A stretch of DNA of 64,000 nt from an uncultured Candidatus Saccharibacteria bacterium. GTDB taxonomy: Bacteria > Patescibacteriota > Minisyncoccia > Phycocordibacterales > UBA5272. This document shows positions 1 to 64,000 of the stretch, piece after piece. The notes beneath the pieces were generated by a model. It made no database searches. It saw only the letters and a program-made list of their open reading frames with translations, and was not told the origin of the DNA. The stretch's first letter is position 1. Every line of letters starts with the position of its first letter. The DNA lies in contig CAZFBW010000003.1 in assembly GCA_964517625.1 (NCBI GenBank), positions 46,107 to 110,106 of the forward strand. Direction: 5' to 3'. The position numbers and the translations under genes were made by a program.

Positions 1-1
1 A

Positions 2-334
2 AAAGACATTAAAGTTGTCGTGCTTGTAGACGGAGGTTCGGCTTCGGCGTCTGAAATTTTAGCAGGAGCACTTAAGGATCATGGTGTCGCAAAAGTTGTT
101 GGTGTGAAGAGTTTTGGAAAGGGCTCTGTACAAGAAATGGTCAATTTTGAGGACGGATCAGCACTTAAAGTAACGATTGCAAAGTGGTATACACCAGCCG
201 GAGTTTCAATTTCACTTCATGGAATTACACCAGATGTTGAGGTACAAGTTGGAACAACAACCGTGAAGGATAAGAAAGGAAATGCTATCGATATGCAACT
301 AAAGAAAGCAATTGAAGTGGTGAAGAAGATGTAG
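2..334 (+). CDS. ctpA: C-terminal fragment of S41 carboxyl-terminal processing peptidase (5' end outside window)
   Basis: Frame open from window start; motifs [12 protein letters not shown] and FGKGSVQ typical of S41/Ctp peptidases. Confidence 0.7.
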
Positions 335-363
335 ACAGTAGACACAAGATAACAGACAACAGA

Positions 364-387
364 AAAATGGCGCTCTAGCGCCATTTT
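364..387 (+). terminator. Rho-independent terminator hairpin (AAAATGGCGC-tcta-GCGCCATTTT)
   Basis: Perfect 10-bp stem flanked by A/T runs, immediately after ctp stop. Confidence 0.7.
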
Positions 388-421
388 GTGTTTCTCTAAA
401 GTTTTTAGTAGTATAGAAGAT

Positions 422-865
422 ATGAAAGTCATCCTTCTTAAAGATATCGCGCGCCTTGGGCTTCGTGGACAGGTAAAAGAAGTAGCGGATAGCTACGCGG
501 TGAATGTGCTCATTCCAAAACAGCTTGTTGTTCAGGCTACGCCAGGGGAACTTGCAAAGTGGAAACAAAAGGAAGACCAGGCGTTGTTTAGGAAAGAATT
601 TGCATCAAATGTGTTTGTGCAATTGGTTGATGCGCTTCGTAAAACAATTGTTGAAATCGGCGGGCACAAACACGACGATAAGGGACAGTTGTTTGCACAA
701 GTAAAAGAAAGTGAGATTGCAGAGGCAATTTATAAAACAACCAAGTTGTCTATTGATCCAAAGCAAATTATCATTGAACACCCAATCAAGCATATTGGTG
801 AGCACATGATTACCTTAAAGCAAGGTGAACGTCACGAACGAGTTTCAATTTCAGTAGAAGGGTAG
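422..865 (+). CDS. rplI: 50S ribosomal protein L9
   Basis: N-terminus MKVILLKDIARLG..GQVKEV..GYA.N.LIP matches L9; ATG at 422 in frame with track ORF 386..865. Confidence 0.85.
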   Translation: MKVILLKDIARLGLRGQVKEVADSYAVNVLIPKQLVVQATPGELAKWKQKEDQALFRKEFASNVFVQLVDALRKTIVEIGGHKHDDKGQLFAQVKESEIAEAIYKTTKLSIDPKQIIIEHPIKHIGEHMITLKQGERHERVSISVEG

Positions 866-880
866 GAGTATACAACCAGT

Positions 881-912
881 AAAAAATCTCTCGGGAGTCC
901 GAGAGATTTTTT
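881..912. terminator. Bidirectional terminator hairpin (ATCTCTCGG-gagt-CCGAGAGAT with A6/T6 flanks)
   Basis: Between convergent rplI(+) and rpmA(-). Confidence 0.75.
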
Positions 913-921
913 ATTGCTGTC

Positions 922-1200
922 TTACTTTGGTAAAACGTTTGCAATTTTCTTTTTCTTTGTGGAACCGTCCAAGTGCTTCATGCGACGCTCTGAGAAAGAA
1001 ACAACACCATCTGCAAGCGCAAAGAGGGTGTGATCCTTACCAAGACCAACATTCTTTCCAGGAAGAATTTTGGTTCCGCGTTGACGCACAATGATGTTTC
1101 CTGCTACTGCAGTTTCTCCAGCATAAAGCTTGGTACCGAGGTACTTTGGCTTACTATCTGTTAGGTTTTTTGCCGAACCAGCGGCTTTTCTTGTTGCCAT
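922..1200 (-). CDS. rpmA: 50S ribosomal protein L27
   Basis: [14 protein letters not shown]...[24 protein letters not shown], canonical L27. Confidence 0.9.
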
Positions 1201-1223
1201 AGCGTATACTAAATAATGATTTT

Positions 1224-1562
1224 ATGGGGAACAGTATACAAGAATATTTGAAAAAAATCAATAGTAAGCTGTCTTTCTATGATTGCGCGTCTTTGGTGAT
1301 AACGGCAACCACTTTTATCGGTTTTGCTATATTTATTTGGATAATGACTGAAAAAGAGAAACTTCCAGTGGTGTATGTGGAAGCGAAAGGGAAACAAGAG
1401 CAGAATGACATTCGTCCATTTGGGAGTAAAAGCGGAGAAACCTATACATTTTCATGGTGTCAGGGTGCGGGGACAATTAAACCAAGCAATATGGTGTATT
1501 TTGCAAATGAAGAAGAAGCAGAGCGCCAGGGAAGAATACTTTCAAAATTGTGCCTGAAGTAA
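1224..1562 (+). CDS. Membrane-anchored hypothetical protein with degenerate Ada Zn-binding-like C-terminal motif
   Basis: One TM segment; C-terminus ...IKPSNMVYFANEEEAERQGRILSKLC resembles ENVSFYANASEALAAGFRPCKRC of the Ada N-domain but lacks the first Cys pair. Confidence 0.4.
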   Translation: MGNSIQEYLKKINSKLSFYDCASLVITATTFIGFAIFIWIMTEKEKLPVVYVEAKGKQEQNDIRPFGSKSGETYTFSWCQGAGTIKPSNMVYFANEEEAERQGRILSKLCLK

Positions 1563-1582
1563 CGTGTTGAAATAAAAAAAAG

Positions 1583-1667
1583 GCCAACGCGGAGGGTCTT
1601 CATCACGCGCTGGCCAGAACATCATGGCAGTGGCTCCAGGGAGGTGAGAGCCATCGGCGGGGCCATG
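1583..1667 (+). other. GC-rich tandem stem-loop element in intergenic region (unassigned; possible small RNA)
   Basis: Hairpin 1 GGCCAACGCG/CGCGCTGGCC; hairpin 2 CATGGC..TGGCTC / GAGCCA..GCCATG; GC much higher than surroundings; no U-tract. Confidence 0.3.
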
Positions 1668-1821
1668 AAGAGAAGGCAAGATGCCCTCTTTGTATACTCT
1701 ATCATAATGTTTGTTAATTGTCAAGTTTTACAAGACACACCTCGTTGACTTTTTGTTGGAAAATAGTAGGGTGATATTAGTTGTTGTTTTTTTCACCCAC
1801 AAACCTAAAGAAAGGAAAATC

Positions 1822-2268
1822 ATGGACTTTATCCGACGAGTTCGAATCGAAATCGAAAGACTCAGGGTTGTGGAAGAATTCGTGAAGAATGGAGCTACTG
1901 TTATTGAATTTCCTGGCGATGGTTTTTTCGGTTTTTTTATGAACGCTACGACAAGTTACAGTTTGTCGTCGGCACATCTCGAAAACAAGAAACGTGACGT
2001 TGGGCTTTTTTTGTACAGCAAAAAAGTGAAAATTGGAGATACGATTGCAATCAGTGTTGCTCAGCATCCATTGACAGGGAAGCCAGGTTTTGTGACTGGA
2101 ACATTTCACAGTGTGCATTATATGCGTCACGGTGCACACGAAAATATTCCTTTTCTTAACATCGTTCCCGACGGTCTAACAAAGTATGGTCTGGAGAGAT
2201 CTAACCCTCATTCAGACGCCGTTGCTGTGGCCTTTGAGGACATTATTACCATCTTTGGGCACCGGTAA
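1822..2268 (+). CDS. Hypothetical protein (149 aa)
   Basis: ATG preceded by AAAGGAAAA RBS; in frame with track ORF 1711..2268. Confidence 0.5.
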   Translation: MDFIRRVRIEIERLRVVEEFVKNGATVIEFPGDGFFGFFMNATTSYSLSSAHLENKKRDVGLFLYSKKVKIGDTIAISVAQHPLTGKPGFVTGTFHSVHYMRHGAHENIPFLNIVPDGLTKYGLERSNPHSDAVAVAFEDIITIFGHR

Positions 2269-2282
2269 AGAAAATCGTTCCA

Positions 2283-2313
2283 AGAAGCAGTGCTCGCACT
2301 GCTTCTTTTTTAT
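2283..2313 (+). terminator. Rho-independent terminator (AAGAAGCAGTG-ctcg-CACTGCTTCTT + T6)
   Basis: Perfect 11-bp stem followed by TTTTTT. Confidence 0.75.
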
Positions 2314-2437
2314 ATGTGGGTTATCCACTTTTTACAAGAGCTTGTCACCGTATACTGTATGTATATGGCAAAAGAAGAAAAATTTCATAGAAAAGAAAAG
2401 AAGAAACCAAAGAAGGCAAAGAGTGCGTAATGTAAAA

Positions 2438-2466
2438 AATCCACCAAAGTTTGGTGGATTTTTTGT
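2438..2466 (+). terminator. Second hairpin AATCCACCAA/TTGGTGGATT + T-run (terminator or attenuator upstream of HD gene)
   Basis: 10-bp stem followed by TTTTG; 40 nt upstream of 2506. Confidence 0.4.
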
Positions 2467-2505
2467 GGTAGGTCTTATTGTAGAGAATTTGCTACACTGT
2501 ACATC

Positions 2506-3102
2506 ATGAAACTCACTCCACGCTTACAACACGCACTTGAAGTTGCATCACGTCTTCACCGTAATCAAACACGAAGAGACAAAGAAAAGACGCCTTACGT
2601 GTCGCATTTGTATTCGGTCATGTTGTTGGTGGCTGAAGTGACCAATGATGAAGATACGCTCATTGGCGCGCTCATGCACGACTCTTTGGAAGATGTGCCT
2701 GATTTTACGGAAAAACAGCTTGCCGAAGAATTCGGCGACGAAGTGCTTGATATTGTCTCTCATGTGACAGAACCATATTTAGCTGGTGAAGAAATTTCAA
2801 AACAAATGCAATGGTTAGTGCGCAAAGAAGCATACTTGAAAAATGTGAGTGAAGGGGGTACAAAAAGCGCGATTATTTGTTGTGCGGATAAATTGCACAA
2901 TATTACAACACTTGTGCGCGATTATACAAACGAAGGGGAAGAATTTTTGAAACACTTTCATGGCAGTATGAAAAACCAATTGAATTTTTACAGTCTCGTG
3001 ATTGCGACACTACGCACCAAGTTGCCAAATGACAATACATTACTTGTTCGTTTGGAAAAAGTGTATGGAGAGGCATCGGAACTTTTTAAGAATCATGACT
3101 AA
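2506..3102 (+). CDS. HD-domain protein, RelA/SpoT-type (p)ppGpp hydrolase-like (small alarmone hydrolase family)
   Basis: A..A...H..Q.R.....PY..H...V....; LMHDSLEDV; ~198 aa single HD_4-like domain. Confidence 0.6.
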   Translation: MKLTPRLQHALEVASRLHRNQTRRDKEKTPYVSHLYSVMLLVAEVTNDEDTLIGALMHDSLEDVPDFTEKQLAEEFGDEVLDIVSHVTEPYLAGEEISKQMQWLVRKEAYLKNVSEGGTKSAIICCADKLHNITTLVRDYTNEGEEFLKHFHGSMKNQLNFYSLVIATLRTKLPNDNTLLVRLEKVYGEASELFKNHD

Positions 3103-6100
3103 AGTAAAACAAGTTGCGACATTTGAAGAAAGATACGAGGCGCTCAACAAAGAACAAAAGCGAGCGGTTGATACAACGGAAGGGCCGGTGATGGTTATCG
3201 CCGGACCCGGAACAGGAAAGACCGAGCTCATCTCGCTTCGTGTTGGCAAAATTTTAAAAAATGGCACCGCAAATGCAAACAGCATTCTTTGTTTAACATT
3301 TACGGAAACCGCAGCCACGAACATGCGCGATCGTTTGGAGAAGTTAATTGGGCCAGACGCATTTCGTGTGGCAATTTATACATTCCACGGTTTTTGTACG
3401 GAAGTGATGGGGAAGTATCCGGAGTATTTTTACAATGCATCCCGCATGCGCCCCGCAAGCGAGCTTGTGCAAAGCGAAATCCTGGAGTCTATCTTTGCGA
3501 GACTGCCTCACAAGCATCCGCTCGGCGCATACCATCCGGAGATGGGCTACAGTTATTTGAAAGAGGCACAATCAAAAATTAAAGATATTAAAAAAGGTGG
3601 ATTAACACCTGTACGATTTAAGGAGTTGATTGAGGAGAATAAAAAAACATTCATTGAGCTCAATACTATTGTTGCGGAATATGTTCCGGAGAGAATTGAT
3701 AAAGGATCATTTGTGGCGTTTGAATCACTTCACGCAAAACTTATTGCGGAAGGGACGCTTTTAGCTCGCGCTTTTGCTGGGACATTACGACTAGCACTTG
3801 AGAGTGCGGGCGAGGAAGGAAAAAATGCTCCACTCTCTGCATGGAAAGCAAAGTACACTGGAAAAGACGAAGACGGAAAGCGTGTTTGGAAAGATAGCTT
3901 GGCTACAGAGAAATTGCTCGCACTTGCGGATGTGTATCAGGCATACCAAAACGAACTCTACAAACGCGGGCACTTTGATTATGAAGATATGATTATTGAA
4001 GTTGTTGAAGCGCTGAAACACAACACAATTCTTAGAAGCGAACTTGAGGAACAGTACCAGTACATTATGGTGGATGAATTTCAGGATACGAACAATGCAC
4101 AGTTGTCGCTCGTAAAAGCAATTTCTTCAAGTGGTGTGCACGAAGGGCATCCAAATGTGTGCGTGGTGGGGGATGACGACCAAGCGGTGTACAAATTCCA
4201 AGGTGCAGAAATCTCCAACATTCTTTCTTTTGAGCGATTATATAAAGATGTGGCGAGAATTGTGTTGGTTGAAAATTATCGTTCAACGCAAGAGGTGTTA
4301 ACCTTTGCGCGCGCAATTGTGACGCAAGGCGTTGAACGACTTGAGCGTTTGGACAAAACAATTCGTAAAGACCTTGTTGCAAAAAACAAAGCACTCGCAC
4401 AAGGTGCTATCAGCATTCATGAATGTAATACAGAAGAAGATGAGTATGCTTTTGTTGCGGAGGAGGTAAAAAAGAAATTAGAAGAAGGTGAGAAAGCAAG
4501 TGAAATTGCAATCATCGCACGCGAGCATAAGCAACTACGCGCAATACTTCCTTACTTAGACGCACTTTCCATTCCGTATACCTATGTGCGCGAGGAAAAT
4601 GTGTTTGATGAACCACACGTGCGTGAGCTTATTATCTTGTGCCGTTTCTTGGGGTCCACGCTTGATGAACGATTTGGCGAAGAGGGATTACTGCCGGAGA
4701 TTCTCTCGTTTCCATTTTGGGAATTAGACAGAGCGTCTATTTGGGGAATTGCAGAAGAAGCACGCGCAAAGAATATTTCTTGGCTTTCTGCGATGAGGGG
4801 TTCTCATGATAAGCGTATTGTACACATTGCAGAATTTTTAATTGAGTTAGGTGTCTTGGCACAAACTGTCCCACTTGAAATAATCTTAGATACGTTGATT
4901 GGAGCAAGAGATATGCCACAAGTAACCGACGACGAACATGACGATATGTATGAAGGAAAAGAACACCTTGCGCTTGCAAGCAACTTCGTTTCGCCATACA
5001 AAGAGTTTTACTTTGGCAAAGAGGTGTATAAGAAAAACCCAAGCACATACATTAATTTCCTTTCGTCACTGTCTGTATTTGTGAAAGCGCTTCGTGAGTA
5101 TAAAGATGGAGAAATGTTGAAAGCATCCGATGTTGGCACCTTTGTAGACATGCACGTAGACTATCGTATTCCACTCATTAACAACACACCATTTGCTCAC
5201 AACGAAGACGCGGTTTCGCTCCTTACATCACATGGTGCTAAGGGTCTTGAATTTGCTTGTGTGTTTGTTATTTCGGCAAATGATGATATTTGGGCAGGGC
5301 GTGCAAAAGGAAACAAGCTTTCGTTTCCAGTAAATCTTCCACTTTCGCAAACACCAGATGACGAAGATGATTTTATCCGTCTTTTTTATGTGGCGCTTAC
5401 TCGTGCGCGCCACACCCTTTTCATCACGCACCACACAAGTCCGTTTCGATTCTTACTTCATGAAAACATTCCTGTTAAACCAGTGCAAACATCTGTGTCT
5501 CAATCGGAATTGCTTGCAACGGGGCTTAAGGTGTACCACGTCCCCCCATTTGCCCACAATGAAAAAGCGCTCCTTAAAAAATTGCTCGATGGGTATAAGT
5601 TATCGCCAACGCATTTGAATAATTTTCTAGATATTGTAAACGGTGGTCCAATGAAATTTTTAGAACAAAACCTACTTCGTTTCCCGCAAGCAAAAACAAA
5701 ATCAAGTGTGTATGGAACAGCAATTCACAAAGCACTAGAAGATTTGTATAAGCAAACGAAACAGGGAGGAAAAGTCCCGCCACTTTCGTTTGTGGTATCG
5801 TCGTTTGAAAAGGAACTTAAGCGTGGACGCTTGATTGATTACGAAGAAGAACAACAAAAAAAGCGTGGCGAAGACGTGCTTACTCGTTACTACAAAGAAC
5901 ATGCAAAGAATATTGATGCAAAAACAATCGTAGAACTTGATTTTTCTAAACAGGGAATAGTTATCGATGGTGCGAGTGTTACAGGAAAAATTGATAAGGT
6001 ACTAGAGAGAGAGGATGGCACGTGGAGTGTGGTTGATATAAAAACAGGCCGTGGATTGGATACATGGGACGAAAAGGGGACAGCATATGAAAAAATAAAA

Positions 6101-6409
6101 CTCCATAAGTACAAGCATCAGCTCATGATGTACAAGTTACTTGTTGAGCATGCGCGCGATTACAGTAAGCACATCGTTACAAACGGCACACTTGAATTTG
6201 TGGAGGAAGAGACTGACGGAAAAACAAAAACACTTAGTCTTTCGTTTGATACAAAAGAAATGAAAGAAGAGATGGAAGATTTTAGACGTCTACTTTCCGT
6301 TGTCTATGAAAAAATTATGAAGCTTGATTTTCCAGATGTGTCTATGTATCCGCAAAATGTGGATGGTATTATTGCTTTTGAAAAAGATTTGCTTGAAGGA
6401 AGAGTGTAG
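3095..6409 (+). CDS. UvrD/PcrA/AddA-like SF1 helicase fused to C-terminal PD-(D/E)XK (RecB-type) nuclease
   Basis: Walker A GPGTGKT, DEFQD, VGDDDQAVYKF, ENYRST, LTSHGAKGLEF, YVALTRAR; C-terminus GKIDKV...VVDIKTG...QLMMY nuclease motifs. ATG 3095 overlaps the HD stop (ATGACTAA), so track start 3002 rejected. Confidence 0.75.
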   Translation: MTKVKQVATFEERYEALNKEQKRAVDTTEGPVMVIAGPGTGKTELISLRVGKILKNGTANANSILCLTFTETAATNMRDRLEKLIGPDAFRVAIYTFHGFCTEVMGKYPEYFYNASRMRPASELVQSEILESIFARLPHKHPLGAYHPEMGYSYLKEAQSKIKDIKKGGLTPVRFKELIEENKKTFIELNTIVAEYVPERIDKGSFVAFESLHAKLIAEGTLLARAFAGTLRLALESAGEEGKNAPLSAWKAKYTGKDEDGKRVWKDSLATEKLLALADVYQAYQNELYKRGHFDYEDMIIEVVEALKHNTILRSELEEQYQYIMVDEFQDTNNAQLSLVKAISSSGVHEGHPNVCVVGDDDQAVYKFQGAEISNILSFERLYKDVARIVLVENYRSTQEVLTFARAIVTQGVERLERLDKTIRKDLVAKNKALAQGAISIHECNTEEDEYAFVAEEVKKKLEEGEKASEIAIIAREHKQLRAILPYLDALSIPYTYVREENVFDEPHVRELIILCRFLGSTLDERFGEEGLLPEILSFPFWELDRASIWGIAEEARAKNISWLSAMRGSHDKRIVHIAEFLIELGVLAQTVPLEIILDTLIGARDMPQVTDDEHDDMYEGKEHLALASNFVSPYKEFYFGKEVYKKNPSTYINFLSSLSVFVKALREYKDGEMLKASDVGTFVDMHVDYRIPLINNTPFAHNEDAVSLLTSHGAKGLEFACVFVISANDDIWAGRAKGNKLSFPVNLPLSQTPDDEDDFIRLFYVALTRARHTLFITHHTSPFRFLLHENIPVKPVQTSVSQSELLATGLKVYHVPPFAHNEKALLKKLLDGYKLSPTHLNNFLDIVNGGPMKFLEQNLLRFPQAKTKSSVYGTAIHKALEDLYKQTKQGGKVPPLSFVVSSFEKELKRGRLIDYEEEQQKKRGEDVLTRYYKEHAKNIDAKTIVELDFSKQGIVIDGASVTGKIDKVLEREDGTWSVVDIKTGRGLDTWDEKGTAYEKIKLHKYKHQLMMYKLLVEHARDYSKHIVTNGTLEFVEEETDGKTKTLSLSFDTKEMKEEMEDFRRLLSVVYEKIMKLDFPDVSMYPQNVDGIIAFEKDLLEGRV

Positions 6410-6411
6410 AA

Positions 6412-6456
6412 AACAAAAAGTCGACCAAGGGTGTCTTGGTCGACCAGATTTTTTGT
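6412..6456. terminator. Bidirectional terminator (GTCGACCAAG-ggtgt-CTTGGTCGAC + T6)
   Basis: Perfect 10-bp stem between convergent genes. Confidence 0.75.
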
Positions 6457-6459
6457 GTG

Positions 6460-6933
6460 TTACTTGAGAAGGTCGAATTCTGCGACCCCGAAAGGTCCCG
6501 ATATTTCACCTTCTTTTTCCCCGCGAAGATAGGCGACAAGGAATTTTCCAAATTCGTCTCTCTCGCTTTGAACCGAAGCTACCGTGTGCGGTTTCGTTTT
6601 CCCTTTGAAACAGACAGTGTCATTGTGCCTCAGGTCTCTGCGCACAACTTCGAACCAGGCGCTCGGGAATTCACCCAAGTGGCTGTATCCCTCCAATTTG
6701 AACATGAGAAGGTTGTGAACCTGGTCTTGTCGTGTGGAAGAGACAACGAACTCCTTGTCTCCAGCGAGAAGGACGCTATTGTCACCGTAATTGGTTGACA
6801 GGTTGTCGCGATTGTTCCACGTAACCCTGTCGAAGCGGACGATGTATCCCGCTACTACGTCGACATTTGCTTGTCCTGATGGACGCATTTCGAAGTCGCT
6901 ACCGCCAGGAAGTGGAACGCAGTGGTCTTTCAT
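6460..6933 (-). CDS. Hypothetical protein (158 aa), GC-richer than neighbours
   Basis: ATG at 6933 with AAGGAG 7 nt upstream; internal start chosen over track start 7053. Confidence 0.5.
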   Translation of the reverse strand: MKDHCVPLPGGSDFEMRPSGQANVDVVAGYIVRFDRVTWNNRDNLSTNYGDNSVLLAGDKEFVVSSTRQDQVHNLLMFKLEGYSHLGEFPSAWFEVVRRDLRHNDTVCFKGKTKPHTVASVQSERDEFGKFLVAYLRGEKEGEISGPFGVAEFDLLK

Positions 6934-7220
6934 GCGGTACTCCTTTCTTGGTTGTTTGATGTACGAATTAAGGAAAAGCGTATAAAACGAGTACGTCTTC
7001 CTACAATCTACCACGAAACTACGTTTCGTCAATAAAATAAAAAAGCTCTTCACCTGGTTGGCAAAGAGACAGTTTCAGTGAAATAACATTTCCACTAAGT
7101 GTTTCGGGATGTACGGGACCCGTCCCATCCTCGAAATACTTCCTGTGTGTGGTACTCATACAGTGTATGTAAAACAAAACAAAAGAGCAAGCATTCTCTT
7201 AATGGTATACTTTTACAACT

Positions 7221-8069
7221 ATGCCGGATAAATATACAGCCGTATGGGTGTCGCACTCTTCAATGGGAGATTTTTTGAAGTGTCCACGATTGTACTATTT
7301 GCACAACATGTACAAAGACCCAGTAACGAAACGCAAGATAAATATTGTGAGCCCGGCACTTTCTCTTGGGGTGACGGTGCACCAAGTGCTTGAAGGGTTG
7401 GGAGAATATCCTGCAGAGGAACGAATGAAGCGAGATTTACTTTCAGATTTTGAAGATGCTTGGAAGAATGTATCCGGTGAAAAAGGAGGATTTCAAACTG
7501 AAGAAGAGGAAAATGAATATAAAGAACGGGGTATTGCGATGCTTAACAATGTAAAAAGCGACCCACGATTTTTGGTAAACAAAAGAATCAAACTTCCTCG
7601 TGGGGAGATGAATCCAAATTTTTATATAAGCGAGGAAGACAATATTATTTTAAATGGCCAAGTGGATTGGTTAGAGTATTTGCCGGACGACACACTCCAT
7701 ATTGTTGATTTTAAAACTGGGAAAAATGAGGAGACAGATGGTTCGCTTCAGCTACCGATTTACCTTCTCTTGTGTAATGCTCTTCAGAAGCGAAAAGTGT
7801 CACGTGCGTCGTATTGGTACCTAGAAACTGACAAACTTGTAGAAAAAGAATTGCCGGACTTGGAAACTGCGCGACGAGATGTCATGGAAGTTGCACTTCG
7901 TGTAAAAGAAGCCAGAGAAAAAGGTGAATTTGTGTGTCCAAAAGGTGAAGCAGGTTGTTTTGGGTGTCGACCGTTTGAAATGATTGTGAATAAAGACCCG
8001 AAAGCAAAACATGTTGGTGTCGGCGGATTCAATCAGGATATGTATATGATTAAAAATAGTGTAGAATAG
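7221..8069 (+). CDS. PD-(D/E)XK nuclease, Cas4/RecB-family exonuclease-like with C-terminal Cys cluster
   Basis: VDWLEYLPDD..IVDFKTGK...LQLPIY motifs; Cys in KCPRLYYL plus CPKGEAGCFGC (4-Cys Fe-S pattern). Confidence 0.6.
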   Translation: MPDKYTAVWVSHSSMGDFLKCPRLYYLHNMYKDPVTKRKINIVSPALSLGVTVHQVLEGLGEYPAEERMKRDLLSDFEDAWKNVSGEKGGFQTEEEENEYKERGIAMLNNVKSDPRFLVNKRIKLPRGEMNPNFYISEEDNIILNGQVDWLEYLPDDTLHIVDFKTGKNEETDGSLQLPIYLLLCNALQKRKVSRASYWYLETDKLVEKELPDLETARRDVMEVALRVKEAREKGEFVCPKGEAGCFGCRPFEMIVNKDPKAKHVGVGGFNQDMYMIKNSVE

Positions 8070-8070
8070 T

Positions 8071-8301
8071 TTGATCATGCTTATCGATGTACGAAGCGAA
8101 GACGAATTTAATGCAGGACACAAAAAAGGTGCGGTAAATATTCCTGTGAATATTATTATGCAAGCGGCTATTCCTGTACCAAAAGATCATGCTATAGAAT
8201 TGTATTGTCGGTCTGGTAGTCGTGCGAAAATGGCGCAACTTATTTTAAAACATCGAGGGTTTACCAATGTTTCGCTTTTGGATGACACGGGGGCGCTATA
8301 A
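8071..8301 (+). CDS. Single-domain rhodanese-like sulfurtransferase
   Basis: IDVRSEDEF..GH..GAVNIP......YCRSGSRA...L...GF.NV, active-site Cys loop. Confidence 0.7.
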   Translation: MIMLIDVRSEDEFNAGHKKGAVNIPVNIIMQAAIPVPKDHAIELYCRSGSRAKMAQLILKHRGFTNVSLLDDTGAL

Positions 8302-8391
8302 AAAGCGCTTGTGGGTTACTTTCTCTCTACGGCTTTTTATGGGTATATACTTAGATATGGTGAGTTTTACTTATTAGTTTAACTATATTGT

Positions 8392-8919
8392 ATGGAAATA
8401 CATCCATCGCATTCTAATGTTACGCGTTTCTTTTTTTATGACACAAGATCAGCATGGCTCTGGCTTGTGATGCGTGTTTGGCTTGGGTATGAATGGTTTA
8501 TTGCTGGTTGGGAAAAGGTTACCAATCCAGCTGGGGTCTGGGTCGGCGACAAAGCGGGTACAGCAATCACAGGGTTCTTAAAGGGAGCACTTGCAAAAAT
8601 GGGAGGAGAACATCCAAATGTGTCTGACACATACGGATGGTTTATAGAGCATGTTGCACTTCCGAATGCTACCGTGTTTTCATACATGGTTGCATATGGT
8701 GAAATACTCGTCGGACTTGGCCTTATTCTTGGTCTTGTTACTGGTGTTGCGGCATTCTTCGGCACCCTTATGAACTTCAACTTCTTGTTTGCTGGCACAG
8801 TAAGCTCGAATCCATATCTTCTTCTCGTTGGACTTATGATTATGCTCGGCTGGCGTGTGGCAGGATGGTGGGGATTGGACAGGTTTGCACTTCCAAAACT
8901 GAAAAAGTATATAGAGTAG
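8392..8919 (+). CDS. DoxX-family integral membrane protein
   Basis: RVWLGYEWFIAGWEKV N-terminal motif and 4 TM layout resemble DoxX/DoxD. Confidence 0.45.
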   Translation: MEIHPSHSNVTRFFFYDTRSAWLWLVMRVWLGYEWFIAGWEKVTNPAGVWVGDKAGTAITGFLKGALAKMGGEHPNVSDTYGWFIEHVALPNATVFSYMVAYGEILVGLGLILGLVTGVAAFFGTLMNFNFLFAGTVSSNPYLLLVGLMIMLGWRVAGWWGLDRFALPKLKKYIE

Positions 8920-8929
8920 TTAGTTTTGT

Positions 8930-8964
8930 AAAAAAAAGACCGCAACAGAGTTGCGGTTTTTTTG
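8930..8964. terminator. Bidirectional terminator (A7GACCGCAAC-agag-GTTGCGGTT7)
   Basis: Stem with symmetric A/T runs between convergent genes. Confidence 0.75.
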
Positions 8965-8979
8965 AATGACGCCGAAGCG

Positions 8980-9516
8980 TTATTCGAGAACAAACCCTCG
9001 AGCAATACTTCCCTTAGGGATGTGGAATTCATATCTTTGGCTAACAGGGCTCTTACCAAAGAATTTGTACCACTCCTCGGCGTATTCCAGGCGAAAGATC
9101 CTAAGTTCGCCATCCTTACGAGCTTCTTCGAAGATGGTGATCTCGCTTTCGGACCCCGCGAGATTATTCGGGTTAAGTAGTTCTTTCTTGAAACCACCAC
9201 CTCGTTCCTCACGGTAGTAGGTGTAGTACGACGAACTCGAGAACCCACCACTTCCGAGGAAAAAACTACCACTGGTACCCGCTTGATCTCGCATGTTTAC
9301 GAGCTTGACCGAAGTGTACTCTTTTGACCACTTTTTCGGCAGGTTCTCGTTGCCAACGATGCCAAGCATTAAGGCAATCATTGCGCCGAAAAAAGCGCAG
9401 ACACCCACCACAAGAAAGCCTCCCCCTAAGCCCACGGTATTTTTTCTGACGAAGTAGAGTCCGACGAGAATTCCCACGAAGGCGAGGGTCAAGACGGTGT
9501 AAACGAACGGATACAT
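8980..9516 (-). CDS. Hypothetical membrane protein (2 TM + Gly/Ser/Tyr-rich segment + soluble domain)
   Basis: Long ORF, hydrophobic N-terminus; GC-richer. Confidence 0.5.
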   Translation of the reverse strand: MYPFVYTVLTLAFVGILVGLYFVRKNTVGLGGGFLVVGVCAFFGAMIALMLGIVGNENLPKKWSKEYTSVKLVNMRDQAGTSGSFFLGSGGFSSSSYYTYYREERGGGFKKELLNPNNLAGSESEITIFEEARKDGELRIFRLEYAEEWYKFFGKSPVSQRYEFHIPKGSIARGFVLE

Positions 9517-9673
9517 AGAACCTCCTAGTGAAGTTTGAGGGCTTTTACGAAGGACAGAATCAGTGTTCGTTATACGTTATTATTACATAAATGTCAAGAT
9601 TATTTTGATTAGCAGTGCTTTGTTATGATGTGTGCAAAAAGTGGTGTACTGTATACTTAGTCTTTAATTATAT

Positions 9674-10189
9674 ATGTCTGTAAAAACGAAAAAAGTAATA
9701 GTGAACGATAGAATGCAAAAAGGGTATTCGTATGTACTTACGCAACCTGTCGGGAAAAACTTTGACCCACTTTTTCGTCCGGACTTAACACCAAAAGAAA
9801 TGCTCGCGCTCGGTGTGTTTGGTGGAAAGTATATGACAGACTGCACAAAAGAATTTCCTGTCTCGTGGTTTACAAAAGCAAAATTTTCTCCGAATCAGAA
9901 AGACCCGAAATTAAATTTTTTCAAAGTAGATGCAAGCCAACCGTTGTCTGTTTGGAAAGAAAAAGGATGGATATATAAAGATGACCCACGAGGATGGTTT
10001 CAATGGTATTGTCGGTATTACATGGGAAGACGAATTCCAAAAGAAGATGAACGGCAGATAAAAAGGTGGCGTGCAATGGTGCGTCACGTGATACAGATAC
10101 GAAACAAGTGTCGTATGGGTGACGCGTCATGCAACACGCGCCAGCGTCAAGCGCTTCTCCATTGGGCGTACGATTCCAGGAGAATATAA
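9674..10189 (+). CDS. Conserved hypothetical protein (Trp/Arg-rich; GWFQWYCRYYMGRR...DERQIKRW)
   Basis: 171-aa ORF; motif not assignable to a family from memory. Confidence 0.5.
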   Translation: MSVKTKKVIVNDRMQKGYSYVLTQPVGKNFDPLFRPDLTPKEMLALGVFGGKYMTDCTKEFPVSWFTKAKFSPNQKDPKLNFFKVDASQPLSVWKEKGWIYKDDPRGWFQWYCRYYMGRRIPKEDERQIKRWRAMVRHVIQIRNKCRMGDASCNTRQRQALLHWAYDSRRI

Positions 10190-10220
10190 AAAGCGAACTC
10201 GAGGGTTCGCTTTTGACCAG

Positions 10221-10424
10221 TTAAGACTTTGGCCAGTTGTTTGTTTTCGGAATATCTCCGAAAAGTTGTGTGTAGGTATAGGTCGTCTTACCATCATCGG
10301 AACGGTAGACACCTTTGCCACGATTGTGAACTTGCACACCCTTAACGGTCACTGTGTCCGGGGGGCGTGTGTGATTCTTGTAGGGTTTTCCGATGAACCC
10401 ATAATCAGGTCCGAAGATTCCCAC
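10221..10424 (-). CDS. Small hypothetical protein (67 aa), GTG start
   Basis: AAGGAG 6 nt upstream of GTG; convergent with 9674 gene. Confidence 0.4.
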   Translation of the reverse strand: MGIFGPDYGFIGKPYKNHTRPPDTVTVKGVQVHNRGKGVYRSDDGKTTYTYTQLFGDIPKTNNWPKS

Positions 10425-10523
10425 GACACGCTCCTTGTGGTGTGTTTAGTTGCCCTTTCTTACTCTATAACGAACTTAGCTGTTGGTCAATAATAAAAAA
10501 CAACGCATGGTACACTTACTCCC

Positions 10524-11372
10524 ATGAAGAAATGGATTACCGTTTTTACCGTACTCGCTATTTTTGGGATAGGTGTTTATTTTGGTTTCTTTTTTGAAAA
10601 AGGTTTTTCCCCAAGTAATGTGTATGCAAACACGGAGGAGCTTGATCTTATTCATGTTGTGAGTCCAACACGGAACGCAACAATCACAAGTCCCTTTACA
10701 ATTAGTGGCGAAGCACGAGGAATGTGGTACTTCGAGGCGTCATTTCCAGTTCGTTTGTATGATGCGGAGGGGGAATTACTTGGCACCTCAGTTGCGCAAG
10801 CACAGGGTGAATGGATGACTGAAAATTTTGTTCCATTTACTTCTGTGCTTTCATTTACTCCACCGAGCACAGAAACGGGTACACTCGTGTTTCAAAAAGA
10901 CAATCCTTCTGGTCTTCCAGAACACGACAAAGAGGTGCGTGTTCCGGTTACGTTTGATATTTCAAATAACCCAAAACGAAAAGTCCTCCTGTATTATTAC
11001 AATGGAAACAAAGATGCTGATGAGCAAGGGAACATTGAATGTTCCGAGAAGGGGATGGTTGCTGTAGAACGTTCCATGTCAGTGACAATGTCACCGATTC
11101 AAAATACACTCAATCTTCTCATGCAAGGGGAAGTGACACCGGAAGAAAAAACAAAGGGTATCACAACGCAATTCCCACTGGAGGGTGTTTCAGTTAAAGA
11201 CATTTCCTTTGTTGGTGGAAAATTAGTGCTCACTTTTGATGATCCACAATTCAAAACAAGCGGAGGAGCGTGTCGTGTGAATATTTTGCGTATGCAAATA
11301 GAGAAGACAGTCAAACAGTTTGAAACAGTAAAAAGCGTTCAATTAAAACCAGACGAAGCATTTCAGCCGTAG
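10524..11372 (+). CDS. Membrane-anchored Gmad2 Ig-like + GerMN domain protein
   Basis: N-terminal TM; V.SP..N..I.SP..I.G.A....FEA.F...L.D..G.LL (Gmad2-like); C-terminal GerMN-like segment. Confidence 0.5.
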   Translation: MKKWITVFTVLAIFGIGVYFGFFFEKGFSPSNVYANTEELDLIHVVSPTRNATITSPFTISGEARGMWYFEASFPVRLYDAEGELLGTSVAQAQGEWMTENFVPFTSVLSFTPPSTETGTLVFQKDNPSGLPEHDKEVRVPVTFDISNNPKRKVLLYYYNGNKDADEQGNIECSEKGMVAVERSMSVTMSPIQNTLNLLMQGEVTPEEKTKGITTQFPLEGVSVKDISFVGGKLVLTFDDPQFKTSGGACRVNILRMQIEKTVKQFETVKSVQLKPDEAFQP

Positions 11373-11380
11373 TACTATAT

Positions 11381-12067
11381 ATGAATAAAATTATTCTTAT
11401 CGCCATCATTCTTATTATCGGACTTCTCGGCGGTGTTGTGTATGTAAAAACATCTCAACCGAAAGAGGAAAAGAAAAATATTGCTAGAACAATCAAGATT
11501 ATTGCGTTTGGTGACTCACTTACGGCGGGGTACGGCGTTGGAGAGGCAGATAATTATCCAAGCCAACTACAGGCGCTTCTTATGGGTGATGGGTATGATG
11601 TGGAGATTCTAAATCGTGGCATAAGCGGAGAAACAACGGCACAGGGGAAAGAGCGAGCACAAAGAATTCGTGATGAAGGAGCAGATATTATTTTGCTTGG
11701 CCTTGGTGGAAATGATGCACTACAGAGACGCTCACTTGATGAAACAAGAACCAACCTTTCAACAATTATTGAAACATTGCAAAGCGGGGATACTCCGCCA
11801 CAAGTGCTTCTTCTTACAATGAAAGTACCTCTTGTGGCCGGGCTGACATTTGGTTTTTCGTATAAAGATGATTTTGAAAATTTGTATGGTGAACTTGCGG
11901 AGAAGTATCAGATTATAGCCGTCCCGTTTCTTGTTTCTGAAGTGTTACTTTCTGAAAAGTATGGATTGCCTGATAAAATTCATTTAAATAAAGAGGGGTA
12001 TGCGTTTCTTGTTTCGAAATATGTTGCTCCTGCAGTAAAAAAGGCAATTGGAAACATTGCAGAGTAG
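11381..12067 (+). CDS. SGNH/GDSL family hydrolase (TesA-like lipase/acylesterase)
   Basis: GDSLTAGYG block I, GGND block III, D..HLN block V; N-terminal TM/signal. Confidence 0.7.
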   Translation: MNKIILIAIILIIGLLGGVVYVKTSQPKEEKKNIARTIKIIAFGDSLTAGYGVGEADNYPSQLQALLMGDGYDVEILNRGISGETTAQGKERAQRIRDEGADIILLGLGGNDALQRRSLDETRTNLSTIIETLQSGDTPPQVLLLTMKVPLVAGLTFGFSYKDDFENLYGELAEKYQIIAVPFLVSEVLLSEKYGLPDKIHLNKEGYAFLVSKYVAPAVKKAIGNIAE

Positions 12068-12144
12068 TATTGCAAAAGTGCTCATTTTTCGGTATGATAT
12101 TTCAGTACATTCCACATTGTGAAATGGACCGTTTTTGAGAATAT

Positions 12145-12216
12145 TCCGCGATAGCTCAGCGGTAGAGCAGTTCCCTGTTAAGGAATTGGTCGTAGGTTCG
12201 ATCCCTACTCGCGGAG
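12145..12216 (+). tRNA. tRNA-Asn (anticodon GTT)
   Basis: Hand-folded cloverleaf: acceptor TCCGCGA/TCGCGGA, D-arm GCTC-AGCGGTA-GAGC, anticodon stem GTTCC/GGAAT with loop CTGTTAA, T-arm GTAGG-TTCGATC-CCTAC; CCA not encoded. Confidence 0.85.
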
Positions 12217-12222
12217 CATTAA

Positions 12223-12262
12223 ATATAAAACACCTCTTATATAAAAGGGGTGTTTTATATTT
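12223..12262 (+). terminator. AT-rich hairpin after tRNA (ATATAAAACACC...GGTGTTTTATAT)
   Basis: 12-bp stem directly downstream of tRNA-Asn. Confidence 0.55.
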
Positions 12263-12274
12263 AATATGTTTTGT

Positions 12275-12292
12275 GCGAGTAGGGATCGAACC
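12275..12292 (-). repeat. Inverted 18-nt copy of tRNA-Asn 3' end (T-loop/T-stem/acceptor)
   Basis: gcgagtagggatcgaacc is the reverse complement of 12197-12214 ggttcgatccctactcgc. Confidence 0.65.
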
Positions 12293-12484
12293 GAAGGCTA
12301 CCAAATTTCTTAGGCCGTACTCGGCCTGTTGAAATTGGCAGTGCCGAGTAATCTCGGGAGAGAATCCCTACTCGAATTACGATAAGCGATCCCATACTCA
12401 AACAGGGTGGCTATGAAAATGTAGGATCTCGACCGAACGAAGTGAGGGAGAGGCGATCCTGAACTAGCAAGTTCATGCCTTGGA

Positions 12485-12499
12485 CCTACTCGCGGAGCA
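12485..12499 (+). repeat. Direct 15-nt copy of tRNA-Asn 3' end (cctactcgcggagca)
   Basis: Identical to 12204-12218; pairs with the inverted copy as a 9-bp long-range stem. Confidence 0.6.
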
Positions 12500-12568
12500 A
12501 AAACCAACTAGACAAAAACATGAAAATATTGTAGTGTGACCGCAGGTGGTCTTTTCATAGGAGGGTTC

Positions 12569-12940
12569 ATGGCAATCCCTGCAAATCATTCTTCAATTGA
12601 AACAAACTTGCCCGCATTTCAGCTCGAGAAGGTTCTTTCCGCGCTCGAAAACGGAAAGACAAAAGAGATTGATGGAACTCACAGTCTTTTTGCAGAAGCT
12701 AGATCGTGGCAGGTGACATTCGAAGGTGCGATATATGTCATTGACGAATTTGTCGAAAGGGTTGTATCGGTACACCTCGTTTCTGGTGACCAAAAATTCT
12801 TCAGGTCTCTTTTGCGATCTTTTGAAAGATCTTTGCAGAAAGCTGTCAAAGAAAGAAGTTTTGCCGAAGCGCAAACGATTGATAAAAAAATCAAACAACT
12901 GGAAGCACTCAGAAGTAAGGAGGAGGTAAGCCATGTCTGA
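12569..12940 (+). CDS. Hypothetical protein (123 aa)
   Basis: AGGAGG RBS 5 nt upstream of ATG 12569; track ORF 12536 trimmed. Confidence 0.5.
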   Translation: MAIPANHSSIETNLPAFQLEKVLSALENGKTKEIDGTHSLFAEARSWQVTFEGAIYVIDEFVERVVSVHLVSGDQKFFRSLLRSFERSLQKAVKERSFAEAQTIDKKIKQLEALRSKEEVSHV

Positions 12941-13118
12941 GACCAAAACGAACGAGGAATATCCGGATCAACTGCATCCGTCCCACGATACGCAGATTTC
13001 GTTTGATGCTTCAAGCTATGACGAAATTTGCACGAAGTGCAGAGCAACCGATATCCTAAACGGTGGATGGGGGAACCTTCGTTTCCCTTGCCCCGCCGTT
13101 TCGAAAAAGGAAGAGTAA
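12933..13118 (+). CDS. Small Cys-containing hypothetical protein (61 aa), translationally coupled
   Basis: ATGTCTGA overlap with upstream stop; AAGGAGGAGG RBS; C..C...FPCP. Confidence 0.4.
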   Translation: MSETKTNEEYPDQLHPSHDTQISFDASSYDEICTKCRATDILNGGWGNLRFPCPAVSKKEE

Positions 13119-13144
13119 CTCAAGTATTTCTTTTCCATCCCGAT

Positions 13145-13186
13145 TCCCACCGAAAGCCACCGCGCTTGTCGGTGGTTTTCTTTTTG
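13145..13186 (+). terminator. Terminator hairpin, divergent member of the CCCACCGAAAGC repeat family
   Basis: cccaccgaaagccaccgcgcttgtcggtgg + TTTTCTTTTT. Confidence 0.55.
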
Positions 13187-13259
13187 ACTTTCACGCCGAA
13201 AAGTGGTTGTATATACCTGGGTAAATTGTACCGTGCTTAATTATAGAAAGGGCATTTTC

Positions 13260-13550
13260 ATGAAAGAATTAGCGCAGAAGTTGATTGGTCTAGGCGTCTT
13301 TGTTCTTTTCTGTTACGTTAGCTATCTTTTTGGCGCTTTCTTGACCCTTCACACACTTGTAGCAATCACAGTTATCTGTATTGTGATTACTGTGTGGATG
13401 GCAGCAACACTAGAGGAGCTGGCGAGCTTGCTTACTTTAGGTTTTGGATTCTGCGCTTTAGTTATTAATCTGGTAATGTGGGCAACATATTACTTTACCA
13501 CTAATCAGTCATGGGTAGGCGAATTCTTTTTGAGAAATGTGTTGCGCTAA
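13260..13550 (+). CDS. Small hypothetical membrane protein (96 aa, ~3 TM)
   Basis: ATG 13260 in frame with track ORF 13203; hydrophobic. Confidence 0.45.
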   Translation: MKELAQKLIGLGVFVLFCYVSYLFGAFLTLHTLVAITVICIVITVWMAATLEELASLLTLGFGFCALVINLVMWATYYFTTNQSWVGEFFLRNVLR

Positions 13551-13581
13551 TATGGCGTTGGTATAGTTTAAGGAGATGCTA

Positions 13582-14082
13582 ATGCGTGAAGTTTTGATGG
13601 CAACACCATATCAGTGGGGAGAATTAGGTTCATTTGGCAAAGCGAAATATATGCTCATTCGTCAGCATGAGTTTCCTCATGTGTATAATGATGATGAAAT
13701 CATGTTGTCTGCTGACCATGACAGGTGTTTCGATTGGGACTATGAACACACCAGGAAATGTTTTGATAGGCATACAGGCACCGGCGAAAGGGGTTTTGCT
13801 GAGTGGGTTCAGAGATCTGCATCCGTTAATCAAGTCATGTCTTTCTTAAAAGATGTTTTGAAAGCTGAAGAAAACCACCCGAATGTTGTGTGGACCGGAT
13901 TTCGCATTATGGGAACAGTCAACCGTTCAAATGGGTACACGGTCTGGACACTGCAACTTTTTTCGAAGAATCAAAAAAGTAAAACAAAGGTCTATTCTAG
14001 TCCATTTTCTCCAAATGTTTTTGGTGGGGGTAGGGAATTAGGGTATAGACTACCCTCGAATTCTCTGAAGAGAGTGAAATAA
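13582..14082 (+). CDS. Hypothetical protein (166 aa; DHDRCFDWDYEHTRKCFDRHTG motif)
   Basis: AAGGAG 6 nt upstream of ATG 13582. Confidence 0.5.
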   Translation: MREVLMATPYQWGELGSFGKAKYMLIRQHEFPHVYNDDEIMLSADHDRCFDWDYEHTRKCFDRHTGTGERGFAEWVQRSASVNQVMSFLKDVLKAEENHPNVVWTGFRIMGTVNRSNGYTVWTLQLFSKNQKSKTKVYSSPFSPNVFGGGRELGYRLPSNSLKRVK

Positions 14083-14085
14083 ATA

Positions 14086-14280
14086 ATGGGCCAGGTTATT
14101 ATTTCCGCTGTTGGCTTACCCATCGCTTACGGGTTAATTGTTGTCATTTTGTTTGTTGCGTTCGTCGCTCTCCCCATTTCAACATTTGTTTGGTGGAGAG
14201 ACCAACGCAAGGGGACTTATGAAAAAAAGGTAAACAAGATACGTAGGAACGATCCATGGAAGAAATCTGCAAACCTATGA
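14086..14280 (+). CDS. Small hypothetical membrane protein (64 aa)
   Basis: Single TM, basic C-terminus; weak RBS. Confidence 0.3.
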   Translation: MGQVIISAVGLPIAYGLIVVILFVAFVALPISTFVWWRDQRKGTYEKKVNKIRRNDPWKKSANL

Positions 14281-14369
14281 ATACAAACACCAAGCAAAAT
14301 TTGCTTGGTGTTTTTCTTTTAAATATAAAAACCATTTCAGTATACTTATACTTGCTATACTTAGATTAT

Positions 14370-14579
14370 ATGAAAAAAGCATTACTTTTTTTAATTGCAG
14401 GTATTATAGTTGTTATATTTTTTTATCCCAAACATTATACGGTAGGCACCACCTCTCCGGACCAGTCGCCACCTAATTGTTTTGGTTATCAATCACGTTT
14501 AACACCGATTGGAATTGACGGGGGAACAGATTTTCTTTGTTATGGTATTGTTTTTGGTACCAAAAATACTTTACCTTAA
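14370..14579 (+). CDS. Small hypothetical membrane protein (69 aa)
   Basis: MKKALLFLIAGIIVVIFF TM start; internal ATG of track ORF 14256. Confidence 0.35.
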   Translation: MKKALLFLIAGIIVVIFFYPKHYTVGTTSPDQSPPNCFGYQSRLTPIGIDGGTDFLCYGIVFGTKNTLP

Positions 14580-14580
14580 T

Positions 14581-14615
14581 AAAAAAACAGCGATTCGCAA
14601 GAATCGCTGTTTTAT
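14581..14615. terminator. Bidirectional terminator (AAACAGCGATTC-gcaa-GAATCGCTGTTT)
   Basis: Perfect 12-bp stem, A-run/T-run flanks. Confidence 0.75.
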
Positions 14616-15373
14616 GTTGAAGAATCAACAACAACCACTAGACTTCCGGCAAAAGGCGTCGGTTCTCGTTGTTTCAGGAGGACCCACTTGGCTTTTTCAT
14701 TCTTTTCGTATTCGGCATCAAGGATGCCGTAGTAGTCCAAGAAGTGATTGAATTTCGCCGAGATACGAATGCATCCTTGTGAGTCTTGCTTGCCGAGGCG
14801 TTTCTCTCCATGTTCTGGATCAGTAGCGTGGACGAGGAGCCGGATATTGAAATCTTCACCCTTGCGGGTTTTTGTTTTTTGCCAACCCAAGTCCCAGACA
14901 CGACTTCCTTTAGCGCCTAATCCCCGCCAACCTTTGTCATTTTTCGTACCAAGCGCGCGATAACTCGGATTGTTCACTGTGTTTTTAAATGCGCCGACGG
15001 GGGTTTCAAATGAACCGAGTCGTGAGGCTTTTCCTGTTGATGTTTTGCCTGTGCCAAGGATGAGCACATTGCGCAGTGTTGCATCAAAAAATGCGAGCGA
15101 AACTGTCTGTGAGTTCGGGTTCTTGTCGACGAGCAGAAACAGTTGCGATGAAGCCGGCATGGTTTCCAGTGAGCGAGTCATAACGAGAAGTGAAGAGCTG
15201 GCAAGTGTGCGCTCATATTCCTCGCGAATCTGTATTCCGTCAACGGTTTGCGAGAACACCTGCTTCAAACGAAGCACTTCTTCTTTTACATTTGTTGCCG
15301 ATGCGCTTGTTGCTGCAAGTAGGCACAAACAAAGAAGAATAATAATCAACCATATTTTCTTAGCGTTATTCAA
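14612..15373 (-). CDS. L,D-transpeptidase (YkuD domain) with signal peptide
   Basis: LLVHATDPEHGEKRLGKQDSQGCIRIS (HxxxxxxxSxGCIR catalytic motif); TTG start with AAGGAGG RBS. Confidence 0.7.
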   Translation of the reverse strand: MNNAKKIWLIIILLCLCLLAATSASATNVKEEVLRLKQVFSQTVDGIQIREEYERTLASSSLLVMTRSLETMPASSQLFLLVDKNPNSQTVSLAFFDATLRNVLILGTGKTSTGKASRLGSFETPVGAFKNTVNNPSYRALGTKNDKGWRGLGAKGSRVWDLGWQKTKTRKGEDFNIRLLVHATDPEHGEKRLGKQDSQGCIRISAKFNHFLDYYGILDAEYEKNEKAKWVLLKQREPTPFAGSLVVVVDSST

Positions 15374-15493
15374 GCATCCTCCTTATTTAATGTACGCGCT
15401 ATTAGAAAGGGTATCATATTTGGAAAAACAGCGATACGTGGAGTAGACTACAAAAAGCCAATTTTCTAGAAACCAAAACCCATAGGTGAGGAC

Positions 15494-16129
15494 ATGAAAA
15501 GACGTTCTTTCATTCTACTTTTGCCAATCTTATATTCCAGTTCAGTGTTTGCATCTAGGCTAAGTCTCTTAGGATCAAAAGCTTCGCAAAGGAGGCAGAA
15601 TGAAATTGCGGATGCCGAGGATCTTTCGCGTATTGAGAATGATGAGCAACTCGAGCGCTTCAAGCGCGCAAAGCTTCTTGTTCCAATTCCAAAGGAAATT
15701 TTAGTTGACGAAAGGTTGGAGACCGAACCACGCTTGAAGCAGAAGTTCCGCTTTGATCCTAAATTTCGATTCGTCCGTCCGTGGACAGCGAATTTCCTCG
15801 AGGAGATGAACAAGGCGTTTATGGAAGAGTTCAAGCATCCGCTTCAAGTGAATTCTGCGGTGCGTACTAGGGTGTATCAGGAATTGCTTCGCACAGTAAA
15901 CGGCAACGCCGCTACAACTGAAGGCGATGAAGCATCTTCGCATTTGACGGGGGCAACCATCGATATCGCCAAGTTGAAGATGCGCGAAGTTGAAATGTGG
16001 TGGATGCGCAGACAACTTCTTCACCTTGAAGGTCGCGGTTTCATTGAGGCGACGGAAGAAAATCACCAAGCCGTCTTCCACATCATGGTCTTTAAAAAGT
16101 GGGCGTATCCAAAGTCCAAAGAAGAATGA
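15494..16129 (+). CDS. Secreted LAS-type metallopeptidase, peptidase M15 (D-Ala-D-Ala carboxypeptidase-like)
   Basis: SSHLTGATIDIA (SxHxxGxAxD) and EENH motifs; signal peptide. Confidence 0.5.
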   Translation: MKRRSFILLLPILYSSSVFASRLSLLGSKASQRRQNEIADAEDLSRIENDEQLERFKRAKLLVPIPKEILVDERLETEPRLKQKFRFDPKFRFVRPWTANFLEEMNKAFMEEFKHPLQVNSAVRTRVYQELLRTVNGNAATTEGDEASSHLTGATIDIAKLKMREVEMWWMRRQLLHLEGRGFIEATEENHQAVFHIMVFKKWAYPKSKEE

Positions 16130-16169
16130 TTCCCACCGAAAGCAGAGCTTTCGGTGGGTTTTGTTTTTT
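16124..16169 (+). terminator. Repeat-family terminator: GAATGATTCCCACCGAAAGC-aga-GCTTTCGGTGGG + T-run
   Basis: Perfect 12-bp stem; 21-nt 5' part identical to the copy at 17051; embeds the M15 gene's TGA stop. Confidence 0.75.
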
Positions 16170-16235
16170 GACAGAGACAAACATTTACTGTAGTTTTAAT
16201 TCGGATAAGCACTTTTATTACTGGAGGCACAGACA

Positions 16236-17045
16236 ATGAAACCATTTTTTCTTTTAGGCGCCGATGATCCAGAAATGAAGAAAATTCAATCGCTTCTTGA
16301 GCAACACTGCTTTCCGTTCGTGCACGCAACGCACAAAGGAAAACGCTGTCATCCTGGTAATGCCTATCAAGCGGATCCGATATCGGTTGCCGAAGAAGTC
16401 TTCCACCTTGTTATTATCGAATGTGAGCCCGTGAATCTCTTGCACTATTCGAAATTCACGAGGATTGATCATCACCGTCCTTTTGATCCAGGTTTTCATA
16501 TGGGTTCCGACCAGTACTGGGAAGCATCAAGTATCGGACAGCTTCACAAGTTTTTTGGTTGGGATGACTCCCACGAAGCAAGAGTGATGGCGGCATTTGA
16601 TCACTGCTTTCCTGCAGCAGTTCAAGGAAGGTGCCTTGGCGTATCGGGGGAGGAGGTTCTGGCGATGAAGATTAAAAGCATTGTCGAAAATACCGGGCGC
16701 TCGGAAAAAGAAGTGTACGAAAAAATTTCTTTTTTTAGAAGAGCGATACTCGATGCAACAGAAGAAAAAATAGGAAGCTCGCATGTCAGGGATCTGCGCA
16801 CCCACTACCTTGGCGAAGGATATTCCGCTGATCTTCTGTCTGCACAGGTTGCTGCAACGATTGAAAATCGTCCAGTGTTGCTCCGTCACCGAGACTCTCT
16901 CAGCGAACCGGAAAAGATTTCCATCTCCGGTCCTGTTGACGAAACAACGGCTCACGCCTTCAAGGAAGTCTGGGGCCCCGCACAGGGACTTGTCCGTCTG
17001 TATGGAGTTCCCGCTCGCGGTTATGCGGGAGGGTACGTGAAATAG
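16236..17045 (+). CDS. Hypothetical protein (269 aa), GC-richer; contains DHH-like tripeptide (IDHHRP)
   Basis: Long ORF, no confident family assignment. Confidence 0.45.
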   Translation: MKPFFLLGADDPEMKKIQSLLEQHCFPFVHATHKGKRCHPGNAYQADPISVAEEVFHLVIIECEPVNLLHYSKFTRIDHHRPFDPGFHMGSDQYWEASSIGQLHKFFGWDDSHEARVMAAFDHCFPAAVQGRCLGVSGEEVLAMKIKSIVENTGRSEKEVYEKISFFRRAILDATEEKIGSSHVRDLRTHYLGEGYSADLLSAQVAATIENRPVLLRHRDSLSEPEKISISGPVDETTAHAFKEVWGPAQGLVRLYGVPARGYAGGYVK

Positions 17046-17050
17046 TTCAA

Positions 17051-17095
17051 GAATGATTCCCACCGAAAGCAATGCGTTTCGGTGGGTTTTTGTTT
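17051..17095 (+). terminator. Repeat-family terminator: GAATGATTCCCACCGAAA-gcaatgcg-TTTCGGTGGG + T-run
   Basis: Same 21-nt leader as the 16124 copy. Confidence 0.75.
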
Positions 17096-17106
17096 ATAGA
17101 AAATAA

Positions 17107-17147
17107 AAACTGTGTGATGATATATTTTATATGTCATCACACAGTTT
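17107..17147 (-). terminator. Perfect 14-bp inverted repeat AAACTGTGTGATGA...TCATCACACAGTTT (terminator for the 17146-17349 gene)
   Basis: Directly downstream of the minus-strand gene; back-to-back with the 17051 terminator. Confidence 0.6.
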
Positions 17148-17349
17148 ATCGGGGGAGAACCGCAGTATTAACCATGCCTCTGTCGAAGTCTTTTTTGGGA
17201 ATCCAGATGGTTACGTGGTATCCATCTTTCTTGCGACGAATGTCCGCCATCAAACGAGTTGGGGAATACCAGTACACGTACTGCGCAATTTCACGCTCAG
17301 CTTGTTTTAAGCTCATTTTTCCAGCGCAAACATCAATCATGCCTTTCAT
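17146..17349 (-). CDS. Small hypothetical protein (67 aa)
   Basis: AGGAGG 5 nt upstream of internal ATG; track start 17394 rejected. Confidence 0.45.
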   Translation of the reverse strand: MKGMIDVCAGKMSLKQAEREIAQYVYWYSPTRLMADIRRKKDGYHVTIWIPKKDFDRGMVNTAVLPR

Positions 17350-17444
17350 TTTTCCTCCTAAAAACAAGAACAATATTACTTCTAATAATACCATGTTTCC
17401 TCGTAACCCACAGCCTCAACTTTTCTTACTGATATACTACCTGC

Positions 17445-18164
17445 ATGCTCAAAGTACACAATGTAACAAAACATTTCGACAAGAAAAAAGCGGTTGATGG
17501 GGTTAGTTTTGAAATCAATAAAGGAGAAATTTTCTCTCTCATTGGCCCAAATTCGTCTGGAAAAACAACAATTATTAAAACAATTGCAGGATTACTCCAA
17601 CCAACATCAGGTTCTATTGAAATAGATGAAATAGATGTAAGCGAGAACGGAGAAAAAGCCAAAGCAAATCTAGGATACATTCCCGATGAACCAACAGTAT
17701 GGCCATATATGACAGGAGAAGAATTTCTCAATTTTACGCAAGCACTTTTTGGTGTAGATGAGCATAAGCGTATAGAAAATGTACCGAAGCTTTTAGATAC
17801 ATTTCATTTGCAGGGAGTTGAGAAGAGTTACTTTGAAGAATATTCGCGCGGGAATAAGCAAAAATTCAGCATTATTTCTGCAATGTCGCACCACCCGAAA
17901 TTACTCTTGATTGATGAACCAATCGTCGGCCTTGATCCGACAGGTGCAGAAATCGCTAAAAAACTTTTTGTAGATTATGCAAAGGATGGAGGTGCGGTAC
18001 TTCTTGTAACACACACACTTCCGGTTGCTGAAGAAATTTCACATCGTATTGGATTTTTGAAAGACGGCAAGCTCACCGCCGTCGGTACCCTCAAAGAATT
18101 GCGTGAAAAGTCCGGTCTTGGAGAGAATGCTTCGCTTGAAGATATTTATAAAAAGCTCGCATAG
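17445..18164 (+). CDS. ABC transporter ATP-binding protein
   Basis: Walker A GPNSSGKTT, signature YSRGNKQK, Walker B LLLIDEP, H-loop VTHTL. Confidence 0.85.
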   Translation: MLKVHNVTKHFDKKKAVDGVSFEINKGEIFSLIGPNSSGKTTIIKTIAGLLQPTSGSIEIDEIDVSENGEKAKANLGYIPDEPTVWPYMTGEEFLNFTQALFGVDEHKRIENVPKLLDTFHLQGVEKSYFEEYSRGNKQKFSIISAMSHHPKLLLIDEPIVGLDPTGAEIAKKLFVDYAKDGGAVLLVTHTLPVAEEISHRIGFLKDGKLTAVGTLKELREKSGLGENASLEDIYKKLA

Positions 18165-18165
18165 T

Positions 18166-19851
18166 ATGGACATGCTTTCACTCTATCTTCAGTTTGAGTT
18201 CGGCAAGTTTAGGAAATATTTTGCCACAAGGACAACGGCGAAGGCGATTACTGCCACTCTTTTTTTTGTGGTGTTTGGGTTTGTTGCTTTGGGTATCTAT
18301 TCATTTTTTATTTCTGGTTTTAGATATATCAACTACATGGTTGAGCCAGATTTTCGTCTGCCTCTTACACTTCTCATTTACGAACTTTTTTTACTTGTTT
18401 TGGCTGGTGTGATTGTTCTTGGTTCTATTGTTTCTGGACTTTTTAATCTTTTCCGTGGGGAAAATGATGCATGGTTTTTGAGCACGCCTGGGTACAAAAT
18501 ATTCCCAACGCTTATATTTACAAAAAGCATACTTGCTTCCGCTTGGCCGTTATTGGTTATGTTTTTGCCTGCCGTGCTTGCATTTAATAAAGTGTACTAT
18601 CTTGGATTGGCAAGCCTCTTACTTGTGCTTCTTTCGGTGATTACTCTTTTGTTTTTAACAAGCGCAACGACACTCTCAGTGGTTGTACTTATTGGATATG
18701 CGTATTACGCAATCTCAAAAGTATTCAAAGCATTGAGGTTTACATTTAAAGGGTTTATCTCGCTTCTTCTTGTTGCGATTGTTGCTAATCTGGCAATTGT
18801 TTGGAAAGTGGTAGCTTCACTTGATTTGGTAAAAATATTTAAGGCAGATGATGCGGATGCTCTCGTTACAGTTTCAAATATTGGAAGTTATTTTACACTG
18901 TACCCAACGCACCCGTTTGCGATGGAAATCATACGTTTACAAGAAGGTGGTTGGCAAGATGCTTTGATGTATGCGTCTCTACTTTTCTTATTCGCCGTAC
19001 TTGCGGTTGGTTTGTGGTTCTTTGCGTCTTCGTTTTTTTATCCGTTGTGGCAAGGTTTTCAGGAGGGAAGTTCACAGTCAAGAAATGATACTATGTCATT
19101 GCGTGTGCGCAACGGGTATCATTTCGAAGGAAGCGCTCTCACCGCCTTATTTAAAAAAGAAGCACTTGTTTCGAGTAGGAATTTCAAGGCTGTACTTTGG
19201 TTTTTGTTTCTCTTGTGCATTTGGCTCGTACAGATAGGGACTAGTTTTATCATGGAGCACAACGTTAGACGCCACGAAGTAGACATTAGTGCTACGCTCG
19301 CAACACTTCAGACGATTCAGTTTGTAGTCGCTACATACTTCATTTCCGCGTTTACGCTTCGTTTTGTGTTTCCGTCATTTAGTGTTGAGAAAAAAACGGC
19401 GTGGATTTTAGGTACTGCTCCGCTTTCCAAAACGCGAATATTTTTTGGGAAGTATTTATTTTACACATCATTTTTTGTCGTGGTTGGACTTTTGATGAAT
19501 TATATAAACATGAATGTTTTAGATATTGCTTTAGGGCAGGCTCTTTCTTCAACATTACTTTTGGCCTCCGTGATTGTTTTTATTGTAACGCTTGGACTTA
19601 CTGTTGGTGCGCTGTTTCCAAACAGAGAATCTGATGATCCGGAGGTTATCTCAACAAGCATGTCGGGGCTTTTCTTTACAGCGCTTGCACTTTTGTATGG
19701 AGCACTTGGTGCTTGGACACTTCATACATCATTACTTAAAAACGGAACATTTCTTCCACTACTTGTTCTTATAGTTGTTTCGATTATTTTAGTTGGGTTT
19801 ACTCTTGTTAAAATCCCGGAACTATTAAAGAGAGGGGTTTTTGGGGAATAG
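18166..19851 (+). CDS. Polytopic ABC-transporter-associated permease (561 aa)
   Basis: ATG 2 nt after the ATPase stop; >10 predicted TM segments. Confidence 0.55.
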   Translation: MDMLSLYLQFEFGKFRKYFATRTTAKAITATLFFVVFGFVALGIYSFFISGFRYINYMVEPDFRLPLTLLIYELFLLVLAGVIVLGSIVSGLFNLFRGENDAWFLSTPGYKIFPTLIFTKSILASAWPLLVMFLPAVLAFNKVYYLGLASLLLVLLSVITLLFLTSATTLSVVVLIGYAYYAISKVFKALRFTFKGFISLLLVAIVANLAIVWKVVASLDLVKIFKADDADALVTVSNIGSYFTLYPTHPFAMEIIRLQEGGWQDALMYASLLFLFAVLAVGLWFFASSFFYPLWQGFQEGSSQSRNDTMSLRVRNGYHFEGSALTALFKKEALVSSRNFKAVLWFLFLLCIWLVQIGTSFIMEHNVRRHEVDISATLATLQTIQFVVATYFISAFTLRFVFPSFSVEKKTAWILGTAPLSKTRIFFGKYLFYTSFFVVVGLLMNYINMNVLDIALGQALSSTLLLASVIVFIVTLGLTVGALFPNRESDDPEVISTSMSGLFFTALALLYGALGAWTLHTSLLKNGTFLPLLVLIVVSIILVGFTLVKIPELLKRGVFGE

Positions 19852-19862
19852 GGTTTTTCCTT

Positions 19863-21125
19863 TTATATATTGTTTCCTGCGACAAATCCGGTTGTCCAGC
19901 AAAGCTGTAAACTGTATCCGCCTGATGGTCGGTCGATGTCTAATACATCACCAATTAAAAATAAATTTGGTACAAGGCGGGATTGCATTGTTTTGAAATC
20001 AACCTCAGTAAGAAGAACGCCACCCGATAAAATGATTGCTTTTTCTTTTCCAAGTAATCCTTTAACGTGTAATTTGATATCTTTAATTTGTTTTGTGAGG
20101 GTTACGCGATCTTCGCTACTTACGCTGTGACAAAATGTTTCTCCATCAATACTGGCGAGTTTTAATACAATAGATACAAGTGGAGAGGGGATGAATAGCC
20201 CTAAAACATTTTTTAGTTTTTTATTACTTTCTTCTACGAGCACGGATTGTAAGCGCTGTTTTAAGGTGCCGGCATCAACGGAAGGGAACATATCAAGTGA
20301 AATTATCACCTCGCCATACTTTAAAAGTTCGCCAATATCTTTACTCATGTTTAAAACGGTTGGTCCGCTAATACCGGTGTGTGTAAACAAGAGTTTCCCT
20401 TTATAATTTTCTTGCTTTTGATTGTTTTGAAAGGTGGTGAGTTTGATTTCAGGAAGTGTGAGTCCACTTATTTTTTTAACCCACTCGTCAGAAAGGGCAA
20501 TAGGGACAAGAGCACCGGTGTCTTCTTTGACTGTGTGTCCAAACTTTTTAAGCCAGTTGAATCCTTCGCCAGTTGAACCAGTTTCTGGTCGAGAAAGTCC
20601 ACCGGTTGCAATAACGCAAGCTTTTGCGTGAATGTCATTTCCACTTTTTGTTTTAATAATAAAACCGTCATCTTCTTTGTTTTTTGAAATTCCACTCACA
20701 ACACTACTTTTCTGAATAGTCACTTTTCCTTCCTGCATGTACGTGTAGAGCACATCAAACACAGTTTGTGCAGAATCAGAAACAGGGAAAATGCGCCCCT
20801 CGTTTTCTTCCTTGGTTTTCATTCCTCGTTTGTTAAAAAACTCGAGTGTATTGGTGACATCAAACTGTGAAAATGCAGAAAAGAGGAATTTGTCATTTCC
20901 CTTGTACTTGGCGAGCATTTCGCGAGTATTTGTTTTGTTGTTGGTCACATTACACCTCCCACCGCCTGTTATAAGCAGTTTTTTGCCCAAAGCAGTGTTC
21001 TTTTCAAGAAGGAGAACCTTCTTACCACGCTCTGCGGCACGGCCGGCTGTCATCATTCCTGCTGGACCACCACCCACAACAACAACATCCCACACTGTGT
21101 GTGTTTCTTTTTTCAATAAAGCCAT
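19863..21125 (-). CDS. HI0933/BaiN-family NAD(P)/FAD-dependent flavoprotein
   Basis: VVVVGGGPAGMMTAGRAA dinucleotide fold; ITGGGRCNVTN; internal ATG (MALLKK) chosen. Confidence 0.7.
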   Translation of the reverse strand: MALLKKETHTVWDVVVVGGGPAGMMTAGRAAERGKKVLLLEKNTALGKKLLITGGGRCNVTNNKTNTREMLAKYKGNDKFLFSAFSQFDVTNTLEFFNKRGMKTKEENEGRIFPVSDSAQTVFDVLYTYMQEGKVTIQKSSVVSGISKNKEDDGFIIKTKSGNDIHAKACVIATGGLSRPETGSTGEGFNWLKKFGHTVKEDTGALVPIALSDEWVKKISGLTLPEIKLTTFQNNQKQENYKGKLLFTHTGISGPTVLNMSKDIGELLKYGEVIISLDMFPSVDAGTLKQRLQSVLVEESNKKLKNVLGLFIPSPLVSIVLKLASIDGETFCHSVSSEDRVTLTKQIKDIKLHVKGLLGKEKAIILSGGVLLTEVDFKTMQSRLVPNLFLIGDVLDIDRPSGGYSLQLCWTTGFVAGNNI

Positions 21126-21271
21126 TATACCACGATTTTGAAAATATTGACAGAGGTATTTTTTTGTTGTTTTAGGATGAGCGTTTTGACTTTTTGTTGC
21201 TCTGGAAGTAGCATACACACTAATTGTTCTTCAGATGTACTGGATAGTGATTTCCTTGAAAAGGGGAACGT

Positions 21272-21688
21272 ATGAATCCTGAACAATTCTTGGATTTGCA
21301 AGAGTGTGAACAAGTCAGTTTACGAAACGGTGATGGGGCAGTCTACATCATTCATCAAAAACACGGATACGCACTTCTTGTTGCACATGTCGCACTCATT
21401 TTGAAAGACAAGATCAAAGAATGGTGTTTCTTAAATGAACGGCAGGTTGAACGGCTTGAAGACATGAGTGTCGGTATGCAGGTTGCACGCAGGCATCCGA
21501 ACCCTGAATATCACATCATCACAGAAGTGAATCATGATTACGCAATCGCGGTGCGAACGCCGTTTGTGCGTCTGCGTAATGCCGAGAGTTGGGTTTGTGT
21601 GGTTGGTGGTAGGAAGCAGTCAGCAATTCTTGTGGACGCTGTTGGTCCTGAGGTAGCATCAGGGGTTGGCAAGATTTCACCAACGTAA
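21272..21688 (+). CDS. Hypothetical protein (138 aa)
   Basis: AAAGGGGA RBS. Confidence 0.45.
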   Translation: MNPEQFLDLQECEQVSLRNGDGAVYIIHQKHGYALLVAHVALILKDKIKEWCFLNERQVERLEDMSVGMQVARRHPNPEYHIITEVNHDYAIAVRTPFVRLRNAESWVCVVGGRKQSAILVDAVGPEVASGVGKISPT

Positions 21689-21723
21689 TTTTTGATAGTC
21701 TAACCACCAAAGAAGGAGGCCAC

Positions 21724-22143
21724 ATGAGCGATGGACAAAAAGGACTTTACTTTGCACATCCTATCAACACGTACAACACACCGCTCGAAGCTTCATTGCT
21801 CGAAGCAATCAAGCAAGCTTTTCCGGACCAAGTGATTCTCAATCCGAACTCTCCGGAGCATCAGGCAGGATTTCAGCAGTACAAGGAAGCAGGGAATTCG
21901 ATGCTTTATTTCAGCAAAGAAGTTTTGCCTTCCTGTCTCGGATGTGTTGCACTTCCATTTCCTGATGGTAAGTGGGGTGCAGGTGTGTACAAGGAAATGC
22001 TCGACATCTTTGTGATGGGTTTCCCGCTTTGGTCAATTGACCCCCTCACAAAAATTTCGGAACTTCCGGAACTTCCTGGTGGTGTTATCACGATTGCTGA
22101 AACCAGGCGACGCATCAAGTTGCCCTACGAGGAAGCCGTGTAA
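21724..22143 (+). CDS. Hypothetical protein, possibly nucleoside 2-deoxyribosyltransferase-like Rossmann fold (weak)
   Basis: GAAGGAGG RBS; GLYFAHPINTY N-terminus. Confidence 0.35.
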   Translation: MSDGQKGLYFAHPINTYNTPLEASLLEAIKQAFPDQVILNPNSPEHQAGFQQYKEAGNSMLYFSKEVLPSCLGCVALPFPDGKWGAGVYKEMLDIFVMGFPLWSIDPLTKISELPELPGGVITIAETRRRIKLPYEEAV

Positions 22144-22167
22144 GTCACTCAAATCAAGACATCTACT

Positions 22168-22198
22168 AAAAACCCGTGCTGTGTGCACGGGTTTTTTC
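22168..22198. terminator. Bidirectional terminator (AAAACCCGTGC-tgtgt-GCACGGGTTTTTT)
   Basis: Perfect stem + T6. Confidence 0.75.
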
Positions 22199-22210
22199 TT
22201 TTGTTACATT

Positions 22211-22597
22211 CTAATGGTGAACGTTTTGGTCGTGGTGGGCAACGATACGGCCGTACTTATCTTCAAGGCGTTCAATATCATTTTCATCAAAAACACCCAT
22301 TGCAACCTCCAAAAAAACAATTGGCTCATCAGTTGATTCCATGCGATGCGTGGTGCCACGAGGAATGGTATACACTTGTCCAACGACAACCGGGGCTCGT
22401 TCATCGTGAAGTGTTACGAATCCTTTACCAGAAAGCACTTTCCAAAATTCGTCACGATTAGAATGTTTTTGCAACGAAAAACCTTGGCCAGGAGCAACAG
22501 TAATTATTTTTACAGTTGACTGTTGGTTTAATGTGAACTGTTCAAACTGTCCCCACGGGCGCTGTTCTATAAAATGGTGTTCTAGGTTATCTATCAT
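22211..22597 (-). CDS. Cupin-domain protein (mannose-6-phosphate isomerase type II C-terminal cupin-like)
   Basis: RPWG..E.F.......VK.I.V.PG...SLQ.H..R.E.W.VL.G. Confidence 0.6.
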   Translation of the reverse strand: MIDNLEHHFIEQRPWGQFEQFTLNQQSTVKIITVAPGQGFSLQKHSNRDEFWKVLSGKGFVTLHDERAPVVVGQVYTIPRGTTHRMESTDEPIVFLEVAMGVFDENDIERLEDKYGRIVAHHDQNVHH

Positions 22598-22652
22598 AAT
22601 ATTTCAAGTATAGTATGTGTTTTCAAAACCATGCTGTGGACTACCAACCACA

Positions 22653-22690
22653 CAAAGAAAACCCACGCAATATATTGCGTGGGTTTTCTT
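22653..22690 (-). terminator. Terminator palindrome AAAACCCACGCAATA|TATTGCGTGGGTTTT
   Basis: Downstream of the DsrE-like gene on minus strand. Confidence 0.7.
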
Positions 22691-22702
22691 TAATATAATG
22701 AA

Positions 22703-23176
22703 TTAAACAAAGATAATCTGCACACCATCAACCTGTGCTCGTTCGTAAAACTGTCCAACTGTAAGAATTCCATCCAAGTCGTCACGCATATCTTCCTTTT
22801 TTAGTTTGAACATATCCATTGCAAGCTTGCATCCGTAGAGTTTTCCACCCGCTGCCTTAATCATATCCAAAAATTCAGGTACTGGAGGAATATCAAGTTC
22901 TTCCATACCTTTCATCATCATGGATGTTGCCAGTGCTTCCATACCAGGAACTGCACCAACAACGGTTGGAATATGCATTGCTGGATTACCGACAGTTGCG
23001 ACATGTAAATGTTTTGCCTTTTCTTTGTGGATTGCCTCAAGTCCAAAAAAGGTGAAGAACATCTCTGCTTCCATTCCTTCGCTTAATGCTCCGTTTGCAA
23101 GCACGAGCGATGCGTAGACGCTCTCAATGGTTGCTTTTGAGTTGATAACGAGTACTCGTTTTAGTTTTTTATCCAT
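22703..23176 (-). CDS. DsrE/DsrF-like family protein (DsrE_2-type sulfur relay/peroxiredoxin-like)
   Basis: KRVLVINSKATIESVYASLVLANGAL..GMEAEMFFTFFGL pattern. Confidence 0.6.
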   Translation of the reverse strand: MDKKLKRVLVINSKATIESVYASLVLANGALSEGMEAEMFFTFFGLEAIHKEKAKHLHVATVGNPAMHIPTVVGAVPGMEALATSMMMKGMEELDIPPVPEFLDMIKAAGGKLYGCKLAMDMFKLKKEDMRDDLDGILTVGQFYERAQVDGVQIIFV

Positions 23177-23201
23177 AGATGTGAAATTAGGTTATGTAAT
23201 A

Positions 23202-23513
23202 TTATAAGCAACTCATTGGCTTCATGAGTCCTGCAATTTTTGATGCATTCTTAAGCGGTCCGCCAGGGAAGAGGGTGTAGAATTCTTTAATGTCTACAAT
23301 TCCAGAGGAACCAACCTGGCGAATTGATAGGTGCGCTCCGCCTGAATCTTGGTCACGCAACCACTTGATAACTGCCCAGTGTTTTTCTGTTAGATCATTG
23401 ATACCAGTTTCTTTTGCAATTTCTTTTGCAATATCTTCATTCCAATCATTTTTATTGGTGAGATATCCTTCTTCGTTTACATCCACTTCTTTGGTAGCGA
23501 TAGTTTTTAGCAT
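23202..23513 (-). CDS. TusE/DsrC/DsvC-family sulfur relay protein
   Basis: Family-sized (103 aa) with conserved C-terminal ...KPMSCL penultimate Cys. Confidence 0.65.
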   Translation of the reverse strand: MLKTIATKEVDVNEEGYLTNKNDWNEDIAKEIAKETGINDLTEKHWAVIKWLRDQDSGGAHLSIRQVGSSGIVDIKEFYTLFPGGPLKNASKIAGLMKPMSCL

Positions 23514-23517
23514 AATT

Positions 23518-24774
23518 TTATTTTTTAATATCTTTTCCGGCTAATGGCACATTCGGACCAACGAAAGGAATCGAGAATCCGCGCATGAGTACATTCCAGT
23601 ATATATAACGAAACACAAGTTTGCCTAGGTGGTTTATCCTCGTTGCTTTAAGCAATGAGAAAGGTCCAACAAGAGGCAGTGGAAATGTTCCTGTAACAGG
23701 TTCTATATCATATCCGAAATCAACTAAAAGTGCTTTGTCGTTACCTGACTCCACATAGCAGTTTGCGTGACCGTCAAATTTGGCAGACAGCGGTTTTCCT
23801 TCAAGGAAACTTAAGATATTTTCTTCCAAGATTTCTGCTTCAAAATGAGCAACCGAACCTGCCTTTGATGCGGGGATATTGGTCGCATCGCCAATGACAA
23901 ACATGTTCTGGTATTTTTGTGATTGGAGTGTTTGCTTGTCGGTTGGGATGAAATTAAGTTCATCACCTAACCCTGAACGCTTAATAAGCGCATCGCCCAT
24001 ATTTGGTGGGACAGTTACAAGCAAATCAAAAGGGACAGTCTTTTCATCGTATGAACGAATAAGGTTTTCCTTTTCGTCAACTTCAGAGATGCCAAAATCT
24101 GGAACAAGCTTAATGTTCCTCTCTGAGAGCATTCCTCCTAAAACACGAGACGCTTCTGGTTTAGTAAAAGCACCAGACAGAGGGGTAACATAGGAAATCT
24201 CTACCTTGTCACGCATATTTTTCTTTTTGAAATAATCATCGAGAAGAAAAACAAACTCAAGCGGGGCAACGGGGCACTTGATTGGCATTTCAGAAATATG
24301 CATTACGATCTTGCCTCCCGTGAAGGCGGTAAGTGCGGTATGAAGCGCGGTTGCTCCTTCTATCGTATAGAAATCATGAATTGTTTTATGGTAGCGCTCA
24401 CCTGACATGTTTGTTACCTGGTCAGGAGCGATATTTGCGCCAGTTGCAACAATGAGAATGTCGTAGGGAAGAATACTTGCATTGCTTAAAATAACTTCGT
24501 TTTTGTCGGCATCAATCTTTTCTACTGCGCTCTCAATGTAGGTTGCACCGCGCGGAATGAAATCCGTTCGTTTTTTGAGCAAATCCTCCTCTGTATATCT
24601 TCCAAAAGGAACGAAAAGGAATCCTGGTTGGTAGTAATGTTTTTCATTTTGATCAACAACAGTTAGTTCAAAGTTGTATTTTTGCTTATGAAAAGCGAGG
24701 CGATTGGCAATCATGGTTCCGGCGGTACCTGCACCGAGAATGAGTATTTTCTTTTTTTGAGTTGATTGTTCCAT
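23518..24774 (-). CDS. FAD-dependent pyridine nucleotide-disulfide oxidoreductase, sulfide:quinone oxidoreductase-like
   Basis: ILILGAGTAGT FAD fold; HYYQPGFLFVPFG; context with TusE/DsrE. Confidence 0.6.
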   Translation of the reverse strand: MEQSTQKKKILILGAGTAGTMIANRLAFHKQKYNFELTVVDQNEKHYYQPGFLFVPFGRYTEEDLLKKRTDFIPRGATYIESAVEKIDADKNEVILSNASILPYDILIVATGANIAPDQVTNMSGERYHKTIHDFYTIEGATALHTALTAFTGGKIVMHISEMPIKCPVAPLEFVFLLDDYFKKKNMRDKVEISYVTPLSGAFTKPEASRVLGGMLSERNIKLVPDFGISEVDEKENLIRSYDEKTVPFDLLVTVPPNMGDALIKRSGLGDELNFIPTDKQTLQSQKYQNMFVIGDATNIPASKAGSVAHFEAEILEENILSFLEGKPLSAKFDGHANCYVESGNDKALLVDFGYDIEPVTGTFPLPLVGPFSLLKATRINHLGKLVFRYIYWNVLMRGFSIPFVGPNVPLAGKDIKK

Positions 24775-24856
24775 GTGTGTTGTGGGTGTTGTCCTAATAA
24801 TACATTTAAGTTTAGCATGAGGGAGTCGTGTGTTTGTGTTTACAAATAAAAAAAAC

Positions 24857-24874
24857 TGTCGACGCGTGTCGACA
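24857..24874. promoter_or_regulatory. Palindrome TGTCGAC-gcgt-GTCGACA in the divergent promoter region between SQR operon and yciB
   Basis: 7-bp perfect inverted repeat flanked by A8 and T4; not downstream of any gene, so candidate operator. Confidence 0.3.
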
Positions 24875-24940
24875 TTTTGATTGTATTACTTACATCATTA
24901 GCACCAAGGGCATCTTTCTAGTATCCTGTATTGAATACTT

Positions 24941-25513
24941 ATGTATCTTCGTCTTCTCATTAATACGCTTTGTGAATTTGTTCCAATCGCAAGTTTTGTT
25001 GCAGTAAGTGAATATGTTGATTTTATACAAGGCGTGAAAGTTTTAATTATTACAACAATTATTGCAACCCTTGTATCCTGGTATACAGAAAAACATATTC
25101 CCAAATTTGGCATTACGGCAGCGATAACAATTCTATTATTTGGTTTTTTGACGCTTTACTTCGATGACCCATTTTTTATTATCATTAAGGATACCTTGTA
25201 TTATGCTGGTTTTGCGGTAGCCCTTCTTATTGGTATGTGGCAAAAGAGGTTCGTTTTTAAATTCTTCTTTGATGATTTTTTCGCTATGACCGACAGGGGA
25301 TGGAGAATTCTTGAAAAAAGGTGGATTGTTTTTTTTATTGTGCTTGCGGTTGCAAATGAAATTGCTCGCGCGAACCTTTCTCCTCATCTTTGGGCTGAAT
25401 ATAAGTTCGTTGTATTGCTCATTACCTGGGTTTTTGGCTTCTACCAACTTACTCTTTCCAAAAAAGAACGATTACCAGAGGCAAGCGAGCTCGGACTACG
25501 CATTAAAGGATAG
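24941..25513 (+). CDS. yciB: YciB/IspZ-family inner membrane protein (intracellular septation protein A)
   Basis: Collinear with E. coli YciB: LTLYFDDPFFIIIKDTLYYAGFAVALLIGMW; WIVFFIVLAVANE; YKFVVLLITWVFGFY. Confidence 0.6.
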   Translation: MYLRLLINTLCEFVPIASFVAVSEYVDFIQGVKVLIITTIIATLVSWYTEKHIPKFGITAAITILLFGFLTLYFDDPFFIIIKDTLYYAGFAVALLIGMWQKRFVFKFFFDDFFAMTDRGWRILEKRWIVFFIVLAVANEIARANLSPHLWAEYKFVVLLITWVFGFYQLTLSKKERLPEASELGLRIKG

Positions 25514-25528
25514 TTGATACAAAATTGA

Positions 25529-25558
25529 GAAACGCCCAAGTAGTTGGGCGTTTTTTTT
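25529..25558 (+). terminator. Terminator (AACGCCCAA-gtag-TTGGGCGTT + T8)
   Basis: Perfect stem + long T-run. Confidence 0.8.
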
Positions 25559-25672
25559 GGTGTGTATTAAGTATTTGCAGACAAATGTGCAGGAGATACA
25601 CTTATGGGTAGGGTGTCTTGAATGTTTATGATTCGTTTATTTATTAAATAATTCATATTTTATATTTATTGT

Positions 25673-25870
25673 ATGCTTTCACTCGTTGCTCGCATTCTGG
25701 TTATTGTGGGTGGTGTTAACTGGGGACTTGTCGGTCTCGGCATGCTTCTTGGTAAAGGAGATGTATGGAATGTTGTGCGCATGATTCTTGGATCAGTTTC
25801 ATGGTTGGAGGCAGTTGTCTATCTACTTGTTGGTGTTGCTGCTGTGTATATGGCAATACCTCGTCAATAG
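25673..25870 (+). CDS. DUF378-family small membrane protein
   Basis: VIVGGVNWGLVGL motif, 2 TM, 65 aa. Confidence 0.6.
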   Translation: MLSLVARILVIVGGVNWGLVGLGMLLGKGDVWNVVRMILGSVSWLEAVVYLLVGVAAVYMAIPRQ

Positions 25871-25891
25871 TTAGCAATTTAAAACCAAAAC

Positions 25892-25918
25892 AAAAAATGG
25901 ACATCCGGTCCATTTTTT
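25892..25918. terminator. Bidirectional terminator (AAAAAATGGAC-atccg-GTCCATTTTTT)
   Basis: Perfect stem between convergent genes. Confidence 0.75.
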
Positions 25919-25931
25919 GTTTCTTATAATA

Positions 25932-26189
25932 TTACGAGTTAATTCTAAAAAATGTTCGCATTCTTTTTGCGAGACGATGGTACCAGTGCTCTACATGATG
26001 GTTCTTTCTAGCAAAGTGTTCAAGGCGCCCTTCAAGGTATTTGCTTTCAAAAGAAAGCAAGATAAGTCCGATGACAATTGGAATTACTCCATTTAGTATC
26101 GGAAGCACAAGTCCAAAGATACCAACTAAGAGTAAAACGACGGCGAGGGTTATGCGAAATATTTTTTTAATGCGAGCTACGCTTAACAT
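25932..26189 (-). CDS. Small membrane protein (YbaN/PGPGW-like?)
   Basis: 2 TM, GLVLPILNGVIP motif. Confidence 0.35.
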   Translation of the reverse strand: MLSVARIKKIFRITLAVVLLLVGIFGLVLPILNGVIPIVIGLILLSFESKYLEGRLEHFARKNHHVEHWYHRLAKRMRTFFRINS

Positions 26190-26383
26190 TGGATGTAGTA
26201 TAGCAAGAGTTTTTCTTTAAGAGGGGGACACTTGGTAAAAATGTGTTCGACAAGGTATTTATCCACAGAGCAAATAGTGACACCTGGTATACACTTGTAG
26301 GTATATAGAGTGGTTGGGAGGCCTACTTTTTGTCATTTTCTCATGAGCACATTATCTACAACAACATTTTATAAACCATAGCT

Positions 26384-27496
26384 ATGTTCTACTCATTTTT
26401 CCTTCTCCTTGTCGTTGTCTTTGCAACAATCTCCTACGATAAATATTTGCGTAGTGACGGGAAAGGGCGACTTAGTAAAAAATTTCCAAGAATCAAACGC
26501 GTTGAACATCCGCTTCATCGTGCTCACCATAACCCACTCATTTCTCCTACTCCATATAGTAGCTGGCAATCAGAGTGCGCGTTCAATCCAGCTGTCATTC
26601 AAGACGAAGAGGGTAAGGTACATCTTATTTATAGAGCAATCGGCGCTGACGGTGTTTCAAGGTTTGGTTATGCGTCAAGCAAGGATGGTTTTCATTTTGA
26701 TGAGCGCTGTCCATATCCTGTGTTTGAGGCGGCCGCACTCGGGCGCCAAAATCGTGGAACACGCAAGTATGATCCAGTGTTGTATCCATCAGGCGGGAGC
26801 TGGGGAGGATTTGAAGACCCTCGTACTGTTTTAATTGGGGATAGAATGTACATGACATTTATTGCCTTCGGTGGTTGGCAGTCGATTCGTATCGGCCTTA
26901 CGTCCATTTCTCTTTCAGATTTGAAGCAAAAGAAATGGAATTGGAAAGAACCAATCTTTATTTCTCCAGAAGGTGAGCGCCACAAGAACTGGGTACTCTT
27001 CCCAGAAAAAATTAATGGCAAGTTTGCAATTTTCCATGGTATTGCTCCAAAAATCTATGTTGATTATGTTGATTCATTAACAGAACCATTTACGATTCAA
27101 AGTCCTCGCCCTGAAGGCCCTCAGCCTGGTCGTAAGGGCTTCTGGGATAACCGTATGCGCGGTATTGGCCCTCCACCAATCAAAACAGGCTTGGGATGGC
27201 TTATTCTTTATCATGCTATTGACCAGCTTGAACCTCATAAGTACAAACTTGGAGCAATGGTTCTTGATTTGCACGACCCAACAAAAATACTCTACCGAGC
27301 ACCGGAACCAATTCTTTCTCCTGATATGCATTATGAAAATGATGGTAAGCCGGGCATTGTATATGCATCTGGTGCAGTTGTTCGCAATGATATTCTCTAT
27401 GTGTACTACGGTGGTGGTGATAAGCATGTCTGCATTGCACAGACCCCACTTAACGATTTACTCGACTATCTTGTACGTCACGGCAAGGAAGCTTAA
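26384..27496 (+). CDS. Glycoside hydrolase family 130 protein (mannoside phosphorylase-like, DUF377)
   Basis: FNP..I....G....YRA.......S..GYA.S.DG..F; FPEKINGKF; YGGGD. Confidence 0.75.
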   Translation: MFYSFFLLLVVVFATISYDKYLRSDGKGRLSKKFPRIKRVEHPLHRAHHNPLISPTPYSSWQSECAFNPAVIQDEEGKVHLIYRAIGADGVSRFGYASSKDGFHFDERCPYPVFEAAALGRQNRGTRKYDPVLYPSGGSWGGFEDPRTVLIGDRMYMTFIAFGGWQSIRIGLTSISLSDLKQKKWNWKEPIFISPEGERHKNWVLFPEKINGKFAIFHGIAPKIYVDYVDSLTEPFTIQSPRPEGPQPGRKGFWDNRMRGIGPPPIKTGLGWLILYHAIDQLEPHKYKLGAMVLDLHDPTKILYRAPEPILSPDMHYENDGKPGIVYASGAVVRNDILYVYYGGGDKHVCIAQTPLNDLLDYLVRHGKEA

Positions 27497-27509
27497 TTAC
27501 TTATGATAT

Positions 27510-29411
27510 ATGTTTAATGTTAAACGCATAGAAGAAAATCCAATCCTTTCACCAAAAGAAGATCACCCCTGGGAAGCACTGGCATCATTTAATGGAAGTC
27601 CCGTGGTTGGAGATGATGGAAGTACTTACCTTGTTTATCGTGCCATGTCTCACCCAGACTTACTTGATGAAAAACACCTAAGTATTTCTGTTGTTGGTCG
27701 AGCGGTAAGTAAAGACGGTGTGCATTTTAGTGCACGACACCCCTTTATTGTTCCTGAACACGACTTCGAGCGTTTCGGCTGTGAAGATCCACGTATTACG
27801 AAACTAGATGGAAAGTACTATACCTTCTATACAGGGATTTCGGAATACCCATTTGTTCCTGAGGGAATTAGGGTCGCGGTTGCAATCAGTAGAAACCTGC
27901 AAACGGTTGATGAAAAACACCTTGTAACAACATTTAATGCCAAGGCGATGTCACTTTTCCCAGAAAAAATTAACGGTAAGTTTGTTGCACTTTTAACACC
28001 AAACACAGATCTCCCACCCTCAGAAATTGCCATTGCATATTTTGATAAGGAGGAGGACATGTGGTCAGAAAACTACTGGAATGAATGGTACAAACACCTT
28101 AAACAACACATTATTCCTCTCCGCAGAAGAGAAGATGACCAGGTAGAACTTGGGGCTCAACCACTTAAAACAAAAGACGGCTGGTTGGTTATATATTCGC
28201 ACATTTTGCATTATACCGATCAAAACAGGAGAGTGTTTGGTATTGAAGCAGTGTTGCTTGATTTGGAAAACCCACAAAAAATTCTCGGCAGAACGGCCCG
28301 ATCTTTTTTAACTCCAGAAGCGTATTACGAAACAACAGGAATGATTCCACGCGTTGTGTTCCCGTCAGGCGCTCTCATTAAGGGAGACTATGTTGAGCTT
28401 TACTACGGAGGAGCAGACACGCATTGTGCAAAGGCCAAGATTCACTTACCGCACCTACTCTCTGTTTTGAAGGGGGAGACACATCTTTTTGATCGTGCGA
28501 AAGAAAATCCAATTCTTGCTCCTCGTGAAGGAAAGGGGTGGGAAGCGCTTGGTGTTTTTAATCCAGCAGCGATTGATATTGATGGTACGGTACATATTTA
28601 TTATCGTGCAGCAACCGCGACAAATGTTTCAACATTAGGACACGCAACTTCTCGTGACGGGATTCACATTGATTCAAGAACAGACGAACCAATTTATCAA
28701 GCACGCACCGAAGAGGAAGGAATTGGTAGGACAGAATATGCTGGTTGTGAAGATCCGCGCATTGTTCGCATCGATGATAGGCTATACATGACATATACGG
28801 GCTATAATGGTAAACAACCACGCGTCTCCTTAAGTTCTATTTCTGTTGATGACTTTAAGGAAAATAGGTACGACAAATGGTCATTACCTATTGCAATTTC
28901 TCCCATAGGCGCTGATGATAAAGACGCTTGCCTTATCCCGAAGAAATTTAAAAATGGATATTTGGTATTTCACAGAATTGCTCACCATTTGTGTGCTGAT
29001 TATGTAGAAACACTAGATTTCACAAAAGAGCGATTGAACCAGTGTATTGATGTTTTTGGTCCACGTCCGGGTATGTGGGATGGACTTAAGGTTGGTATTG
29101 CTGGACCTCCGCTTGAAACAGAAAAAGGGTGGCTTCTTTTCTATCACGGTATTTCTGAGCTTGGAGAATATCGCATGGGGGCTGTGCTTTTGGACAGTGA
29201 AGACCCAACGATTGTTATTGGCCGTACAGCGAGCCCACTTTTTGAACCAGAAGAAAAATACGAAAAAGAAGGAATTGTTCCAAATGTTGTTTTCCCGTGT
29301 GGAAACATTGTTCGTGGAGATACGGTCTATATTTACTATGGTGGTGCCGACTATGTTGTTGGTGTCGCAACCGCCTCACTTCATAGATTACTCGATATTC
29401 TCACCCACTAA
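27510..29411 (+). CDS. Tandem-duplicated GH130 protein (two complete GH130 domains in one 633-aa polypeptide)
   Basis: Two copies of ENPIL..P......WE....FN..; FPEKINGKF / IPKKFKNGY; YYGGAD x2. Confidence 0.7.
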   Translation: MFNVKRIEENPILSPKEDHPWEALASFNGSPVVGDDGSTYLVYRAMSHPDLLDEKHLSISVVGRAVSKDGVHFSARHPFIVPEHDFERFGCEDPRITKLDGKYYTFYTGISEYPFVPEGIRVAVAISRNLQTVDEKHLVTTFNAKAMSLFPEKINGKFVALLTPNTDLPPSEIAIAYFDKEEDMWSENYWNEWYKHLKQHIIPLRRREDDQVELGAQPLKTKDGWLVIYSHILHYTDQNRRVFGIEAVLLDLENPQKILGRTARSFLTPEAYYETTGMIPRVVFPSGALIKGDYVELYYGGADTHCAKAKIHLPHLLSVLKGETHLFDRAKENPILAPREGKGWEALGVFNPAAIDIDGTVHIYYRAATATNVSTLGHATSRDGIHIDSRTDEPIYQARTEEEGIGRTEYAGCEDPRIVRIDDRLYMTYTGYNGKQPRVSLSSISVDDFKENRYDKWSLPIAISPIGADDKDACLIPKKFKNGYLVFHRIAHHLCADYVETLDFTKERLNQCIDVFGPRPGMWDGLKVGIAGPPLETEKGWLLFYHGISELGEYRMGAVLLDSEDPTIVIGRTASPLFEPEEKYEKEGIVPNVVFPCGNIVRGDTVYIYYGGADYVVGVATASLHRLLDILTH

Positions 29412-29432
29412 TCTCCTGTATACTGACTATCT

Positions 29433-30182
29433 ATGCCGATTATCCCGAAAAAACTCATCATGTTTGATCTTGATGGTACGCTCGCCATCAGCAAACAACC
29501 ACTCGATGAAGAAATGGCCGAGTTATTAAGAAAGTTATTAGACCGTTACAAGGTTGCAATTATTTCAGGAGGAGCACTTCCTCAATTTCAGAAACAAATC
29601 CTTGGACCACTTAATGCGACGAAAGAACAACTTAATAACTTTATTCTTATGCCGACAACATCGGCAAATATTTACATTCACGAACAAGGGGAATTGAAGC
29701 ACGTTTTTGCGGAACTTCTCACCGAAGAAGAAAAGAAAAAAATCTTTGAACACTTAAATGAAGCAATAGAATTATTCAAACTTCGCCCAGAAACACAGTA
29801 TGGTGAACTGATTGAAGACAGGGGAACACAAGTTTCGTATTCGGCGCTCGGGCAGAAGGCCCCACCTGAGGTAAAAGCGGTATGGGATCCAACAGGGGCT
29901 AGACGAGTAGAAGTTATTGCTTACCTTAAGCCGTTTCTTCCTGGTTTTTCAATACGAAGTGGTGGAGGAACAACAATTGACATTACTCACGAAGGAATAG
30001 ATAAGGCTCACGGTGTTCATCAAGCAATGAAAATTCTTAATATTACACTCTCTGATATTGTCTTTGTTGGTGATGCTCTCTATCCAGGAGGAAATGACGA
30101 GGCGGCAAAATCAACAGGGGTTGATTGTGTAGAGGTAAAAACAGTGGACGATACAAAAAACTACATTAGAAGTATTCTCTAA
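29433..30182 (+). CDS. HAD-IIB hydrolase, eukaryotic-type phosphomannomutase-like
   Basis: FDLDGTL motif I; GGGTTIDITHEGIDKAHGV resembles PMM sfDVfP.GWDK. Confidence 0.5.
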   Translation: MPIIPKKLIMFDLDGTLAISKQPLDEEMAELLRKLLDRYKVAIISGGALPQFQKQILGPLNATKEQLNNFILMPTTSANIYIHEQGELKHVFAELLTEEEKKKIFEHLNEAIELFKLRPETQYGELIEDRGTQVSYSALGQKAPPEVKAVWDPTGARRVEVIAYLKPFLPGFSIRSGGGTTIDITHEGIDKAHGVHQAMKILNITLSDIVFVGDALYPGGNDEAAKSTGVDCVEVKTVDDTKNYIRSIL

Positions 30183-30188
30183 CTAATA

Positions 30189-30782
30189 TTAACGCTTGTA
30201 GTGCGGGGTAAGCGTTTTGTAGATATATCCACAAGCAAGTGCTGTTACTGGAAGAGTGACTAAGAATCCGACACCAAGCGCGAGAAGCCCTAGGAGGTTA
30301 AGTACTGCAGCTACAACACCAAACAAGAAAAGGTTCCAAAAATTACCCTCCGTAATAGCAAATATTTCTTTAAGTGATTCAGCAATTGTTTTGTGTTCGT
30401 GTTCAATGACGTAGTATGGGTAAAACATAAAACGAATAGCAAGATAAATACCCGGAAGGACGAGGAGTAGTAATCCCACAAGGGTTATGAGGTAGATAAT
30501 CACCGAAAGAACGAGTATTCGCAAGGGTTTTTTGTATGTTGCAAAATATTTTGTTAGATCATGGAATTTCGGCGTCTTGTTGTGGATAATCGTCAAAATA
30601 ACAGATGAAAAAGCAAGTGTTACAAATGTATTTACAATATAGCTAAGTATAGGGACATCATTAAAAATACCCATAATCACCAAAAGGATTACCATGGAAA
30701 GGAGCAAAAACCAGGCATGTTCCTTAGTTTTCTCCCATCCTTTAAATAAAACATCACTGATAGTAAATGTGTGTGTTGTCAT
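30189..30782 (-). CDS. Integral membrane protein, DUF975-like
   Basis: FKGWEKTKEHAW N-terminus then 5-6 TM. Confidence 0.35.
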   Translation of the reverse strand: MTTHTFTISDVLFKGWEKTKEHAWFLLLSMVILLVIMGIFNDVPILSYIVNTFVTLAFSSVILTIIHNKTPKFHDLTKYFATYKKPLRILVLSVIIYLITLVGLLLLVLPGIYLAIRFMFYPYYVIEHEHKTIAESLKEIFAITEGNFWNLFLFGVVAAVLNLLGLLALGVGFLVTLPVTALACGYIYKTLTPHYKR

Positions 30783-30846
30783 ATGTATATGAGTATAGCA
30801 ATGATATGCAATTTTTTGCTATACTGAAGTGGTAATCATAAGAATT

Positions 30847-31212
30847 ATGCACATCACAATCACGGGAGTACATTTGGAAGTTACAGACGCAATCAGAAAC
30901 TATACACTTGAGAAAATAGGAACACTCGAGAAGTATATTTCAAAAAATGATTCAGGGGCTCGAATAGAAGTGGAACTTTCTAAAACAACGCACCACCACA
31001 CTCATGGCGATGTGTTTCAGGCAGAAGCAAATCTACACATTCGTGGCAAGATTTCTTCTATTCGTACGAAGCAAGACGATTTGTATAAGGCGATTGATAC
31101 GCTTAAGGATATGCTCGCTCGTGAGCTTGCAACACATAAGGATAAGGAACGCTCAATTGTTAGACGGGGTGCATATAAAGTTAAGCAACTATTAAAAAGG
31201 ATAATTAATTAG
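30847..31212 (+). CDS. hpf: Ribosome hibernation-promoting factor / RaiA family
   Basis: [30 protein letters not shown]...[20 protein letters not shown]. Confidence 0.75.
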
Positions 31213-31222
31213 AAGGTTTATT

Positions 31223-31930
31223 ATGGAGAATGATGTCAAATTAACATACGGAGTTATTGCGGGACTTGTTGTTGTTCTTGCCGTGCTTGCTTTTTTCTTG
31301 CAAGGAAATTTAACCGGACTGGAAATGGGTGGAGAAACACAAGCAAGTACATCTCAAAACACAACAGTTAAGCCAAAAAACAATACAACAACACCAAAAG
31401 CGACATCAACTAACGCAACGACAACTATGACAACACCAGAACAGTATTCGAAAGCAGTTATTACTACAAACAAAGGCGTAATAGAAATCACTTTTGCAAC
31501 GGATACGCCAATGACAGTAGAGAATTTTGTGAAACTCGCATCATCTGGATTTTATGATGGTACAAGGTTCCATCGCGTTATCAATGATTTTATGATTCAA
31601 GGTGGTGACCCACTCTCTAAAGACATTACAAAGAAAAATATGTGGGGCACAGGCGGTCCTGGATATTCCTTTAAAGACGAGGTTCACCCAGAAACTGATA
31701 AGATGGTGCGTGGTGTTATGGCAATGGCAAATGCTGGGCCAAACACAAACGGTAGTCAGTTCTTTATTGTGACTGCTCAAGCGGGCGCATCATGGCTTGT
31801 TGGTAAGCATACGATTTTTGGTAACGTCACAAAAGGAATGGATGTCGCGCTTCTTATTCAGAATGTTCAAGTGGACGGCGCAAGTAGACCACTTCAGGAT
31901 ATTGTTGTTGAGAAAGTAGAAATTCAGTAA
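31223..31930 (+). CDS. ppiB: Cyclophilin-type peptidyl-prolyl isomerase with N-terminal TM anchor and Thr-rich linker
   Basis: [15 protein letters not shown]; [12 protein letters not shown]; [15 protein letters not shown]; HTIFGNV. Confidence 0.8.
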
Positions 31931-31934
31931 AAGT

Positions 31935-31976
31935 ACATGTAAAAAACCGCTCAGATCTGAGCGGTTTTTTACATGT
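31935..31976. terminator. Long perfect palindrome ACATGTAAAAAACCGCTCAGA|TCTGAGCGGTTTTTTACATGT
   Basis: 21-bp arms; between ppiase(+) and fmt(-). Confidence 0.8.
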
Positions 31977-32844
31977 ATCCTCGCTTGAAAGTTTCAAAGT
32001 CCATTTTCGCCTTGCTTTCAGGGATGACTTCTAAAATAACATCTTTTGCTGTTCCGCCAACGATGTGTGCAGACAAATCAACAAGGGCGACTTTTACGCG
32101 AACTTGTTTGTCATTGTGAGTATGAAAAAAATACAATCCTGGCCAGGGAGTAAGTGCGCGGAACTTTCTCTGTATTTCGTCTGCCGAAGTCTCAAGCGTA
32201 ATTTCTCCCAAAGTTTTTTCAATTTTTTTACAAAACGTTGCTCGCGTATGATCTTGTTCTTTTGGAATAAGGGCGCCTAGAAGAAAGTGTGGCAAACTTT
32301 GCACGAGTAAGTCACCACCTAATTGCCCACAAGTTACTTCCATCGTACCTGCAGTTGCTTCTCCATCAATCATAAACGCTGACTGTGCAAGAATTGGACC
32401 ATGGTCCATTTCACTATCAAGTTTGATAATAGAAACACCTGTTGTCATGGCACCGTCTAGTAATGCGCTTTCAATTGGAGAGGCGCCACGATACAAAGGA
32501 AGAAGTGATGGGTGAACATTTAAGAATCCATGCTTTGGAAGTGAAAGAAGATTCTCGGGAATAATTTTTCCATAGGAAGCTACAATGGCTACGTCAAATG
32601 TTTCCGTAAAAAGGGGAGAGTTGTCCGGAAGATCTCGAAGCGTCTCTGGTTGATACACAGGAATATGTTTCATCTCACACCAGGTCTTTATATGAGGGGC
32701 TGTTATCTGCATGTGTCTGCCTTGAGGAGCGTCAGGTTTGGTTACGACAAGTGACGGAGTAAATCCTTCACGCACAAGGGTTGCAAGCACACTCTCTGCA
32801 AGTGGACCTGTTCCAAAGAAAACAAAATGAATAGGTGAAGACAT
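31969..32844 (-). CDS. fmt: Methionyl-tRNA formyltransferase
   Basis: FFGTGPLAESVLATL...N.HPSLLP.YRG..PI; downstream of def. Confidence 0.8.
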   Translation of the reverse strand: MSSPIHFVFFGTGPLAESVLATLVREGFTPSLVVTKPDAPQGRHMQITAPHIKTWCEMKHIPVYQPETLRDLPDNSPLFTETFDVAIVASYGKIIPENLLSLPKHGFLNVHPSLLPLYRGASPIESALLDGAMTTGVSIIKLDSEMDHGPILAQSAFMIDGEATAGTMEVTCGQLGGDLLVQSLPHFLLGALIPKEQDHTRATFCKKIEKTLGEITLETSADEIQRKFRALTPWPGLYFFHTHNDKQVRVKVALVDLSAHIVGGTAKDVILEVIPESKAKMDFETFKRGYM

Positions 32845-32845
32845 A

Positions 32846-33391
32846 TTATTTCTTGTTCATTTTTTTCTCCGCATCTTTCACTTCTTTTTCAGTAAATTCT
32901 TCAAGTTCAAATCCGTGATCAATAAAAAGAATCCCTTCCAGGTGGTCAATCTCGTGTTGAAAAATTTGTGCTAAAAGTCCAGATGCACCAAATGAAAACT
33001 TGACTCCTTTTTCGTCGTAGGCTTCTATCGTTGCAGAAACCGCACGTTTGGTTTTACCATAAATCCACCTGACGGAAAGACACCCTTCTTGCATTTCTTC
33101 TTGTTTTTTTGAAATTTTTGTAAGTGTCGGATTGATGAATACAAGCGGTTTCCATTTTGCTTCTTTTTTGTATGCAGATGGTGCAATGACAAATATTCGC
33201 TTTGAAATACCGATTTGTGGCGCAGCAAGTGCAACACCATCACTTTCTTGTGCAAGAGAGTCTTGCATTGTTTTTATTGTTGCAAGCAGTTCCTTGCTTC
33301 CAAACTCACTTTTCTTGACTGGGGAGGCAATTGCCCGAAGCGGATTTTCCTTGTCTTTGTCAATTTGGACTATTTCTCCTCGTTTTTTCAT
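32846..33391 (-). CDS. def: Peptide deformylase
   Basis: GVALAAPQIG; EGCLS; QHEIDHLEG. Confidence 0.85.
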   Translation of the reverse strand: MKKRGEIVQIDKDKENPLRAIASPVKKSEFGSKELLATIKTMQDSLAQESDGVALAAPQIGISKRIFVIAPSAYKKEAKWKPLVFINPTLTKISKKQEEMQEGCLSVRWIYGKTKRAVSATIEAYDEKGVKFSFGASGLLAQIFQHEIDHLEGILFIDHGFELEEFTEKEVKDAEKKMNKK

Positions 33392-33432
33392 AGCACTACT
33401 GTATCATATTTTTGTAAAGCCGGGTATGGTGA

Positions 33433-35298
33433 TTATTGTATAAAAAAATGAAGCGGGTTTACTTGAGGGTGTCCATCACCTAAAACGTATTTTACTTTTT
33501 CACGAAGTTCCTTGTCGTTTGACCAGGTTGCTTCCTTAATATGGATGAAAAGAAGGGTAATACCTTTGCCCGCCTCAAACCATTCAAGCACATATGGTTC
33601 AAGCGCTTGCTCCAGTTTTGTTTTCATTTCTTCGGAAAGATTTTCAAATGAGGCTTTGATGACGGTGTAGTATGGTGGTAACAAAGCTTCTTCGCGGTCA
33701 CGAAGCATGTCTTGGTATACCGTAACATAGGAACTTGCTTGTAAATGTCTGATTACTGGCATTTTTTTCAAGCGTGTCTGTAGGATGAGTCGTCCGTCAT
33801 GGTCTTGTGTTTGTTTTACTTTTTCAGCAAGCTCTGTGACGAGCGTCATAATTTTTTCATCGGTTCTATATTCAGGTAAAGCAAAAAGAGAGTCGAGCGA
33901 TAAAATTGTTGCTCCGTCGCATTCGTACAATAAGTTGTGTGCCATTTCTGTTCCGATTAAAACCCCAAACGGTGCTTGTTGCCACTCTTTATACACTTTT
34001 TTTGCTTTGGTTTTTGTGTTGGTTCGTTCGCTATCAATGACAAAAAGTGGAATGTGTAATCGAGATAACTCTTCTTCAATACCTGTTGTCGCGATCCCAA
34101 GCGTGTGCATTCGCCATCCTCCACAGTATCTGCATGAAAGTGCGGTATCTTCGGTAACAGAGACTAGATGTTCGCATCCATGACAAACATAGGTGCGTAC
34201 ACCACCTATTTTGTGGAGCACGTATGGCCGATTGCAGTTTGGACAAGCAAAGACGGTTCCACAGTCTCCGCATACAGTTGTTGGGTACATGCCTTTGCGA
34301 TGAGCATAAAGAAAGTAGTGACCTTTTTTATGTTTTTTCATCTCATGCAAAAGCATAAGTGTCTTGCGCGAAAGGTATGGTGAGGCAGACTGATTTTCAT
34401 CATGCATAGCAACGATATCAAGCGGAGCATCGTTTCTTGAGTGAAGAGGCATGACCTCATGCGCTTCATGCTTTTTATGGAGAAGGTGTGCTTCAAGAGA
34501 GAGCATGTGTGATCCGCGAATAAGAGGAAGGTTTGTTTCTTTGGCGAGGTTTACAAGAACGGTACGCATGTCGTACCCAAGGTCCCCGTGGGTAAAATAG
34601 TATTGGCTATGTTCTCGCTCTATAATGACCAACCCTAAATCATTGCGTATCCAGGGAATAAGTGATGGTGTACTTAAGATAATAATCGGATGTTTTTCTT
34701 CCTTAATTTTGGAAAGTGAGAGAGAGGCCTGTTTATCAGAGAGTCCGCTATGAAAAGGAACAACGTAGTCTTCAATGCCAAAAGAAAGGTGGGATTGAAT
34801 GTGTTCAATATCAGAAATGGTTGGGAAGAACATGACGAGCGATTGTTTTTTTGCAAACATTTCTCGTATGGTTGATTTGTATCTGGTGATTCTATCCCTG
34901 TATGGTTGCTGGAGGAGAAGGTTTTCAAATCCACGTGTTTCTTTTGGTGTGGCAAAAACAACATCAGATGAAAATACTTTTTCTGGGACTAAATCATAGA
35001 TACTTTTTCCAAGCGGTAAGAGTTGGTATGAAGCGCTGTAGGCAAGTGCCTTCCAAAGCAGGGCGTCAATGTACGAGCGTTTAATGACGCGGTTAATTTT
35101 TTTAACACTAAACGTTGCATGGCGAAGCGACTGCTTTTCTTCTTTTGCTGGCACAGATGAGAGAACGAGAGCGCGACACACTCTTTTTTTAATGGTGATA
35201 GCAACAAGGTCGCCGGGACTAAGTTCCTCTTTTGAAAAATATGAAAGTTCTTCGTAGGGGATTCCAGAGACAAGTGGAGCCACAGAGAGAATATACAT
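33433..35298 (-). CDS. priA: Primosomal protein N' (PriA) homolog with degenerate ATPase motifs
   Basis: Collinear with PriA core (PTISD..HSGLSD...IILSTPSLIP..NLGLVIIEREH) and Cys4 zinc module CGDCG..CPNC..CHGCEH..CRYCGG. Walker A position reads LLLQQPYRDRITRY and DEEH reads EREH. Confidence 0.65.
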   Translation of the reverse strand: MYILSVAPLVSGIPYEELSYFSKEELSPGDLVAITIKKRVCRALVLSSVPAKEEKQSLRHATFSVKKINRVIKRSYIDALLWKALAYSASYQLLPLGKSIYDLVPEKVFSSDVVFATPKETRGFENLLLQQPYRDRITRYKSTIREMFAKKQSLVMFFPTISDIEHIQSHLSFGIEDYVVPFHSGLSDKQASLSLSKIKEEKHPIIILSTPSLIPWIRNDLGLVIIEREHSQYYFTHGDLGYDMRTVLVNLAKETNLPLIRGSHMLSLEAHLLHKKHEAHEVMPLHSRNDAPLDIVAMHDENQSASPYLSRKTLMLLHEMKKHKKGHYFLYAHRKGMYPTTVCGDCGTVFACPNCNRPYVLHKIGGVRTYVCHGCEHLVSVTEDTALSCRYCGGWRMHTLGIATTGIEEELSRLHIPLFVIDSERTNTKTKAKKVYKEWQQAPFGVLIGTEMAHNLLYECDGATILSLDSLFALPEYRTDEKIMTLVTELAEKVKQTQDHDGRLILQTRLKKMPVIRHLQASSYVTVYQDMLRDREEALLPPYYTVIKASFENLSEEMKTKLEQALEPYVLEWFEAGKGITLLFIHIKEATWSNDKELREKVKYVLGDGHPQVNPLHFFIQ

Positions 35299-35381
35299 GG
35301 TCTTTAGTATACAGTAAAAATACCAAGAAAAATACGAGGAATTTTTTATGATAATCTTAAAAAAACCTTATAAAACAATGT

Positions 35382-35408
35382 TTGTTTAGTAAAAATGTGT
35401 GCTATAAT
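35382..35408 (+). promoter_or_regulatory. Putative mreB promoter with extended -10 (TGTGCTATAAT) only 9 nt before ATG (near-leaderless)
   Basis: TATAAT at 35403-35408; TTGTTT -35-like upstream. Confidence 0.3.
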
Positions 35409-35417
35409 GGACCAACT

Positions 35418-36431
35418 ATGGGATTTTTTTCACAAAAACTTGGTATCGATTTGGGAACCGCAAACACGCTCGTGTATGTTCCAAAGAGAGGTGTTGTGTT
35501 GGTCGAGCCCTCTGTTGTTGCAGTTTCAGAATTTGATAATCGTATTTTAGCGGTTGGAAATGAAGCAAAAGACATGATTGGAAAAACGCCAGATTCAATT
35601 GTTGCTTACCGACCAATGCGTGATGGCGTGATTGCTGATTATCGCGTAACGGAAGCAATGCTTCGCTACTACATCAACAAAGCGCTTCGTGGTTTTAATA
35701 TTTTTAAACCAGACGTAATGATTTCTGTGCCCGCAGGAGTTACATCAACCGAACGACGTGCCGTCATTGAAGCGGCGATTAAAGCAGGAGCAAGAAATGC
35801 ATATGTGGTGAAAGAACCAATTTTGGCAGCAATTGGCGCCGGTATTAAAATTCACGAACCACAAGGACGCATGATTGTAGACATTGGAGGCGGAACAACA
35901 GACGTGGCCGTGATTTCACTTGGTGGTATTGTTTGTAGTACGTCAGTAAAGTGTGCAGGAAATAAAATTGACCAAGCAATCGTTGATTATATGAAGAAGA
36001 CATACAACCTTTCCATTGGTGACCAGACAGCGGAAGATATCAAAGTAAATATTGGAAGCGCGCTTCCACTTGAAGAGGAGCTCGTTATGAAAGTTAAGGG
36101 TCGCGATTTTATTGCGGGTCTTCCACGAACAGTTGAAGTAAAGACTAATGAAATTGTGAAAGCAATTGATAAAGAACTTCGCCTCATGATTAAAGCAATT
36201 AAAGATGTGCTTCAAGAAACACCTCCTGAACTTGCATCAGATATTATCGACAACGGTATTATCATGTCTGGCGGTTCATCAATGCTTCGTCATTTTCCTG
36301 ATTTGGTTGAACGTCGTACTGGTGTGAAAGCGGTTCTTGCAGAAGATGCGTTTTATTGTGTTGCTAAAGGAACAGGAATCGCACTTGAACATTTGGATAC
36401 CTATAAGCGAAGTATTTTTACGAAGAAGTAA
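35418..36431 (+). CDS. mreB: Rod shape-determining protein MreB (paralog 1, stand-alone)
   Basis: GIDLGTANTLVYV...; full actin-like fold motifs; ATG 35418. Confidence 0.85.
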   Translation: MGFFSQKLGIDLGTANTLVYVPKRGVVLVEPSVVAVSEFDNRILAVGNEAKDMIGKTPDSIVAYRPMRDGVIADYRVTEAMLRYYINKALRGFNIFKPDVMISVPAGVTSTERRAVIEAAIKAGARNAYVVKEPILAAIGAGIKIHEPQGRMIVDIGGGTTDVAVISLGGIVCSTSVKCAGNKIDQAIVDYMKKTYNLSIGDQTAEDIKVNIGSALPLEEELVMKVKGRDFIAGLPRTVEVKTNEIVKAIDKELRLMIKAIKDVLQETPPELASDIIDNGIIMSGGSSMLRHFPDLVERRTGVKAVLAEDAFYCVAKGTGIALEHLDTYKRSIFTKK

Positions 36432-36467
36432 AAAAGACCTACGATGGATTGCAGGTCTTTGTTTTTT
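36431..36467. terminator. Terminator (AAAGACCT...AGGTCTTT + GTTTTTT)
   Basis: 8-bp stem, T-run. Confidence 0.55.
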
Positions 36468-36487
36468 GGCGAATAAGGTTGCTTTTC

Positions 36488-37099
36488 TTATTCTTTAGTT
36501 ATGCGTTTGAATGGATTACTTTCGAATAACATGCCATGCAGATGCGAATGTTCATGACACATTACTACTGGCATGACTGTTCCCCACACGTTAATGATTC
36601 CTATCCCAACAGAAGGTTTGGTACAACCCTCATACCAACAAATGGGGTTTCTTTTTTGAGAAAAAGAGTCATCTGGTGAAGGCCTCATTTTGTACAGATG
36701 GTGATACAAATCGGGATATACAACCTCAGCCATTTCTTCTATCGCCACGGATTGCTTATCCGCATGAAGCAACTCGCTTAATGGGAGAAATAGATACAGA
36801 TACTTTCCCATAGGTCTATCATTACACACCGAGGGGTGGTCATCGTCAATATACAAGGGAAGCCGGTATCCAGCAGTTTCCGCAATACTCTTGGCTGACT
36901 TTATTTTTATAAGCAACTTCCCAGGCTTGTCGTCTTCTACGAATCCGACGATGGTTCCAAGATATTTTCCTTGACGCTCTTTTTCTCTAACCGTATCACC
37001 GATTTGGAAATATGGTTGAGGTATGTTGGGAAAATCAAGTTGTTTTGGTGTATTGCCAAAAAGTATTGCTGTATCTTGAAAAAGTGTCTCTCTGGTCAT
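36488..37099 (-). CDS. Hypothetical protein (203 aa) with C-terminal Cys/His cluster (CWYEGC...CHEHSH)
   Basis: Long ORF; no family assignment. Confidence 0.45.
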   Translation of the reverse strand: MTRETLFQDTAILFGNTPKQLDFPNIPQPYFQIGDTVREKERQGKYLGTIVGFVEDDKPGKLLIKIKSAKSIAETAGYRLPLYIDDDHPSVCNDRPMGKYLYLFLPLSELLHADKQSVAIEEMAEVVYPDLYHHLYKMRPSPDDSFSQKRNPICWYEGCTKPSVGIGIINVWGTVMPVVMCHEHSHLHGMLFESNPFKRITKE

Positions 37100-37195
37100 C
37101 GCGTGTCTCCGTGTAAAATTTTAAGTACATAGTCTATAAAAACTCTACATGTTTACGACATATTAAGCAAATACGGTATACTTTTCTCATCTTGT

Positions 37196-37858
37196 ATGAG
37201 ACTACACAATCTCCCCCAACATCACGCAATTCTTTTAGTTAACATCAACAGGCAAGAAATTAGTTCTTCTTTATGGGGAGATCTTGGGAGTGCTCCATCG
37301 ATGCATAAATACGTGAATCAGGCGGTGCTCGACATCCACACTGTGCGTGAACTCATCGTGTGGGCACATACTCCATACCACGAAGAAAGAGTAGCAATTG
37401 TTTCTTTTCATACAGCAACGCTTCCTGCACAAAATGCGATGCTTAAAATTCTCGAAGAGCCTGGAGAAAAAGTTCGCTTCATTCTCATCACATCAAATAA
37501 GGAACACTTACTTGAAACTGTCATTTCTCGCACACGTCTTATCACGCCTCAAGACGTATCGCAGGTAAACGTATTTGCGAAAGAATTTCTTGAAACAAAA
37601 CCAGCACTACGTTTTAAATTAAAAGGAGTGACGGCATTGCTTGCCCAAGAAGACGAGGAGGGGAGAAAAGACAGAGAAGCTGTTCGTTCATTTATTGTAA
37701 GCCTTGTCGACGTTCTCGCAACTGATAAAAAAATCCCTAAAAAATATATTAAAGAAACACTTGAAATGGCGTCGTATGCAGGCGACCCTTCGGTAACAGT
37801 TAAATTTATCATTGAATACCTTTCTCTTTTATTGCCAAGATGTGATACTATTTCATAA
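37196..37858 (+). CDS. holB: DNA polymerase III delta' subunit-like (clamp-loader AAA+ lid lacking Walker A)
   Basis: AQNAMLKILEEPGEKVRFILITSN...LLETVISRTRL matches delta' sensor/SRC region. Confidence 0.5.
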   Translation: MRLHNLPQHHAILLVNINRQEISSSLWGDLGSAPSMHKYVNQAVLDIHTVRELIVWAHTPYHEERVAIVSFHTATLPAQNAMLKILEEPGEKVRFILITSNKEHLLETVISRTRLITPQDVSQVNVFAKEFLETKPALRFKLKGVTALLAQEDEEGRKDREAVRSFIVSLVDVLATDKKIPKKYIKETLEMASYAGDPSVTVKFIIEYLSLLLPRCDTIS

Positions 37859-37866
37859 ATACACAT

Positions 37867-38421
37867 ATGGCATATACATTTACCGCAGTTAATGAACAGA
37901 AGGCAAAAATACTTGAGTGGTTATCATCTGAATACCGCTCAATTCAAACAGGCAGAGCTACGCCTCAAGTGCTTGATTTGGTTCATATTGATTTGTATGG
38001 TTCACGTACACCGGTTGCACACACGGCATCTATAAGTGTTGAAGATCCACGCACACTTCGTGTTGCTCCTTGGGATAAGGCAATTATTCGTGACATTGAA
38101 AAAGCGGTTAATGAAGCCGATCTTGGACTTTCTGTTTCTTCTGATGGCGACGGTTTGCGCATTCACTTTCCAGCGCTTACAACAGAAACGCGACAGAAAA
38201 TGATTAAGCTTTTAAAAGATAGATTAGAAGATGCTCGTGTGAAGGTTCGCGCGCTTCGTGAAGAAACCAATAAGGATATTGACGCTCGCGCAAAGGCGGG
38301 GGAATTTGGTGAAGATGAACAACACAGATACCGTGAAGATAATCAAAAACTTGTTGACGCTACAAATGCCGAATTAGAAGCGCTTTTTGAAAAAAAGGAA
38401 AAAGAAGTACTCGGTGAGTAA
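37867..38421 (+). CDS. frr: Ribosome recycling factor
   Basis: Full-length RRF pattern ...SIQTGRA.P..LD.V.ID.YGS..P....A.ISVEDPRTL.V.PWDK. Confidence 0.85.
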   Translation: MAYTFTAVNEQKAKILEWLSSEYRSIQTGRATPQVLDLVHIDLYGSRTPVAHTASISVEDPRTLRVAPWDKAIIRDIEKAVNEADLGLSVSSDGDGLRIHFPALTTETRQKMIKLLKDRLEDARVKVRALREETNKDIDARAKAGEFGEDEQHRYREDNQKLVDATNAELEALFEKKEKEVLGE

Positions 38422-38448
38422 TTTGTTATACTTGGCCACACACCTCTC

Positions 38449-39537
38449 ATGACCCTATTTCTTTTTTTCGTTATTCTCCTTCTCCTTGTGATTGTTCATG
38501 AGTTTGGACATTTTATTGCTGCGAAATTAACTGGTATGCGTGTAGATGAATTTGCTTTCGGTTTTCCACCTCGTCTATGGGGGAAAAAGAAAGGAGAAAC
38601 AACATACTCATTCAATACGCTACCGCTCGGCGGGTATGTTTCTATTTATGGTGAAAACGGTGAACCTGACGATAAAGCAAAACACGATCCGCGGGCATTT
38701 GGCAATCGTCCATGGTGGGCTCAGCTTGTGACGCTTGTTGCTGGTGTTGTGATGAATATGGTTTTAGCGTGGGTTATTTTCGTAGCAATTTCTTTTGGCT
38801 CTGTTCGTATTTCCGCTGATGATGAAAAATATGGAGACCGTATCACTACACCGGAATTGGTGGTTGTTGATGCGTCACTTGAATCACCGGCGTACAAAGC
38901 AGGGATTATTCCCGGTTCAGTTATTGCAAGTATGAAAGGGAAGTATGCAACATTTAAGGGCACGAATGCTACATCTGCCGTTGAATTTATTAGAAAGCAT
39001 ATCGATGAACCACTCACGATAACATACATTCTTCCAAATCAAGTGGTTGCTTCAACGACGATCACTGGCGTATACGGTTTGATTCCAGACCGAAAGGCAC
39101 TCGGTATTTCAGTTGATGCGATTGGATACCTCGACGCAAATCTGATAGATGCTTTTGTGTTAGGAACAGAGCGCACATACAACATGACTATGATGACGCT
39201 CGATGGTCTCTCACAACTTGTGATGTCAATTAGTAGAGGTGAAAGTGTCATTGATTCGCTCTCGGGTCCCATCGGTATTGCTAAAATCGTTGGACAGACA
39301 AGTGAATATGGAGTGGAGGCGGTGCTTACACTTATTGCCGTGCTTTCGATTAATTTGGCAATTTTCAATATCTTACCTTTCCCAGCGCTTGATGGCGGAC
39401 GTATGATTATTGTTGTTGGCGAAACAATCACGCGAAAGAAGTTTCCGTTTAAATATATGTCGATTATTAACGGAGTAGGGTTTGTTCTCTTGATTCTGCT
39501 TCTCATTGTGGTTTCTATTAAAGACGTTACCCTGTAA
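38449..39537 (+). CDS. rseP: Site-2 protease RseP (M50 family) with PDZ domain
   Basis: HEFGHFIAAK HExxH in TM1; LDGG motif near C-terminus. Confidence 0.8.
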   Translation: MTLFLFFVILLLLVIVHEFGHFIAAKLTGMRVDEFAFGFPPRLWGKKKGETTYSFNTLPLGGYVSIYGENGEPDDKAKHDPRAFGNRPWWAQLVTLVAGVVMNMVLAWVIFVAISFGSVRISADDEKYGDRITTPELVVVDASLESPAYKAGIIPGSVIASMKGKYATFKGTNATSAVEFIRKHIDEPLTITYILPNQVVASTTITGVYGLIPDRKALGISVDAIGYLDANLIDAFVLGTERTYNMTMMTLDGLSQLVMSISRGESVIDSLSGPIGIAKIVGQTSEYGVEAVLTLIAVLSINLAIFNILPFPALDGGRMIIVVGETITRKKFPFKYMSIINGVGFVLLILLLIVVSIKDVTL

Positions 39538-39561
39538 AAGGGGCGTGGTATACTTTTTCCC

Positions 39562-40827
39562 ATGCGACAGTCACATTTATTTACAAAGACAAGAAAAGAG
39601 AATCCAAGCGACGAAGTTTCTAAAAATGCGGAACTTCTCATTCGCGCAGGATATATTCACAAAGAAATCGCCGGAGCGTACAGCTTTTTACCTCTCGGGC
39701 TACGAGTGCTTGAAAACATCAAAGCAATTATTCGAGATGAAATGAATCGCGAAGGGGGTCAAGAAGTTTTTATGACGGCTCTCCAAGATAAAAGTATTTG
39801 GGAAAAAACAGACAGGTGGGATGATACGAAGGTGGATAATTGGTTTAAGACAACGATTAAGGGTGGTGGTGAAACTGGTCTTGCAATTACCCATGAAGAG
39901 CCACTAACAAACATCATGACAGGATTTATTTCCTCATATCGTGATCTACCTAAGTATGCGTATCAGTTTCAGAATAAGTTTCGAAATGAGGCACGTGCAA
40001 AATCAGGCATCATGCGAGGCAGAGAATTTTTGATGAAAGACATGTATGATTTTTCAAGATCTCAAGAAGAGCACGAAGTATTTTATAACAAGATGCGTGA
40101 AGCATACATTCGCACCTTTAATCGTTTGGGTATTGGCGAGCAAACCTATGTGACATTTGCATCAGGTGGAATCTTTTCTCCATTTTCTGAAGAGTTTCAA
40201 ACGGTATCTGATGCCGGTGAAGACACGATTTATGTAGATGAAAAAAAGAAACTTGCCGTTAATAAAGAAGTGTACAACGATGAGGCGCTTGCAAAACTTG
40301 GTTTGAAGAAAGAAGATTTGGTTGAAAAGAAATCTATTGAAGTTGGAAATATTTTCCACCTGGGTACTAAATTTTCTGTTCCGCTTGGACTTTCATACAC
40401 TGATGAGAAAGGGGAAAAGCAACCCGTGGTGATGGGTTCATATGGCATGGGGCCATCTCGAATTATGGGAACTATCGTTGAAGTGCTTTCAGATGATAAA
40501 GGAATTGTGTGGCCAGCATCTATTGCACCTTTTTCACTCCACTTGATTGCACTCTATAAAAGTAAGGATGATGAAAGTTATAAGAAAGCAGAGTCTTTGT
40601 ACAATGATTTAACTGCGAAAGGGGTTGAGGTACTTTTTGATGATCGCGAACTAAGTCCTGGAAATAAATTTGCAGACAGTGATTTGATTGGTATTCCAAT
40701 GCGCGTGGTGGTGAGCGAAAAATCTTTAACAGCAGGCGGGGTTGAAATAAAAGAACGAACAGCCAGTACAAGTGAAATTATCACTGTTGAAGAATTGTTT
40801 AAAACATACCAAAAGAATTGCGAATAG
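39562..40827 (+). CDS. proS: Prolyl-tRNA synthetase, bacterial type without INS editing domain
   Basis: MRQSHLFTKTRKENP...LIRAGYI; class II motifs; C-terminal anticodon-binding domain. Confidence 0.8.
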   Translation: MRQSHLFTKTRKENPSDEVSKNAELLIRAGYIHKEIAGAYSFLPLGLRVLENIKAIIRDEMNREGGQEVFMTALQDKSIWEKTDRWDDTKVDNWFKTTIKGGGETGLAITHEEPLTNIMTGFISSYRDLPKYAYQFQNKFRNEARAKSGIMRGREFLMKDMYDFSRSQEEHEVFYNKMREAYIRTFNRLGIGEQTYVTFASGGIFSPFSEEFQTVSDAGEDTIYVDEKKKLAVNKEVYNDEALAKLGLKKEDLVEKKSIEVGNIFHLGTKFSVPLGLSYTDEKGEKQPVVMGSYGMGPSRIMGTIVEVLSDDKGIVWPASIAPFSLHLIALYKSKDDESYKKAESLYNDLTAKGVEVLFDDRELSPGNKFADSDLIGIPMRVVVSEKSLTAGGVEIKERTASTSEIITVEELFKTYQKNCE

Positions 40828-40830
40828 AAA

Positions 40831-40877
40831 AAGCCACCAAGACCCAGTTGGGTGTTGGTGGCATTTGAGTTTTTATT
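40831..40877 (+). terminator. Terminator (GCCACCAA...TTGGTGGC + T-run)
   Basis: 8-bp stem with inner ACCCA/TGGGT. Confidence 0.6.
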
Positions 40878-41397
40878 TTGATGCTTTGTGGGCGATGTGT
40901 TTACCCATTCTTTCGATGTCGGAAAGAAGCTTGATGATGTCTTTGCTCATCTTAAGATCCACGGCTTCTTTTTTCAGACGAGCGATGAAACCCGAACTGT
41001 AGATTTGTAGCATTTGGTTCCCAACGTGTTCTGCTTTATTTGGAAGAGGAGAAGGGAGATTAGCGTAGTTGGTTGCCAACTCGCAAAGAAACATTCTTCT
41101 TTCATCAGAGACACCAGCCTCTGTGAGTAGTTCCTCCGCCTCTTTTTCCAGCGCCTCCGCCTCTCTTCGTGCGAGCTTACCCATAGCTGTTGTGAAGTTT
41201 TCATTCCAGTTGGCATGGTATTCCGCGTACGCTTCATTGATCTTTGGCGCCAGCACGTTTATGTATCGCATCTGGGCGTGCGCGGAAGGTCCAGAGAGTT
41301 CCTCGTTTAGTTTTACGAGAACATCTTTACAGATTTGTGCAAACTGCAAGGCATACATGCGAACAAGTACTGACTGGAGCACTGTGTCCATATACAT
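40873..41397 (-). CDS. Hypothetical coiled-coil protein (174 aa)
   Basis: Internal ATG with AAAGGA RBS chosen over track start. Confidence 0.4.
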   Translation of the reverse strand: MYMDTVLQSVLVRMYALQFAQICKDVLVKLNEELSGPSAHAQMRYINVLAPKINEAYAEYHANWNENFTTAMGKLARREAEALEKEAEELLTEAGVSDERRMFLCELATNYANLPSPLPNKAEHVGNQMLQIYSSGFIARLKKEAVDLKMSKDIIKLLSDIERMGKHIAHKASK

Positions 41398-41504
41398 AAG
41401 TATTAGTCCTTTCGCTGGTTGGTTTTTTGGAACTGTACTGATAGTTACACTACACGATTTTTTGTGTTCGTCAAACTTTTTAATTTGGTATATATAAATA
41501 AAAA

Positions 41505-41528
41505 CCCCCACTACGCCGTAGCGGGGGA
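41505..41528 (-). terminator. Terminator hairpin CCCCCGCTACG-gcg-TAGTGGGGG + U-run (minus strand), overlapping upstream stop
   Basis: Hairpin followed by TTTTTATTT on minus strand. Confidence 0.5.
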
Positions 41529-41861
41529 TTTGAAAATTACAACATAGTTACCGACAGAAATTTCTTTAATCATAGACAGAACATCTTCGCCTTCAATCGA
41601 TACCCGTAAAGATCCAAAGTCTTCTGTTGTTGGGTTGATTGTGTGCGTTATGCAACAGAAGAGTGCACGGTTGTGTGCCCACATAGAAAGCCTTTCTTCG
41701 TTTTCTAAACCCTCGCCACCTGGCACATATTCGAATTCATCAACTTTTACAGCAATCTCTCCGCCATTTTTAAGGGAAATACGCAATAGGGTTCCTATGA
41801 GATCTTGAGCGTGGCTTACGCCAAGGTTGCTAAGCAAGGTGTCTTTGACGCTTTTGTTCAT
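41511..41861 (-). CDS. Hypothetical protein (116 aa)
   Basis: GAGGA RBS 6 nt upstream of internal ATG. Confidence 0.4.
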   Translation of the reverse strand: MNKSVKDTLLSNLGVSHAQDLIGTLLRISLKNGGEIAVKVDEFEYVPGGEGLENEERLSMWAHNRALFCCITHTINPTTEDFGSLRVSIEGEDVLSMIKEISVGNYVVIFKSPATA

Positions 41862-41944
41862 TTTGGTCCTCGTGTGATGGTTAAAGAAAACAGCTGGCAT
41901 TAATCTACAGTTTTTTAGTGTTGGCGTCAATTTTAGATAAAAAA

Positions 41945-42075
41945 AGAGACGCCCCGAATTGGTGACGTCTCATCAAAGGTTGGTCGAAGTGCGGATGTAA
42001 CTGACCAGGTTACATCCCGGTACCGAGTCGCCGGAGTGGGTAATCGGCCATCCTCTCACTTTTGAAACCCCGCGG
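41945..42075. other. GC-rich structured element in divergent intergenic region (GAGACG/CGTCTC stem; perfect 9-bp hairpin GGATGTAAC-tgaccag-GTTACATCC; further GC-rich pairing)
   Basis: Seen directly; candidate ncRNA or regulatory leader of unknown class. Confidence 0.3.
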
Positions 42076-42174
42076 TATTTTATGAACTTTCCCGGGAGAG
42101 CAAAATTTATGGTACTACCAATTTTTAATATTGTCAAATTAGTATCGAATATTTCTACGTGGTAGAATACCCCC

Positions 42175-43425
42175 ATGTTTGAGCGATTTTTACGTCACTT
42201 TTCAAATGATATTGGTATCGATTTGGGTACTGCAAATACGCTCGTGTATCTCCGTGGGCGAGGCATTGTTATTAATGAACCATCTGTTGTTGCACTTAAC
42301 GCAAAAACTGACCGCGTGGTGGCTGTTGGTAATGAAGCAAAAGATATGATGGGACGCACACCGGCGCATATTCGTATCGTTCGTCCACTTGTTGACGGGG
42401 TGATTTCTGATTATGAAGTAACGGAGGAAATGCTTTCATACCTCATTAACAAAGCAAACGAAATGGTGAAAAAGTTTTTGCGTCCGCGTGTGGTCATTGG
42501 TATTCCTGTTGGTGTGACTAACGTTGAGATGCGTGCGGTGTATGACGCGGCAAAATCAGCTGGGGCGCGCGAGGTATACATTGTTGAAGAACCGATGGCG
42601 GCAGCAATCGGTGTGCACCTTCCAATTCATGAGCCAGTAGGAAGTATGATTGTAGATATTGGTGGCGGAACAACTGACATCGCTGTGATTGCGCTTGGTG
42701 GTGTGGTGCGCTCTAAAAGTTTAAAAGTTGCAGGGGATGTGATGAATACAAATATCATCACCTACATTCGTGACGAGTTTAAAATGCTTATCGGAGAAAA
42801 AACAGCAGAGCACATCAAAATGACCATCGGTGCCGCGATTCCAAGCGAGCACGGCGAAGAAATGACAATCAAAGGACGAGATTTGATTACTGGACTCCCA
42901 CGCGAAGCGGTGATTACTGATGTAGATATTCGCGAAGCAATGTACGGCCCGCTTTCACAAATTGTGGAAGCAATCAAAGAAGTTTTGGAAACCACACCAC
43001 CTGAAGTGCTTTCGGATATTATGCACAAAGGTATTACGCTTTCAGGAGGCGGTGCTCTTATTAGAAATATCACGACACTCCTTAAAATGCAGGTTAAGGT
43101 TCCAATTATTGTTGCGGATGATCCATTAACATGCGTTGCTCGAGGAACAGGTTTTATCCTAGAGGATATAGAGAAGTATAAATATGTAGGAATTCCAAAC
43201 ACCGATGACATATCGTTCCGCGAAAGCAAAACAAGGTTCAAAGCATGTGCGCATCGCAGCACTTATTATTTTTGTTGTACTGCTTTCTTTTATGTGGGAG
43301 CCGGTTCAGGAAACACTTCATCCCGTTGTTGCACCATTACTAAACACGTATGTGACCATACGCGATACGGGGACTGGTATACCTCATGCAATTGTTACTT
43401 TTTTTACAAAGCGAAGCGAATATGA
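42175..43425 (+). CDS. mreB: MreB paralog 2 (operon copy); the frame has no stop until 43425, overlapping mreC by 221 nt
   Basis: Canonical MreB through ...DPLTCVARGTGFILEDIEKYKYV, then ~75 Cys-rich out-of-character residues. Confidence 0.7.
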   Translation: MFERFLRHFSNDIGIDLGTANTLVYLRGRGIVINEPSVVALNAKTDRVVAVGNEAKDMMGRTPAHIRIVRPLVDGVISDYEVTEEMLSYLINKANEMVKKFLRPRVVIGIPVGVTNVEMRAVYDAAKSAGAREVYIVEEPMAAAIGVHLPIHEPVGSMIVDIGGGTTDIAVIALGGVVRSKSLKVAGDVMNTNIITYIRDEFKMLIGEKTAEHIKMTIGAAIPSEHGEEMTIKGRDLITGLPREAVITDVDIREAMYGPLSQIVEAIKEVLETTPPEVLSDIMHKGITLSGGGALIRNITTLLKMQVKVPIIVADDPLTCVARGTGFILEDIEKYKYVGIPNTDDISFRESKTRFKACAHRSTYYFCCTAFFYVGAGSGNTSSRCCTITKHVCDHTRYGDWYTSCNCYFFYKAKRI

Positions 43426-44014
43426 AAAACGCATTAGTGAACTAGAACTTCAAATTGAGCGTCTTGAAAACGAACTTGCCTACACAACTGATCTTTTAGA
43501 TACCACTGATGATGAGGGGAGTGCAGAGAGTGCAACTACAACAAATACCGTTCTTACTGGAAGCAAAACCCAAAAACTATATCCAGTTCTTAAAGATATA
43601 ACAACGATGTATAACAGTGTTGTTTTGTCTGGTGGATTTGATGACGACATAGAAGAGGGAATGATTGTGTATGTGCGTGGACATCAGGCAGTTGGTTTTA
43701 TTGAAAAAGTCCATAAAGCCACATCCATTATGAAATTGTATTCATCGTCAGATCAGCATGTAGAAGGAATAATTAAGGATATTGATACCAGTATTACCCT
43801 CCAAGGACAAGGAGGGGGTTCATATGTGATAGAAGCGCAAAAGGATGTTGATCTTGCTGTAGGCCAAGTGGTTCATTTGGCAGGAAATCCTTCTATGGTG
43901 CTTGGGACGATTGTTTCGGTTGAAGATGACCCGCAAGATATTTTTGTGCGTGCATATGTTCGTGGAGCATATAATCCAAACAGAGCAAATACTTTCTATG
44001 TTGACCGTCAATAA
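43205..44014 (+). CDS. mreC: Rod shape-determining protein MreC
   Basis: N-terminal TM, coiled coil (ISELELQIERLENEL), C-terminal beta domain; position after mreB. Confidence 0.7.
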   Translation: MTYRSAKAKQGSKHVRIAALIIFVVLLSFMWEPVQETLHPVVAPLLNTYVTIRDTGTGIPHAIVTFFTKRSEYEKRISELELQIERLENELAYTTDLLDTTDDEGSAESATTTNTVLTGSKTQKLYPVLKDITTMYNSVVLSGGFDDDIEEGMIVYVRGHQAVGFIEKVHKATSIMKLYSSSDQHVEGIIKDIDTSITLQGQGGGSYVIEAQKDVDLAVGQVVHLAGNPSMVLGTIVSVEDDPQDIFVRAYVRGAYNPNRANTFYVDRQ

Positions 44015-44165
44015 GTACACTCTTTATGTCGTTGGTGCCGTTATTTTTGCGCTTTTTGGGGATGTTGCTCTATCAACAAGTAAGTACCCGCTTTTTACGA
44101 TTGTTGTATGTGGTATAGTAATCGTACTAGCGTATGTCTCGCCACATATTAGGAAAACGTATTAA
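43998..44165 (+). CDS. Small 2-TM protein at the MreD position (possible minimal MreD-like)
   Basis: 55 aa hydrophobic, sits between mreC and pbp2. Confidence 0.25.
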   Translation: MLTVNKYTLYVVGAVIFALFGDVALSTSKYPLFTIVVCGIVIVLAYVSPHIRKTY

Positions 44166-45822
44166 ACGCACACATCGGGAAATTAATCCTGAAGATGTGT
44201 TTTTGGATTCGCACAACATTCCAACGTTTAACACCAGCCAACTTGAAGGACACATTGAAAAACCCTTACCGAGTTATTTTGGATATATTATTTTATTTGC
44301 AGTCGTTGTTGTTTTTGGTATTTTTTCTGGCAAATTGTATTCAATGCAAGTGCGTGAGGCTGATACATATAGAGAACTTGCTGATAAAAATCACTTAAAG
44401 AGTACGCCAATCTTTGCGCATCGTGGAACAATTAGTGACAGGGAGGGCGTTTTGCTTGCTTGGAACGACAGTGTTGGAGCAAGTCACGAAATTCCAACAC
44501 GCAAATATATAGAAACCCCCGGTTTTTCTAATGTGCTTGGTTATGTAAGTTATCCAAAAAAAGATTCGAGTGGAATCTTTTGGCAAGATGTATACATCGG
44601 CAAAGACGGTATTGAAAAAATGTACAACGACCGTTTACAGGGGGTGACCGGAGAAAGAATTGTTGCAGTAAATGCAGCACGTGAAATAGAGGCGGAGAAC
44701 GTTACCGTTGATCCAATTAATGGCGAGAATATAAAAATTACCATCGATAAAGGGGTGCAAGCAAAACTTTATGAACGCATGAAAGCTCTTTCTGTTAAGG
44801 CGGGATTCACGGGGGGAGCTGCAGTAATTATGGATGTTGCAAATGGAGAAATTCTTGCGCTCGTAAGTTTTCCACAGTACGACAACAATTTAATTACAAA
44901 CGCTTCATCGTCCGATGAGAAAAAGCAGGTGTCTCGCGACCTTCTTGATAAACGAAACATGTTTCTTAATCGTGCCGTGTCTGGACTGTTTACTCCTGGG
45001 TCAACAGTAAAACCATTCGTTGCCATTGCTGCCCTCATGGAGGGTGTAATTACTCCTGAAAAGGAAATTTATAGTTCTGGTGCACTTGTTATTAAAAATA
45101 AATATGGCGGTCCAGATACAGTGTTTAAAGACTGGAAGGCTCATGGATATGTGGATATGCGAAAGGCGATTGCAGGCTCGTCGGATGAATATTTTTACCA
45201 AGTAGGGGGTGGGTATCAGAGTCAGCAGGGATTAGGAATTGAACGTATTAATCGTTACGCGAAAATGTTTGGTTTTGCTTCAACAACAGGTATTGATTTA
45301 CCTGGTGAAAAAGCAGGACTCGTTCCTTCTCCCGAATGGAAGAAAAAAACTTTCAATGAAGATTGGCTACTTGGAAATACATACCACACCTCAATTGGAC
45401 AGTATGGTTTTCAAGTTACTCCACTTGAACTTGTACGCGCTGTTGCCATGATTGCTAACGGAGGATATTTAGTTACTCCTCATCTTTATTTATCGCTTGA
45501 GACGAAAAGGACATTAGTCGGTTTGGAAGAAGGCCATCTTAAAGTTATTCGTGAAGGAATGCGACAAGGAGCAATAACGGGAACAGGAAAAGTTCTTAAT
45601 ATTCCAGGCGTGAAAGTCGCTACCAAATCAGGAACAGCAGAATTAGGAATTACTAAACAACTGGTGAACAGTTGGATTACGGGATATTTTCCATATGAGA
45701 ATCCACGGTATGCTTTTGTGGTGATTATGGAAAAAGGGGATAGACATAATCCGTATGGCGCAGTATTTGTGATGCGCGAGACGCTTGAATGGATGCGTGA
45801 CAACACGGAGTATACAAAGTAG
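44134..45822 (+). CDS. mrdA: Penicillin-binding protein 2 (elongasome transpeptidase)
   Basis: SxxK GSTVKPF, SGN-like, KSGTA; N-terminal TM; follows mreBCD. Confidence 0.75.
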   Translation: MSRHILGKRIKRTHREINPEDVFLDSHNIPTFNTSQLEGHIEKPLPSYFGYIILFAVVVVFGIFSGKLYSMQVREADTYRELADKNHLKSTPIFAHRGTISDREGVLLAWNDSVGASHEIPTRKYIETPGFSNVLGYVSYPKKDSSGIFWQDVYIGKDGIEKMYNDRLQGVTGERIVAVNAAREIEAENVTVDPINGENIKITIDKGVQAKLYERMKALSVKAGFTGGAAVIMDVANGEILALVSFPQYDNNLITNASSSDEKKQVSRDLLDKRNMFLNRAVSGLFTPGSTVKPFVAIAALMEGVITPEKEIYSSGALVIKNKYGGPDTVFKDWKAHGYVDMRKAIAGSSDEYFYQVGGGYQSQQGLGIERINRYAKMFGFASTTGIDLPGEKAGLVPSPEWKKKTFNEDWLLGNTYHTSIGQYGFQVTPLELVRAVAMIANGGYLVTPHLYLSLETKRTLVGLEEGHLKVIREGMRQGAITGTGKVLNIPGVKVATKSGTAELGITKQLVNSWITGYFPYENPRYAFVVIMEKGDRHNPYGAVFVMRETLEWMRDNTEYTK

Positions 45823-45855
45823 CCAAAAACGTTATTTTGTGCTATTATATCTGCC

Positions 45856-46311
45856 ATGGAATATTTAACAATCGAAAAGAAAAATTCTCTTGAAGAAGAG
45901 TTGAACAATTTAAAAACAGTTCGCCGTAAGGAAATTGCAGAGGCGCTTGAATACTCGAAATCACTCGGTGATCTTTCAGAAAACGCTGAATATCACCAAG
46001 CTCGTGAGGATCAGGCAAACTGTGAAGACCGTATTGCGCACATCGAACAAATTTTAAAGAATGCAGTTATTTTGAGCGACCATAAAGACGGATTCATTAG
46101 TGTTGGTAGTACGGTCGCTGTTCTCAAAAAAGGCGATAAGGAACCTCGGACATTTTTGATTGTTGGAAGTGAAGAAGCAGATTCTTTTACAGGAAAGATT
46201 TCCAATGAATCTCCGCTTGGAAAAGCTATTCTCGGCAAAGTAAAAGGTGACACAGTAAGTTTTGAAACTCCAAAAGGAAGCGTGACGTATACGGTTAAAT
46301 CAGTGGAATAA
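45856..46311 (+). CDS. greA: Transcription elongation factor GreA
   Basis: LGDLSENAEYHQARE; C-terminal FKBP-like domain. Confidence 0.85.
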   Translation: MEYLTIEKKNSLEEELNNLKTVRRKEIAEALEYSKSLGDLSENAEYHQAREDQANCEDRIAHIEQILKNAVILSDHKDGFISVGSTVAVLKKGDKEPRTFLIVGSEEADSFTGKISNESPLGKAILGKVKGDTVSFETPKGSVTYTVKSVE

Positions 46312-46317
46312 CGAAAG

Positions 46318-46365
46318 ATAAGAACAAAAAAGGCAAACTAAAAAGTTTGCCTTTTTTGTTCTTAT
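46318..46365 (+). terminator. Strong terminator: 22-bp perfect stem ATAAGAACAAAAAAGGCAAACT-aaaa-AGTTTGCCTTTTTTGTTCTTAT
   Basis: Seen directly after greA. Confidence 0.85.
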
Positions 46366-46413
46366 TAGACTCTAGTCCTCAATAACTAGTCCCTGTGCTA
46401 TAATTTCCTTCAT

Positions 46414-47871
46414 ATGGCATCACTTGAAGAACTGCGCGCAGAGCGCCTCAAAAAATTACAAGCACTTCGTGAACAAGGGGATGAAGGGTATCCGAGCGTT
46501 TCTAGAAAGACACATGATTTAGCGGATATTGTTCGAGCTTTTAAAACGCTTCACGACGAAGGTACGCAAGTGATTGTAACTGGACGAATTATGGCTTCTC
46601 GCGGACAAGGGGCGCTTATCTTTTTCGACCTCTTTGACGGAACAGCGAAATTGCAGGCAGTGATTAAACTTCCAGAATCAGGAGACAAAGTACATGAATT
46701 TTATACGAAGTTTGTTGATATTGGAGATTTTGTTGAGGTAACAGGAACGCTCTTTATTACAAAAGCTGGACAGGAAAGTGTGCATGTGACTAACATGAGC
46801 ATGCTTTCTAAAGCACTTCTTCCGCTTCCAGATAAGTATCACGGCATTCAAGACGAAGAACTCCGTTTGCGCGAGCGATATCTTGATTTGCTTACTAATC
46901 CAGAACTACGCGAACTGATTGAAAAGAAGGCAAAGTTTTGGGATGTAACTCGAGCATTCTTAAAAGAAAGAAAATTCATCGAGGTGGAAACACCAACACT
47001 TGAAGTGACAACAGGAGGTGCTGAAGCGCGCCCGTTTAAAACACATCACCATGATTTTGATTTGAGTGTGTTCTTGCGTATCTCTGTTGGTGAGCTTTGG
47101 CAAAAGCGACTCATGGCGGGAGGTTTTTCTCGTACGTTTGAAATTGGTCGCGTGTATCGCAACGAAGGTTCATCACCTGAACACGTCCAAGAATTTACTA
47201 ACTGTGAATTTTATATGGCGTATGCTGACTATGAAGACGGAATGAATCTCGTACAAGATTTGTACAGAACGATTGCAAAAGAAGTGTTTGGCACGATGAC
47301 ATTTACTACTCGTGGTCACACCTTTGATTTAAGTGAAGCGTGGGCGCGCATTGATTATCGTGAAGAAGTGAAAAAACAGACTGGTATTGATATTGAGAAG
47401 GCAAGTGATGACGAGATTAAAAAGAAACTTCAAGAACTTAAGGTGACATACGATGGAGAAAACCGTGAGCGCTTGATTGATACGCTCTGGAAGCACTGTC
47501 GAAAGCAAATTTCAGGGCCAGCGTTTGTTATTAATCATCCGCTGATTGTGGCTCCGCTTGCAAAGAAAAATAAAGATGGCGAAACAGCGCAAGTGTTCCA
47601 ACCAATTTTAGCAGGTTCAGAAATCGGAAAAGGGTACACGGAATTAAATGACCCAATTGATCAACGTGCACGCTTCGAAAAGCAACAGCAACTCTTGGAG
47701 GGTGGTGATGAAGAAGCGATGATGGCGGATGAAAGTTTCGTGGAAATGCTTGAACACGGCATGCCACCAACGTGTGGGTTTGGATTTGGTGAACGACTCT
47801 TTGCATTCTTGTCGGATAAACCGATTCGCGAAGTGCATACCTTCCCACTTGTAAAACCTAAAATAGGGTAG
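46414..47871 (+). CDS. lysS: Lysyl-tRNA synthetase, class II
   Basis: N-terminal OB fold; class II motifs (FRNEG..., GGFSRTFEIGRVYRNE, GMPPTCGFGFGERL). Confidence 0.9.
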   Translation: MASLEELRAERLKKLQALREQGDEGYPSVSRKTHDLADIVRAFKTLHDEGTQVIVTGRIMASRGQGALIFFDLFDGTAKLQAVIKLPESGDKVHEFYTKFVDIGDFVEVTGTLFITKAGQESVHVTNMSMLSKALLPLPDKYHGIQDEELRLRERYLDLLTNPELRELIEKKAKFWDVTRAFLKERKFIEVETPTLEVTTGGAEARPFKTHHHDFDLSVFLRISVGELWQKRLMAGGFSRTFEIGRVYRNEGSSPEHVQEFTNCEFYMAYADYEDGMNLVQDLYRTIAKEVFGTMTFTTRGHTFDLSEAWARIDYREEVKKQTGIDIEKASDDEIKKKLQELKVTYDGENRERLIDTLWKHCRKQISGPAFVINHPLIVAPLAKKNKDGETAQVFQPILAGSEIGKGYTELNDPIDQRARFEKQQQLLEGGDEEAMMADESFVEMLEHGMPPTCGFGFGERLFAFLSDKPIREVHTFPLVKPKIG

Positions 47872-47897
47872 AAAGACAATCATAATAATCCCACCGC

Positions 47898-48656
47898 ATG
47901 AACTCTCAATTTGAAAGGAATAACAATGAAGGAAGTAGGGGTGATTTGCGAGAACAACTTGGAAAACTTTTTGGGCGCCCCAATCCTCCAGAAGAAACAG
48001 AAGTTGTGCTCGAGAGTGCCCCTAAGATTATCCCAACCCCGCCTTCTCCTAAACGAAAAGCTCACGAAATAAGATTGTATCGCACTATGTCTAAAGCAGA
48101 ATATGAAAAATACTCCCCAGTATTAAAAAAATTTCAAACATTTATGGTTAGAGATAGGTATCGATATAATTTAGAATTGCTTGCTTTGAGAAATAAGTTA
48201 TTCGACGCCATTGAAGCTAATGATCAGAAAAGCATTCCTGATTTGCTTAAGAAATTTGAAACACAATTAGATGCGGAAATCGAAAGAGACGAGAAAGGGG
48301 ACAAGGAGAGACTGGCTTACTTTCTAAAGGTTCAAGCAACACCTAGAGATAAAGAAACTGTACTGGCTCGAAATATTTATAATGATGACAATAACCATTA
48401 TAAAAAAATCAGTCTAAAAGACGGCTCTCTTATTCAAATGACACCAGAAGAAATTGTTGCTTTTGATAAAGTAGATGACGCTGTGCATTTTAAGTATGCC
48501 GTAGCTTTCAATAAAGGGGAGGTTACAGAAGAAATGATACGAGAAAAAGACGAACTGCTTGATTTGATAGAACTATATAAGTTTGAAGAAGCAGGGAAAA
48601 AAGCAGATGCATTTTTGCAGAAGCACCACAGTGTTTTCTTTGGAATTAAAGAATAA
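47898..48656 (+). CDS. Hypothetical protein (252 aa), AT-rich
   Basis: Long ORF, K/E-rich. Confidence 0.5.
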   Translation: MNSQFERNNNEGSRGDLREQLGKLFGRPNPPEETEVVLESAPKIIPTPPSPKRKAHEIRLYRTMSKAEYEKYSPVLKKFQTFMVRDRYRYNLELLALRNKLFDAIEANDQKSIPDLLKKFETQLDAEIERDEKGDKERLAYFLKVQATPRDKETVLARNIYNDDNNHYKKISLKDGSLIQMTPEEIVAFDKVDDAVHFKYAVAFNKGEVTEEMIREKDELLDLIELYKFEEAGKKADAFLQKHHSVFFGIKE

Positions 48657-48739
48657 GTATATTACTAAAAAATTAGTTTGCAGTTTAGTGTTAAGTCCTG
48701 TAGGATTGCATGAGATTCTTTCAATCAAAGAGGTGATAC

Positions 48740-49114
48740 ATGTCTGGAAAATGTTCTTGGGTTTTAGTTTTTCATCACGGTATTGAACATGCAAAAGATG
48801 ATCCCGATTTCGGTAGAAAATTTGCTGACGCAATTCTTTCTTCCAGACGAGGACATGAAACAATAATTCCAGTTTCAGCTCACTCAGTTGCACACAAAGG
48901 ATCAGCAACGGTTGGGGTGGTGGTAGGAAATTATTTTAGTGGCGACACGCATACGCAAATTGCTATTTCTGAAAAAGGAACTCCGTGGCTTGCTAATGGT
49001 TATGGCAGGCCAGCGTGGTCAACCCTCACGAAAGCAGATGCGATGTATCAGTTGTTTGGTAATCCGAAACCGCGAATCTCGGTCGAAAAACCAATTTCAA
49101 AAATTGAAAAATGA
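48740..49114 (+). CDS. Hypothetical protein (124 aa)
   Basis: AAGAGG RBS. Confidence 0.5.
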   Translation: MSGKCSWVLVFHHGIEHAKDDPDFGRKFADAILSSRRGHETIIPVSAHSVAHKGSATVGVVVGNYFSGDTHTQIAISEKGTPWLANGYGRPAWSTLTKADAMYQLFGNPKPRISVEKPISKIEK

Positions 49115-49115
49115 G

Positions 49116-49150
49116 AAACCGCAGACGAGAGTCTGCGGTTGTTTTTTTGT
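49116..49150. terminator. Bidirectional terminator (AAACCGCAGAC-gagag-GTCTGCGGTT + T7)
   Basis: Perfect stem between convergent genes. Confidence 0.8.
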
Positions 49151-49157
49151 TTCCGAT

Positions 49158-49481
49158 TTAGGCCACATCGGAAAGGATATACATTCGCTTATTGTAGACG
49201 ATATAAATTCCCGGAGGGAAGATGATATTGTCATAGACTGCGATGCCATAGTTCCCGTCTTTGGACTTTTCTGGCATGAATTCCATTTTTCCAAGCGACA
49301 AATGCCAATGATGGCGCTTGTAGAAGAATCCCCAGCCTTTTTTCTTAGCAATTTTGGCTATTCTTTTACGGAAGTCACGTTTGTATGCTTTTTGTGAGGC
49401 GAGGGAGCCAACAGTATTTCTGCGCGCTTGCGCAACCAACTTACGAAGTTCTTTCGGTAACTGTGGGTAGGCTGTTTTCAT
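49158..49481 (-). CDS. Basic hypothetical protein (107 aa), paralog of the 49690-50034 product
   Basis: Shares KKKxW..R..W.L..G......DG...I.V......PPGIYIV architecture with its neighbour. Confidence 0.5.
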   Translation of the reverse strand: MKTAYPQLPKELRKLVAQARRNTVGSLASQKAYKRDFRKRIAKIAKKKGWGFFYKRHHWHLSLGKMEFMPEKSKDGNYGIAVYDNIIFPPGIYIVYNKRMYILSDVA

Positions 49482-49684
49482 GGGTTCTCCTTCTTCAAAG
49501 TTTTCGCAAGTTGACGCTGTACGCTTCCTACAAGTTTTTGTTTTTGACGGATCCTTCTTCTTGCTTCACGAATTTGATGTTGCAAGTCTTTTATAAGAAT
49601 TTCTTCGCCCGCCACAGACCTTGTATCTAGACCGCGAACCTCAAAAAGACCACTACCTGTTTTTACAACTTTGACCATTGTCAC
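49478..49684 (-). CDS. Small basic hypothetical protein (68 aa), translationally coupled (ATGA overlap)
   Basis: Overlaps the downstream gene's start by 4 nt. Confidence 0.4.
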   Translation of the reverse strand: MTMVKVVKTGSGLFEVRGLDTRSVAGEEILIKDLQHQIREARRRIRQKQKLVGSVQRQLAKTLKKENP

Positions 49685-49689
49685 CTCCT

Positions 49690-50034
49690 TTAGATATTAG
49701 GAATGACACGATGTAATTTGCCTTCTCGTGTGACGATGTAGTACCCAGGTTTCAAAGGGACGGTGGTAATCGTTACCGGAATAAGATCCCCCTCGTTCCA
49801 GAGATAACCAAGTGTTCCTTGGTGCACAGGTAACTTCCACCTACGACGCATGTGTAAAATTTTCCACTTCTTTTTCTTTGCTTCTTTTTTTAAAAGTTTT
49901 ACCCACGCCTGCATTGTGTATGCGCGTGCACGTGATGGAAGTTCGGGAATACGTCCCGTGGCAACCAGTTTTGATACAAGTGGCGCTAGTTTTTCACGAC
50001 AATCGAATTTGTTTTTTGGAAAGATAATTTCCAC
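49690..50034 (-). CDS. Basic hypothetical protein (114 aa), paralog of the 49158-49481 product
   Basis: KKEAKKKKWKILHMRRRWKLPVHQGTLG...KPGYYIV. Confidence 0.5.
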   Translation of the reverse strand: MEIIFPKNKFDCREKLAPLVSKLVATGRIPELPSRARAYTMQAWVKLLKKEAKKKKWKILHMRRRWKLPVHQGTLGYLWNEGDLIPVTITTVPLKPGYYIVTREGKLHRVIPNI

Positions 50035-50133
50035 TCGCCCCTCCTTAATTGAGCATCTAGTAAAAATCCTACCACCAACAGTGCTCTCTACCTAGTTTTT
50101 GATACTTTATCCTTATTTTTAAAGGACTTTTAA

Positions 50134-50210
50134 GTGGGAGATATCCACAGTTTGGTGTAGCATTTGGAGACTAAAGTGGGGTATAATGTATTGCAGTGGG
50201 GCATTGTGGG
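50134..50210 (+). promoter_or_regulatory. mraZ promoter with MraZ-box-like GTGGG direct repeats (50134, 50173, 50193, 50203) and extended -10 TGGGGTATAAT
   Basis: GTGGG-N5-GTGGG spacing at 50193/50203; TATAAT at 50179-50184; ~30 nt upstream of mraZ ATG. Confidence 0.5.
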
Positions 50211-50231
50211 AGAAACGCTCCAAATAACAAA

Positions 50232-50666
50232 ATGTTAATCGGCCAGTACACACACGAACTCGATCCAAAAAAGCGCTTAACGCTGCCTGCTAAGTGGCGC
50301 AAAGACCTCGGAAAGAAGGTTGTGATTACTAATGGCCTCGATAGTTCATTATTTATTTTTACGGAAAAGGAGTGGAATACCATTGCACAAAAGCTCGCAC
50401 AGACCGGCTTTGGGAACGCCGACTCGCGAAGCTTTAATCGCGTCATGCTCGCACACGCTTTTGAAGTCGACATTGACGCTGCTGGACGTATTCTCATTCC
50501 TGACCCGCTCAAGGAATCTGCTCATCTCACATCTAAAGTTGTTCTTGCTGGAATGTATTCACGCATTGAACTTTGGGATGAAGAGGGTTGGAAGAAATAT
50601 TCGGCAAAAGCTTTGGGAGAAGCTGATGCTCTTGCTTCCAAACTAAGCGACCTAGGAATGCTCTAA
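50232..50666 (+). CDS. mraZ: Transcriptional regulator MraZ
   Basis: MLIGQYTHELDPKKRLTLPAKWR... duplicated DXXXR half-domains. Confidence 0.85.
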   Translation: MLIGQYTHELDPKKRLTLPAKWRKDLGKKVVITNGLDSSLFIFTEKEWNTIAQKLAQTGFGNADSRSFNRVMLAHAFEVDIDAAGRILIPDPLKESAHLTSKVVLAGMYSRIELWDEEGWKKYSAKALGEADALASKLSDLGML

Positions 50667-50752
50667 ACAACATTATGAACATTGCCTTCTCAACAATTTT
50701 TTACCGTCTTCCTACTTCGACCAGTAAGAAGACTAATACTAAAACGCAAACC

Positions 50753-51649
50753 ATGGAACACACTCCTGTACTCTTACGCGAAACAATCGAAGGCCTTGCT
50801 CTTAAGAAGGGAGGTGTTTACGTTGACTGCACCGTTAATCGTGGAGGCCACAGTGTGGAGATTGCAAAAGTAATCGGCAAAAACGGCACGCTTATTTGTA
50901 TCGACCTTGACCAGGACGCACTTTCACAAGCAAAGGAGAGACTTGAAGCAATTAAACGCGGAGCACCAACGCTTCATTTTGTGCATTCAAACTACCGTCA
51001 TCTGATGAGTATTTTGAAGAAATTAAATATCGATAAAGTCGATGGCATTGTTGCTGACCTCGGGCTTTCATCACAGGAACTTGAAAGTTCAAAGCGTGGA
51101 TTTTCTTTCCTTCGTGAGGAACCACTCCAAATGACATTTGATGCGCACCCAACAGAAGATATGACAACTGCGTTTGACATTGTGAATTTCTGGAGCGAAT
51201 CAACCATTGCTGACGTGTTGTTTGGGTTTGCTGATGAACGTTATGCAAAGCGTATTGCAAATAGAATTGTGGAAGCTCGTACGAAAGAACCAATCAAGAC
51301 CACAACACAATTGGTTGCGATTATCGAACAAGCTGTTCCAGTTATGTATCGCCACAAGAAAACACACTGTGCAACAAAAACATTCCAAGCGCTTCGTATG
51401 GCGGTCAATGATGAATTAGGAAGCATTGAAGAATTACTCACCACGGTTCCCGATGTGCTATCTCACGGTGGACGATTTGCGGTCATTACTTTTCATAGTA
51501 CGGAGGACAGACTTGTGAAAAAAGGATTACGAGCACAGGCGGGCACGATGACCATGATTAACAAGAAAGCCATTATTCCAAGTGACGAAGAAATGAGTAA
51601 CAACCCCCGGTCACGCAGTGCTCAGTTACGAATCGCAGAAAGAAAATAA
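50753..51649 (+). CDS. rsmH: 16S rRNA (cytosine1402-N4)-methyltransferase RsmH/MraW
   Basis: HTPVLL.E....L......YVDCT.NRGGHS; DLGLSSQEL..S.RGFSF. Confidence 0.85.
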   Translation: MEHTPVLLRETIEGLALKKGGVYVDCTVNRGGHSVEIAKVIGKNGTLICIDLDQDALSQAKERLEAIKRGAPTLHFVHSNYRHLMSILKKLNIDKVDGIVADLGLSSQELESSKRGFSFLREEPLQMTFDAHPTEDMTTAFDIVNFWSESTIADVLFGFADERYAKRIANRIVEARTKEPIKTTTQLVAIIEQAVPVMYRHKKTHCATKTFQALRMAVNDELGSIEELLTTVPDVLSHGGRFAVITFHSTEDRLVKKGLRAQAGTMTMINKKAIIPSDEEMSNNPRSRSAQLRIAERK

Positions 51650-51682
51650 ACAAGGAAAACATTACACATAACTAACAAAACC

Positions 51683-52009
51683 ATGAAACAACAAATCACA
51701 ATCTACAAAACCATGACGCTTCGTGAACGAATTGTTAATACCATGCTTGTAACGTTTGTGGTGTTGGTTGTTGTGTATGGAATGATTCTCCTTTCTCTTG
51801 TCTTTTCTGTGATTGAACGCAAGCAAGCTCTTGCTTCCACAAAAGACATTATTTCTTCATTAAGTTCTGTGGAAACAAAGTATGCTTCAACCATTGCAAA
51901 CATTAATGATACAGTGCTAGCCGAAAAGGGATTTGCTCGTCTTGATGGTACAACGCTTACGGTTCGCAAAGATCCAATCGCCGGGTATACTGTGCTCTAT
52001 GAGCGTTAA
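51683..52009 (+). CDS. ftsL: FtsL-like small bitopic cell-division protein
   Basis: Single TM + periplasmic coiled segment; position between rsmH and ftsI. Confidence 0.45.
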   Translation: MKQQITIYKTMTLRERIVNTMLVTFVVLVVVYGMILLSLVFSVIERKQALASTKDIISSLSSVETKYASTIANINDTVLAEKGFARLDGTTLTVRKDPIAGYTVLYER

Positions 52010-53744
52010 TGGCGCACCGCAAATAACGGAAGCCCAGGAACTGCGTTCTATCTTTAGAGCGCAGTTCTTGTCTCTTTTTTGGTTGCTTCTTTTAGTCATT
52101 ATTCTTGGACGGGTTGTCTATATTCAGGTCTTTAAACACACATACTATACCGACTTGGCGGATAAACAGTACATTGCTAAAACACCGTCATCATTTGACC
52201 GCGGGTCTATCTTTTTTAAAAATCAAAATGGTGACATGGTATCTGCGGCCAAGCTTTCCTCGGTGTACCGCGTAGCCATTGACCCAACACGAATTGAAAA
52301 TAAAGAAGAAGTTTTTAAGATTCTTTCTGAAAAGATTGAACTTTCTTCCGAGACCTTTTTTACTAAAGCCTCAAAAGAAAATGATCCATACGAAGAAATT
52401 GCTGTAAATGTACCAGAAGATACGGCTACATTTTTGGAAAAGAAAAAAATTAAAGGAGTACTTTTTATTAAAGACAACAAGCGCTCGTACCCACAAGCAA
52501 CGGTTGGTTCTCAGGTGCTTGGTTTTGTTGGAAGTGATGGCTATAACGTGCGCGGGCAATATGGTGTTGAAAAATATTATGATGACGTACTGGCGCGAAG
52601 CAAGGATGAGAAAACCATTAATTTTTTTGCAGAACTTTTTGCTGACATCGATACCAATCTTGTTTCAAATACTGATGCACGCGTGGGAGATGTTGTGCTT
52701 ACCATTGATTCTGAAGTTGAACGCTTGCTCCATAAGACGCTTGTGGAAACAAAAGCAGAATGGCGTTCAGAAATTATTGGGGGAATTGTTATGGACCCGA
52801 AAACAGGTGCAATCATTGCAATGGACGCATTGCCATCATTTGACCCGAATGATTTTTCGCAAGTCGAAAGTCAAAGTGTGTATCGCAATCCGCTTGTTTC
52901 AAGTGTGTATGAAATGGGAAGTATTATTAAACCGCTCACTATGGCCTCCGCACTTGATGCTGGCGCAGTAAACGAAGAGACAACATACTACGACACGGGA
53001 TTTCGTGATTTGAATAATTACAAAGTACGCAACTACGACGAGAAAGCGCGTGGAACAACAAAGATGCAAACAATTCTTGATAAATCACTTAACGTGGGTA
53101 TTGTCTTTTTAGTTGAAAGTTTAGGGACAAAACGTTTTCAAGAATATTTTAAAAAATTTGGTCTTGGTGAAGAAACAGGAATTGATTTGCCGGGAGAATC
53201 TGCTGGACTTATTAAAAATTTGAAAAGTAATGTGTTGGTTGATAGTGCAACCGCTGGATTCGGCCAGGGTATTGCCATCACACCGATTCAAACTATTCGT
53301 GCACTCTCTGCGCTTGGTAATGGTGGATATTTACCGGCACCGCACGTGGTTGAACGTATCAACTATAAAAATGGCACCGTGAAAGCAATTATTCCAGACC
53401 AAGGAGAAATGATACTTCAAAAAGGAACAAGTGAACGTATTACACGCATGCTTGTACACGTTGTTGATACCGCACTTAAGGATGGCGCATATAAAATGCC
53501 CCATTACACAATTGCCGCAAAAACGGGCACAGCACAGATGGTAAAACCGGGAGCGGGATACTACGATGATAGGTACTTACACTCGTTCTTTGGCTATTTT
53601 CCGGCCTATGAGCCACGGTACATTGTTTTCCTCTTCCATACGTATCCAAAAGGGGCTGAGTATGCATCCGCAACACTCACTGACCCATTTTTCAAAATTG
53701 TGAAGTTTTTGATTTCGTATTATCAAATTCCACCGGATAGATAG
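51999..53744 (+). CDS. ftsI: Penicillin-binding protein (FtsI/PBP3-like, dcw cluster)
   Basis: GSIIKPLT (SxxK), SxN, KTGTAQ; ATG 51999 overlaps the ftsL stop by 11 nt. Confidence 0.75.
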   Translation: MSVNGAPQITEAQELRSIFRAQFLSLFWLLLLVIILGRVVYIQVFKHTYYTDLADKQYIAKTPSSFDRGSIFFKNQNGDMVSAAKLSSVYRVAIDPTRIENKEEVFKILSEKIELSSETFFTKASKENDPYEEIAVNVPEDTATFLEKKKIKGVLFIKDNKRSYPQATVGSQVLGFVGSDGYNVRGQYGVEKYYDDVLARSKDEKTINFFAELFADIDTNLVSNTDARVGDVVLTIDSEVERLLHKTLVETKAEWRSEIIGGIVMDPKTGAIIAMDALPSFDPNDFSQVESQSVYRNPLVSSVYEMGSIIKPLTMASALDAGAVNEETTYYDTGFRDLNNYKVRNYDEKARGTTKMQTILDKSLNVGIVFLVESLGTKRFQEYFKKFGLGEETGIDLPGESAGLIKNLKSNVLVDSATAGFGQGIAITPIQTIRALSALGNGGYLPAPHVVERINYKNGTVKAIIPDQGEMILQKGTSERITRMLVHVVDTALKDGAYKMPHYTIAAKTGTAQMVKPGAGYYDDRYLHSFFGYFPAYEPRYIVFLFHTYPKGAEYASATLTDPFFKIVKFLISYYQIPPDR

Positions 53745-53790
53745 TCAGTAGTTTGATAGCTGCTAGTTCGTAGGCGGCATATGTTAGTAT

Positions 53791-54612
53791 GTGTATATGA
53801 AAGGTAAGATTCCACAAAATCAAAAACCAGCGATTAATAATCATAAACCCACAGAAACTTCGTGGGGCAATGTCGCATCGTGGTACGATACGCACTTAGA
53901 AAAAACCGGGGACACGTATCATGAAAAAGTGGTGTATCCTAATCTCGCGCGCTTGCTTGGTGATGTAAAAGGCAAACATGTGCTTGATCTCGCGTGTGGG
54001 CAGGGCCAGTTTTCACGATTACTTGCAGAGGCAGGGGCATCCGTCATTGGTGTTGATGTAGGGAAGGCCCTACTTGATATTGCAGAAAAGAAAAATAAAC
54101 CCTACAAGTTTAAAATTTTTTATTACAACACGGCGTCTCATGATTTGTATATGATTAAAGATGGTACACAAGACATTGTTGTTTGTGTGCTTGCGCTTCA
54201 AAATATTGAAAACTTACAGGAAACCTTGAAAGAAGTTTCGCGTGTGCTTGCAAAAGACGGAACATTTGTATGTGTGCTCAACCACCCAAGCTTCCGTATT
54301 CCACGCGGAAGCGGTTGGGGATACAACGAGCACGAACAAGTGCAGTATCGTCGCATCGAAAGTTATCTTTCAGAAGCAAAAGTAAAAATTGACATGACAC
54401 CAGGAAGCACAACGGATAAAAAATTTACGTACTCATTTCATCGTCCGCTTCAGGTGTATGTAAAGGCCTTTGCAAAAAACCACCTCGCAATCACTCGTCT
54501 TGAAGAGTGGGAATCGCACCGTAAAAGTGAAAAGGGGCCAAAGCAAAAAGTGGAAGATAAAGCACGAAAAGAAATTCCGTTGTTTATGTGTATTGAGTGT
54601 AGAAAGATATAA
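53791..54612 (+). CDS. Class I SAM-dependent methyltransferase
   Basis: VLDLACGQGQFS motif I; VIGVDV; DIVVC. Confidence 0.65.
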   Translation: MYMKGKIPQNQKPAINNHKPTETSWGNVASWYDTHLEKTGDTYHEKVVYPNLARLLGDVKGKHVLDLACGQGQFSRLLAEAGASVIGVDVGKALLDIAEKKNKPYKFKIFYYNTASHDLYMIKDGTQDIVVCVLALQNIENLQETLKEVSRVLAKDGTFVCVLNHPSFRIPRGSGWGYNEHEQVQYRRIESYLSEAKVKIDMTPGSTTDKKFTYSFHRPLQVYVKAFAKNHLAITRLEEWESHRKSEKGPKQKVEDKARKEIPLFMCIECRKI

Positions 54613-54654
54613 AGTAAAAAGAGCGATGCCTATCGCATCGCTCCCAACTATTTG

Positions 54655-55077
54655 TTAGTCTTTAAACCACACCCTTGTGGGTGGGATAACGAGAGTGTCA
54701 CTACCCACCAATTTAATGAGGTCTTTGGAAAAAACACGAATATTTCCCTGAATTGAATTCGGGTACCACCAAGATATTAATTTATCGATTTTTTCTGGAC
54801 GCATTCCCACAACAACCGTAGAGTATGTCCTGCTTGAACCGAACCCAATTTCTCTGAACTCAACTAGCTTAGAGTCGCCTTCGAGTTGAGAATCATTGCC
54901 CCAATCTATTTCATTAGGGCAAAACCCACCAACATTTTTGTGAGGAGGAATTGGCATTTCTTTAAACAAGTGGTCCCAATCTGGTGTAAGCATGACTTCC
55001 CAAAGAAATTTTACTGCCAATGAAATATTTCTCGGGAGCTTGCTTTTTGTGTATCCAGGTTTTACGACTGACAGCAT
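54655..55077 (-). CDS. Hypothetical protein (140 aa), paralog A (WDHLF motif family)
   Basis: GGAGG RBS; conserved 5'UTR TTTACGGAGG shared with paralog B. Confidence 0.5.
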   Translation of the reverse strand: MLSVVKPGYTKSKLPRNISLAVKFLWEVMLTPDWDHLFKEMPIPPHKNVGGFCPNEIDWGNDSQLEGDSKLVEFREIGFGSSRTYSTVVVGMRPEKIDKLISWWYPNSIQGNIRVFSKDLIKLVGSDTLVIPPTRVWFKD

Positions 55078-55185
55078 ATAAACCTCCGTAAAGGACAGTT
55101 ACATCACAACGCGTAAAGCGTATAGATGACACACCAGGATTGGTGTGTCATTGTACACTACAAATAAAAAAGATATATGTCAAAA

Positions 55186-55220
55186 ATAAAAGGGCGATGT
55201 TGTAGACATCGCCCCTTTCG
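55186..55220 (-). terminator. Terminator hairpin AAAGGGCGATG-ttgtaga-CATCGCCCCTTT
   Basis: Downstream of paralog B on minus strand, followed by a U-run. Confidence 0.65.
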
Positions 55221-55223
55221 TTA

Positions 55224-55631
55224 TCATTCCACTTTTTCTTCCACTTTTGTTGCTTCCACCAAAAGGCGACGAGTATTGTATTCTTGTGCGAGCTGTTTGT
55301 TGTGCACGACCAGGTCCATCTTGATGGAGCTGGGGTTCCAAAAATCAAAACCGACGATTGGTTCTTTGCGCACCCCAATGGTGACTATTGACCCAGTTTT
55401 CTTTTCAAGAAACATCACTACCTCAGTGTCGCCTTCGCAAATTTCTCCCAACCCCTCGATGACTACATTCGGACGAAATGAAAGCATGTTAGGGAGAAGA
55501 GGGCACGGAAACAAGTGATCCCACATATTGGTGTGAAAGACCTGTGCCAAGAATTCCTCTGCATGTACCACCGCAGGAGATTTCTCGGTTTTGGTGAGAC
55601 TTCCTTTTTTCTTGGTGTTGGAACGGGGCAT
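55224..55631 (-). CDS. Hypothetical protein (135 aa), paralog B (WDHLF motif family)
   Basis: Alignable with 54655 product over ~90 aa. Confidence 0.5.
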   Translation of the reverse strand: MPRSNTKKKGSLTKTEKSPAVVHAEEFLAQVFHTNMWDHLFPCPLLPNMLSFRPNVVIEGLGEICEGDTEVVMFLEKKTGSIVTIGVRKEPIVGFDFWNPSSIKMDLVVHNKQLAQEYNTRRLLVEATKVEEKVE

Positions 55632-55788
55632 GGAATACCTCCGTAAAGAACGGTTGATATTTAGGCATCTACTAATGTTGAATTCTGTAGTATTTGTATC
55701 ATATTGTCAATAAATGTTTTTTATGTTTTCTTGATTCCCCAACTAGTGAAAGTTAGGTTTTTGTGCGACATGATATAATAAAGCGCAT

Positions 55789-56445
55789 ATGAAATTATTG
55801 CCAAAATCATTAGATACCCCACAGATGAAGCTTGTGTTTGGATTAGTAGCCGTTATTGTGCTTGTGCTCGCATATTATTTTTATGTAACAAGTAAGGGTG
55901 TAGTTGAAACAACACCCGCAATAGAAGTAACACAGACTGATCATGTTCGTGGAAATCAAACCGCAAAAGTAACCTTGATTGAATTCGCGGATTTCCAATG
56001 TCCGGCATGTGCTGCATACGAAGGTCTTGTTCAAAAAGTGCTTGCTGATAATGCACAAGACGTGAAGCTTGTTTTCCGTCATTTCCCACTCATTCAGATT
56101 CACCCAAATGCACTTCTTGCTGCTAAAGCATCTGAAGCTGCTGCTCTTCAAGGAAAGTTTTGGGAAATGCACGACATGTTGTATGCAAAGCAACAAGAGT
56201 GGTCAAGTTCTGCAAGCGCTAAGGCGCTCATGGTTGGATACGCTTCTTTACTTAACCTAAGTGTAAAACAATTTGAAGCGGATCTTACAAGCGAAGCAGT
56301 AGAGAAAAAAATTATGGCGGAATATCAAGAAGCGATGCGTTTGAAAGTACCAGGTACACCAACCTTTTTCTTAAACGGCAAAATGATTGAAAGTCCTCGT
56401 TCTCCAGAAGAATTTACAAAATTAATTCAAGAAGCAGCAAAATAA
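55789..56445 (+). CDS. DsbA-family thiol:disulfide oxidoreductase, membrane-anchored
   Basis: FADFQCPACAAY CxxC thioredoxin motif; N-terminal TM. Confidence 0.7.
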   Translation: MKLLPKSLDTPQMKLVFGLVAVIVLVLAYYFYVTSKGVVETTPAIEVTQTDHVRGNQTAKVTLIEFADFQCPACAAYEGLVQKVLADNAQDVKLVFRHFPLIQIHPNALLAAKASEAAALQGKFWEMHDMLYAKQQEWSSSASAKALMVGYASLLNLSVKQFEADLTSEAVEKKIMAEYQEAMRLKVPGTPTFFLNGKMIESPRSPEEFTKLIQEAAK

Positions 56446-56591
56446 CATGTTCAAAGATTTTTTTATCAAGCAAGTCGACGACCGTTGAGGGAGGAAGATG
56501 TCGTAAGCCAGTAGGCGTCGACCAGTAAAACAAAGATAATTTAACCACCAAAATAAAAATAACATGTTCAAAGATTTTTTTATCAAGCAAG
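56439..56591 (+). repeat. Two 36-nt direct repeats (56439-56474 and 56556-56591), each carrying RBS + ATG + first 9 codons of the 56564 gene; copy 1 is followed by a 48-nt insert (56475-56522) bounded by TCGACG/CGTCGA
   Basis: Copy 1 encodes the 13-codon uORF MFKDFFIKQVDDR*; the insert holds GGGAGGaagATGtcgTAA. Confidence 0.7.
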
Positions 56592-56791
56592 CAGTAAAAT
56601 ATGGTTCAAAAAATTTGCCGAAAGATCAGCAAGAAATGCTTCAGCACGCCGTAGAAAAAGATCCAAAACTTTTTGAAAAAATTGCAAAGGAAATTGATGT
56701 ACTCAAAAAGCAGGGAAAGCCAGAAATGTATGCAAGTCTGGATGTGATGAAGAAGTATCAGAAGGAACTTCAAGAATTGTTTAAAAAGTAA
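56564..56791 (+). CDS. Small K/E-rich hypothetical protein (75 aa)
   Basis: ORF after repeat copy 2. Confidence 0.45.
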   Translation: MFKDFFIKQAVKYGSKNLPKDQQEMLQHAVEKDPKLFEKIAKEIDVLKKQGKPEMYASLDVMKKYQKELQELFKK

Positions 56792-56918
56792 AAAATAGAA
56801 ACTTTTTTGTTTTTTCATCGTTTTGCCCTGAGGCATATTTTCTGTTACTATTGACGGCAGTTAGTTCTATATATACAAGCAAAATCCCAACGAAACTAAG
56901 CACACCAAGGAGAACAAC

Positions 56919-58595
56919 ATGCTTCCCATCGGAAGTTTGACGCAACCCACAAGTGTTAGTTTTCAGTATCATGCATTTACTCAACTTGAGTATCGGGAAG
57001 ACCTTCCGATTATAATCCCTGTTTTCGAAGAGCAGGCGGATCTAATCGTCGACAAGCCGTTTCCTGAGGTGAAGGCACTTCGCGAGCACATGGACGCGCT
57101 CACGAATCGCAGGGATGACATCATGGTCGCCGTTTTTCCGGTGAAGCGTGGTGATGTTCTTGTGACGCTGTGCGTCGTCTATGTCGGCCAGAAATTTAAG
57201 TCGTCGAAGTCAAGCCGCCTCAAGTTCGGAAGTATTTCTTTTTACAGGACGCTCTCTGTCCGCATGACGGCAGCAATTGCACGATTGCGGGAAATGAAAT
57301 TCGTAGAAGCAACAATTATTCTTCCTGGACGTTTTTTTCCAGATCATTTGAAAAAAGACCCGAAACAAGAGCGTGAGGAAGAAATCTTTGTGCGTACCGT
57401 GGCAACCGCAGTTGTGGTCGCAAACGATACGTTCGATGCATATTTCGCTTCACCCGAACCGCGCATGAGTAACATCTACCTCACCCACTTTGGAGAGATG
57501 CAATCGCAAAAAACGGTTCCGCATTTCTTCAATCGCGCAATCGGTTCCGGTGTTCTCATGGGAGAATCTGTCGGCGAAGCAAGACGTCTCACACAGCTTC
57601 CACCGAACGACAAAACACCTCTTTCACTTGCGGAGCATTTCCTTGGTACGGAAATCAAGTTCAATACTCCCTCGACGAAAAAGGTGTGGAAAGGCATTCG
57701 TGGTCATCGGTTTGGTTCTCAGGTCAAAGCTTCGATCATTTACGGCACCAAAGCCCTCGAGGGTGCGGGGTTTCGAATGATTGCAGCGATTGGTCGTGGT
57801 AGCCAACATGAACCATGCTTTTTGAGCCTTCACTATCGTCCCAAGAACAAAAAAGAAAATACCAAGAAGCTTGCGCTTATTGGCAAGGGTGTGGTGTTCG
57901 ACACTGGTGGTACGAACTTGAAAGAGTCATCCACCTTGAAACGTATGCACTACGACATGGCAGGCGCTGCAACAGCGGTTGCTGTGCTCAGGTATGCCGT
58001 AGCCAAGCGTCTTCAAGTTGAAATTGTTGTACTCATTCCGCTTGTGGATAACGCTATCGGTTCCAAATCCATCAGGCCTGGAGAAATTCTCCGGGCATAC
58101 GGTGGACAAACGAACGAAATCACCGACACCGATTCTGAAGGTCGTGTGATCCTAGCAGATGCCATAAGTTTTTCTGAAAAGCACATGAAACCGGATTGTA
58201 CAATAACGATTGCGACGCTCACTGACATGGCTGAATTTGGCCCCGCGATCATCAAGGTTATTGGTACTGATGATGATCTCAAACGGAAAGCCGAACAGGC
58301 CATGCAACGGTCTCACGAAGTGATGTTCATGCTTCCGAAGCCGGAGGATTTGGGCGATGTTACATCGCAACACGTCGGTGATTTAAGTGACCTCAAGAAC
58401 GACATTGGCACTCACTATCACACGTCACCAGCCATGGCGATGTATGATTACTTTCCGTGGAGCAATAGTCGGTGGATGCACATCGATGTCGCGGCAGTGT
58501 TCGAAGACGATGCCGACGACTATGGCTCCGGCCCGGGTTTCGGTGTCCGTTTTCTTGCAGAAATGGTCAAACAGTTCGCTTATAAGCATTCTTAG
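56919..58595 (+). CDS. pepA: Leucyl aminopeptidase, M17 family
   Basis: GKGVVFDTGGTNLK, DTDSEGRVILADA, divergent N-terminal domain; AAGGAG RBS. Confidence 0.75.
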   Translation: MLPIGSLTQPTSVSFQYHAFTQLEYREDLPIIIPVFEEQADLIVDKPFPEVKALREHMDALTNRRDDIMVAVFPVKRGDVLVTLCVVYVGQKFKSSKSSRLKFGSISFYRTLSVRMTAAIARLREMKFVEATIILPGRFFPDHLKKDPKQEREEEIFVRTVATAVVVANDTFDAYFASPEPRMSNIYLTHFGEMQSQKTVPHFFNRAIGSGVLMGESVGEARRLTQLPPNDKTPLSLAEHFLGTEIKFNTPSTKKVWKGIRGHRFGSQVKASIIYGTKALEGAGFRMIAAIGRGSQHEPCFLSLHYRPKNKKENTKKLALIGKGVVFDTGGTNLKESSTLKRMHYDMAGAATAVAVLRYAVAKRLQVEIVVLIPLVDNAIGSKSIRPGEILRAYGGQTNEITDTDSEGRVILADAISFSEKHMKPDCTITIATLTDMAEFGPAIIKVIGTDDDLKRKAEQAMQRSHEVMFMLPKPEDLGDVTSQHVGDLSDLKNDIGTHYHTSPAMAMYDYFPWSNSRWMHIDVAAVFEDDADDYGSGPGFGVRFLAEMVKQFAYKHS

Positions 58596-58620
58596 TATTT
58601 TTTTTGGATATTTTTTCCAC

Positions 58621-58656
58621 AAAGCAGCGCCCCAAAGCGCTGCTTTTTCTTTATTT
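58621..58656 (+). terminator. Terminator (AAAGCAGCGC-cccaaa-GCGCTGCTTT + T-run)
   Basis: Perfect 10-bp stem after pepA. Confidence 0.75.
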
Positions 58657-58733
58657 TGATGGAGAGTGTCATTGTGCTAGCATGTAGGGCAGTGTTTTAG
58701 TTCATTTTATTCACAACCAGAAAAGGATTCTAT

Positions 58734-59546
58734 ATGGCTACTAAGCCCTTAATAGATGTGCGTACTGAAGCAGAAACTCGAGCAAAATTTATTCTCGATG
58801 AAGGTATTGATCTTGTCCAGCGTCGTTTGTATGCTGGTGCAAAGTCAGCGGAACACAACCCTGACTTTGATGTTGGCTTCATGTTGGCCAGAGACATAGC
58901 GACAGGACTCCACACTCTTCAAACACAGTTCAGGCCCAACAAAGCTATGAACGAAGACGAGAATAAACCGATTGAGATTTTTCTCTCCACTTTTGGTGGC
59001 GACCTCTATAGCGCTTTCGGTATCTATGATTTGCTTCGTGTGTCACCAGTACCAATTCATGTGTATGTATTCGGTCAGTGCATGAGTGCTGGTACTGTCA
59101 TCATGCAAGGAGCGGAGAAACGTTTTGTTTCAAAATCTTCGCGTCTTATGATTCACTATGGCTCCACGACGGATGAAGGGACGTCTAACCCCGTTCGTGT
59201 GGATGAGGTTTGGAAGGAACACCGCGAGATCATGGACCAATTGGTTGAAATTTACATGACTCGTTGTAATAAAGAGTTTCTTGCGGAGAGACGAGCAAAG
59301 AAGGTTCTGGAAGAGTTTTCAAAAGGTTGGCCCATGAGCAACAGAAAGAAGAAACAATACATGCAAAATTACAATGTTGAAGCGTTAGCAGAAGAGGCGC
59401 TTCGCAAAGATATTCTTCCTATTGAATCATATTTTGTCGCTAAAAGATTCGTTGAACTCGGACTTGCTGACGAAATCGTTACAAAATCACCGCCGAAGAA
59501 AGATCCGTTTGCACCGATAGTTGCGGATGAGGGTTCTTCTGGTTGA
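58734..59546 (+). CDS. ClpP-like serine peptidase (S14 family), stand-alone
   Basis: IFLSTFGGDLYSAFGIYD; Ser in GQCMSAG; His in RLMIHYG; LGLADEIV near C-terminus; no clpX/tig context. Confidence 0.6.
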   Translation: MATKPLIDVRTEAETRAKFILDEGIDLVQRRLYAGAKSAEHNPDFDVGFMLARDIATGLHTLQTQFRPNKAMNEDENKPIEIFLSTFGGDLYSAFGIYDLLRVSPVPIHVYVFGQCMSAGTVIMQGAEKRFVSKSSRLMIHYGSTTDEGTSNPVRVDEVWKEHREIMDQLVEIYMTRCNKEFLAERRAKKVLEEFSKGWPMSNRKKKQYMQNYNVEALAEEALRKDILPIESYFVAKRFVELGLADEIVTKSPPKKDPFAPIVADEGSSG

Positions 59547-59567
59547 TGAATACTGTTAATACAATCA

Positions 59568-59600
59568 AACCCCGAGTGGAAACTCGGGGTTTTTTCTTTT
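59568..59600 (+). terminator. Terminator (AAACCCCGAGT-ggaa-ACTCGGGGTTT + T-run)
   Basis: Perfect stem. Confidence 0.75.
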
Positions 59601-59602
59601 AT

Positions 59603-59630
59603 ATTTCGCCACAAAAAATCTTTTTTGTCA
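59603..59630 (+). promoter_or_regulatory. Conserved upstream motif ATTTCGCCACA-N11-TTGTCA (copy A, upstream of 59714)
   Basis: Same motif and spacing recurs at 60909-60936. Confidence 0.35.
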
Positions 59631-59713
59631 CATTGTTTTTTACTCACCATACTTGGTAGACTGCTAGTCAGTGTTTACTTTTAGCCCTTTAATAAAATCA
59701 AGGAGTAGAAACC

Positions 59714-60301
59714 ATGGCTGGAACCGTCTATCTGTTCGGCCCGGTCACGGGTCTGACGTTCGAGAAAGCCGATGCTTGGCGAAAACGCGCTAAGAAAGTA
59801 CTGAAACCTTATGGTATCAAATGTATTGATCCGATGCGTAGCCTCAAGTTCCTCAAGAAAGATGGTCCTATTTCAGGGACGGGTCGTGAGTATAAAGACG
59901 AACTTGCAAAGCCCGCTGCGGTTGTTATGCAGAACCTTCGTGCTGTGGAAAAGTGCGACATCATGGTTGGTAACCTGCAAGGTGCTACCCGGGTTTCCAT
60001 TGGTTCAGTTGCTGAACTTTCATGGGCTTTCATTAAACAAAAAATGGTGATGGCGATGGTTGATGAGAAAGAAGGTAATCCTCACGATCACATGCATGTC
60101 AACCATATGATTCACGTCAAAGTGAATACGTTTGATGCTCTGATGAATGCAGTCATCAAAGAGCTTGGCGATCCACCCAAACATAGTGACAAGAAGAAGC
60201 TGAAGAGGGCCCTCAAGAAATCTGAAAAGAAAGTGAAGAGAGCTTTCAAGAAAGAACTCAAGAAGGCAATCAAGAAGCTCAACAAAAAGCACCGGAGATA
60301 A
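59714..60301 (+). CDS. DUF4406 / nucleoside 2-deoxyribosyltransferase-like protein with Lys-rich C-terminal tail
   Basis: AAGGAG RBS; VYLFGPVTGLTF...IDPMRS...CDIMVGNLQGATRVSIGSVAELSWA; tail KKKLKRALKKSEKKVKRAFKKELKKAIKKLNKKHRR. Confidence 0.5.
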   Translation: MAGTVYLFGPVTGLTFEKADAWRKRAKKVLKPYGIKCIDPMRSLKFLKKDGPISGTGREYKDELAKPAAVVMQNLRAVEKCDIMVGNLQGATRVSIGSVAELSWAFIKQKMVMAMVDEKEGNPHDHMHVNHMIHVKVNTFDALMNAVIKELGDPPKHSDKKKLKRALKKSEKKVKRAFKKELKKAIKKLNKKHRR

Positions 60302-60303
60302 CC

Positions 60304-60858
60304 ATGCCCTATCTCACAGGTTTTCGAAAAGATGAAATGCGAAAAGGGGATTATTCAAAAGTTGCGGGTGACTTGAACTATGCTTTAACAACAGTCATCA
60401 TTCAGTATCTCGTACGGAAGAAACTTCGGTACCAGACATTGAATGACATTGTTGCCGCACTTTTGTTGGCGACTGATGAGTTTCAAGAACGCGTGCGTCA
60501 ACCCCTTCAGTTTTTTCCCGGTATCGTCCAAGATGCAATATACACAGTACTTTTTGCTTTCATTGAAATATGGAAAAAGAAAGAGTTATTGTATCGAAGG
60601 TGGGAAGAACCCGAAACTCCGCACGAACTTCGTCACGTGTTCACGATGTTGATTTATCGATACTTGGCGGACAATGGTGTGTCTGATCAGACTGTTTGTG
60701 ATGTGCGAGGTGCGCTTGATCTCGCCAACAAAGAGTTCTGCAGACGCATCGTGTATCCGTACGAAGATCGTGCCATTATAAAAAATGGAGACGTCTATCC
60801 GGAATCGTTGTTGTCACAGGTTCGCCCCATCAGCGAATCAACGAGAGACTCACAATAG
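60304..60858 (+). CDS. Hypothetical protein (184 aa)
   Basis: Starts 2 nt after the upstream stop. Confidence 0.45.
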   Translation: MPYLTGFRKDEMRKGDYSKVAGDLNYALTTVIIQYLVRKKLRYQTLNDIVAALLLATDEFQERVRQPLQFFPGIVQDAIYTVLFAFIEIWKKKELLYRRWEEPETPHELRHVFTMLIYRYLADNGVSDQTVCDVRGALDLANKEFCRRIVYPYEDRAIIKNGDVYPESLLSQVRPISESTRDSQ

Positions 60859-60880
60859 GCATCCTTGATACGATAGAAAT

Positions 60881-60911
60881 AAGCCCCATTCCCGGGGCTT
60901 TTCTTTTTATT
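60881..60911 (+). terminator. Terminator (AGCCCC-attccc-GGGGCT + T-run)
   Basis: 6-bp GC stem + TTTCTTTTTATTT. Confidence 0.6.
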
Positions 60912-60936
60912 TCGCCACATAATTTTCATATTGTCA
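60909..60936 (+). promoter_or_regulatory. Conserved upstream motif ATTTCGCCACA-N11-TTGTCA (copy B, upstream of giant ORF)
   Basis: Matches copy A in sequence and spacing. Confidence 0.35.
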
Positions 60937-61034
60937 TCACTGTTTTGTTTGTACATAACCTGATAGAATAATCACAGTTTGAATTAGTTCTTTGACACCA
61001 ATCCACCAATTACACAAAGGAAAGGATTCCCATC

Positions 61035-64000
61035 ATGAAAGAGAAAATTAAAAGCTCTCTTGAACGACGACGGTATGTTGCTAATCACATCAACGAAACA
61101 TCAAGCTCACTTGCCAAAAAACTTGGTATTAGTAAGCGTATGGTTGCTGTGTATAAAAAGGAAATTAGGGCTGGAATAACTGGACACAAGGATCGTACCA
61201 AAAAAGGTCTTGAGCGGAGATTTTTCATCCTGAAAAATCTTAACAAGACATCGCTTTGGCTTGCTGACAAACTCGGCATCAGCGTTCGCGCTGTCGATAT
61301 GATCAAAAAGGAAATTGAGGCAGGACGTGTTACGTTGGAGGACGCTAAACAACACGCCAGTGGCACTAATATCGTTACACCACTCTTCCCAGACTGGTTG
61401 ACGGAAATTGTGGAACGCAAGATGCGACTGAAACGTCCGCCGATGAGCCTCAGTGCTTTGCACAAACAGGTCGTCGCAGCGCTTCCGAAACATCTTAAAG
61501 AACATGCTCATGAAGTAACCAAGAAGAATATTCTCAATGAATTCGAGAATCTTTTCTGGAAAGGTCGTGATCCGATTGTTCGGGATGCGCTTCGTGCTGG
61601 CTTCACGCCGGAGAAATTGCACGAGATTCTGAGCAAACACTCAAATGATCGCGCGATTCCTCCAAAATGGGTCGTGAAGACGAAGTACGAGCACATGAAA
61701 GGGCTCTCACGGGCGCCGCGTGAAAAAGAAGTTGCCAGTTTGCGTGGCATTCTCCGTGTACCGCTTGGAGATGCACCTGCGCACTCACTTCTCTCGACTT
61801 CATTTAAGAAACCGTTCCACGCTTTGTCGGAGAGTACTAAAGATCAGTTTCGTATTGGTCTCATTTCGGCCCCGCAACTTGGTCTTCCGTATGATCCGGA
61901 CATCGAACTAAACCTGACTCGTTGTGGCTTCGCCGCAGCGCGGAAGGATAATTGCGATGCGCTTGTCATTTCCGGTGGGCTGTTCCGCATTACTTGGCAG
62001 AAGACATCCGGTCCTAACCGGTTGCTCAATGACCTCGCGATGGGAACCGAAATCGATATCGAAGAGATTGCTGTTTCGTATCGTGATCGTATGAACGAAA
62101 TTATTGAGTCGGGTTCATTTGAGCCTATCTACATCACCGCGAGAGAAGGATTCATCAATCGCTTGCGTGGCTGGTACAAGGTAACTCAGCGTCCCGATGG
62201 GACACCTGAGTTCAATAAACCTGTCTACGTGGTGCTTTCGCCGGCTGATCTTGGACTTGCTCGCCGTATGGCCTACTTTGAACTGCTCGCTTTGCAAAAC
62301 AAGGAGCTGGGAGAAGCTAGGGCAGCGCTGAGCTTGTATAGCAAAGTTCTTGCGAAAGCAAGTGAAGCTCTCATGAACATCAAACACGATGGCACCGAGG
62401 AAGAAATTAGCTTGGCAGAAAAAGCACACACTTCGGCTGAACAAGCCGCTGCGCGTGCAGCTGAGCAAGTGGCTCGTGTACAGATGACGCACCTCGATTC
62501 GAAGCAGAACATCAGGGTGTACAATCAAGCCCTTTCTTACTTGCTTCACGAGATCGATAAGAATATTCCGGGTTGGCAGGTGATCGACCAAAACTCGGCA
62601 TATGTTATTTTCGGTAAGAGCAAGCACGTTGTCAGGTTCGTTTCTGGTGGCGACACCAACAATCCGTATTACGACGAGCTCGGAAGTTACGGGCCGGCGC
62701 AACGGAGAGAAGAGTTGCCTGCACTTACGATTGTTTCTCATCCGCGCGCAATTTATCCGCGCAAGACCACGCGAGAGAATTATATCGATGGGTCTATGGA
62801 AGGAACAGCATCGTTTGCGGAAGCGCCGATGCTTGTCGATAAGGCTGCAATTCTTGAACGTACTGACGGCAACAAAGTTCCTCTCCCGGTCGTTAAGGCT
62901 GTAGGGGACGCAATGTTCAACGGGGGCATGACGATTATCAAGATTGATCCCGATTTTGGGGTTTCTCCTGATTTCATCAACTGTGAAGCAGTGCGTCGCA
63001 TTGCTTCTCCTGGTGGTCGTCCTGTGCTTCCGCCTGTGAAGCGTTTGTGGCTTATGATTGCAACCGATCTACACTTCGGGGGTTCGATGCGGGTTTTTAT
63101 CAATCGTCCCTCTGGATTGCAAATTGGTCTCACGGAAGCCGTTTTTGAACTCATGCAGAAGTGGGGACTTGATGCAAATGGAGTTGCGCCCGTCGCTGGA
63201 ATGTTTGTGTGTGATGACATCACGCACGGCAATCACTTCGGAACGCATGTGCGCCCGCATTATGGTGTGCGTCCGTATGCTCAAGTCGTAAAGGAGTTCG
63301 AGAACGATCTGAAGAATTTGCCGAAAGACGCTGAGGGTCGTGAGAAGAAGTTGAAAGAAATGGTTAAACATGGCGTCAATCAAATCAGGTACCGGCCTCC
63401 GGATTACCTGACTGGTCAGTTCCAGGAACTTTTTCACGGATTGATTCGACCGTTCTCAGATGTCTTCAAAGGCATTCTGCTTGCTGCGAAGCAGGCGGGT
63501 GTTGTCGTCAAAGGTGTCAGCGATTATGCCGGCACTGAAAGCGACACGCGTGATCTTGGAATCATTAGTTGGGGTTCTGGTAACCACGCTACGAAGACAA
63601 CTGATGGCATGCTTCACGAGGGCATCATCGTTGCGGAAACGCTTCGGATGCGCTTGTGGAGTGACCCAGACCTTGTAGGCCTTAATCTGGATCGTCTGAT
63701 CAGCTCTCCGTTGTATCAGGATACGGGTATTGCCTACGGTACGCTCAAAGTCGGCAACGGCTACGAGTGGGGCATTCACGTTTCCGGTACTCCGCCCAAG
63801 CGTGACAGTTGGAAAGATACTGTGCACGGCTGGGTACAAGTGAACCGTTCGCGTGGTAATCCGTCGAGCATCTTGAACGGAAAAGACGGGAAAGCGATTC
63901 TCCACATGACTGGTGACAAACACTTCTTCGCAGGAGCATTTGCGGGGAATGATGTCTATGTTATGGGGCCGTCATCGACGCATACGGACAGCTATGCAGA
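61035..64000 (+). CDS. Giant multidomain protein, 3'-truncated by window end (>=988 codons): N-terminal tandem HTH-like repeats, later metallophosphoesterase-like motifs
   Basis: Codon-by-codon check from ATG 61035 to 64000 found no stop; in-frame TGA at 60993. Repeats LAKKLGISKRMVAVYKKEIRAG / LADKLGISVRAVDMIKKEIEAG; ATDLHFGG, CDDITHGNHF, SGNHA, GDKHF. Not in the supplied ORF track. Confidence 0.6.
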   Translation, partial: MKEKIKSSLERRRYVANHINETSSSLAKKLGISKRMVAVYKKEIRAGITGHKDRTKKGLERRFFILKNLNKTSLWLADKLGISVRAVDMIKKEIEAGRVTLEDAKQHASGTNIVTPLFPDWLTEIVERKMRLKRPPMSLSALHKQVVAALPKHLKEHAHEVTKKNILNEFENLFWKGRDPIVRDALRAGFTPEKLHEILSKHSNDRAIPPKWVVKTKYEHMKGLSRAPREKEVASLRGILRVPLGDAPAHSLLSTSFKKPFHALSESTKDQFRIGLISAPQLGLPYDPDIELNLTRCGFAAARKDNCDALVISGGLFRITWQKTSGPNRLLNDLAMGTEIDIEEIAVSYRDRMNEIIESGSFEPIYITAREGFINRLRGWYKVTQRPDGTPEFNKPVYVVLSPADLGLARRMAYFELLALQNKELGEARAALSLYSKVLAKASEALMNIKHDGTEEEISLAEKAHTSAEQAAARAAEQVARVQMTHLDSKQNIRVYNQALSYLLHEIDKNIPGWQVIDQNSAYVIFGKSKHVVRFVSGGDTNNPYYDELGSYGPAQRREELPALTIVSHPRAIYPRKTTRENYIDGSMEGTASFAEAPMLVDKAAILERTDGNKVPLPVVKAVGDAMFNGGMTIIKIDPDFGVSPDFINCEAVRRIASPGGRPVLPPVKRLWLMIATDLHFGGSMRVFINRPSGLQIGLTEAVFELMQKWGLDANGVAPVAGMFVCDDITHGNHFGTHVRPHYGVRPYAQVVKEFENDLKNLPKDAEGREKKLKEMVKHGVNQIRYRPPDYLTGQFQELFHGLIRPFSDVFKGILLAAKQAGVVVKGVSDYAGTESDTRDLGIISWGSGNHATKTTDGMLHEGIIVAETLRMRLWSDPDLVGLNLDRLISSPLYQDTGIAYGTLKVGNGYEWGIHVSGTPPKRDSWKDTVHGWVQVNRSRGNPSSILNGKDGKAILHMTGDKHFFAGAFAGNDVYVMGPSSTHTDSYA

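Follow-up and report, generated by a model that had tools for sequence, protein, structure and literature searches.

Direct repeats of the 3′ end of a tRNA gene are the classical signature of attL and attR, and islands and prophages inserted at tRNA genes by tyrosine integrases are an obvious comparison for the locus described here. As in those elements, a direct repeat of the tRNA 3′ end that begins in the T-loop bounds the insert, the incoming copy of the 3′ end keeps the tRNA intact, close strains differ, and units accrete in tandem. Unlike those elements, which measure kilobases, the cassettes found here span 100–280 bp and have no integrase in cis or nearby. Each of them also adds an inverted copy of its target and a conserved, covarying folded core, and one core family serves many tRNA identities, with its arms re-matched to each. 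CIMEs and accretion arrays are similar in that they have att-like flanking repeats, lack a recombinase of their own, and lie in tandem beside the target gene. However, CIMEs are deletion derivatives of ICEs without a conserved structure of their own, whereas here it is the small structured unit that is conserved, and no parent element was seen.

In topology, the cassettes resemble integron cassettes and the CTX-phage/IMEX sites, with a target-derived arm, a hairpin tip, an inverted arm, cargo, and a second target copy. As with integrons and CTX phage, promoter-less small cassettes, some of them with a single ORF, are arrayed at one docking site, and folding is strand-specific, with an extrahelical hairpin (here P1) within paired arms. 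The docking site is a tRNA gene, however, rather than attI or dif, and the cargo is mostly a non-coding junction rather than an ORF. An integron cassette array was rejected for this locus, as no IntI, attI, or Pc was found and the repeats are derived from the tRNA and are not attC-like, with no R or L boxes apparent. The tRNA-like RNAs (the tmRNA domain, viral TLS, mascRNA, and 3′ ETS sRNAs) offer another comparison: on the tRNA strand a cassette, like them, can form an acceptor-like stem that stacks on a T-stem-like helix, it has the discriminator and trailer of its tRNA, and it occupies a 3′ trailer position. Unlike these RNAs, a cassette has no T-loop, its loop bases being paired to their complement, and matches no Rfam model; in many cases its acceptor helix is only partial, it comes after a terminator, and its copy number and content are polymorphic. 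The genomes of CPR bacteria (Patescibacteria) are tiny and have few recognised mobile elements. To our knowledge, almost no non-coding RNAs have been characterised in them.

The locus lies in a stretch of 64,000 nucleotides, hereafter the window, in which an insert of 281 bp without a credible ORF follows a tRNA-Asn gene (Table 1). The source of the downstream copies is the last ~24 nt of that gene, comprising the T-loop, the 3′ strands of the T-stem and the acceptor, the discriminator, and CA. These repeats exceed chance: the 8-mer CCTACTCG occurs 4 times in 300 nt where 0.66 copies are expected over 64 kb, and its total of 5 was reached by none of 100 shuffles. A repeat search placed every inverted and direct copy that a preliminary description of this DNA had reported behind tRNA-Asn, and the four short perfect hairpins listed there were all recovered (GGCCG-tact-CGGCC at 12313–12326, CCGAG-taat-CTCGG at 12344–12357, TGAAC..GTTCA at 12460–12475, and the AGGATC and GATCCT arms at 12423–12428 and 12455–12460). 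The same description had raised the concern of sequencing artefacts; the repeats are no artefact of assembly, as two independent assemblies carry the same sequence: L004 (Logan SRR32548950) is identical to the window segment, and L003 (ENA ERZ27258560) differs by 3 SNPs, all inside unit 2. It had also asked whether a known RNA could explain the segment. None does: in a scan of the window and 18 related loci at the Rfam 15 gathering thresholds, only the tRNA itself scored, and the sub-threshold matches by E-value are generic long-hairpin miRNA models set off by the palindrome.

Table 1 Features of the tRNA-Asn locus, in positions of the window
Feature	Positions	Strand	Remarks
tRNA-Asn (GTT)	12145–12217	+	ARAGORN; Rfam RF00005 at 69.8 bits
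Palindromic hairpin	12218–12265		24-nt arms, 92% complementary; U-tracts on both strands
Inverted copy GCGAGTAGGGATCGAACC	12275–12292	+	18-nt exact reverse complement of tRNA-Asn 12195–12212
Unit 1 core, class 2	12293–12363	+	Fold with hairpins P3 and P4; layout common to 8 other class-2 units
Middle direct copy ATCCCTACTCG	12364–12374	+	11-nt perfect match to 12201–12211
Truncated second unit	12381–12459	+	Homologous to L009 208–290
25-nt insert with hairpin TGAAC-tagcaa-GTTCA	12460–12484	+	Splits GATCC from CCTAC
Distal direct repeat CCTACTCGCGGAGCA	12485–12499	+	15-nt perfect match to 12204–12218 (end of the tRNA region)
Terminator-like hairpin GACCGCAGGTGGTC, then TTTTC	12538–12551	+	40 nt past the distal repeat

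The array consists of one complete unit and one 5′-truncated unit. In unit 1, the inverted copy pairs best with the middle direct copy, forming a closing helix P2 of 11–12 bp (12276–12287 with 12363–12374), of which the inverted copy provides the 5′ strand and the middle copy, which marks the end of the unit, the 3′ strand. P2 closes 12273–12378 into a compact three-way junction (z = −5.3 on the plus strand and −5.85 on the minus strand) that holds P3, a long hairpin at ~12298–12341 in which GGCCG-tact-CGGCC is nested, and P4, the hairpin CCGAG-taat-CTCGG. A 9-bp long-range complement between 12275–12283 and 12485–12493 also exists and had been proposed to enclose the whole ~200-nt segment; it proved to be a weaker alternative, displaced by P2 as the main fold, and the distal half (12379–12499) alone folds no better than shuffled sequence (z = −0.12). 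Unit 2 contains a degenerate copy of the tRNA end, GCGATCCCaTACTC (12386–12399), the 3′ half of P3, CTATGAAAATGTAGGATC, a P4-like hairpin, and GGCGATCC. The 25-nt insert that follows it is also present in the relative L008 and is missing from L009.

Comparison with related genomes, as the preliminary description had recommended, showed the same flanks around different contents. Three close relatives have both flanks in common with the window and differ from it exactly at the tRNA-derived repeats. In L008, a 685-bp cassette with a 182-aa ORF lies between 19-nt and 15-nt repeats of the tRNA end. Both the terminator palindrome and the acceptor complement of L008 differ from those of the window, while the tRNA end and an inverted copy are retained there, as the inverted copy also is in L009. 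The unit-1 core of the window differs from those of its relatives in a mosaic comparison with L008 and L009, and 12445–12576 is identical in L008, while the adjacent ORFs differ by ~10%. The contig L010 begins exactly at the distal repeat. Cassette content thus varies among the window, L008, and L009; no empty tRNA-Asn site, excised form, or circle junction was found among the compared loci.

The arrangement extends well beyond this tRNA. A metagenome scan recovered 64 loci with a tRNA, then 55–85 nt, then an inverted T-arm, the last being present in all of them by design of the scan, as are the matched copies behind Asn, Lys, Ile, and Tyr. At 54 of the 64, a single real tRNA (Asn, Lys-TTT/CTT, Ile, or Tyr) flanks one side, the inverted copy being an orphan. 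Many loci also contain, at +125 to +350, a direct copy of the acceptor sequence of their own tRNA; its longest exact match reaches at least 11 nt (maximum 24 nt) in 28 of 53 metagenomic loci, whereas 11 have no match of 8 nt or more, and some direct copies extend past the tRNA end into the trailer. Further tRNAs on the same loci (Leu-TAG, Leu-TAA, Ser, and Cys), which have other T-arms and were not selected by the scan, are each followed by copies of their own 3′ end in both inverted and direct orientation, while the corresponding upstream controls were mostly empty, with occasional short matches. The layout was thus seen behind at least eight tRNA species, each with matched sequences. The units are small (~100–170 nt), non-coding, and strongly structured, and the loci lie in housekeeping neighbourhoods without mobile-element genes. 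The window locus shares the features that define this family: it lies directly 3′ of a tRNA, in the orientation of the tRNA and after a terminator-like palindrome; its 18-nt inverted copy covers the T-loop, the T-stem 3′ strand, and the start of the acceptor; and its unit 1 has the closing helix and the two covarying hairpins. A full-text literature search found no description of such tRNA-end cassettes, and the family, which occurs behind many tRNA genes of Paceibacterota (CPR), is apparently undescribed.

The cores fall into at least four classes. The class-1 core follows the pattern GAAG-P3-GUACNG-P4, with a GUA triloop, and ends in AGAU. In an alignment that was not selected for pairing, 10 of its 13 pairs have compensatory changes, with 93 double-change cells observed against 25 expected, and the class-1 covariance model R1 gave 48 matches at E < 1e-4 in 437 kb of family loci. 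R1 found no match at E ≤ 1 in the window, whose unit falls in class 2. For class 2, in an alignment of nine units that includes the window unit itself, 91.6% of cells are paired, against 82% in shuffles and ~50% with the partners slid, and double-change cells number 19 against 7.3 in shuffles. Folding also favours one strand. Minimum free energy is lower on the plus (tRNA) strand for 39 of 44 class-1 cores (p = 1.6e-7) and in 8 of the 9 class-2 units; wobble pairs point the same way (11 G·U against 2 A·C), and one G·U pair is conserved in 7 of the 9 class-2 units. The acceptor-like helix behaves differently, being often incomplete and without strand bias (14 G·U, 19 A·C). With no wobble bias and a distal strand that is often decayed, it was rejected as an RNA helix under selection.

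In the window, the stretch that separates the tRNA from the inverted copy (12218–12265) is, to judge from its arms and U-tracts, a bidirectional intrinsic-terminator-like element. Across the family, the tRNA 3′ end and the inverted copy make up a larger palindrome, of which this element is the tip, and a canonical terminator separates tRNA and core at 41 of 54 loci, which counts against simple co-transcription of the two. The acceptor complement beside the terminator is perfect or near-perfect at 33 of 54 loci, whereas in many cases the distal direct copy has decayed or is absent. The inverted copy is therefore under selection or homogenised, and a passive integration scar does not explain this. 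A terminator-like hairpin was also found after the distal repeat at 8 of 25 loci, including the window (12538–12551), against 1 of 25 control windows. The window hairpin is a candidate for the original terminator of tRNA-Asn, and its position behind the distal repeat fits a displaced original tRNA 3′ end.

The reading that we favour, at a probability of roughly 50%, is that 12218–12499 is an array of small, non-autonomous, structured cassettes joined to tRNA 3′ ends in Paceibacterota chromosomes. In each unit, a replacement tRNA 3′ end with its palindromic terminator would be followed by an inverted copy that spans the T-loop and the 3′ strands of the T-stem and acceptor of that tRNA, by a core of two covarying hairpins, and by a second, direct copy of the 3′ end. 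In single-stranded form with the polarity of the tRNA, the inverted copy would pair with this direct copy to form P2 and close the three-way junction. Both the way in which the cassettes recombine and the function of the core are inferred: entry would be by Campbell-type recombination in the T-loop/3′ end of the tRNA gene, with a recombinase supplied in trans, and the core could serve either as an RNA product or as a single-stranded DNA recombination structure. The incoming cassette would restore the tRNA and bring its own terminator, and the original 3′ end and terminator would be displaced downstream, where they would form the attR-like distal direct repeat. Repeated insertions, together with deletions between the tRNA-derived repeats, would yield arrays, truncated units, and ORF-bearing cassettes. 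An empty site is predicted to have the tRNA-Asn body joined directly to ...CTCGCGGAGCAAAAACCAACTAGAC, and a circle, or attP, junction to read ...GGCGATCC(25-nt insert)CCTACTCGCGGAGCATTAAATATAAAAC.

Some observations sit uneasily with cassette insertion. Neither the neighbourhood of the window locus nor the other loci yielded a recombinase gene, no empty site or excised form was seen, and 130–280 bp is very short for a circular intermediate of double-stranded DNA. The inverted copy stays matched at 33 of 54 loci though the distal copy decays, the acceptor-like helix has no strand bias, and the terminator stands ahead of the core. A more specific form of the mechanism, which we regard as rather unlikely, is that the cassettes represent an integron-like, CTX-like, or RNA-guided single-strand recombination system docking at tRNA genes. 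Two short segments flanking P1, jointly complementary to ~20–25 nt of the 3′ end of one tRNA, would act as a re-programmable address, which on pairing with the direct copy would recreate, within the folded single strand, a double-stranded image of the end of the tRNA gene; a host recombinase would then join that strand to the tRNA gene. Such an address would make a constant core re-targetable to any tRNA, as seen with Asn, Lys, Ile, Tyr, Leu, Ser, and Cys.

If insertion of cassettes is set aside, the explanation that survives best, though we consider it doubtful, is a non-coding RNA gene of tRNA-like character, or a 3′ trailer RNA, that is inherited vertically and whose arms are kept matched by selection or gene conversion. 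Such an RNA, co-oriented with its tRNA, would combine an acceptor-like 5′ strand, a T-stem-like helix, and the three-way-junction core with a 3′ end that matches the tRNA's own exactly (discriminator and CA). It would be excised by tRNA-processing enzymes or would pair with the tRNA 3′ end. The covarying cores argue for it, as do the bias of wobble pairs and folding energy toward the tRNA strand in both core classes and a plus-strand topology that corresponds to a tRNA minihelix with hairpin P1 in place of the D and anticodon arms. An acceptor complement that is perfect even where the distal copy is decayed and the housekeeping neighbourhoods free of mobile-element genes are likewise what it would predict. 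However, the intrinsic terminator stands between tRNA and core at most loci, the acceptor-like helix is often incomplete and has neither compensatory nor wobble bias, and direct copies continue beyond the functional tRNA end into the trailer. Near-identical strains differ in content, and unit 2 of the window is a non-folding remnant. Orthologous loci, moreover, have different core classes, truncated or tandem units, and cassettes with ORFs. Between identical housekeeping flanks, orthologous tRNA-Lys loci have different classes and inserts of 233–1380 nt. Elsewhere in the family, L016 contains two units in tandem, and in L074 170-bp unit repeats lie on both sides of a 121-aa ORF. The earlier suggestion of a tRNA-derived structured RNA was borne out in part, as a covarying three-way junction lies in the segment.

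Much less probable is the main reading of the preliminary description, in which the repeats are an ordinary scar, att fragments left at tRNA-Asn after the deletion of one or more large integrated islands or prophages, and the inverted copy is an accidental rearrangement. As in a tRNA-targeting island, direct repeats of the tRNA 3′ end are present (15 nt, 12204–12218 and 12485–12499; 11 nt, 12364–12374), strains are polymorphic at them, and unit 2 looks decayed. However, the small layout, including the inverted copy, recurs at no fewer than 64 loci and at least eight tRNA species, and the cores are conserved with compensatory changes; this family-wide conservation largely refutes a scar. No integrase was found in the 281-bp insert, the neighbouring ORFs, or the 54 loci, and no phage gene lies nearby. 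Pfam scans of the ORFs from 3002 to 24774 gave no recombinase, no recombinase family or conserved gene is linked to the 54 loci, and the cassette ORFs had no Pfam or PADLOC match. A blastn search of phage and plasmid collections returned no match, and IMG/VR contains neither the 19-mer of the tRNA end nor the inverted arrangement; a prophage or plasmid remnant was rejected on these grounds. A further 16 pattern matches to the class-1 core in IMG/VR were chance, none being confirmed by the covariance model. A MITE or REP-like palindromic element, which would show many scattered copies with terminal inverted repeats and a short target-site duplication, was rejected as well: there is no other copy within the 64-kb window, the family copies found adjoin tRNA or tRNA-like sequence, and the repeats are 11–24-nt copies of a tRNA end. 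Of the integration scar proposed earlier, what stands is that the duplicated tRNA ends behave as recombination or integration joints, as the relatives and the distal terminator-like hairpin indicate. A one-off, decayed or rearranged site does not stand, the inverted copy and small size being a conserved design at the 64 scanned loci and at unselected tRNAs, with compensatory changes in the core.

Least probable of all is a minus-strand gene for a tRNA-like or tmRNA-like RNA, convergent with tRNA-Asn and ending in a tRNA-like T-loop/T-stem/acceptor 3′ sequence: the shared terminator is predicted to be bidirectional, unit 1 folds equally well on the minus strand (z = −5.85), and that strand has a true T-loop sequence, UUCGAUC, but ARAGORN, relaxed and with introns allowed, yielded only tRNA-Asn and no tmRNA, second tRNA, or intron-containing tRNA on either strand, Rfam gave no match on either strand, the wobble and energy asymmetry favours the plus strand family-wide, and P1 on the minus strand would break the acceptor/T-stem stack.

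From a biological perspective, the locus suggests that folded cassettes matched to tRNAs form a widespread family, absent from Rfam, at the 3′ flank of many tRNA genes among the loci examined. If the cassettes are mobile, they would constitute a new kind of minimal integrative element whose address is written as the complement of its target tRNA, and tRNA genes would be sites of cassette capture in these organisms, small ORFs included. If they are RNA genes, they would form a new class of tRNA-like RNAs, each co-evolving with its own tRNA.

Finally, the useful relatives were reached through the downstream 123-aa ORF. The upstream GDSL hydrolase, used as a query on genome contigs, returned only distant, non-syntenic relatives, and its protein homologues, at ~50% identity, were likewise without synteny. 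The contig of a relative at 88% stops inside the tRNA. The window organism belongs to the Paceibacterota: its LysRS is 90% identical to that of a Patescibacteria MAG and 79% identical to the one on the 775-kb contig that yielded L037.

This locus is most aptly read as an array of two units from a new Paceibacterota family of tRNA-matched structured cassettes, small folded elements 3' of a tRNA gene that consist of an inverted copy of the tRNA end, a two-hairpin core, and a direct copy. We are confident that the window unit belongs to this family and that the family is real. The tRNA-Asn 3'-end repeats of the preliminary description, one inverted and two direct, were all found where it had placed them (see table). 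The 8-mer CCTACTCG occurs in four copies inside 300 nt, against 0.66 expected over the whole window, and the gap between the tRNA and the inverted copy holds a palindrome with 24-nt arms, either strand of which scores as an intrinsic terminator. An assembly artefact is excluded, since the sequence recurs in two independent public assemblies, without change in one (L004, Logan SRR32548950) and with 3 SNPs in the other (L003, ENA ERZ27258560).

Features of the tRNA-Asn locus and its surroundings (window coordinates)
Feature	Position	Copy	Strand	Remark
tRNA-Asn(GTT)	12145-12217			sole tRNA gene of the window
Inverted copy (T-loop, T-stem 3' strand, acceptor start)	12195-12212	12275-12292		18 nt, perfect
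Middle direct copy of tRNA end	12201-12211	12364-12374		11 nt, perfect
Distal direct copy of tRNA end	12204-12218	12485-12499		15 nt, perfect
GATAAGCGATCCCATACTC	12381-12399			resembles GATAAGTGTACTCAYGG by eye
Purine-rich motif	12432-12446			
Hairpin 3' of distal repeat	12538-12551			
ORF	12569-12940		+	123 aa
ORF	12933-13118		+	61 aa
ORF	13260-13550		+	96 aa
ORF	13576-14082		+	168 aa
ORF	14256-14579		+	107 aa
MreB paralogue	35382-36431			
MreB paralogue	42175-43425			

The single 200-nt domain closed by a 9-bp long-range stem, as first proposed, gives way to a different fold. The stretch 12268-12505 folds better than shuffled sequences on both strands (z about -4), and the signal is confined to 12273-12378 (+ strand, z = -5.3; - strand, z = -5.85), with 12379-12499 at chance level (z = -0.12). 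The segment thus comprises a complete three-way-junction unit (unit 1) and, behind it, a non-folding remnant (unit 2). In unit 1, the inverted copy pairs with the 11-nt middle copy in a closing helix of 11-12 bp, inside which lie a long hairpin, with GGCCG/CGGCC nested in it, and a CCGAG/CTCGG hairpin.

Scanning metagenome contigs for TTCGATCCCTAC followed, after a gap of 55-85 nt, by GTAGGGATCGAA yielded 64 loci, 54 of which have a single real tRNA on one side (Asn, Lys-TTT, Lys-CTT, Ile, or Tyr) and an inverted copy that belongs to no tRNA. A direct copy of the locus's own tRNA acceptor sequence, of at least 11 nt and up to 24 nt, lies at +125 to +350 in 28 of the 53 metagenomic loci, in some cases extending into the tRNA trailer; 11 of the 53 lack any such match of at least 8 nt. 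As the T-arm sequence is fixed by the scan, the decisive control is provided by other tRNAs that happen to sit on these loci. Leu(TAG), Leu(TAA), Ser(TGA), and Cys(GCA) have different T-arms; an inverted copy of the tRNA's own T-arm lies behind them at +50 to +75, along with direct copies of its own 3' end that reach 22 nt. Control regions upstream gave few matches and mostly none, the exceptions being two with inverted matches (8 and 13 nt) and five with direct matches (8 to 18 nt). These loci show that the tRNA-matched structured element is real and recurrent.

The cores between the tRNA-derived arms fall into four or more types, each of them a three-way junction. The class-1 core (GAAG, P3, GUACNG, a 5-bp P4 capped by an invariant GUA triloop, AGAU) is found behind tRNA-Lys, -Asn, -Cys, and -Leu, its arms re-matched to each tRNA. 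Compensatory changes affect 10 of its 13 predicted pairs in an alignment chosen regardless of pairing, and a 33-sequence alignment, for which pairing was partly required when sequences were extracted, holds 93 double-change cells compared with 25 in shuffles. In 437 kb of family loci the class-1 covariance model recovers 48 copies at E < 1e-4; it finds none in the window or in viral loci. The class-2 alignment, which includes the window unit, has 91.6% of cells paired, against 82% when shuffled and about 50% with slid partners, and 19 double-change cells against 7.3 expected. In class-1 units, P1 stems also covary (L023, L048, L026, L066, L073; L047, L072, L042), and P1 loops are of two conserved types, AACUGCUU and CUGGGAG, a sequence pattern suggestive of a specific contact, either tertiary or with a protein. 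A purine-rich motif, GAGCGAAGCGAG or GAACGAAGTGAG, recurs in or beside units at loop or linker positions at many loci, for example L015, L020, L046, L011, L070, and the window.

The cores fold with a strand preference. The tRNA strand has the lower minimum free energy in 39 of 44 class-1 cores (p = 1.6e-7) and 8 of 9 class-2 units; distinct class-1 cores contain 11 G.U against 2 A.C, and 7 of 9 class-2 sequences have G.U at one particular pair. This favours a folded strand of tRNA polarity, either RNA or single-stranded DNA. The outer acceptor-like helix has no strand bias (G.U 14, A.C 19), and its distal strand is frequently decayed or missing. The proximal acceptor complement still matches the tRNA end at 7-8 of 8 positions in 33 of 54 loci.

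The orthologous locus was found on the contigs of the three relatives (L008, L009, L010) of the downstream 123-aa ORF, the only ones in a collection of 5.8 billion proteins. The window, L008, and L009 have in common the tRNA end, terminator, inverted copy, distal direct repeat, and downstream flank, and all breakpoints among them fall at tRNA-derived repeats, a strain-level mosaicism. One type of unit-1 core is private to the window, and another is common to L009 and L008. The terminator and acceptor complement of L008 differ from the other versions. After a full 19-nt repeat, L008 carries a 685-bp cassette coding for a membrane-like 182-aa ORF (184-868, between tRNA-end repeats) and rejoins in the 3' portion of unit 2. 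The window and L008 share a 25-nt hairpin insert that L009 lacks; 12445-12576 is identical in the window and L008, and the adjacent ORFs diverge by about 10%. Apart from its 3 SNPs, all in unit 2, L003 matches the window exactly as far as 13032; from 13033 (compared through 13550) it has L008's dense set of differences, which indicates a mosaic formed by recombination between strains immediately 3' of the locus. In sample SRR19226368, contig L005 stops inside the tRNA 3' end and L010 starts exactly at the distal repeat (12485), which fits several coexisting alleles and graph branching at the repeats.

Turnover is also seen across the family. Orthologous tRNA-Lys loci with the same housekeeping flanks have differing core classes and inserts of 233-1380 nt, and units stand in tandem in L016. 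In L074 (113-1075), two direct repeats of about 170 bp, each composed of the tRNA end GGAGCA, terminator, inverted copy, class-2 core, and direct copy, flank a 620-bp segment whose membrane-like 121-aa ORF has no family match. A class-1 module (P1, P3, P4) nested in the P1 loop of a second unit's 5' part in L042 (minus strand, about 440-600) suggests that the module is itself a discrete insertable piece. Directly upstream of real tRNA-Asn genes, L061 (1125-1275) and L045, L017, and L055 (minus strand) carry a pseudo-tRNA-Asn 5' half, made up of the acceptor 5' strand, the start of the D arm, and a hairpin resembling an anticodon arm, with a class-1 core inserted between D and anticodon arms. 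The core module is thus found 5' of tRNA genes as well, where its tRNA-derived frame is a different one. A piece of about 15 nt, GATAAGTGTACTCAYGG, recurs between GAT and CCTAC of the distal tRNA-end copy (L041, L049, L052, L046, L025), the same spot as the window's 25-nt insert.

Insertion of these cassettes would proceed by recombination of units into the tRNA gene at the T-loop/3' end, the incoming unit supplying a replacement 3' end and terminator and displacing the original end, with a recombinase supplied in trans; we put this mechanism at roughly even odds. Behind the distal repeat, 8 of 25 loci have a terminator-like hairpin, as against 1 of 25 control windows, and the window has one too; this would be expected if the distal repeat were the original tRNA end, still followed by its own terminator. 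There is no recombinase in cis, nor any integrase or phage gene within about 10 kb of tRNA-Asn, and blastn of the segment against phage and plasmid collections gave no match. Two other readings stay alive because the complement to the tRNA end persists. One is a co-evolving tRNA-like RNA; the structured-RNA alternative raised at the outset is upheld in part by the covarying junctions and the favoured tRNA-strand folding, and no Rfam family accounts for the segment or related cores. The other is a recombination substrate, either a folded single strand or guide-like, with the topology of integron attC and CTX-phage att sites. The integration-scar idea raised first is right in part: a passive scar agrees with the breakpoints at tRNA-derived repeats but fails to explain the persistent perfect complement. 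Our full-text literature search found no published description of such elements, although one may exist elsewhere.

The window is ordinary chromosomal DNA, with AddA-like helicase, PriA, ProRS, LysRS, and PBP2/FtsI genes and a GDSL hydrolase gene directly upstream of tRNA-Asn. The LysRS shares 90% identity with a 'Patescibacteria group bacterium' protein and about 80% with 'Candidatus Paceibacterota' proteins. The plus-strand ORFs of 12569-14580, directly 3' of the locus, have no convincing Pfam or PADLOC match and may themselves be accessory DNA adjoining the tRNA. The two MreB paralogues, 6 kb apart, adjoin PBP2 and FtsI-like genes, giving this Paceibacterota genome a complete set of rod-shape genes.

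Follow-up and report, generated by a model that had tools for sequence, protein, structure and literature searches.

On balance, we read the GC-richer right end of the 64,000-nt stretch of DNA analysed here (the window) as an ordinary part of the chromosome of an ultra-small bacterium of the Patescibacteria/Parcubacteria (candidate phyla radiation, CPR), in which three separate units lie side by side. The original prediction of a single acquired system was not borne out: the gene of its largest protein (the giant protein) occurs lineage-wide and in housekeeping contexts, and its family has no relative in IMG/VR. The proposed product types were largely recovered (Table 1), namely a ClpP-fold protease, a nucleoside 2-deoxyribosyltransferase (NDT)/DUF4406-type protein, a DUF6899 protein of unknown function and the giant HTH-like/phosphoesterase protein, except that DUF4406 itself has no match in Pfam to the product of the gene at 59714.

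Table 1. Features of the right end of the window (positions in the window)
Feature	Position	Strand	Basis or remark
Gene for an M17 peptidase (leucyl-aminopeptidase family), where the GC-richer stretch really begins	56919..58595	+	Pfam Peptidase_M17 1.7e-70; an M17 gene also occurs close to the giant gene in L001, L003 and L006
Intrinsic-terminator-like hairpin 3' of M17 gene	58621..58646	+	10-bp stem, 6 GC pairs, T tract
Promoter-like element of ClpP-like gene	58675..58697	+	extended -10 TGCTAGCAT, then CAGTGTTT
Stand-alone ClpP-fold serine protease, 270 aa	58734..59546	+	Pfam CLP_protease 1.1e-15, 58.5 bits
Terminator-like hairpin 3' of ClpP-like gene	59567..59592	+	11-bp stem, 6 GC pairs
ATTTCGCCACA-N11-TTGTCA, copy 1	59603..59630	+	kept in L001 at 8455-8482
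NDT-like protein, 195 aa, Lys-rich C-terminal tail	59714..60301	+	PF05014
Two tandem DUF6899 domains, 184 aa, translationally coupled to NDT-like gene	60304..60858	+	PF21840 1.6e-17, two stretches
Terminator-like hairpin 3' of DUF6899 gene	60881..60900	+	
ATTTCGCCACA-N11-TTGTCA, copy 2	60909..60936	+	kept in L001 at 9875-9902
Giant protein, N-terminal extension with two HTH-like repeats, aa 1-110	61035..61364	+	direct repeat in translation
Giant protein, middle, aa 111-665	61365..63029	+	DSSP of model maf5a16851196
Giant protein, C-terminal metallophosphoesterase-fold domain, aa 666-1049 (window edge at aa 988)	63030..64000	+	

The giant protein and its family

As originally noted, the frame from 61035 runs without a stop to 64000 (988 codons). 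A public protein (P0001) that is 100% identical to it has 1049 aa, and the gene should therefore end near 64184, approximately 184 nt past the window. Inside it, six ORFs of 100 aa or more on the minus strand are, as suggested, antisense shadows, because the plus frame encodes a conserved protein family. The dN/dS of the giant gene against a sister genome (L001) is 0.17. This family comprises 144 clusters at 50% identity, is CPR-wide and carries no annotation in any database, its named members coming from Azambacteria, Zambryskibacteria, Parcubacteria, Patescibacteria and one ‘Saccharibacteria’ MAG.

The two N-terminal repeats, about 40 aa each, are directly visible (LERRRYV..LAKKLGISKRMV..KKEIRAG and LERRFFI..LADKLGISVRAV..KKEIEAG) and are modelled as three-helix units with pLDDT around 80–89; their assignment as HTH is weak (Pfam HTH_11, E 0.084), with no match in the PDB. 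Found in this genome and its sister only and absent from homologues of 932–943 aa, they would have been added to the N-terminus in these two genomes. The middle of the protein is conserved across the family and consists, in order, of a helical domain, an alpha/beta region, a long coiled-coil hairpin (aa 403–510) and a beta-rich region; its sequence gives no sign of being a duplicate of the C-terminal domain. In the C-terminal domain, the phosphoesterase motifs noted originally proved real and conserved, the DxH, DD, GNH and GDKH residues being invariant, and we predict a two-metal phosphoesterase with the full set of putative metal-binding and catalytic residues. The AF2 model of the giant protein (pLDDT 86.1, pTM 0.80) had metallophosphoesterase-fold proteins as all of its top 11 Foldseek matches in the PDB (DP1, Rv0805 and purple acid phosphatase), with LpxH lower down. 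Profile searches against Pfam, NCBIfam, PHROGs, PADLOC and PDB gave no link to a known family; the enzyme class is thus one predicted solely from fold and motifs.

In shape, the C-terminal domain is closest to DP1, the small subunit of PolD (the archaeal 3'-5' proofreading exonuclease), and to Mre11/SbcD; the inactivated B-subunits of the eukaryotic DNA polymerases alpha, delta and epsilon, relatives of DP1, are also among the closest systems. However, the giant protein has no detectable sequence similarity to DP1, is more than twice as long, and possesses a helical N-terminal domain, a coiled-coil hairpin and a helical insert. The high rmsd of the fit to DP1 (7.9 Å) indicates a different domain arrangement, no DP2-like catalytic subunit is encoded near the giant gene, and the host is bacterial (CPR), not archaeal. 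Unlike Mre11/SbcD, of the calcineurin-like metallophosphoesterase superfamily, it is missed by PF00149, has C/N-D-D as motif II and G-D-K-H instead of G-H-x-H as the last motif, and in none of 10 loci does a Rad50/SbcC ATPase gene adjoin its gene. From these likenesses in shape we predict that the enzyme is metal-dependent and attacks nucleic acid, as a nuclease or phosphodiesterase, the nuclease substrate being a guess. Substrates of metallophosphoesterases also include nucleotides, lipids and phosphoproteins.

The gene neighbourhoods allow another reading, in which the enzyme works at the membrane or envelope on a lipid-linked or polymer phosphodiester, or with a transporter, jointly with a conserved membrane protein encoded beside it, and its adjacency to the NDT-like/DUF6899 pair is coincidental. 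In the 10 distinct loci, the housekeeping neighbours are ribosomal proteins, mraZ-rsmH-PBP, IMPDH, def-fmt and PCMT, and the commonest neighbour, directly adjacent in six, encodes a protein that passes the membrane several times and carries repeated QNxxYSxxSRAGNR modules; this would suit an envelope or transport role and a nuclease role equally well. In the window, L001, L008 and L032, no more than 10 kb separates the giant gene from the dcw genes mraZ-rsmH-PBP. We nevertheless consider an envelope role unlikely: the protein lacks both a signal peptide and transmembrane segments, its best fold matches are, by a clear margin, DNA enzymes (DP1, polymerase B-subunits and Mre11), the lineage has gained HTH-like repeats, and IMPDH, a purine DNA glycosylase and a possible NDT-fold protein are recurrent neighbours too. 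In the reading that we marginally favour, of three chromosomal units side by side, the giant protein would be cytoplasmic.

Composition, transcription signals and the sister genome

The reported rise in GC content is present (45–51% at the right end vs approximately 42%), with its onset at 56.9 kb, in the M17 peptidase gene, and not at 58.7 kb. Across 58–64 kb, 2-kb bins have GC fractions of 0.451, 0.447 and 0.508, other bins being at about 0.39–0.43. Against a core-gene GC3 mean of 0.374 (sd 0.063), GC3 is 0.508 in the M17 gene (overall GC 0.489), 0.41 in the ClpP-like, 0.51 in the NDT-like, 0.45 in the DUF6899 and 0.51 in the giant gene, which puts the M17, NDT-like and giant genes about 2 sd up. 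In all four loci measured, from genomes of 42%, 45%, 52% and 54% GC, the giant gene is the GC-richest of its locus; the excess is therefore the gene's own and not a foreign signature.

The three terminator-like hairpins described earlier are all present, that of the ClpP-like gene differing in sequence from its counterpart in L001. It had been proposed that each gene forms its own unit, which fails for the DUF6899 gene: in the window as in L001 it starts 2 nt past the NDT-like stop, with neither terminator nor promoter between. The predicted ATTTCGCCACA-N11-TTGTCA motif occurs exactly twice in the window, with 0 expected and none in 100 shuffles. Copy 1 lies approximately 25 nt upstream of an extended -10 TGGTAGACT (59654–59662), and copy 2 is followed by an extended -10 TGATAGAAT (60961–60969) and by CACAGTT (60973–60979). 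The TGTCAYYRYTGT core claimed upstream of 58734 is not there in that form; its sole exact match is at 60932. The promoter-like element of the ClpP-like gene is kept in L001, and its arrangement, a -10 element followed by CAGTGTTT, is common to the ClpP-like and NDT-like promoters; TAGNNT-N6-CAGTGTTT matches exactly at 58678 and 59657 only, and allowing one mismatch adds a site at 15531 (0.43 matches expected).

The four genes share their order only between the window and this one sister genome and are elsewhere not together. Promoter regions and motif are kept there as well, both motif-bearing intergenic regions being the best conserved of nine (0.84–0.89 vs 0.67–0.77). We infer that both transcription units are under common control of the ATTTCGCCACA-N11-TTGTCA element, with the HTH repeats of the giant protein itself as possible mediators. 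That the three units have come to have a common promoter architecture in this lineage is the explanation we lean towards. The genes of the block are 45–81% identical to those of L001, whereas flanking core genes are 82–94% identical (the M17 gene 60%), and the order of the block relative to an MTase-DsbA segment differs between the two genomes; this divergence and changed order may reflect past gene exchange or evolution at an unusually high rate.

Such divergence and displacement, the GC3 of the M17, NDT-like and giant genes, the common promoter elements, which suggest co-regulation, and the presence of a pair and a protease fold typical of phages could also be taken to mean that the stretch from 56.9 kb (or 58.7 kb) is one acquired island, an undescribed defence or mobile system with four cooperating products. 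We hold this to be very unlikely. Integrase and transposase genes, att-like repeats and a flanking tRNA are all missing from the part of the window concerned (the window has a single tRNA, at 12145), and PADLOC defence models gave no matches. In 8 other loci the giant family stands in housekeeping contexts without these neighbours, and the excess GC of its gene recurs in every genome examined. Purifying selection acts on the ClpP-like and giant genes, and the closest relative found has the block in synteny; the original prediction had named conserved core synteny as evidence against an acquired block, and in this relative, though in no other genome, the block is indeed kept together.

The NDT-like/DUF6899 pair and the ClpP-like protease

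The best Pfam match of the NDT-like protein is PF05014 (1.1e-7, 32.4 bits, cut-off 28.8), followed by PF15891 (1.4e-5), and its GSVAELSWA stretch aligns, weakly (E 0.33), with the Glu-bearing segment of the CMP N-glycosidase 4jen. It shares 45–47% identity with its counterpart in L001. Each half of the DUF6899 protein is 42–47% identical to a single-domain protein of a phage contig; no searchable paper mentions DUF6899. The two genes are adjacent in five viral and metagenomic contigs (L013, L017, L018, L020 and L021) and overlap in the viral contig L013, where Metallophos (an HTH_8+Metallophos protein), DUF6899, NDT and dGTP_diPhyd_N genes stand in a row near helicase and primase genes. In L001, the giant gene has a dGTP_diPhyd_N gene 1.6 kb downstream. 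Only two independent settings were seen to place a metallophosphoesterase next to a DUF6899/NDT pair, and the two enzymes have no detectable homology; likewise, the window NDT-like protein has no BLASTP-detectable similarity to that of L013 and carries the additional Lys-rich tail.

Phages have both NDT (PF05014) and the dATP/dGTP diphosphohydrolase domain as nucleotide-pool enzymes (bioRxiv 10.1101/2025.10.22.683976). The window and its sister resemble such modules, as known from 2,6-diaminopurine phages (PF05014 + PF18909; same source), in these domains and neighbours, but the window, on a bacterial chromosome, encodes no PurZ, DatZ or phage polymerase. The bicistronic pair is one that is also found in phage replication and nucleotide-metabolism modules, with the NDT-like protein predicted to cleave or exchange bases on deoxynucleosides or deoxynucleotides and DUF6899 as its putative accessory partner. 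If the giant enzyme degrades nucleic acid, it may, together with this pair, feed deoxynucleoside salvage, a role that would serve an organism dependent on scavenged nucleotides.

The ClpP-fold protease, like the M17 enzyme, would be a stand-alone peptidase. It resembles ClpP (MEROPS S14) and phage prohead proteases in its fold and in its nucleophile Ser (GQCMSAG) and His (LMIHYG), which align with the catalytic residues of ClpP; the Asp of the ClpP triad has no aligned counterpart. It differs in about 70 extra N-terminal residues, in some 60 residues inserted ahead of the C-terminal helix and in having no ClpX/ClpA gene beside it. The phage-like combination seen originally stands in so far as the NDT-like/DUF6899 pair has phage relatives and the protease scores better with phage head-maturation families (best, PHROG 94 at 5.5e-24; NCBIfam Clp_rel_HeadMat, 7e-17) than with ClpP models, tblastn also matching phage ClpP and head proteases; it fails in that no capsid genes accompany them. 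A decayed prophage, with the protease left over from a prohead and the pair from a phage nucleotide-metabolism module, would suit these matches and the portal, primase or helicase genes adjoining DUF6899 relatives in viral contigs, but is highly improbable, as genes for portal, capsid, terminase or tail proteins are missing from 55–64 kb, the NCBIfam models of ClpP and of head proteases all stay below their cut-offs (head protease, 61.8 vs 120), and terminators, promoters and ribosome-binding sites are intact (other than between 59714 and 60304, which has no terminator or promoter). With 80% identity between the two genomes and a dN/dS of 0.10, the protease gene is a maintained one and not debris.

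A giant protein with a predicted phosphoesterase domain

The frame that opens at 61035 had been predicted to run without a stop to the edge of the window, and it does so. A public protein of 1049 aa, P0001, matches the open frame at 100% identity, which puts the expected end of this giant gene near 64184. Sequence models from Pfam, PHROGs, NCBIfam and PADLOC gave no real match to its product; Pfam, PF00149 included, matched neither P0001 nor any of 48 family members, and profile searches of the PDB, run with alignments of 14 and 48 sequences, gave nothing above noise. The first AF2 model, from 14 close homologues, was poor (pLDDT 61), and starting a profile search from the 48-sequence alignment brought up no proteins beyond these 14. 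A second, word-indexed search with distant members as seeds yielded 31 further proteins, the named ones from Azambacteria, Zambryskibacteria and Parcubacteria, and this re-seeding rescued the model, which reached pLDDT 86.1 and pTM 0.80 when built from 43 diverse sequences.

In the improved model, residues 666–1049 are predicted to form the two-sheet beta-sandwich fold of phosphoesterases. Fold comparison gave a score of 17.1 with the DP1 exonuclease of PolD (245 residues aligned), 14.3 with the phosphodiesterase MJ0936, 12.5–13.6 with the B-subunits of polymerases delta, alpha and epsilon, 13.2 with YfcE and 10.3–12.7 with Mre11/SbcD. The top Foldseek matches were DP1, Rv0805 and purple acid phosphatase, with LpxH further down, and the matches in BFVD were phage DP1-like phosphoesterases.

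The conserved residues stand in the canonical order of metallophosphoesterase motifs. Both alignments, of 48 and of 43 sequences, show no variation at D678, H680, D728, G849, H851 and H963; in the 43-sequence alignment D727, G960, D961 and K962 are also invariant, and N850 is conserved in at least 90%. Motif I is D-x-H (D678 and H680, predicted metal ligands). Motif II, at the expected position relative to motif I, is an invariant D727-D728 within C/N-D-D-x-x-[QH]-G-N-H, in contrast to the canonical G-D-x-x-D-R with its bridging Asp. Motif III reads G-S-G-N-H (G849, N850, H851) and is followed by A or F instead of the D/E of G-N-H-[DE]. The DxH and GNH elements of the original prediction stand, being invariant or at least 90% conserved. 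The last motif, predicted as GDxH-like, reads G960-D961-K962-H963 in place of the family's G-H-x-H; the Asp that replaces the first His is a plausible metal ligand. The DP1-type fold matches, together with the ordered invariant motif residues, lead us to assign residues 666–1049 as a predicted two-metal phosphoesterase, probably active, of the DP1/Mre11 structural branch.

The likeness to DP1 and the polymerase B-subunits is structural only, as the giant protein has no sequence similarity to DP1, and no gene for a DP2 or family-B polymerase partner was found within 6–10 kb on either side at 10 loci. Mre11/SbcD is accompanied by an adjacent Rad50/SbcC ATPase, whereas the giant gene has no SMC/Rad50-type neighbour at any locus. 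The first 110 residues form two HTH-like repeats, present only in this genome and its sister and without a match in the PDB; the remaining parts are a helical domain, an alpha/beta region with a coiled-coil hairpin of about 100 residues, and a beta-rich region. We also considered residues 255–665 (RIGLISAPQLG...DALVISGGLF) as a degenerate second phosphoesterase; this idea found no backing, since hhalign of the N-terminal against the C-terminal part gave nothing and a match to a phage metallophosphoesterase was insignificant (probability 0.2%).

Distribution and recurrent neighbours of the giant family

Scanned in full with HMMER, the family profile matched 144 clusters (50% identity), mostly of 900–1280 aa. 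Bacteria of the candidate phyla radiation (CPR, Patescibacteria) have small genomes, in which a large proportion of the conserved genes lack an assigned function; a protein of about 1000 residues retained across many Parcubacteria lineages despite streamlining is likely to be important to their biology. The closest relative found, P0002 (68–70% identical), is encoded on the sister-genome loci L001 and L002. Synteny with relatives, named as a check in the original prediction, is conserved there, with the same order mraZ-rsmH-ftsL?-PBP-M17-ClpP-like-NDT-like-DUF6899-giant (NDT, nucleoside 2-deoxyribosyltransferase), and does not extend to the homologues at 62–64% identity, from metagenome-assembled genomes labelled Patescibacteria, 'bacterium' and Saccharibacteria. 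In these, the first ~110 residues are missing and the flanking genes differ. At 10 distinct loci, the giant gene lies among housekeeping genes (ribosomal proteins, IMPDH, mraZ/rsmH/PBP, def-fmt, PCMT and Lon).

When the flanks of these loci were compared all against all, two partner families emerged. The first, a multi-pass membrane protein without a real match in Pfam, has one to three modules that bear QNxxYSxxSRAGNR; its gene directly adjoins the giant gene in 6/10 loci and in the present genome would be located just beyond the right edge of the window. The giant family and this membrane partner are the novel items here, representing a new architecture inside a known enzyme superfamily. The second is a soluble family of about 198 aa (YFAHPVN...ENPNQPHHQEGY...CDGxVALPFLDGRMGLGVAGE), without a Pfam match, encoded up to four genes downstream of the giant gene at five loci. 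It is possibly an NDT-fold protein, on the strength of an in-register alignment with NDT-like proteins that is weak (hhalign E 0.006, probability 6%) and makes the link suggestive only. At L003, two adjacent paralogues of this family, 47% identical, lie between the giant and M17 genes. The four closest genomes have an M17 peptidase gene in the vicinity of the giant gene. At the distant loci L008, L032 and L033, IMPDH (GMP synthesis) is just upstream and PCMT a few genes downstream, and at L009 a purine DNA glycosylase gene is directly upstream on the opposite strand.

Judging from fold, motifs and neighbours, the most likely function is nucleic-acid hydrolysis feeding deoxynucleoside salvage, which fits the general picture of CPR bacteria, as these are not known to make nucleotides de novo. 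With the enzyme class, the candidate catalytic residues and the two gene partners, a testable hypothesis of nucleic-acid turnover or salvage in obligate symbionts can now stand in place of a 'hypothetical protein'. A more far-reaching proposal, which we regard as rather unlikely, is that the giant protein founds a CPR-specific enzyme class, a DP1/Mre11-like two-metal nuclease set in a scaffold of roughly 1000 residues. Together with the previously unseen SRAGNR membrane protein and NDT-fold enzymes, it would take up or degrade foreign DNA and convert it to deoxynucleosides; in this lineage, the enzyme with its acquired HTH repeats may also control its own and the NDT/DUF6899 promoters via the upstream motif ATTTCGCCACA-N11-TTGTCA. 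If true, it would represent a dedicated nucleotide-scavenging system for bacteria unable to make nucleotides.

Features of the window and of the loci compared with it (L001, sister-genome locus; L013, viral contig IMGVR_UViG_3300036884_000014; L017, L018, L020 and L021, metagenomic contigs; other L numbers, giant-family loci)
Feature	Sequence	Position	Strand	Product and GC3	Identity to L001
M17 peptidase gene	window	56919-58595	+	558 aa, 0.508	60%
ClpP-like gene	window	58734-59546	+	270 aa, 0.41	80-81%
NDT-like gene	window	59714-60301	+	195 aa, 0.51	45-47%
Basic C-terminal tail of NDT-like protein	window	60160-60301			
DUF6899 gene	window	60304-60858	+	184 aa, 0.45	41-47%
Giant gene	window	61035-64000 (window edge)	+	988 codons without stop, 0.51	68-70%
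Codons of motif I	window	63066-63074			
ATTTCGCCACA-N11-TTGTCA	window	59603; 60909			
Methyltransferase/small ORFs/DsbA/75-aa ORF segment	window	53791-56791			
Same segment	L001	16467-19454			
SRAGNR membrane protein	L001	13248-14627	-		
SRAGNR membrane protein	L004	12912-14054	-		
SRAGNR membrane protein	L006	3401-4588	+		
SRAGNR membrane protein	L009	13439-13966	-		
SRAGNR membrane protein	L011	12946-13488	+		
SRAGNR membrane protein	L034	9196-10533	-		
YFAHPVN family	L003	15218-15817; 15962-16480			
YFAHPVN family	L004	14261-14860			
YFAHPVN family	L008	13197-13793			
YFAHPVN family	L032	9224-9826			
YFAHPVN family	L033	9741-10331			
NDT/DUF6899 adjacency	L017	3031-3692			
NDT/DUF6899 adjacency	L018	139-782			
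NDT/DUF6899 adjacency	L020	1011-1651			
NDT/DUF6899 adjacency	L021	1795-2525			
Row HTH_8+Metallophos, DUF6899, NDT (overlapping start), dGTP_diPhyd_N	L013	7043-9712		318, 91, 132 and 189 aa	

The NDT-like/DUF6899 pair, the ClpP-like protease and their promoters

The product of the gene at 59714 had been labelled DUF4406; this family is not among its Pfam matches at E values up to 0.1, which comprise only NDT-type families, and PF05014 passes the gathering cut-off (32.4 vs 28.8 bits). The Glu of its GSVAELSWA segment aligns with GTHIEIGWA of the CMP N-glycosidase 4jen, although weakly (E 0.33). The C-terminal end is strongly basic (KKKLKRALKKSEKKVKRAFKKELKKAIKKLNKKHRR). A Lys-rich tail is also present in the L001 orthologue and is missing from phage and metagenome NDT proteins; it may bind nucleic acids. 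The following gene encodes two tandem DUF6899 domains (PF21840, 64.3 bits vs cut-off 27), a family without mention in any searchable paper.

NDT-type and DUF6899 genes are also adjacent or overlapping on one viral and four metagenomic contigs (table) and seem to make up a conserved unit of two genes that does not depend on the giant gene. The four-gene row on the viral contig L013, which adjoins a ResIII helicase and a Toprim primase, has the same domain types as the block in the window and L001, but the two phosphoesterases are not detectably homologous; in L001, a dGTP_diPhyd_N gene is situated 1.6 kb past the giant gene. Elsewhere, DUF6899 occurs with PNP_UDP_1 (purine/uridine phosphorylase family) and a portal gene (L016), with a KaiC/DnaB-like ATPase (L014) and in the glutaredoxin/DNA polymerase region of Roseobacter phage CRP-7. 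The NDT-like and DUF6899 genes of the window are a conserved, translationally coupled pair common to CPR bacteria and phages. PF05014 together with a dATP/dGTP diphosphohydrolase domain has been tied to phage nucleotide-pool manipulation (2025 preprint, 10.1101/2025.10.22.683976).

The S14 protease predicted at 58734 was confirmed as having a ClpP fold by Pfam CLP_protease (58.5 bits vs gathering cut-off 20.2). Its best PHROG was a head-maturation protease (5.5e-24). The protein stayed under the cut-off of every NCBIfam ClpP and head-protease model, among them the housekeeping ClpP models (TIGR00493 and PRK, 22–53 bits vs 228–361) and the phage head-maturation model NF045542 (61.8 vs 120 bits). 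In the alignment, catalytic residues of ClpP are matched by Ser (GQCMSAG) and His (MIHYG), whereas the poorly aligned Asp region has no Asp where one would be expected. The neighbourhood contains no gene for a capsid protein, a portal or ClpX; a 416-aa gene at 42175, considered as a ClpX partner, is MreB.

The ATTTCGCCACA-N11-TTGTCA motif was predicted upstream of 59714 and 61035 and was found at exactly these two places in the window, with no occurrence in 100 shuffles. The TGTCAYYRYTGT core reported upstream of 58734 is absent there, its sole match being at 60932. The three intergenic regions of the block are conserved in L001. Among nine intergenic regions compared between window and L001, the two with the motif rank highest (identity 0.89 and 0.84 vs 0.67–0.77), in contrast to synonymous sites, which are near saturation. 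Each of the three regions has an extended -10 element (TGCTAGCAT, TGGTAGACT and TGATAGAAT), followed in two by CAGTGTTT and in the third by CACAGTT; exact matches to TAGNNT-N6-CAGTGTTT occur only upstream of the ClpP-like and NDT-like genes. These shared promoter features point to possible co-regulation. The motif, about 25 nt upstream of the -10, could be an activator or repressor site, and the giant protein's own HTH-like repeats may bind it, given that motif and repeats co-occur in the same two genomes, the window's and its sister's. In IMG/VR the motif had 5 matches, which we estimate to be about chance for its information content.

Composition, divergence and origin of the block

The original prediction was largely right in its observations; its reading of the right end as a single acquired system is not supported. 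From 56.9 kb on there are five plus-strand genes, the last being the giant frame, and upstream lie core genes for MreB, two PBPs, a class-II aminoacyl-tRNA synthetase, MraZ, RsmH, a methyltransferase and DsbA. The right end is indeed GC-richer (last three 2-kb bins 0.451, 0.447 and 0.508, window overall ~42%; core-gene GC3 mean 0.374, sd 0.063), but per-gene composition places the start of the rise at the gene at 56919 and not at 58.7 kb. Similarly, a terminator-like hairpin downstream of the first, second and fourth genes agrees with each gene being its own unit, whereas 59714 and 60304 are spaced by 2 nt with no such hairpin in between. The giant gene is the GC-richest of its locus in four genomes of 42%, 45%, 52% and 54% GC (0.498, 0.504, 0.593 and 0.577, respectively); as the excess recurs in every genome measured, it is a property of the gene and not a sign of recent import.

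An acquired island or prophage also finds little in the gene content. The part of the block inside the window contains no integrase, transposase, flanking repeats, flanking tRNA or known defence proteins, Rfam and ARAGORN detected only a tRNA-Asn at 12145 over the whole window, and there are no capsid, portal or other structural phage genes in 55–64 kb. No PADLOC model matches the giant family, and a search of IMG/VR found no member of it; its members lie in housekeeping contexts. In this stretch, a predicted giant phosphoesterase found CPR-wide, an NDT/DUF6899 pair shared with phages and stand-alone peptidases have come to lie side by side in a lineage-specific way; higher GC and phage-like domains were not signs of an acquired island in this case.

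Core proteins of the window are 82–94% identical to those of L001, and the block proteins are much less similar (table). This divergence is not unique to the block, since two hypothetical proteins outside it differ to the same extent (51% and 61%). The block may have evolved faster or may have exchanged alleles with relatives, two histories that are indistinguishable because dS is saturated. The ClpP-like protein has a dN/dS of 0.10 against its L001 copy; as a test of foreign origin dN/dS is uninformative, synonymous sites being saturated alike in core and block genes. The block and the methyltransferase-DsbA segment swap places between the two genomes: the segment is upstream of the block in the window and downstream in L001, a local rearrangement between genomes with core proteins ~90% identical. 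Unrelated to the block, a 1135-aa UvrD-type helicase with a fused PD-(D/E)XK nuclease domain (AddA/RecB-like) is encoded at 3002–6409.
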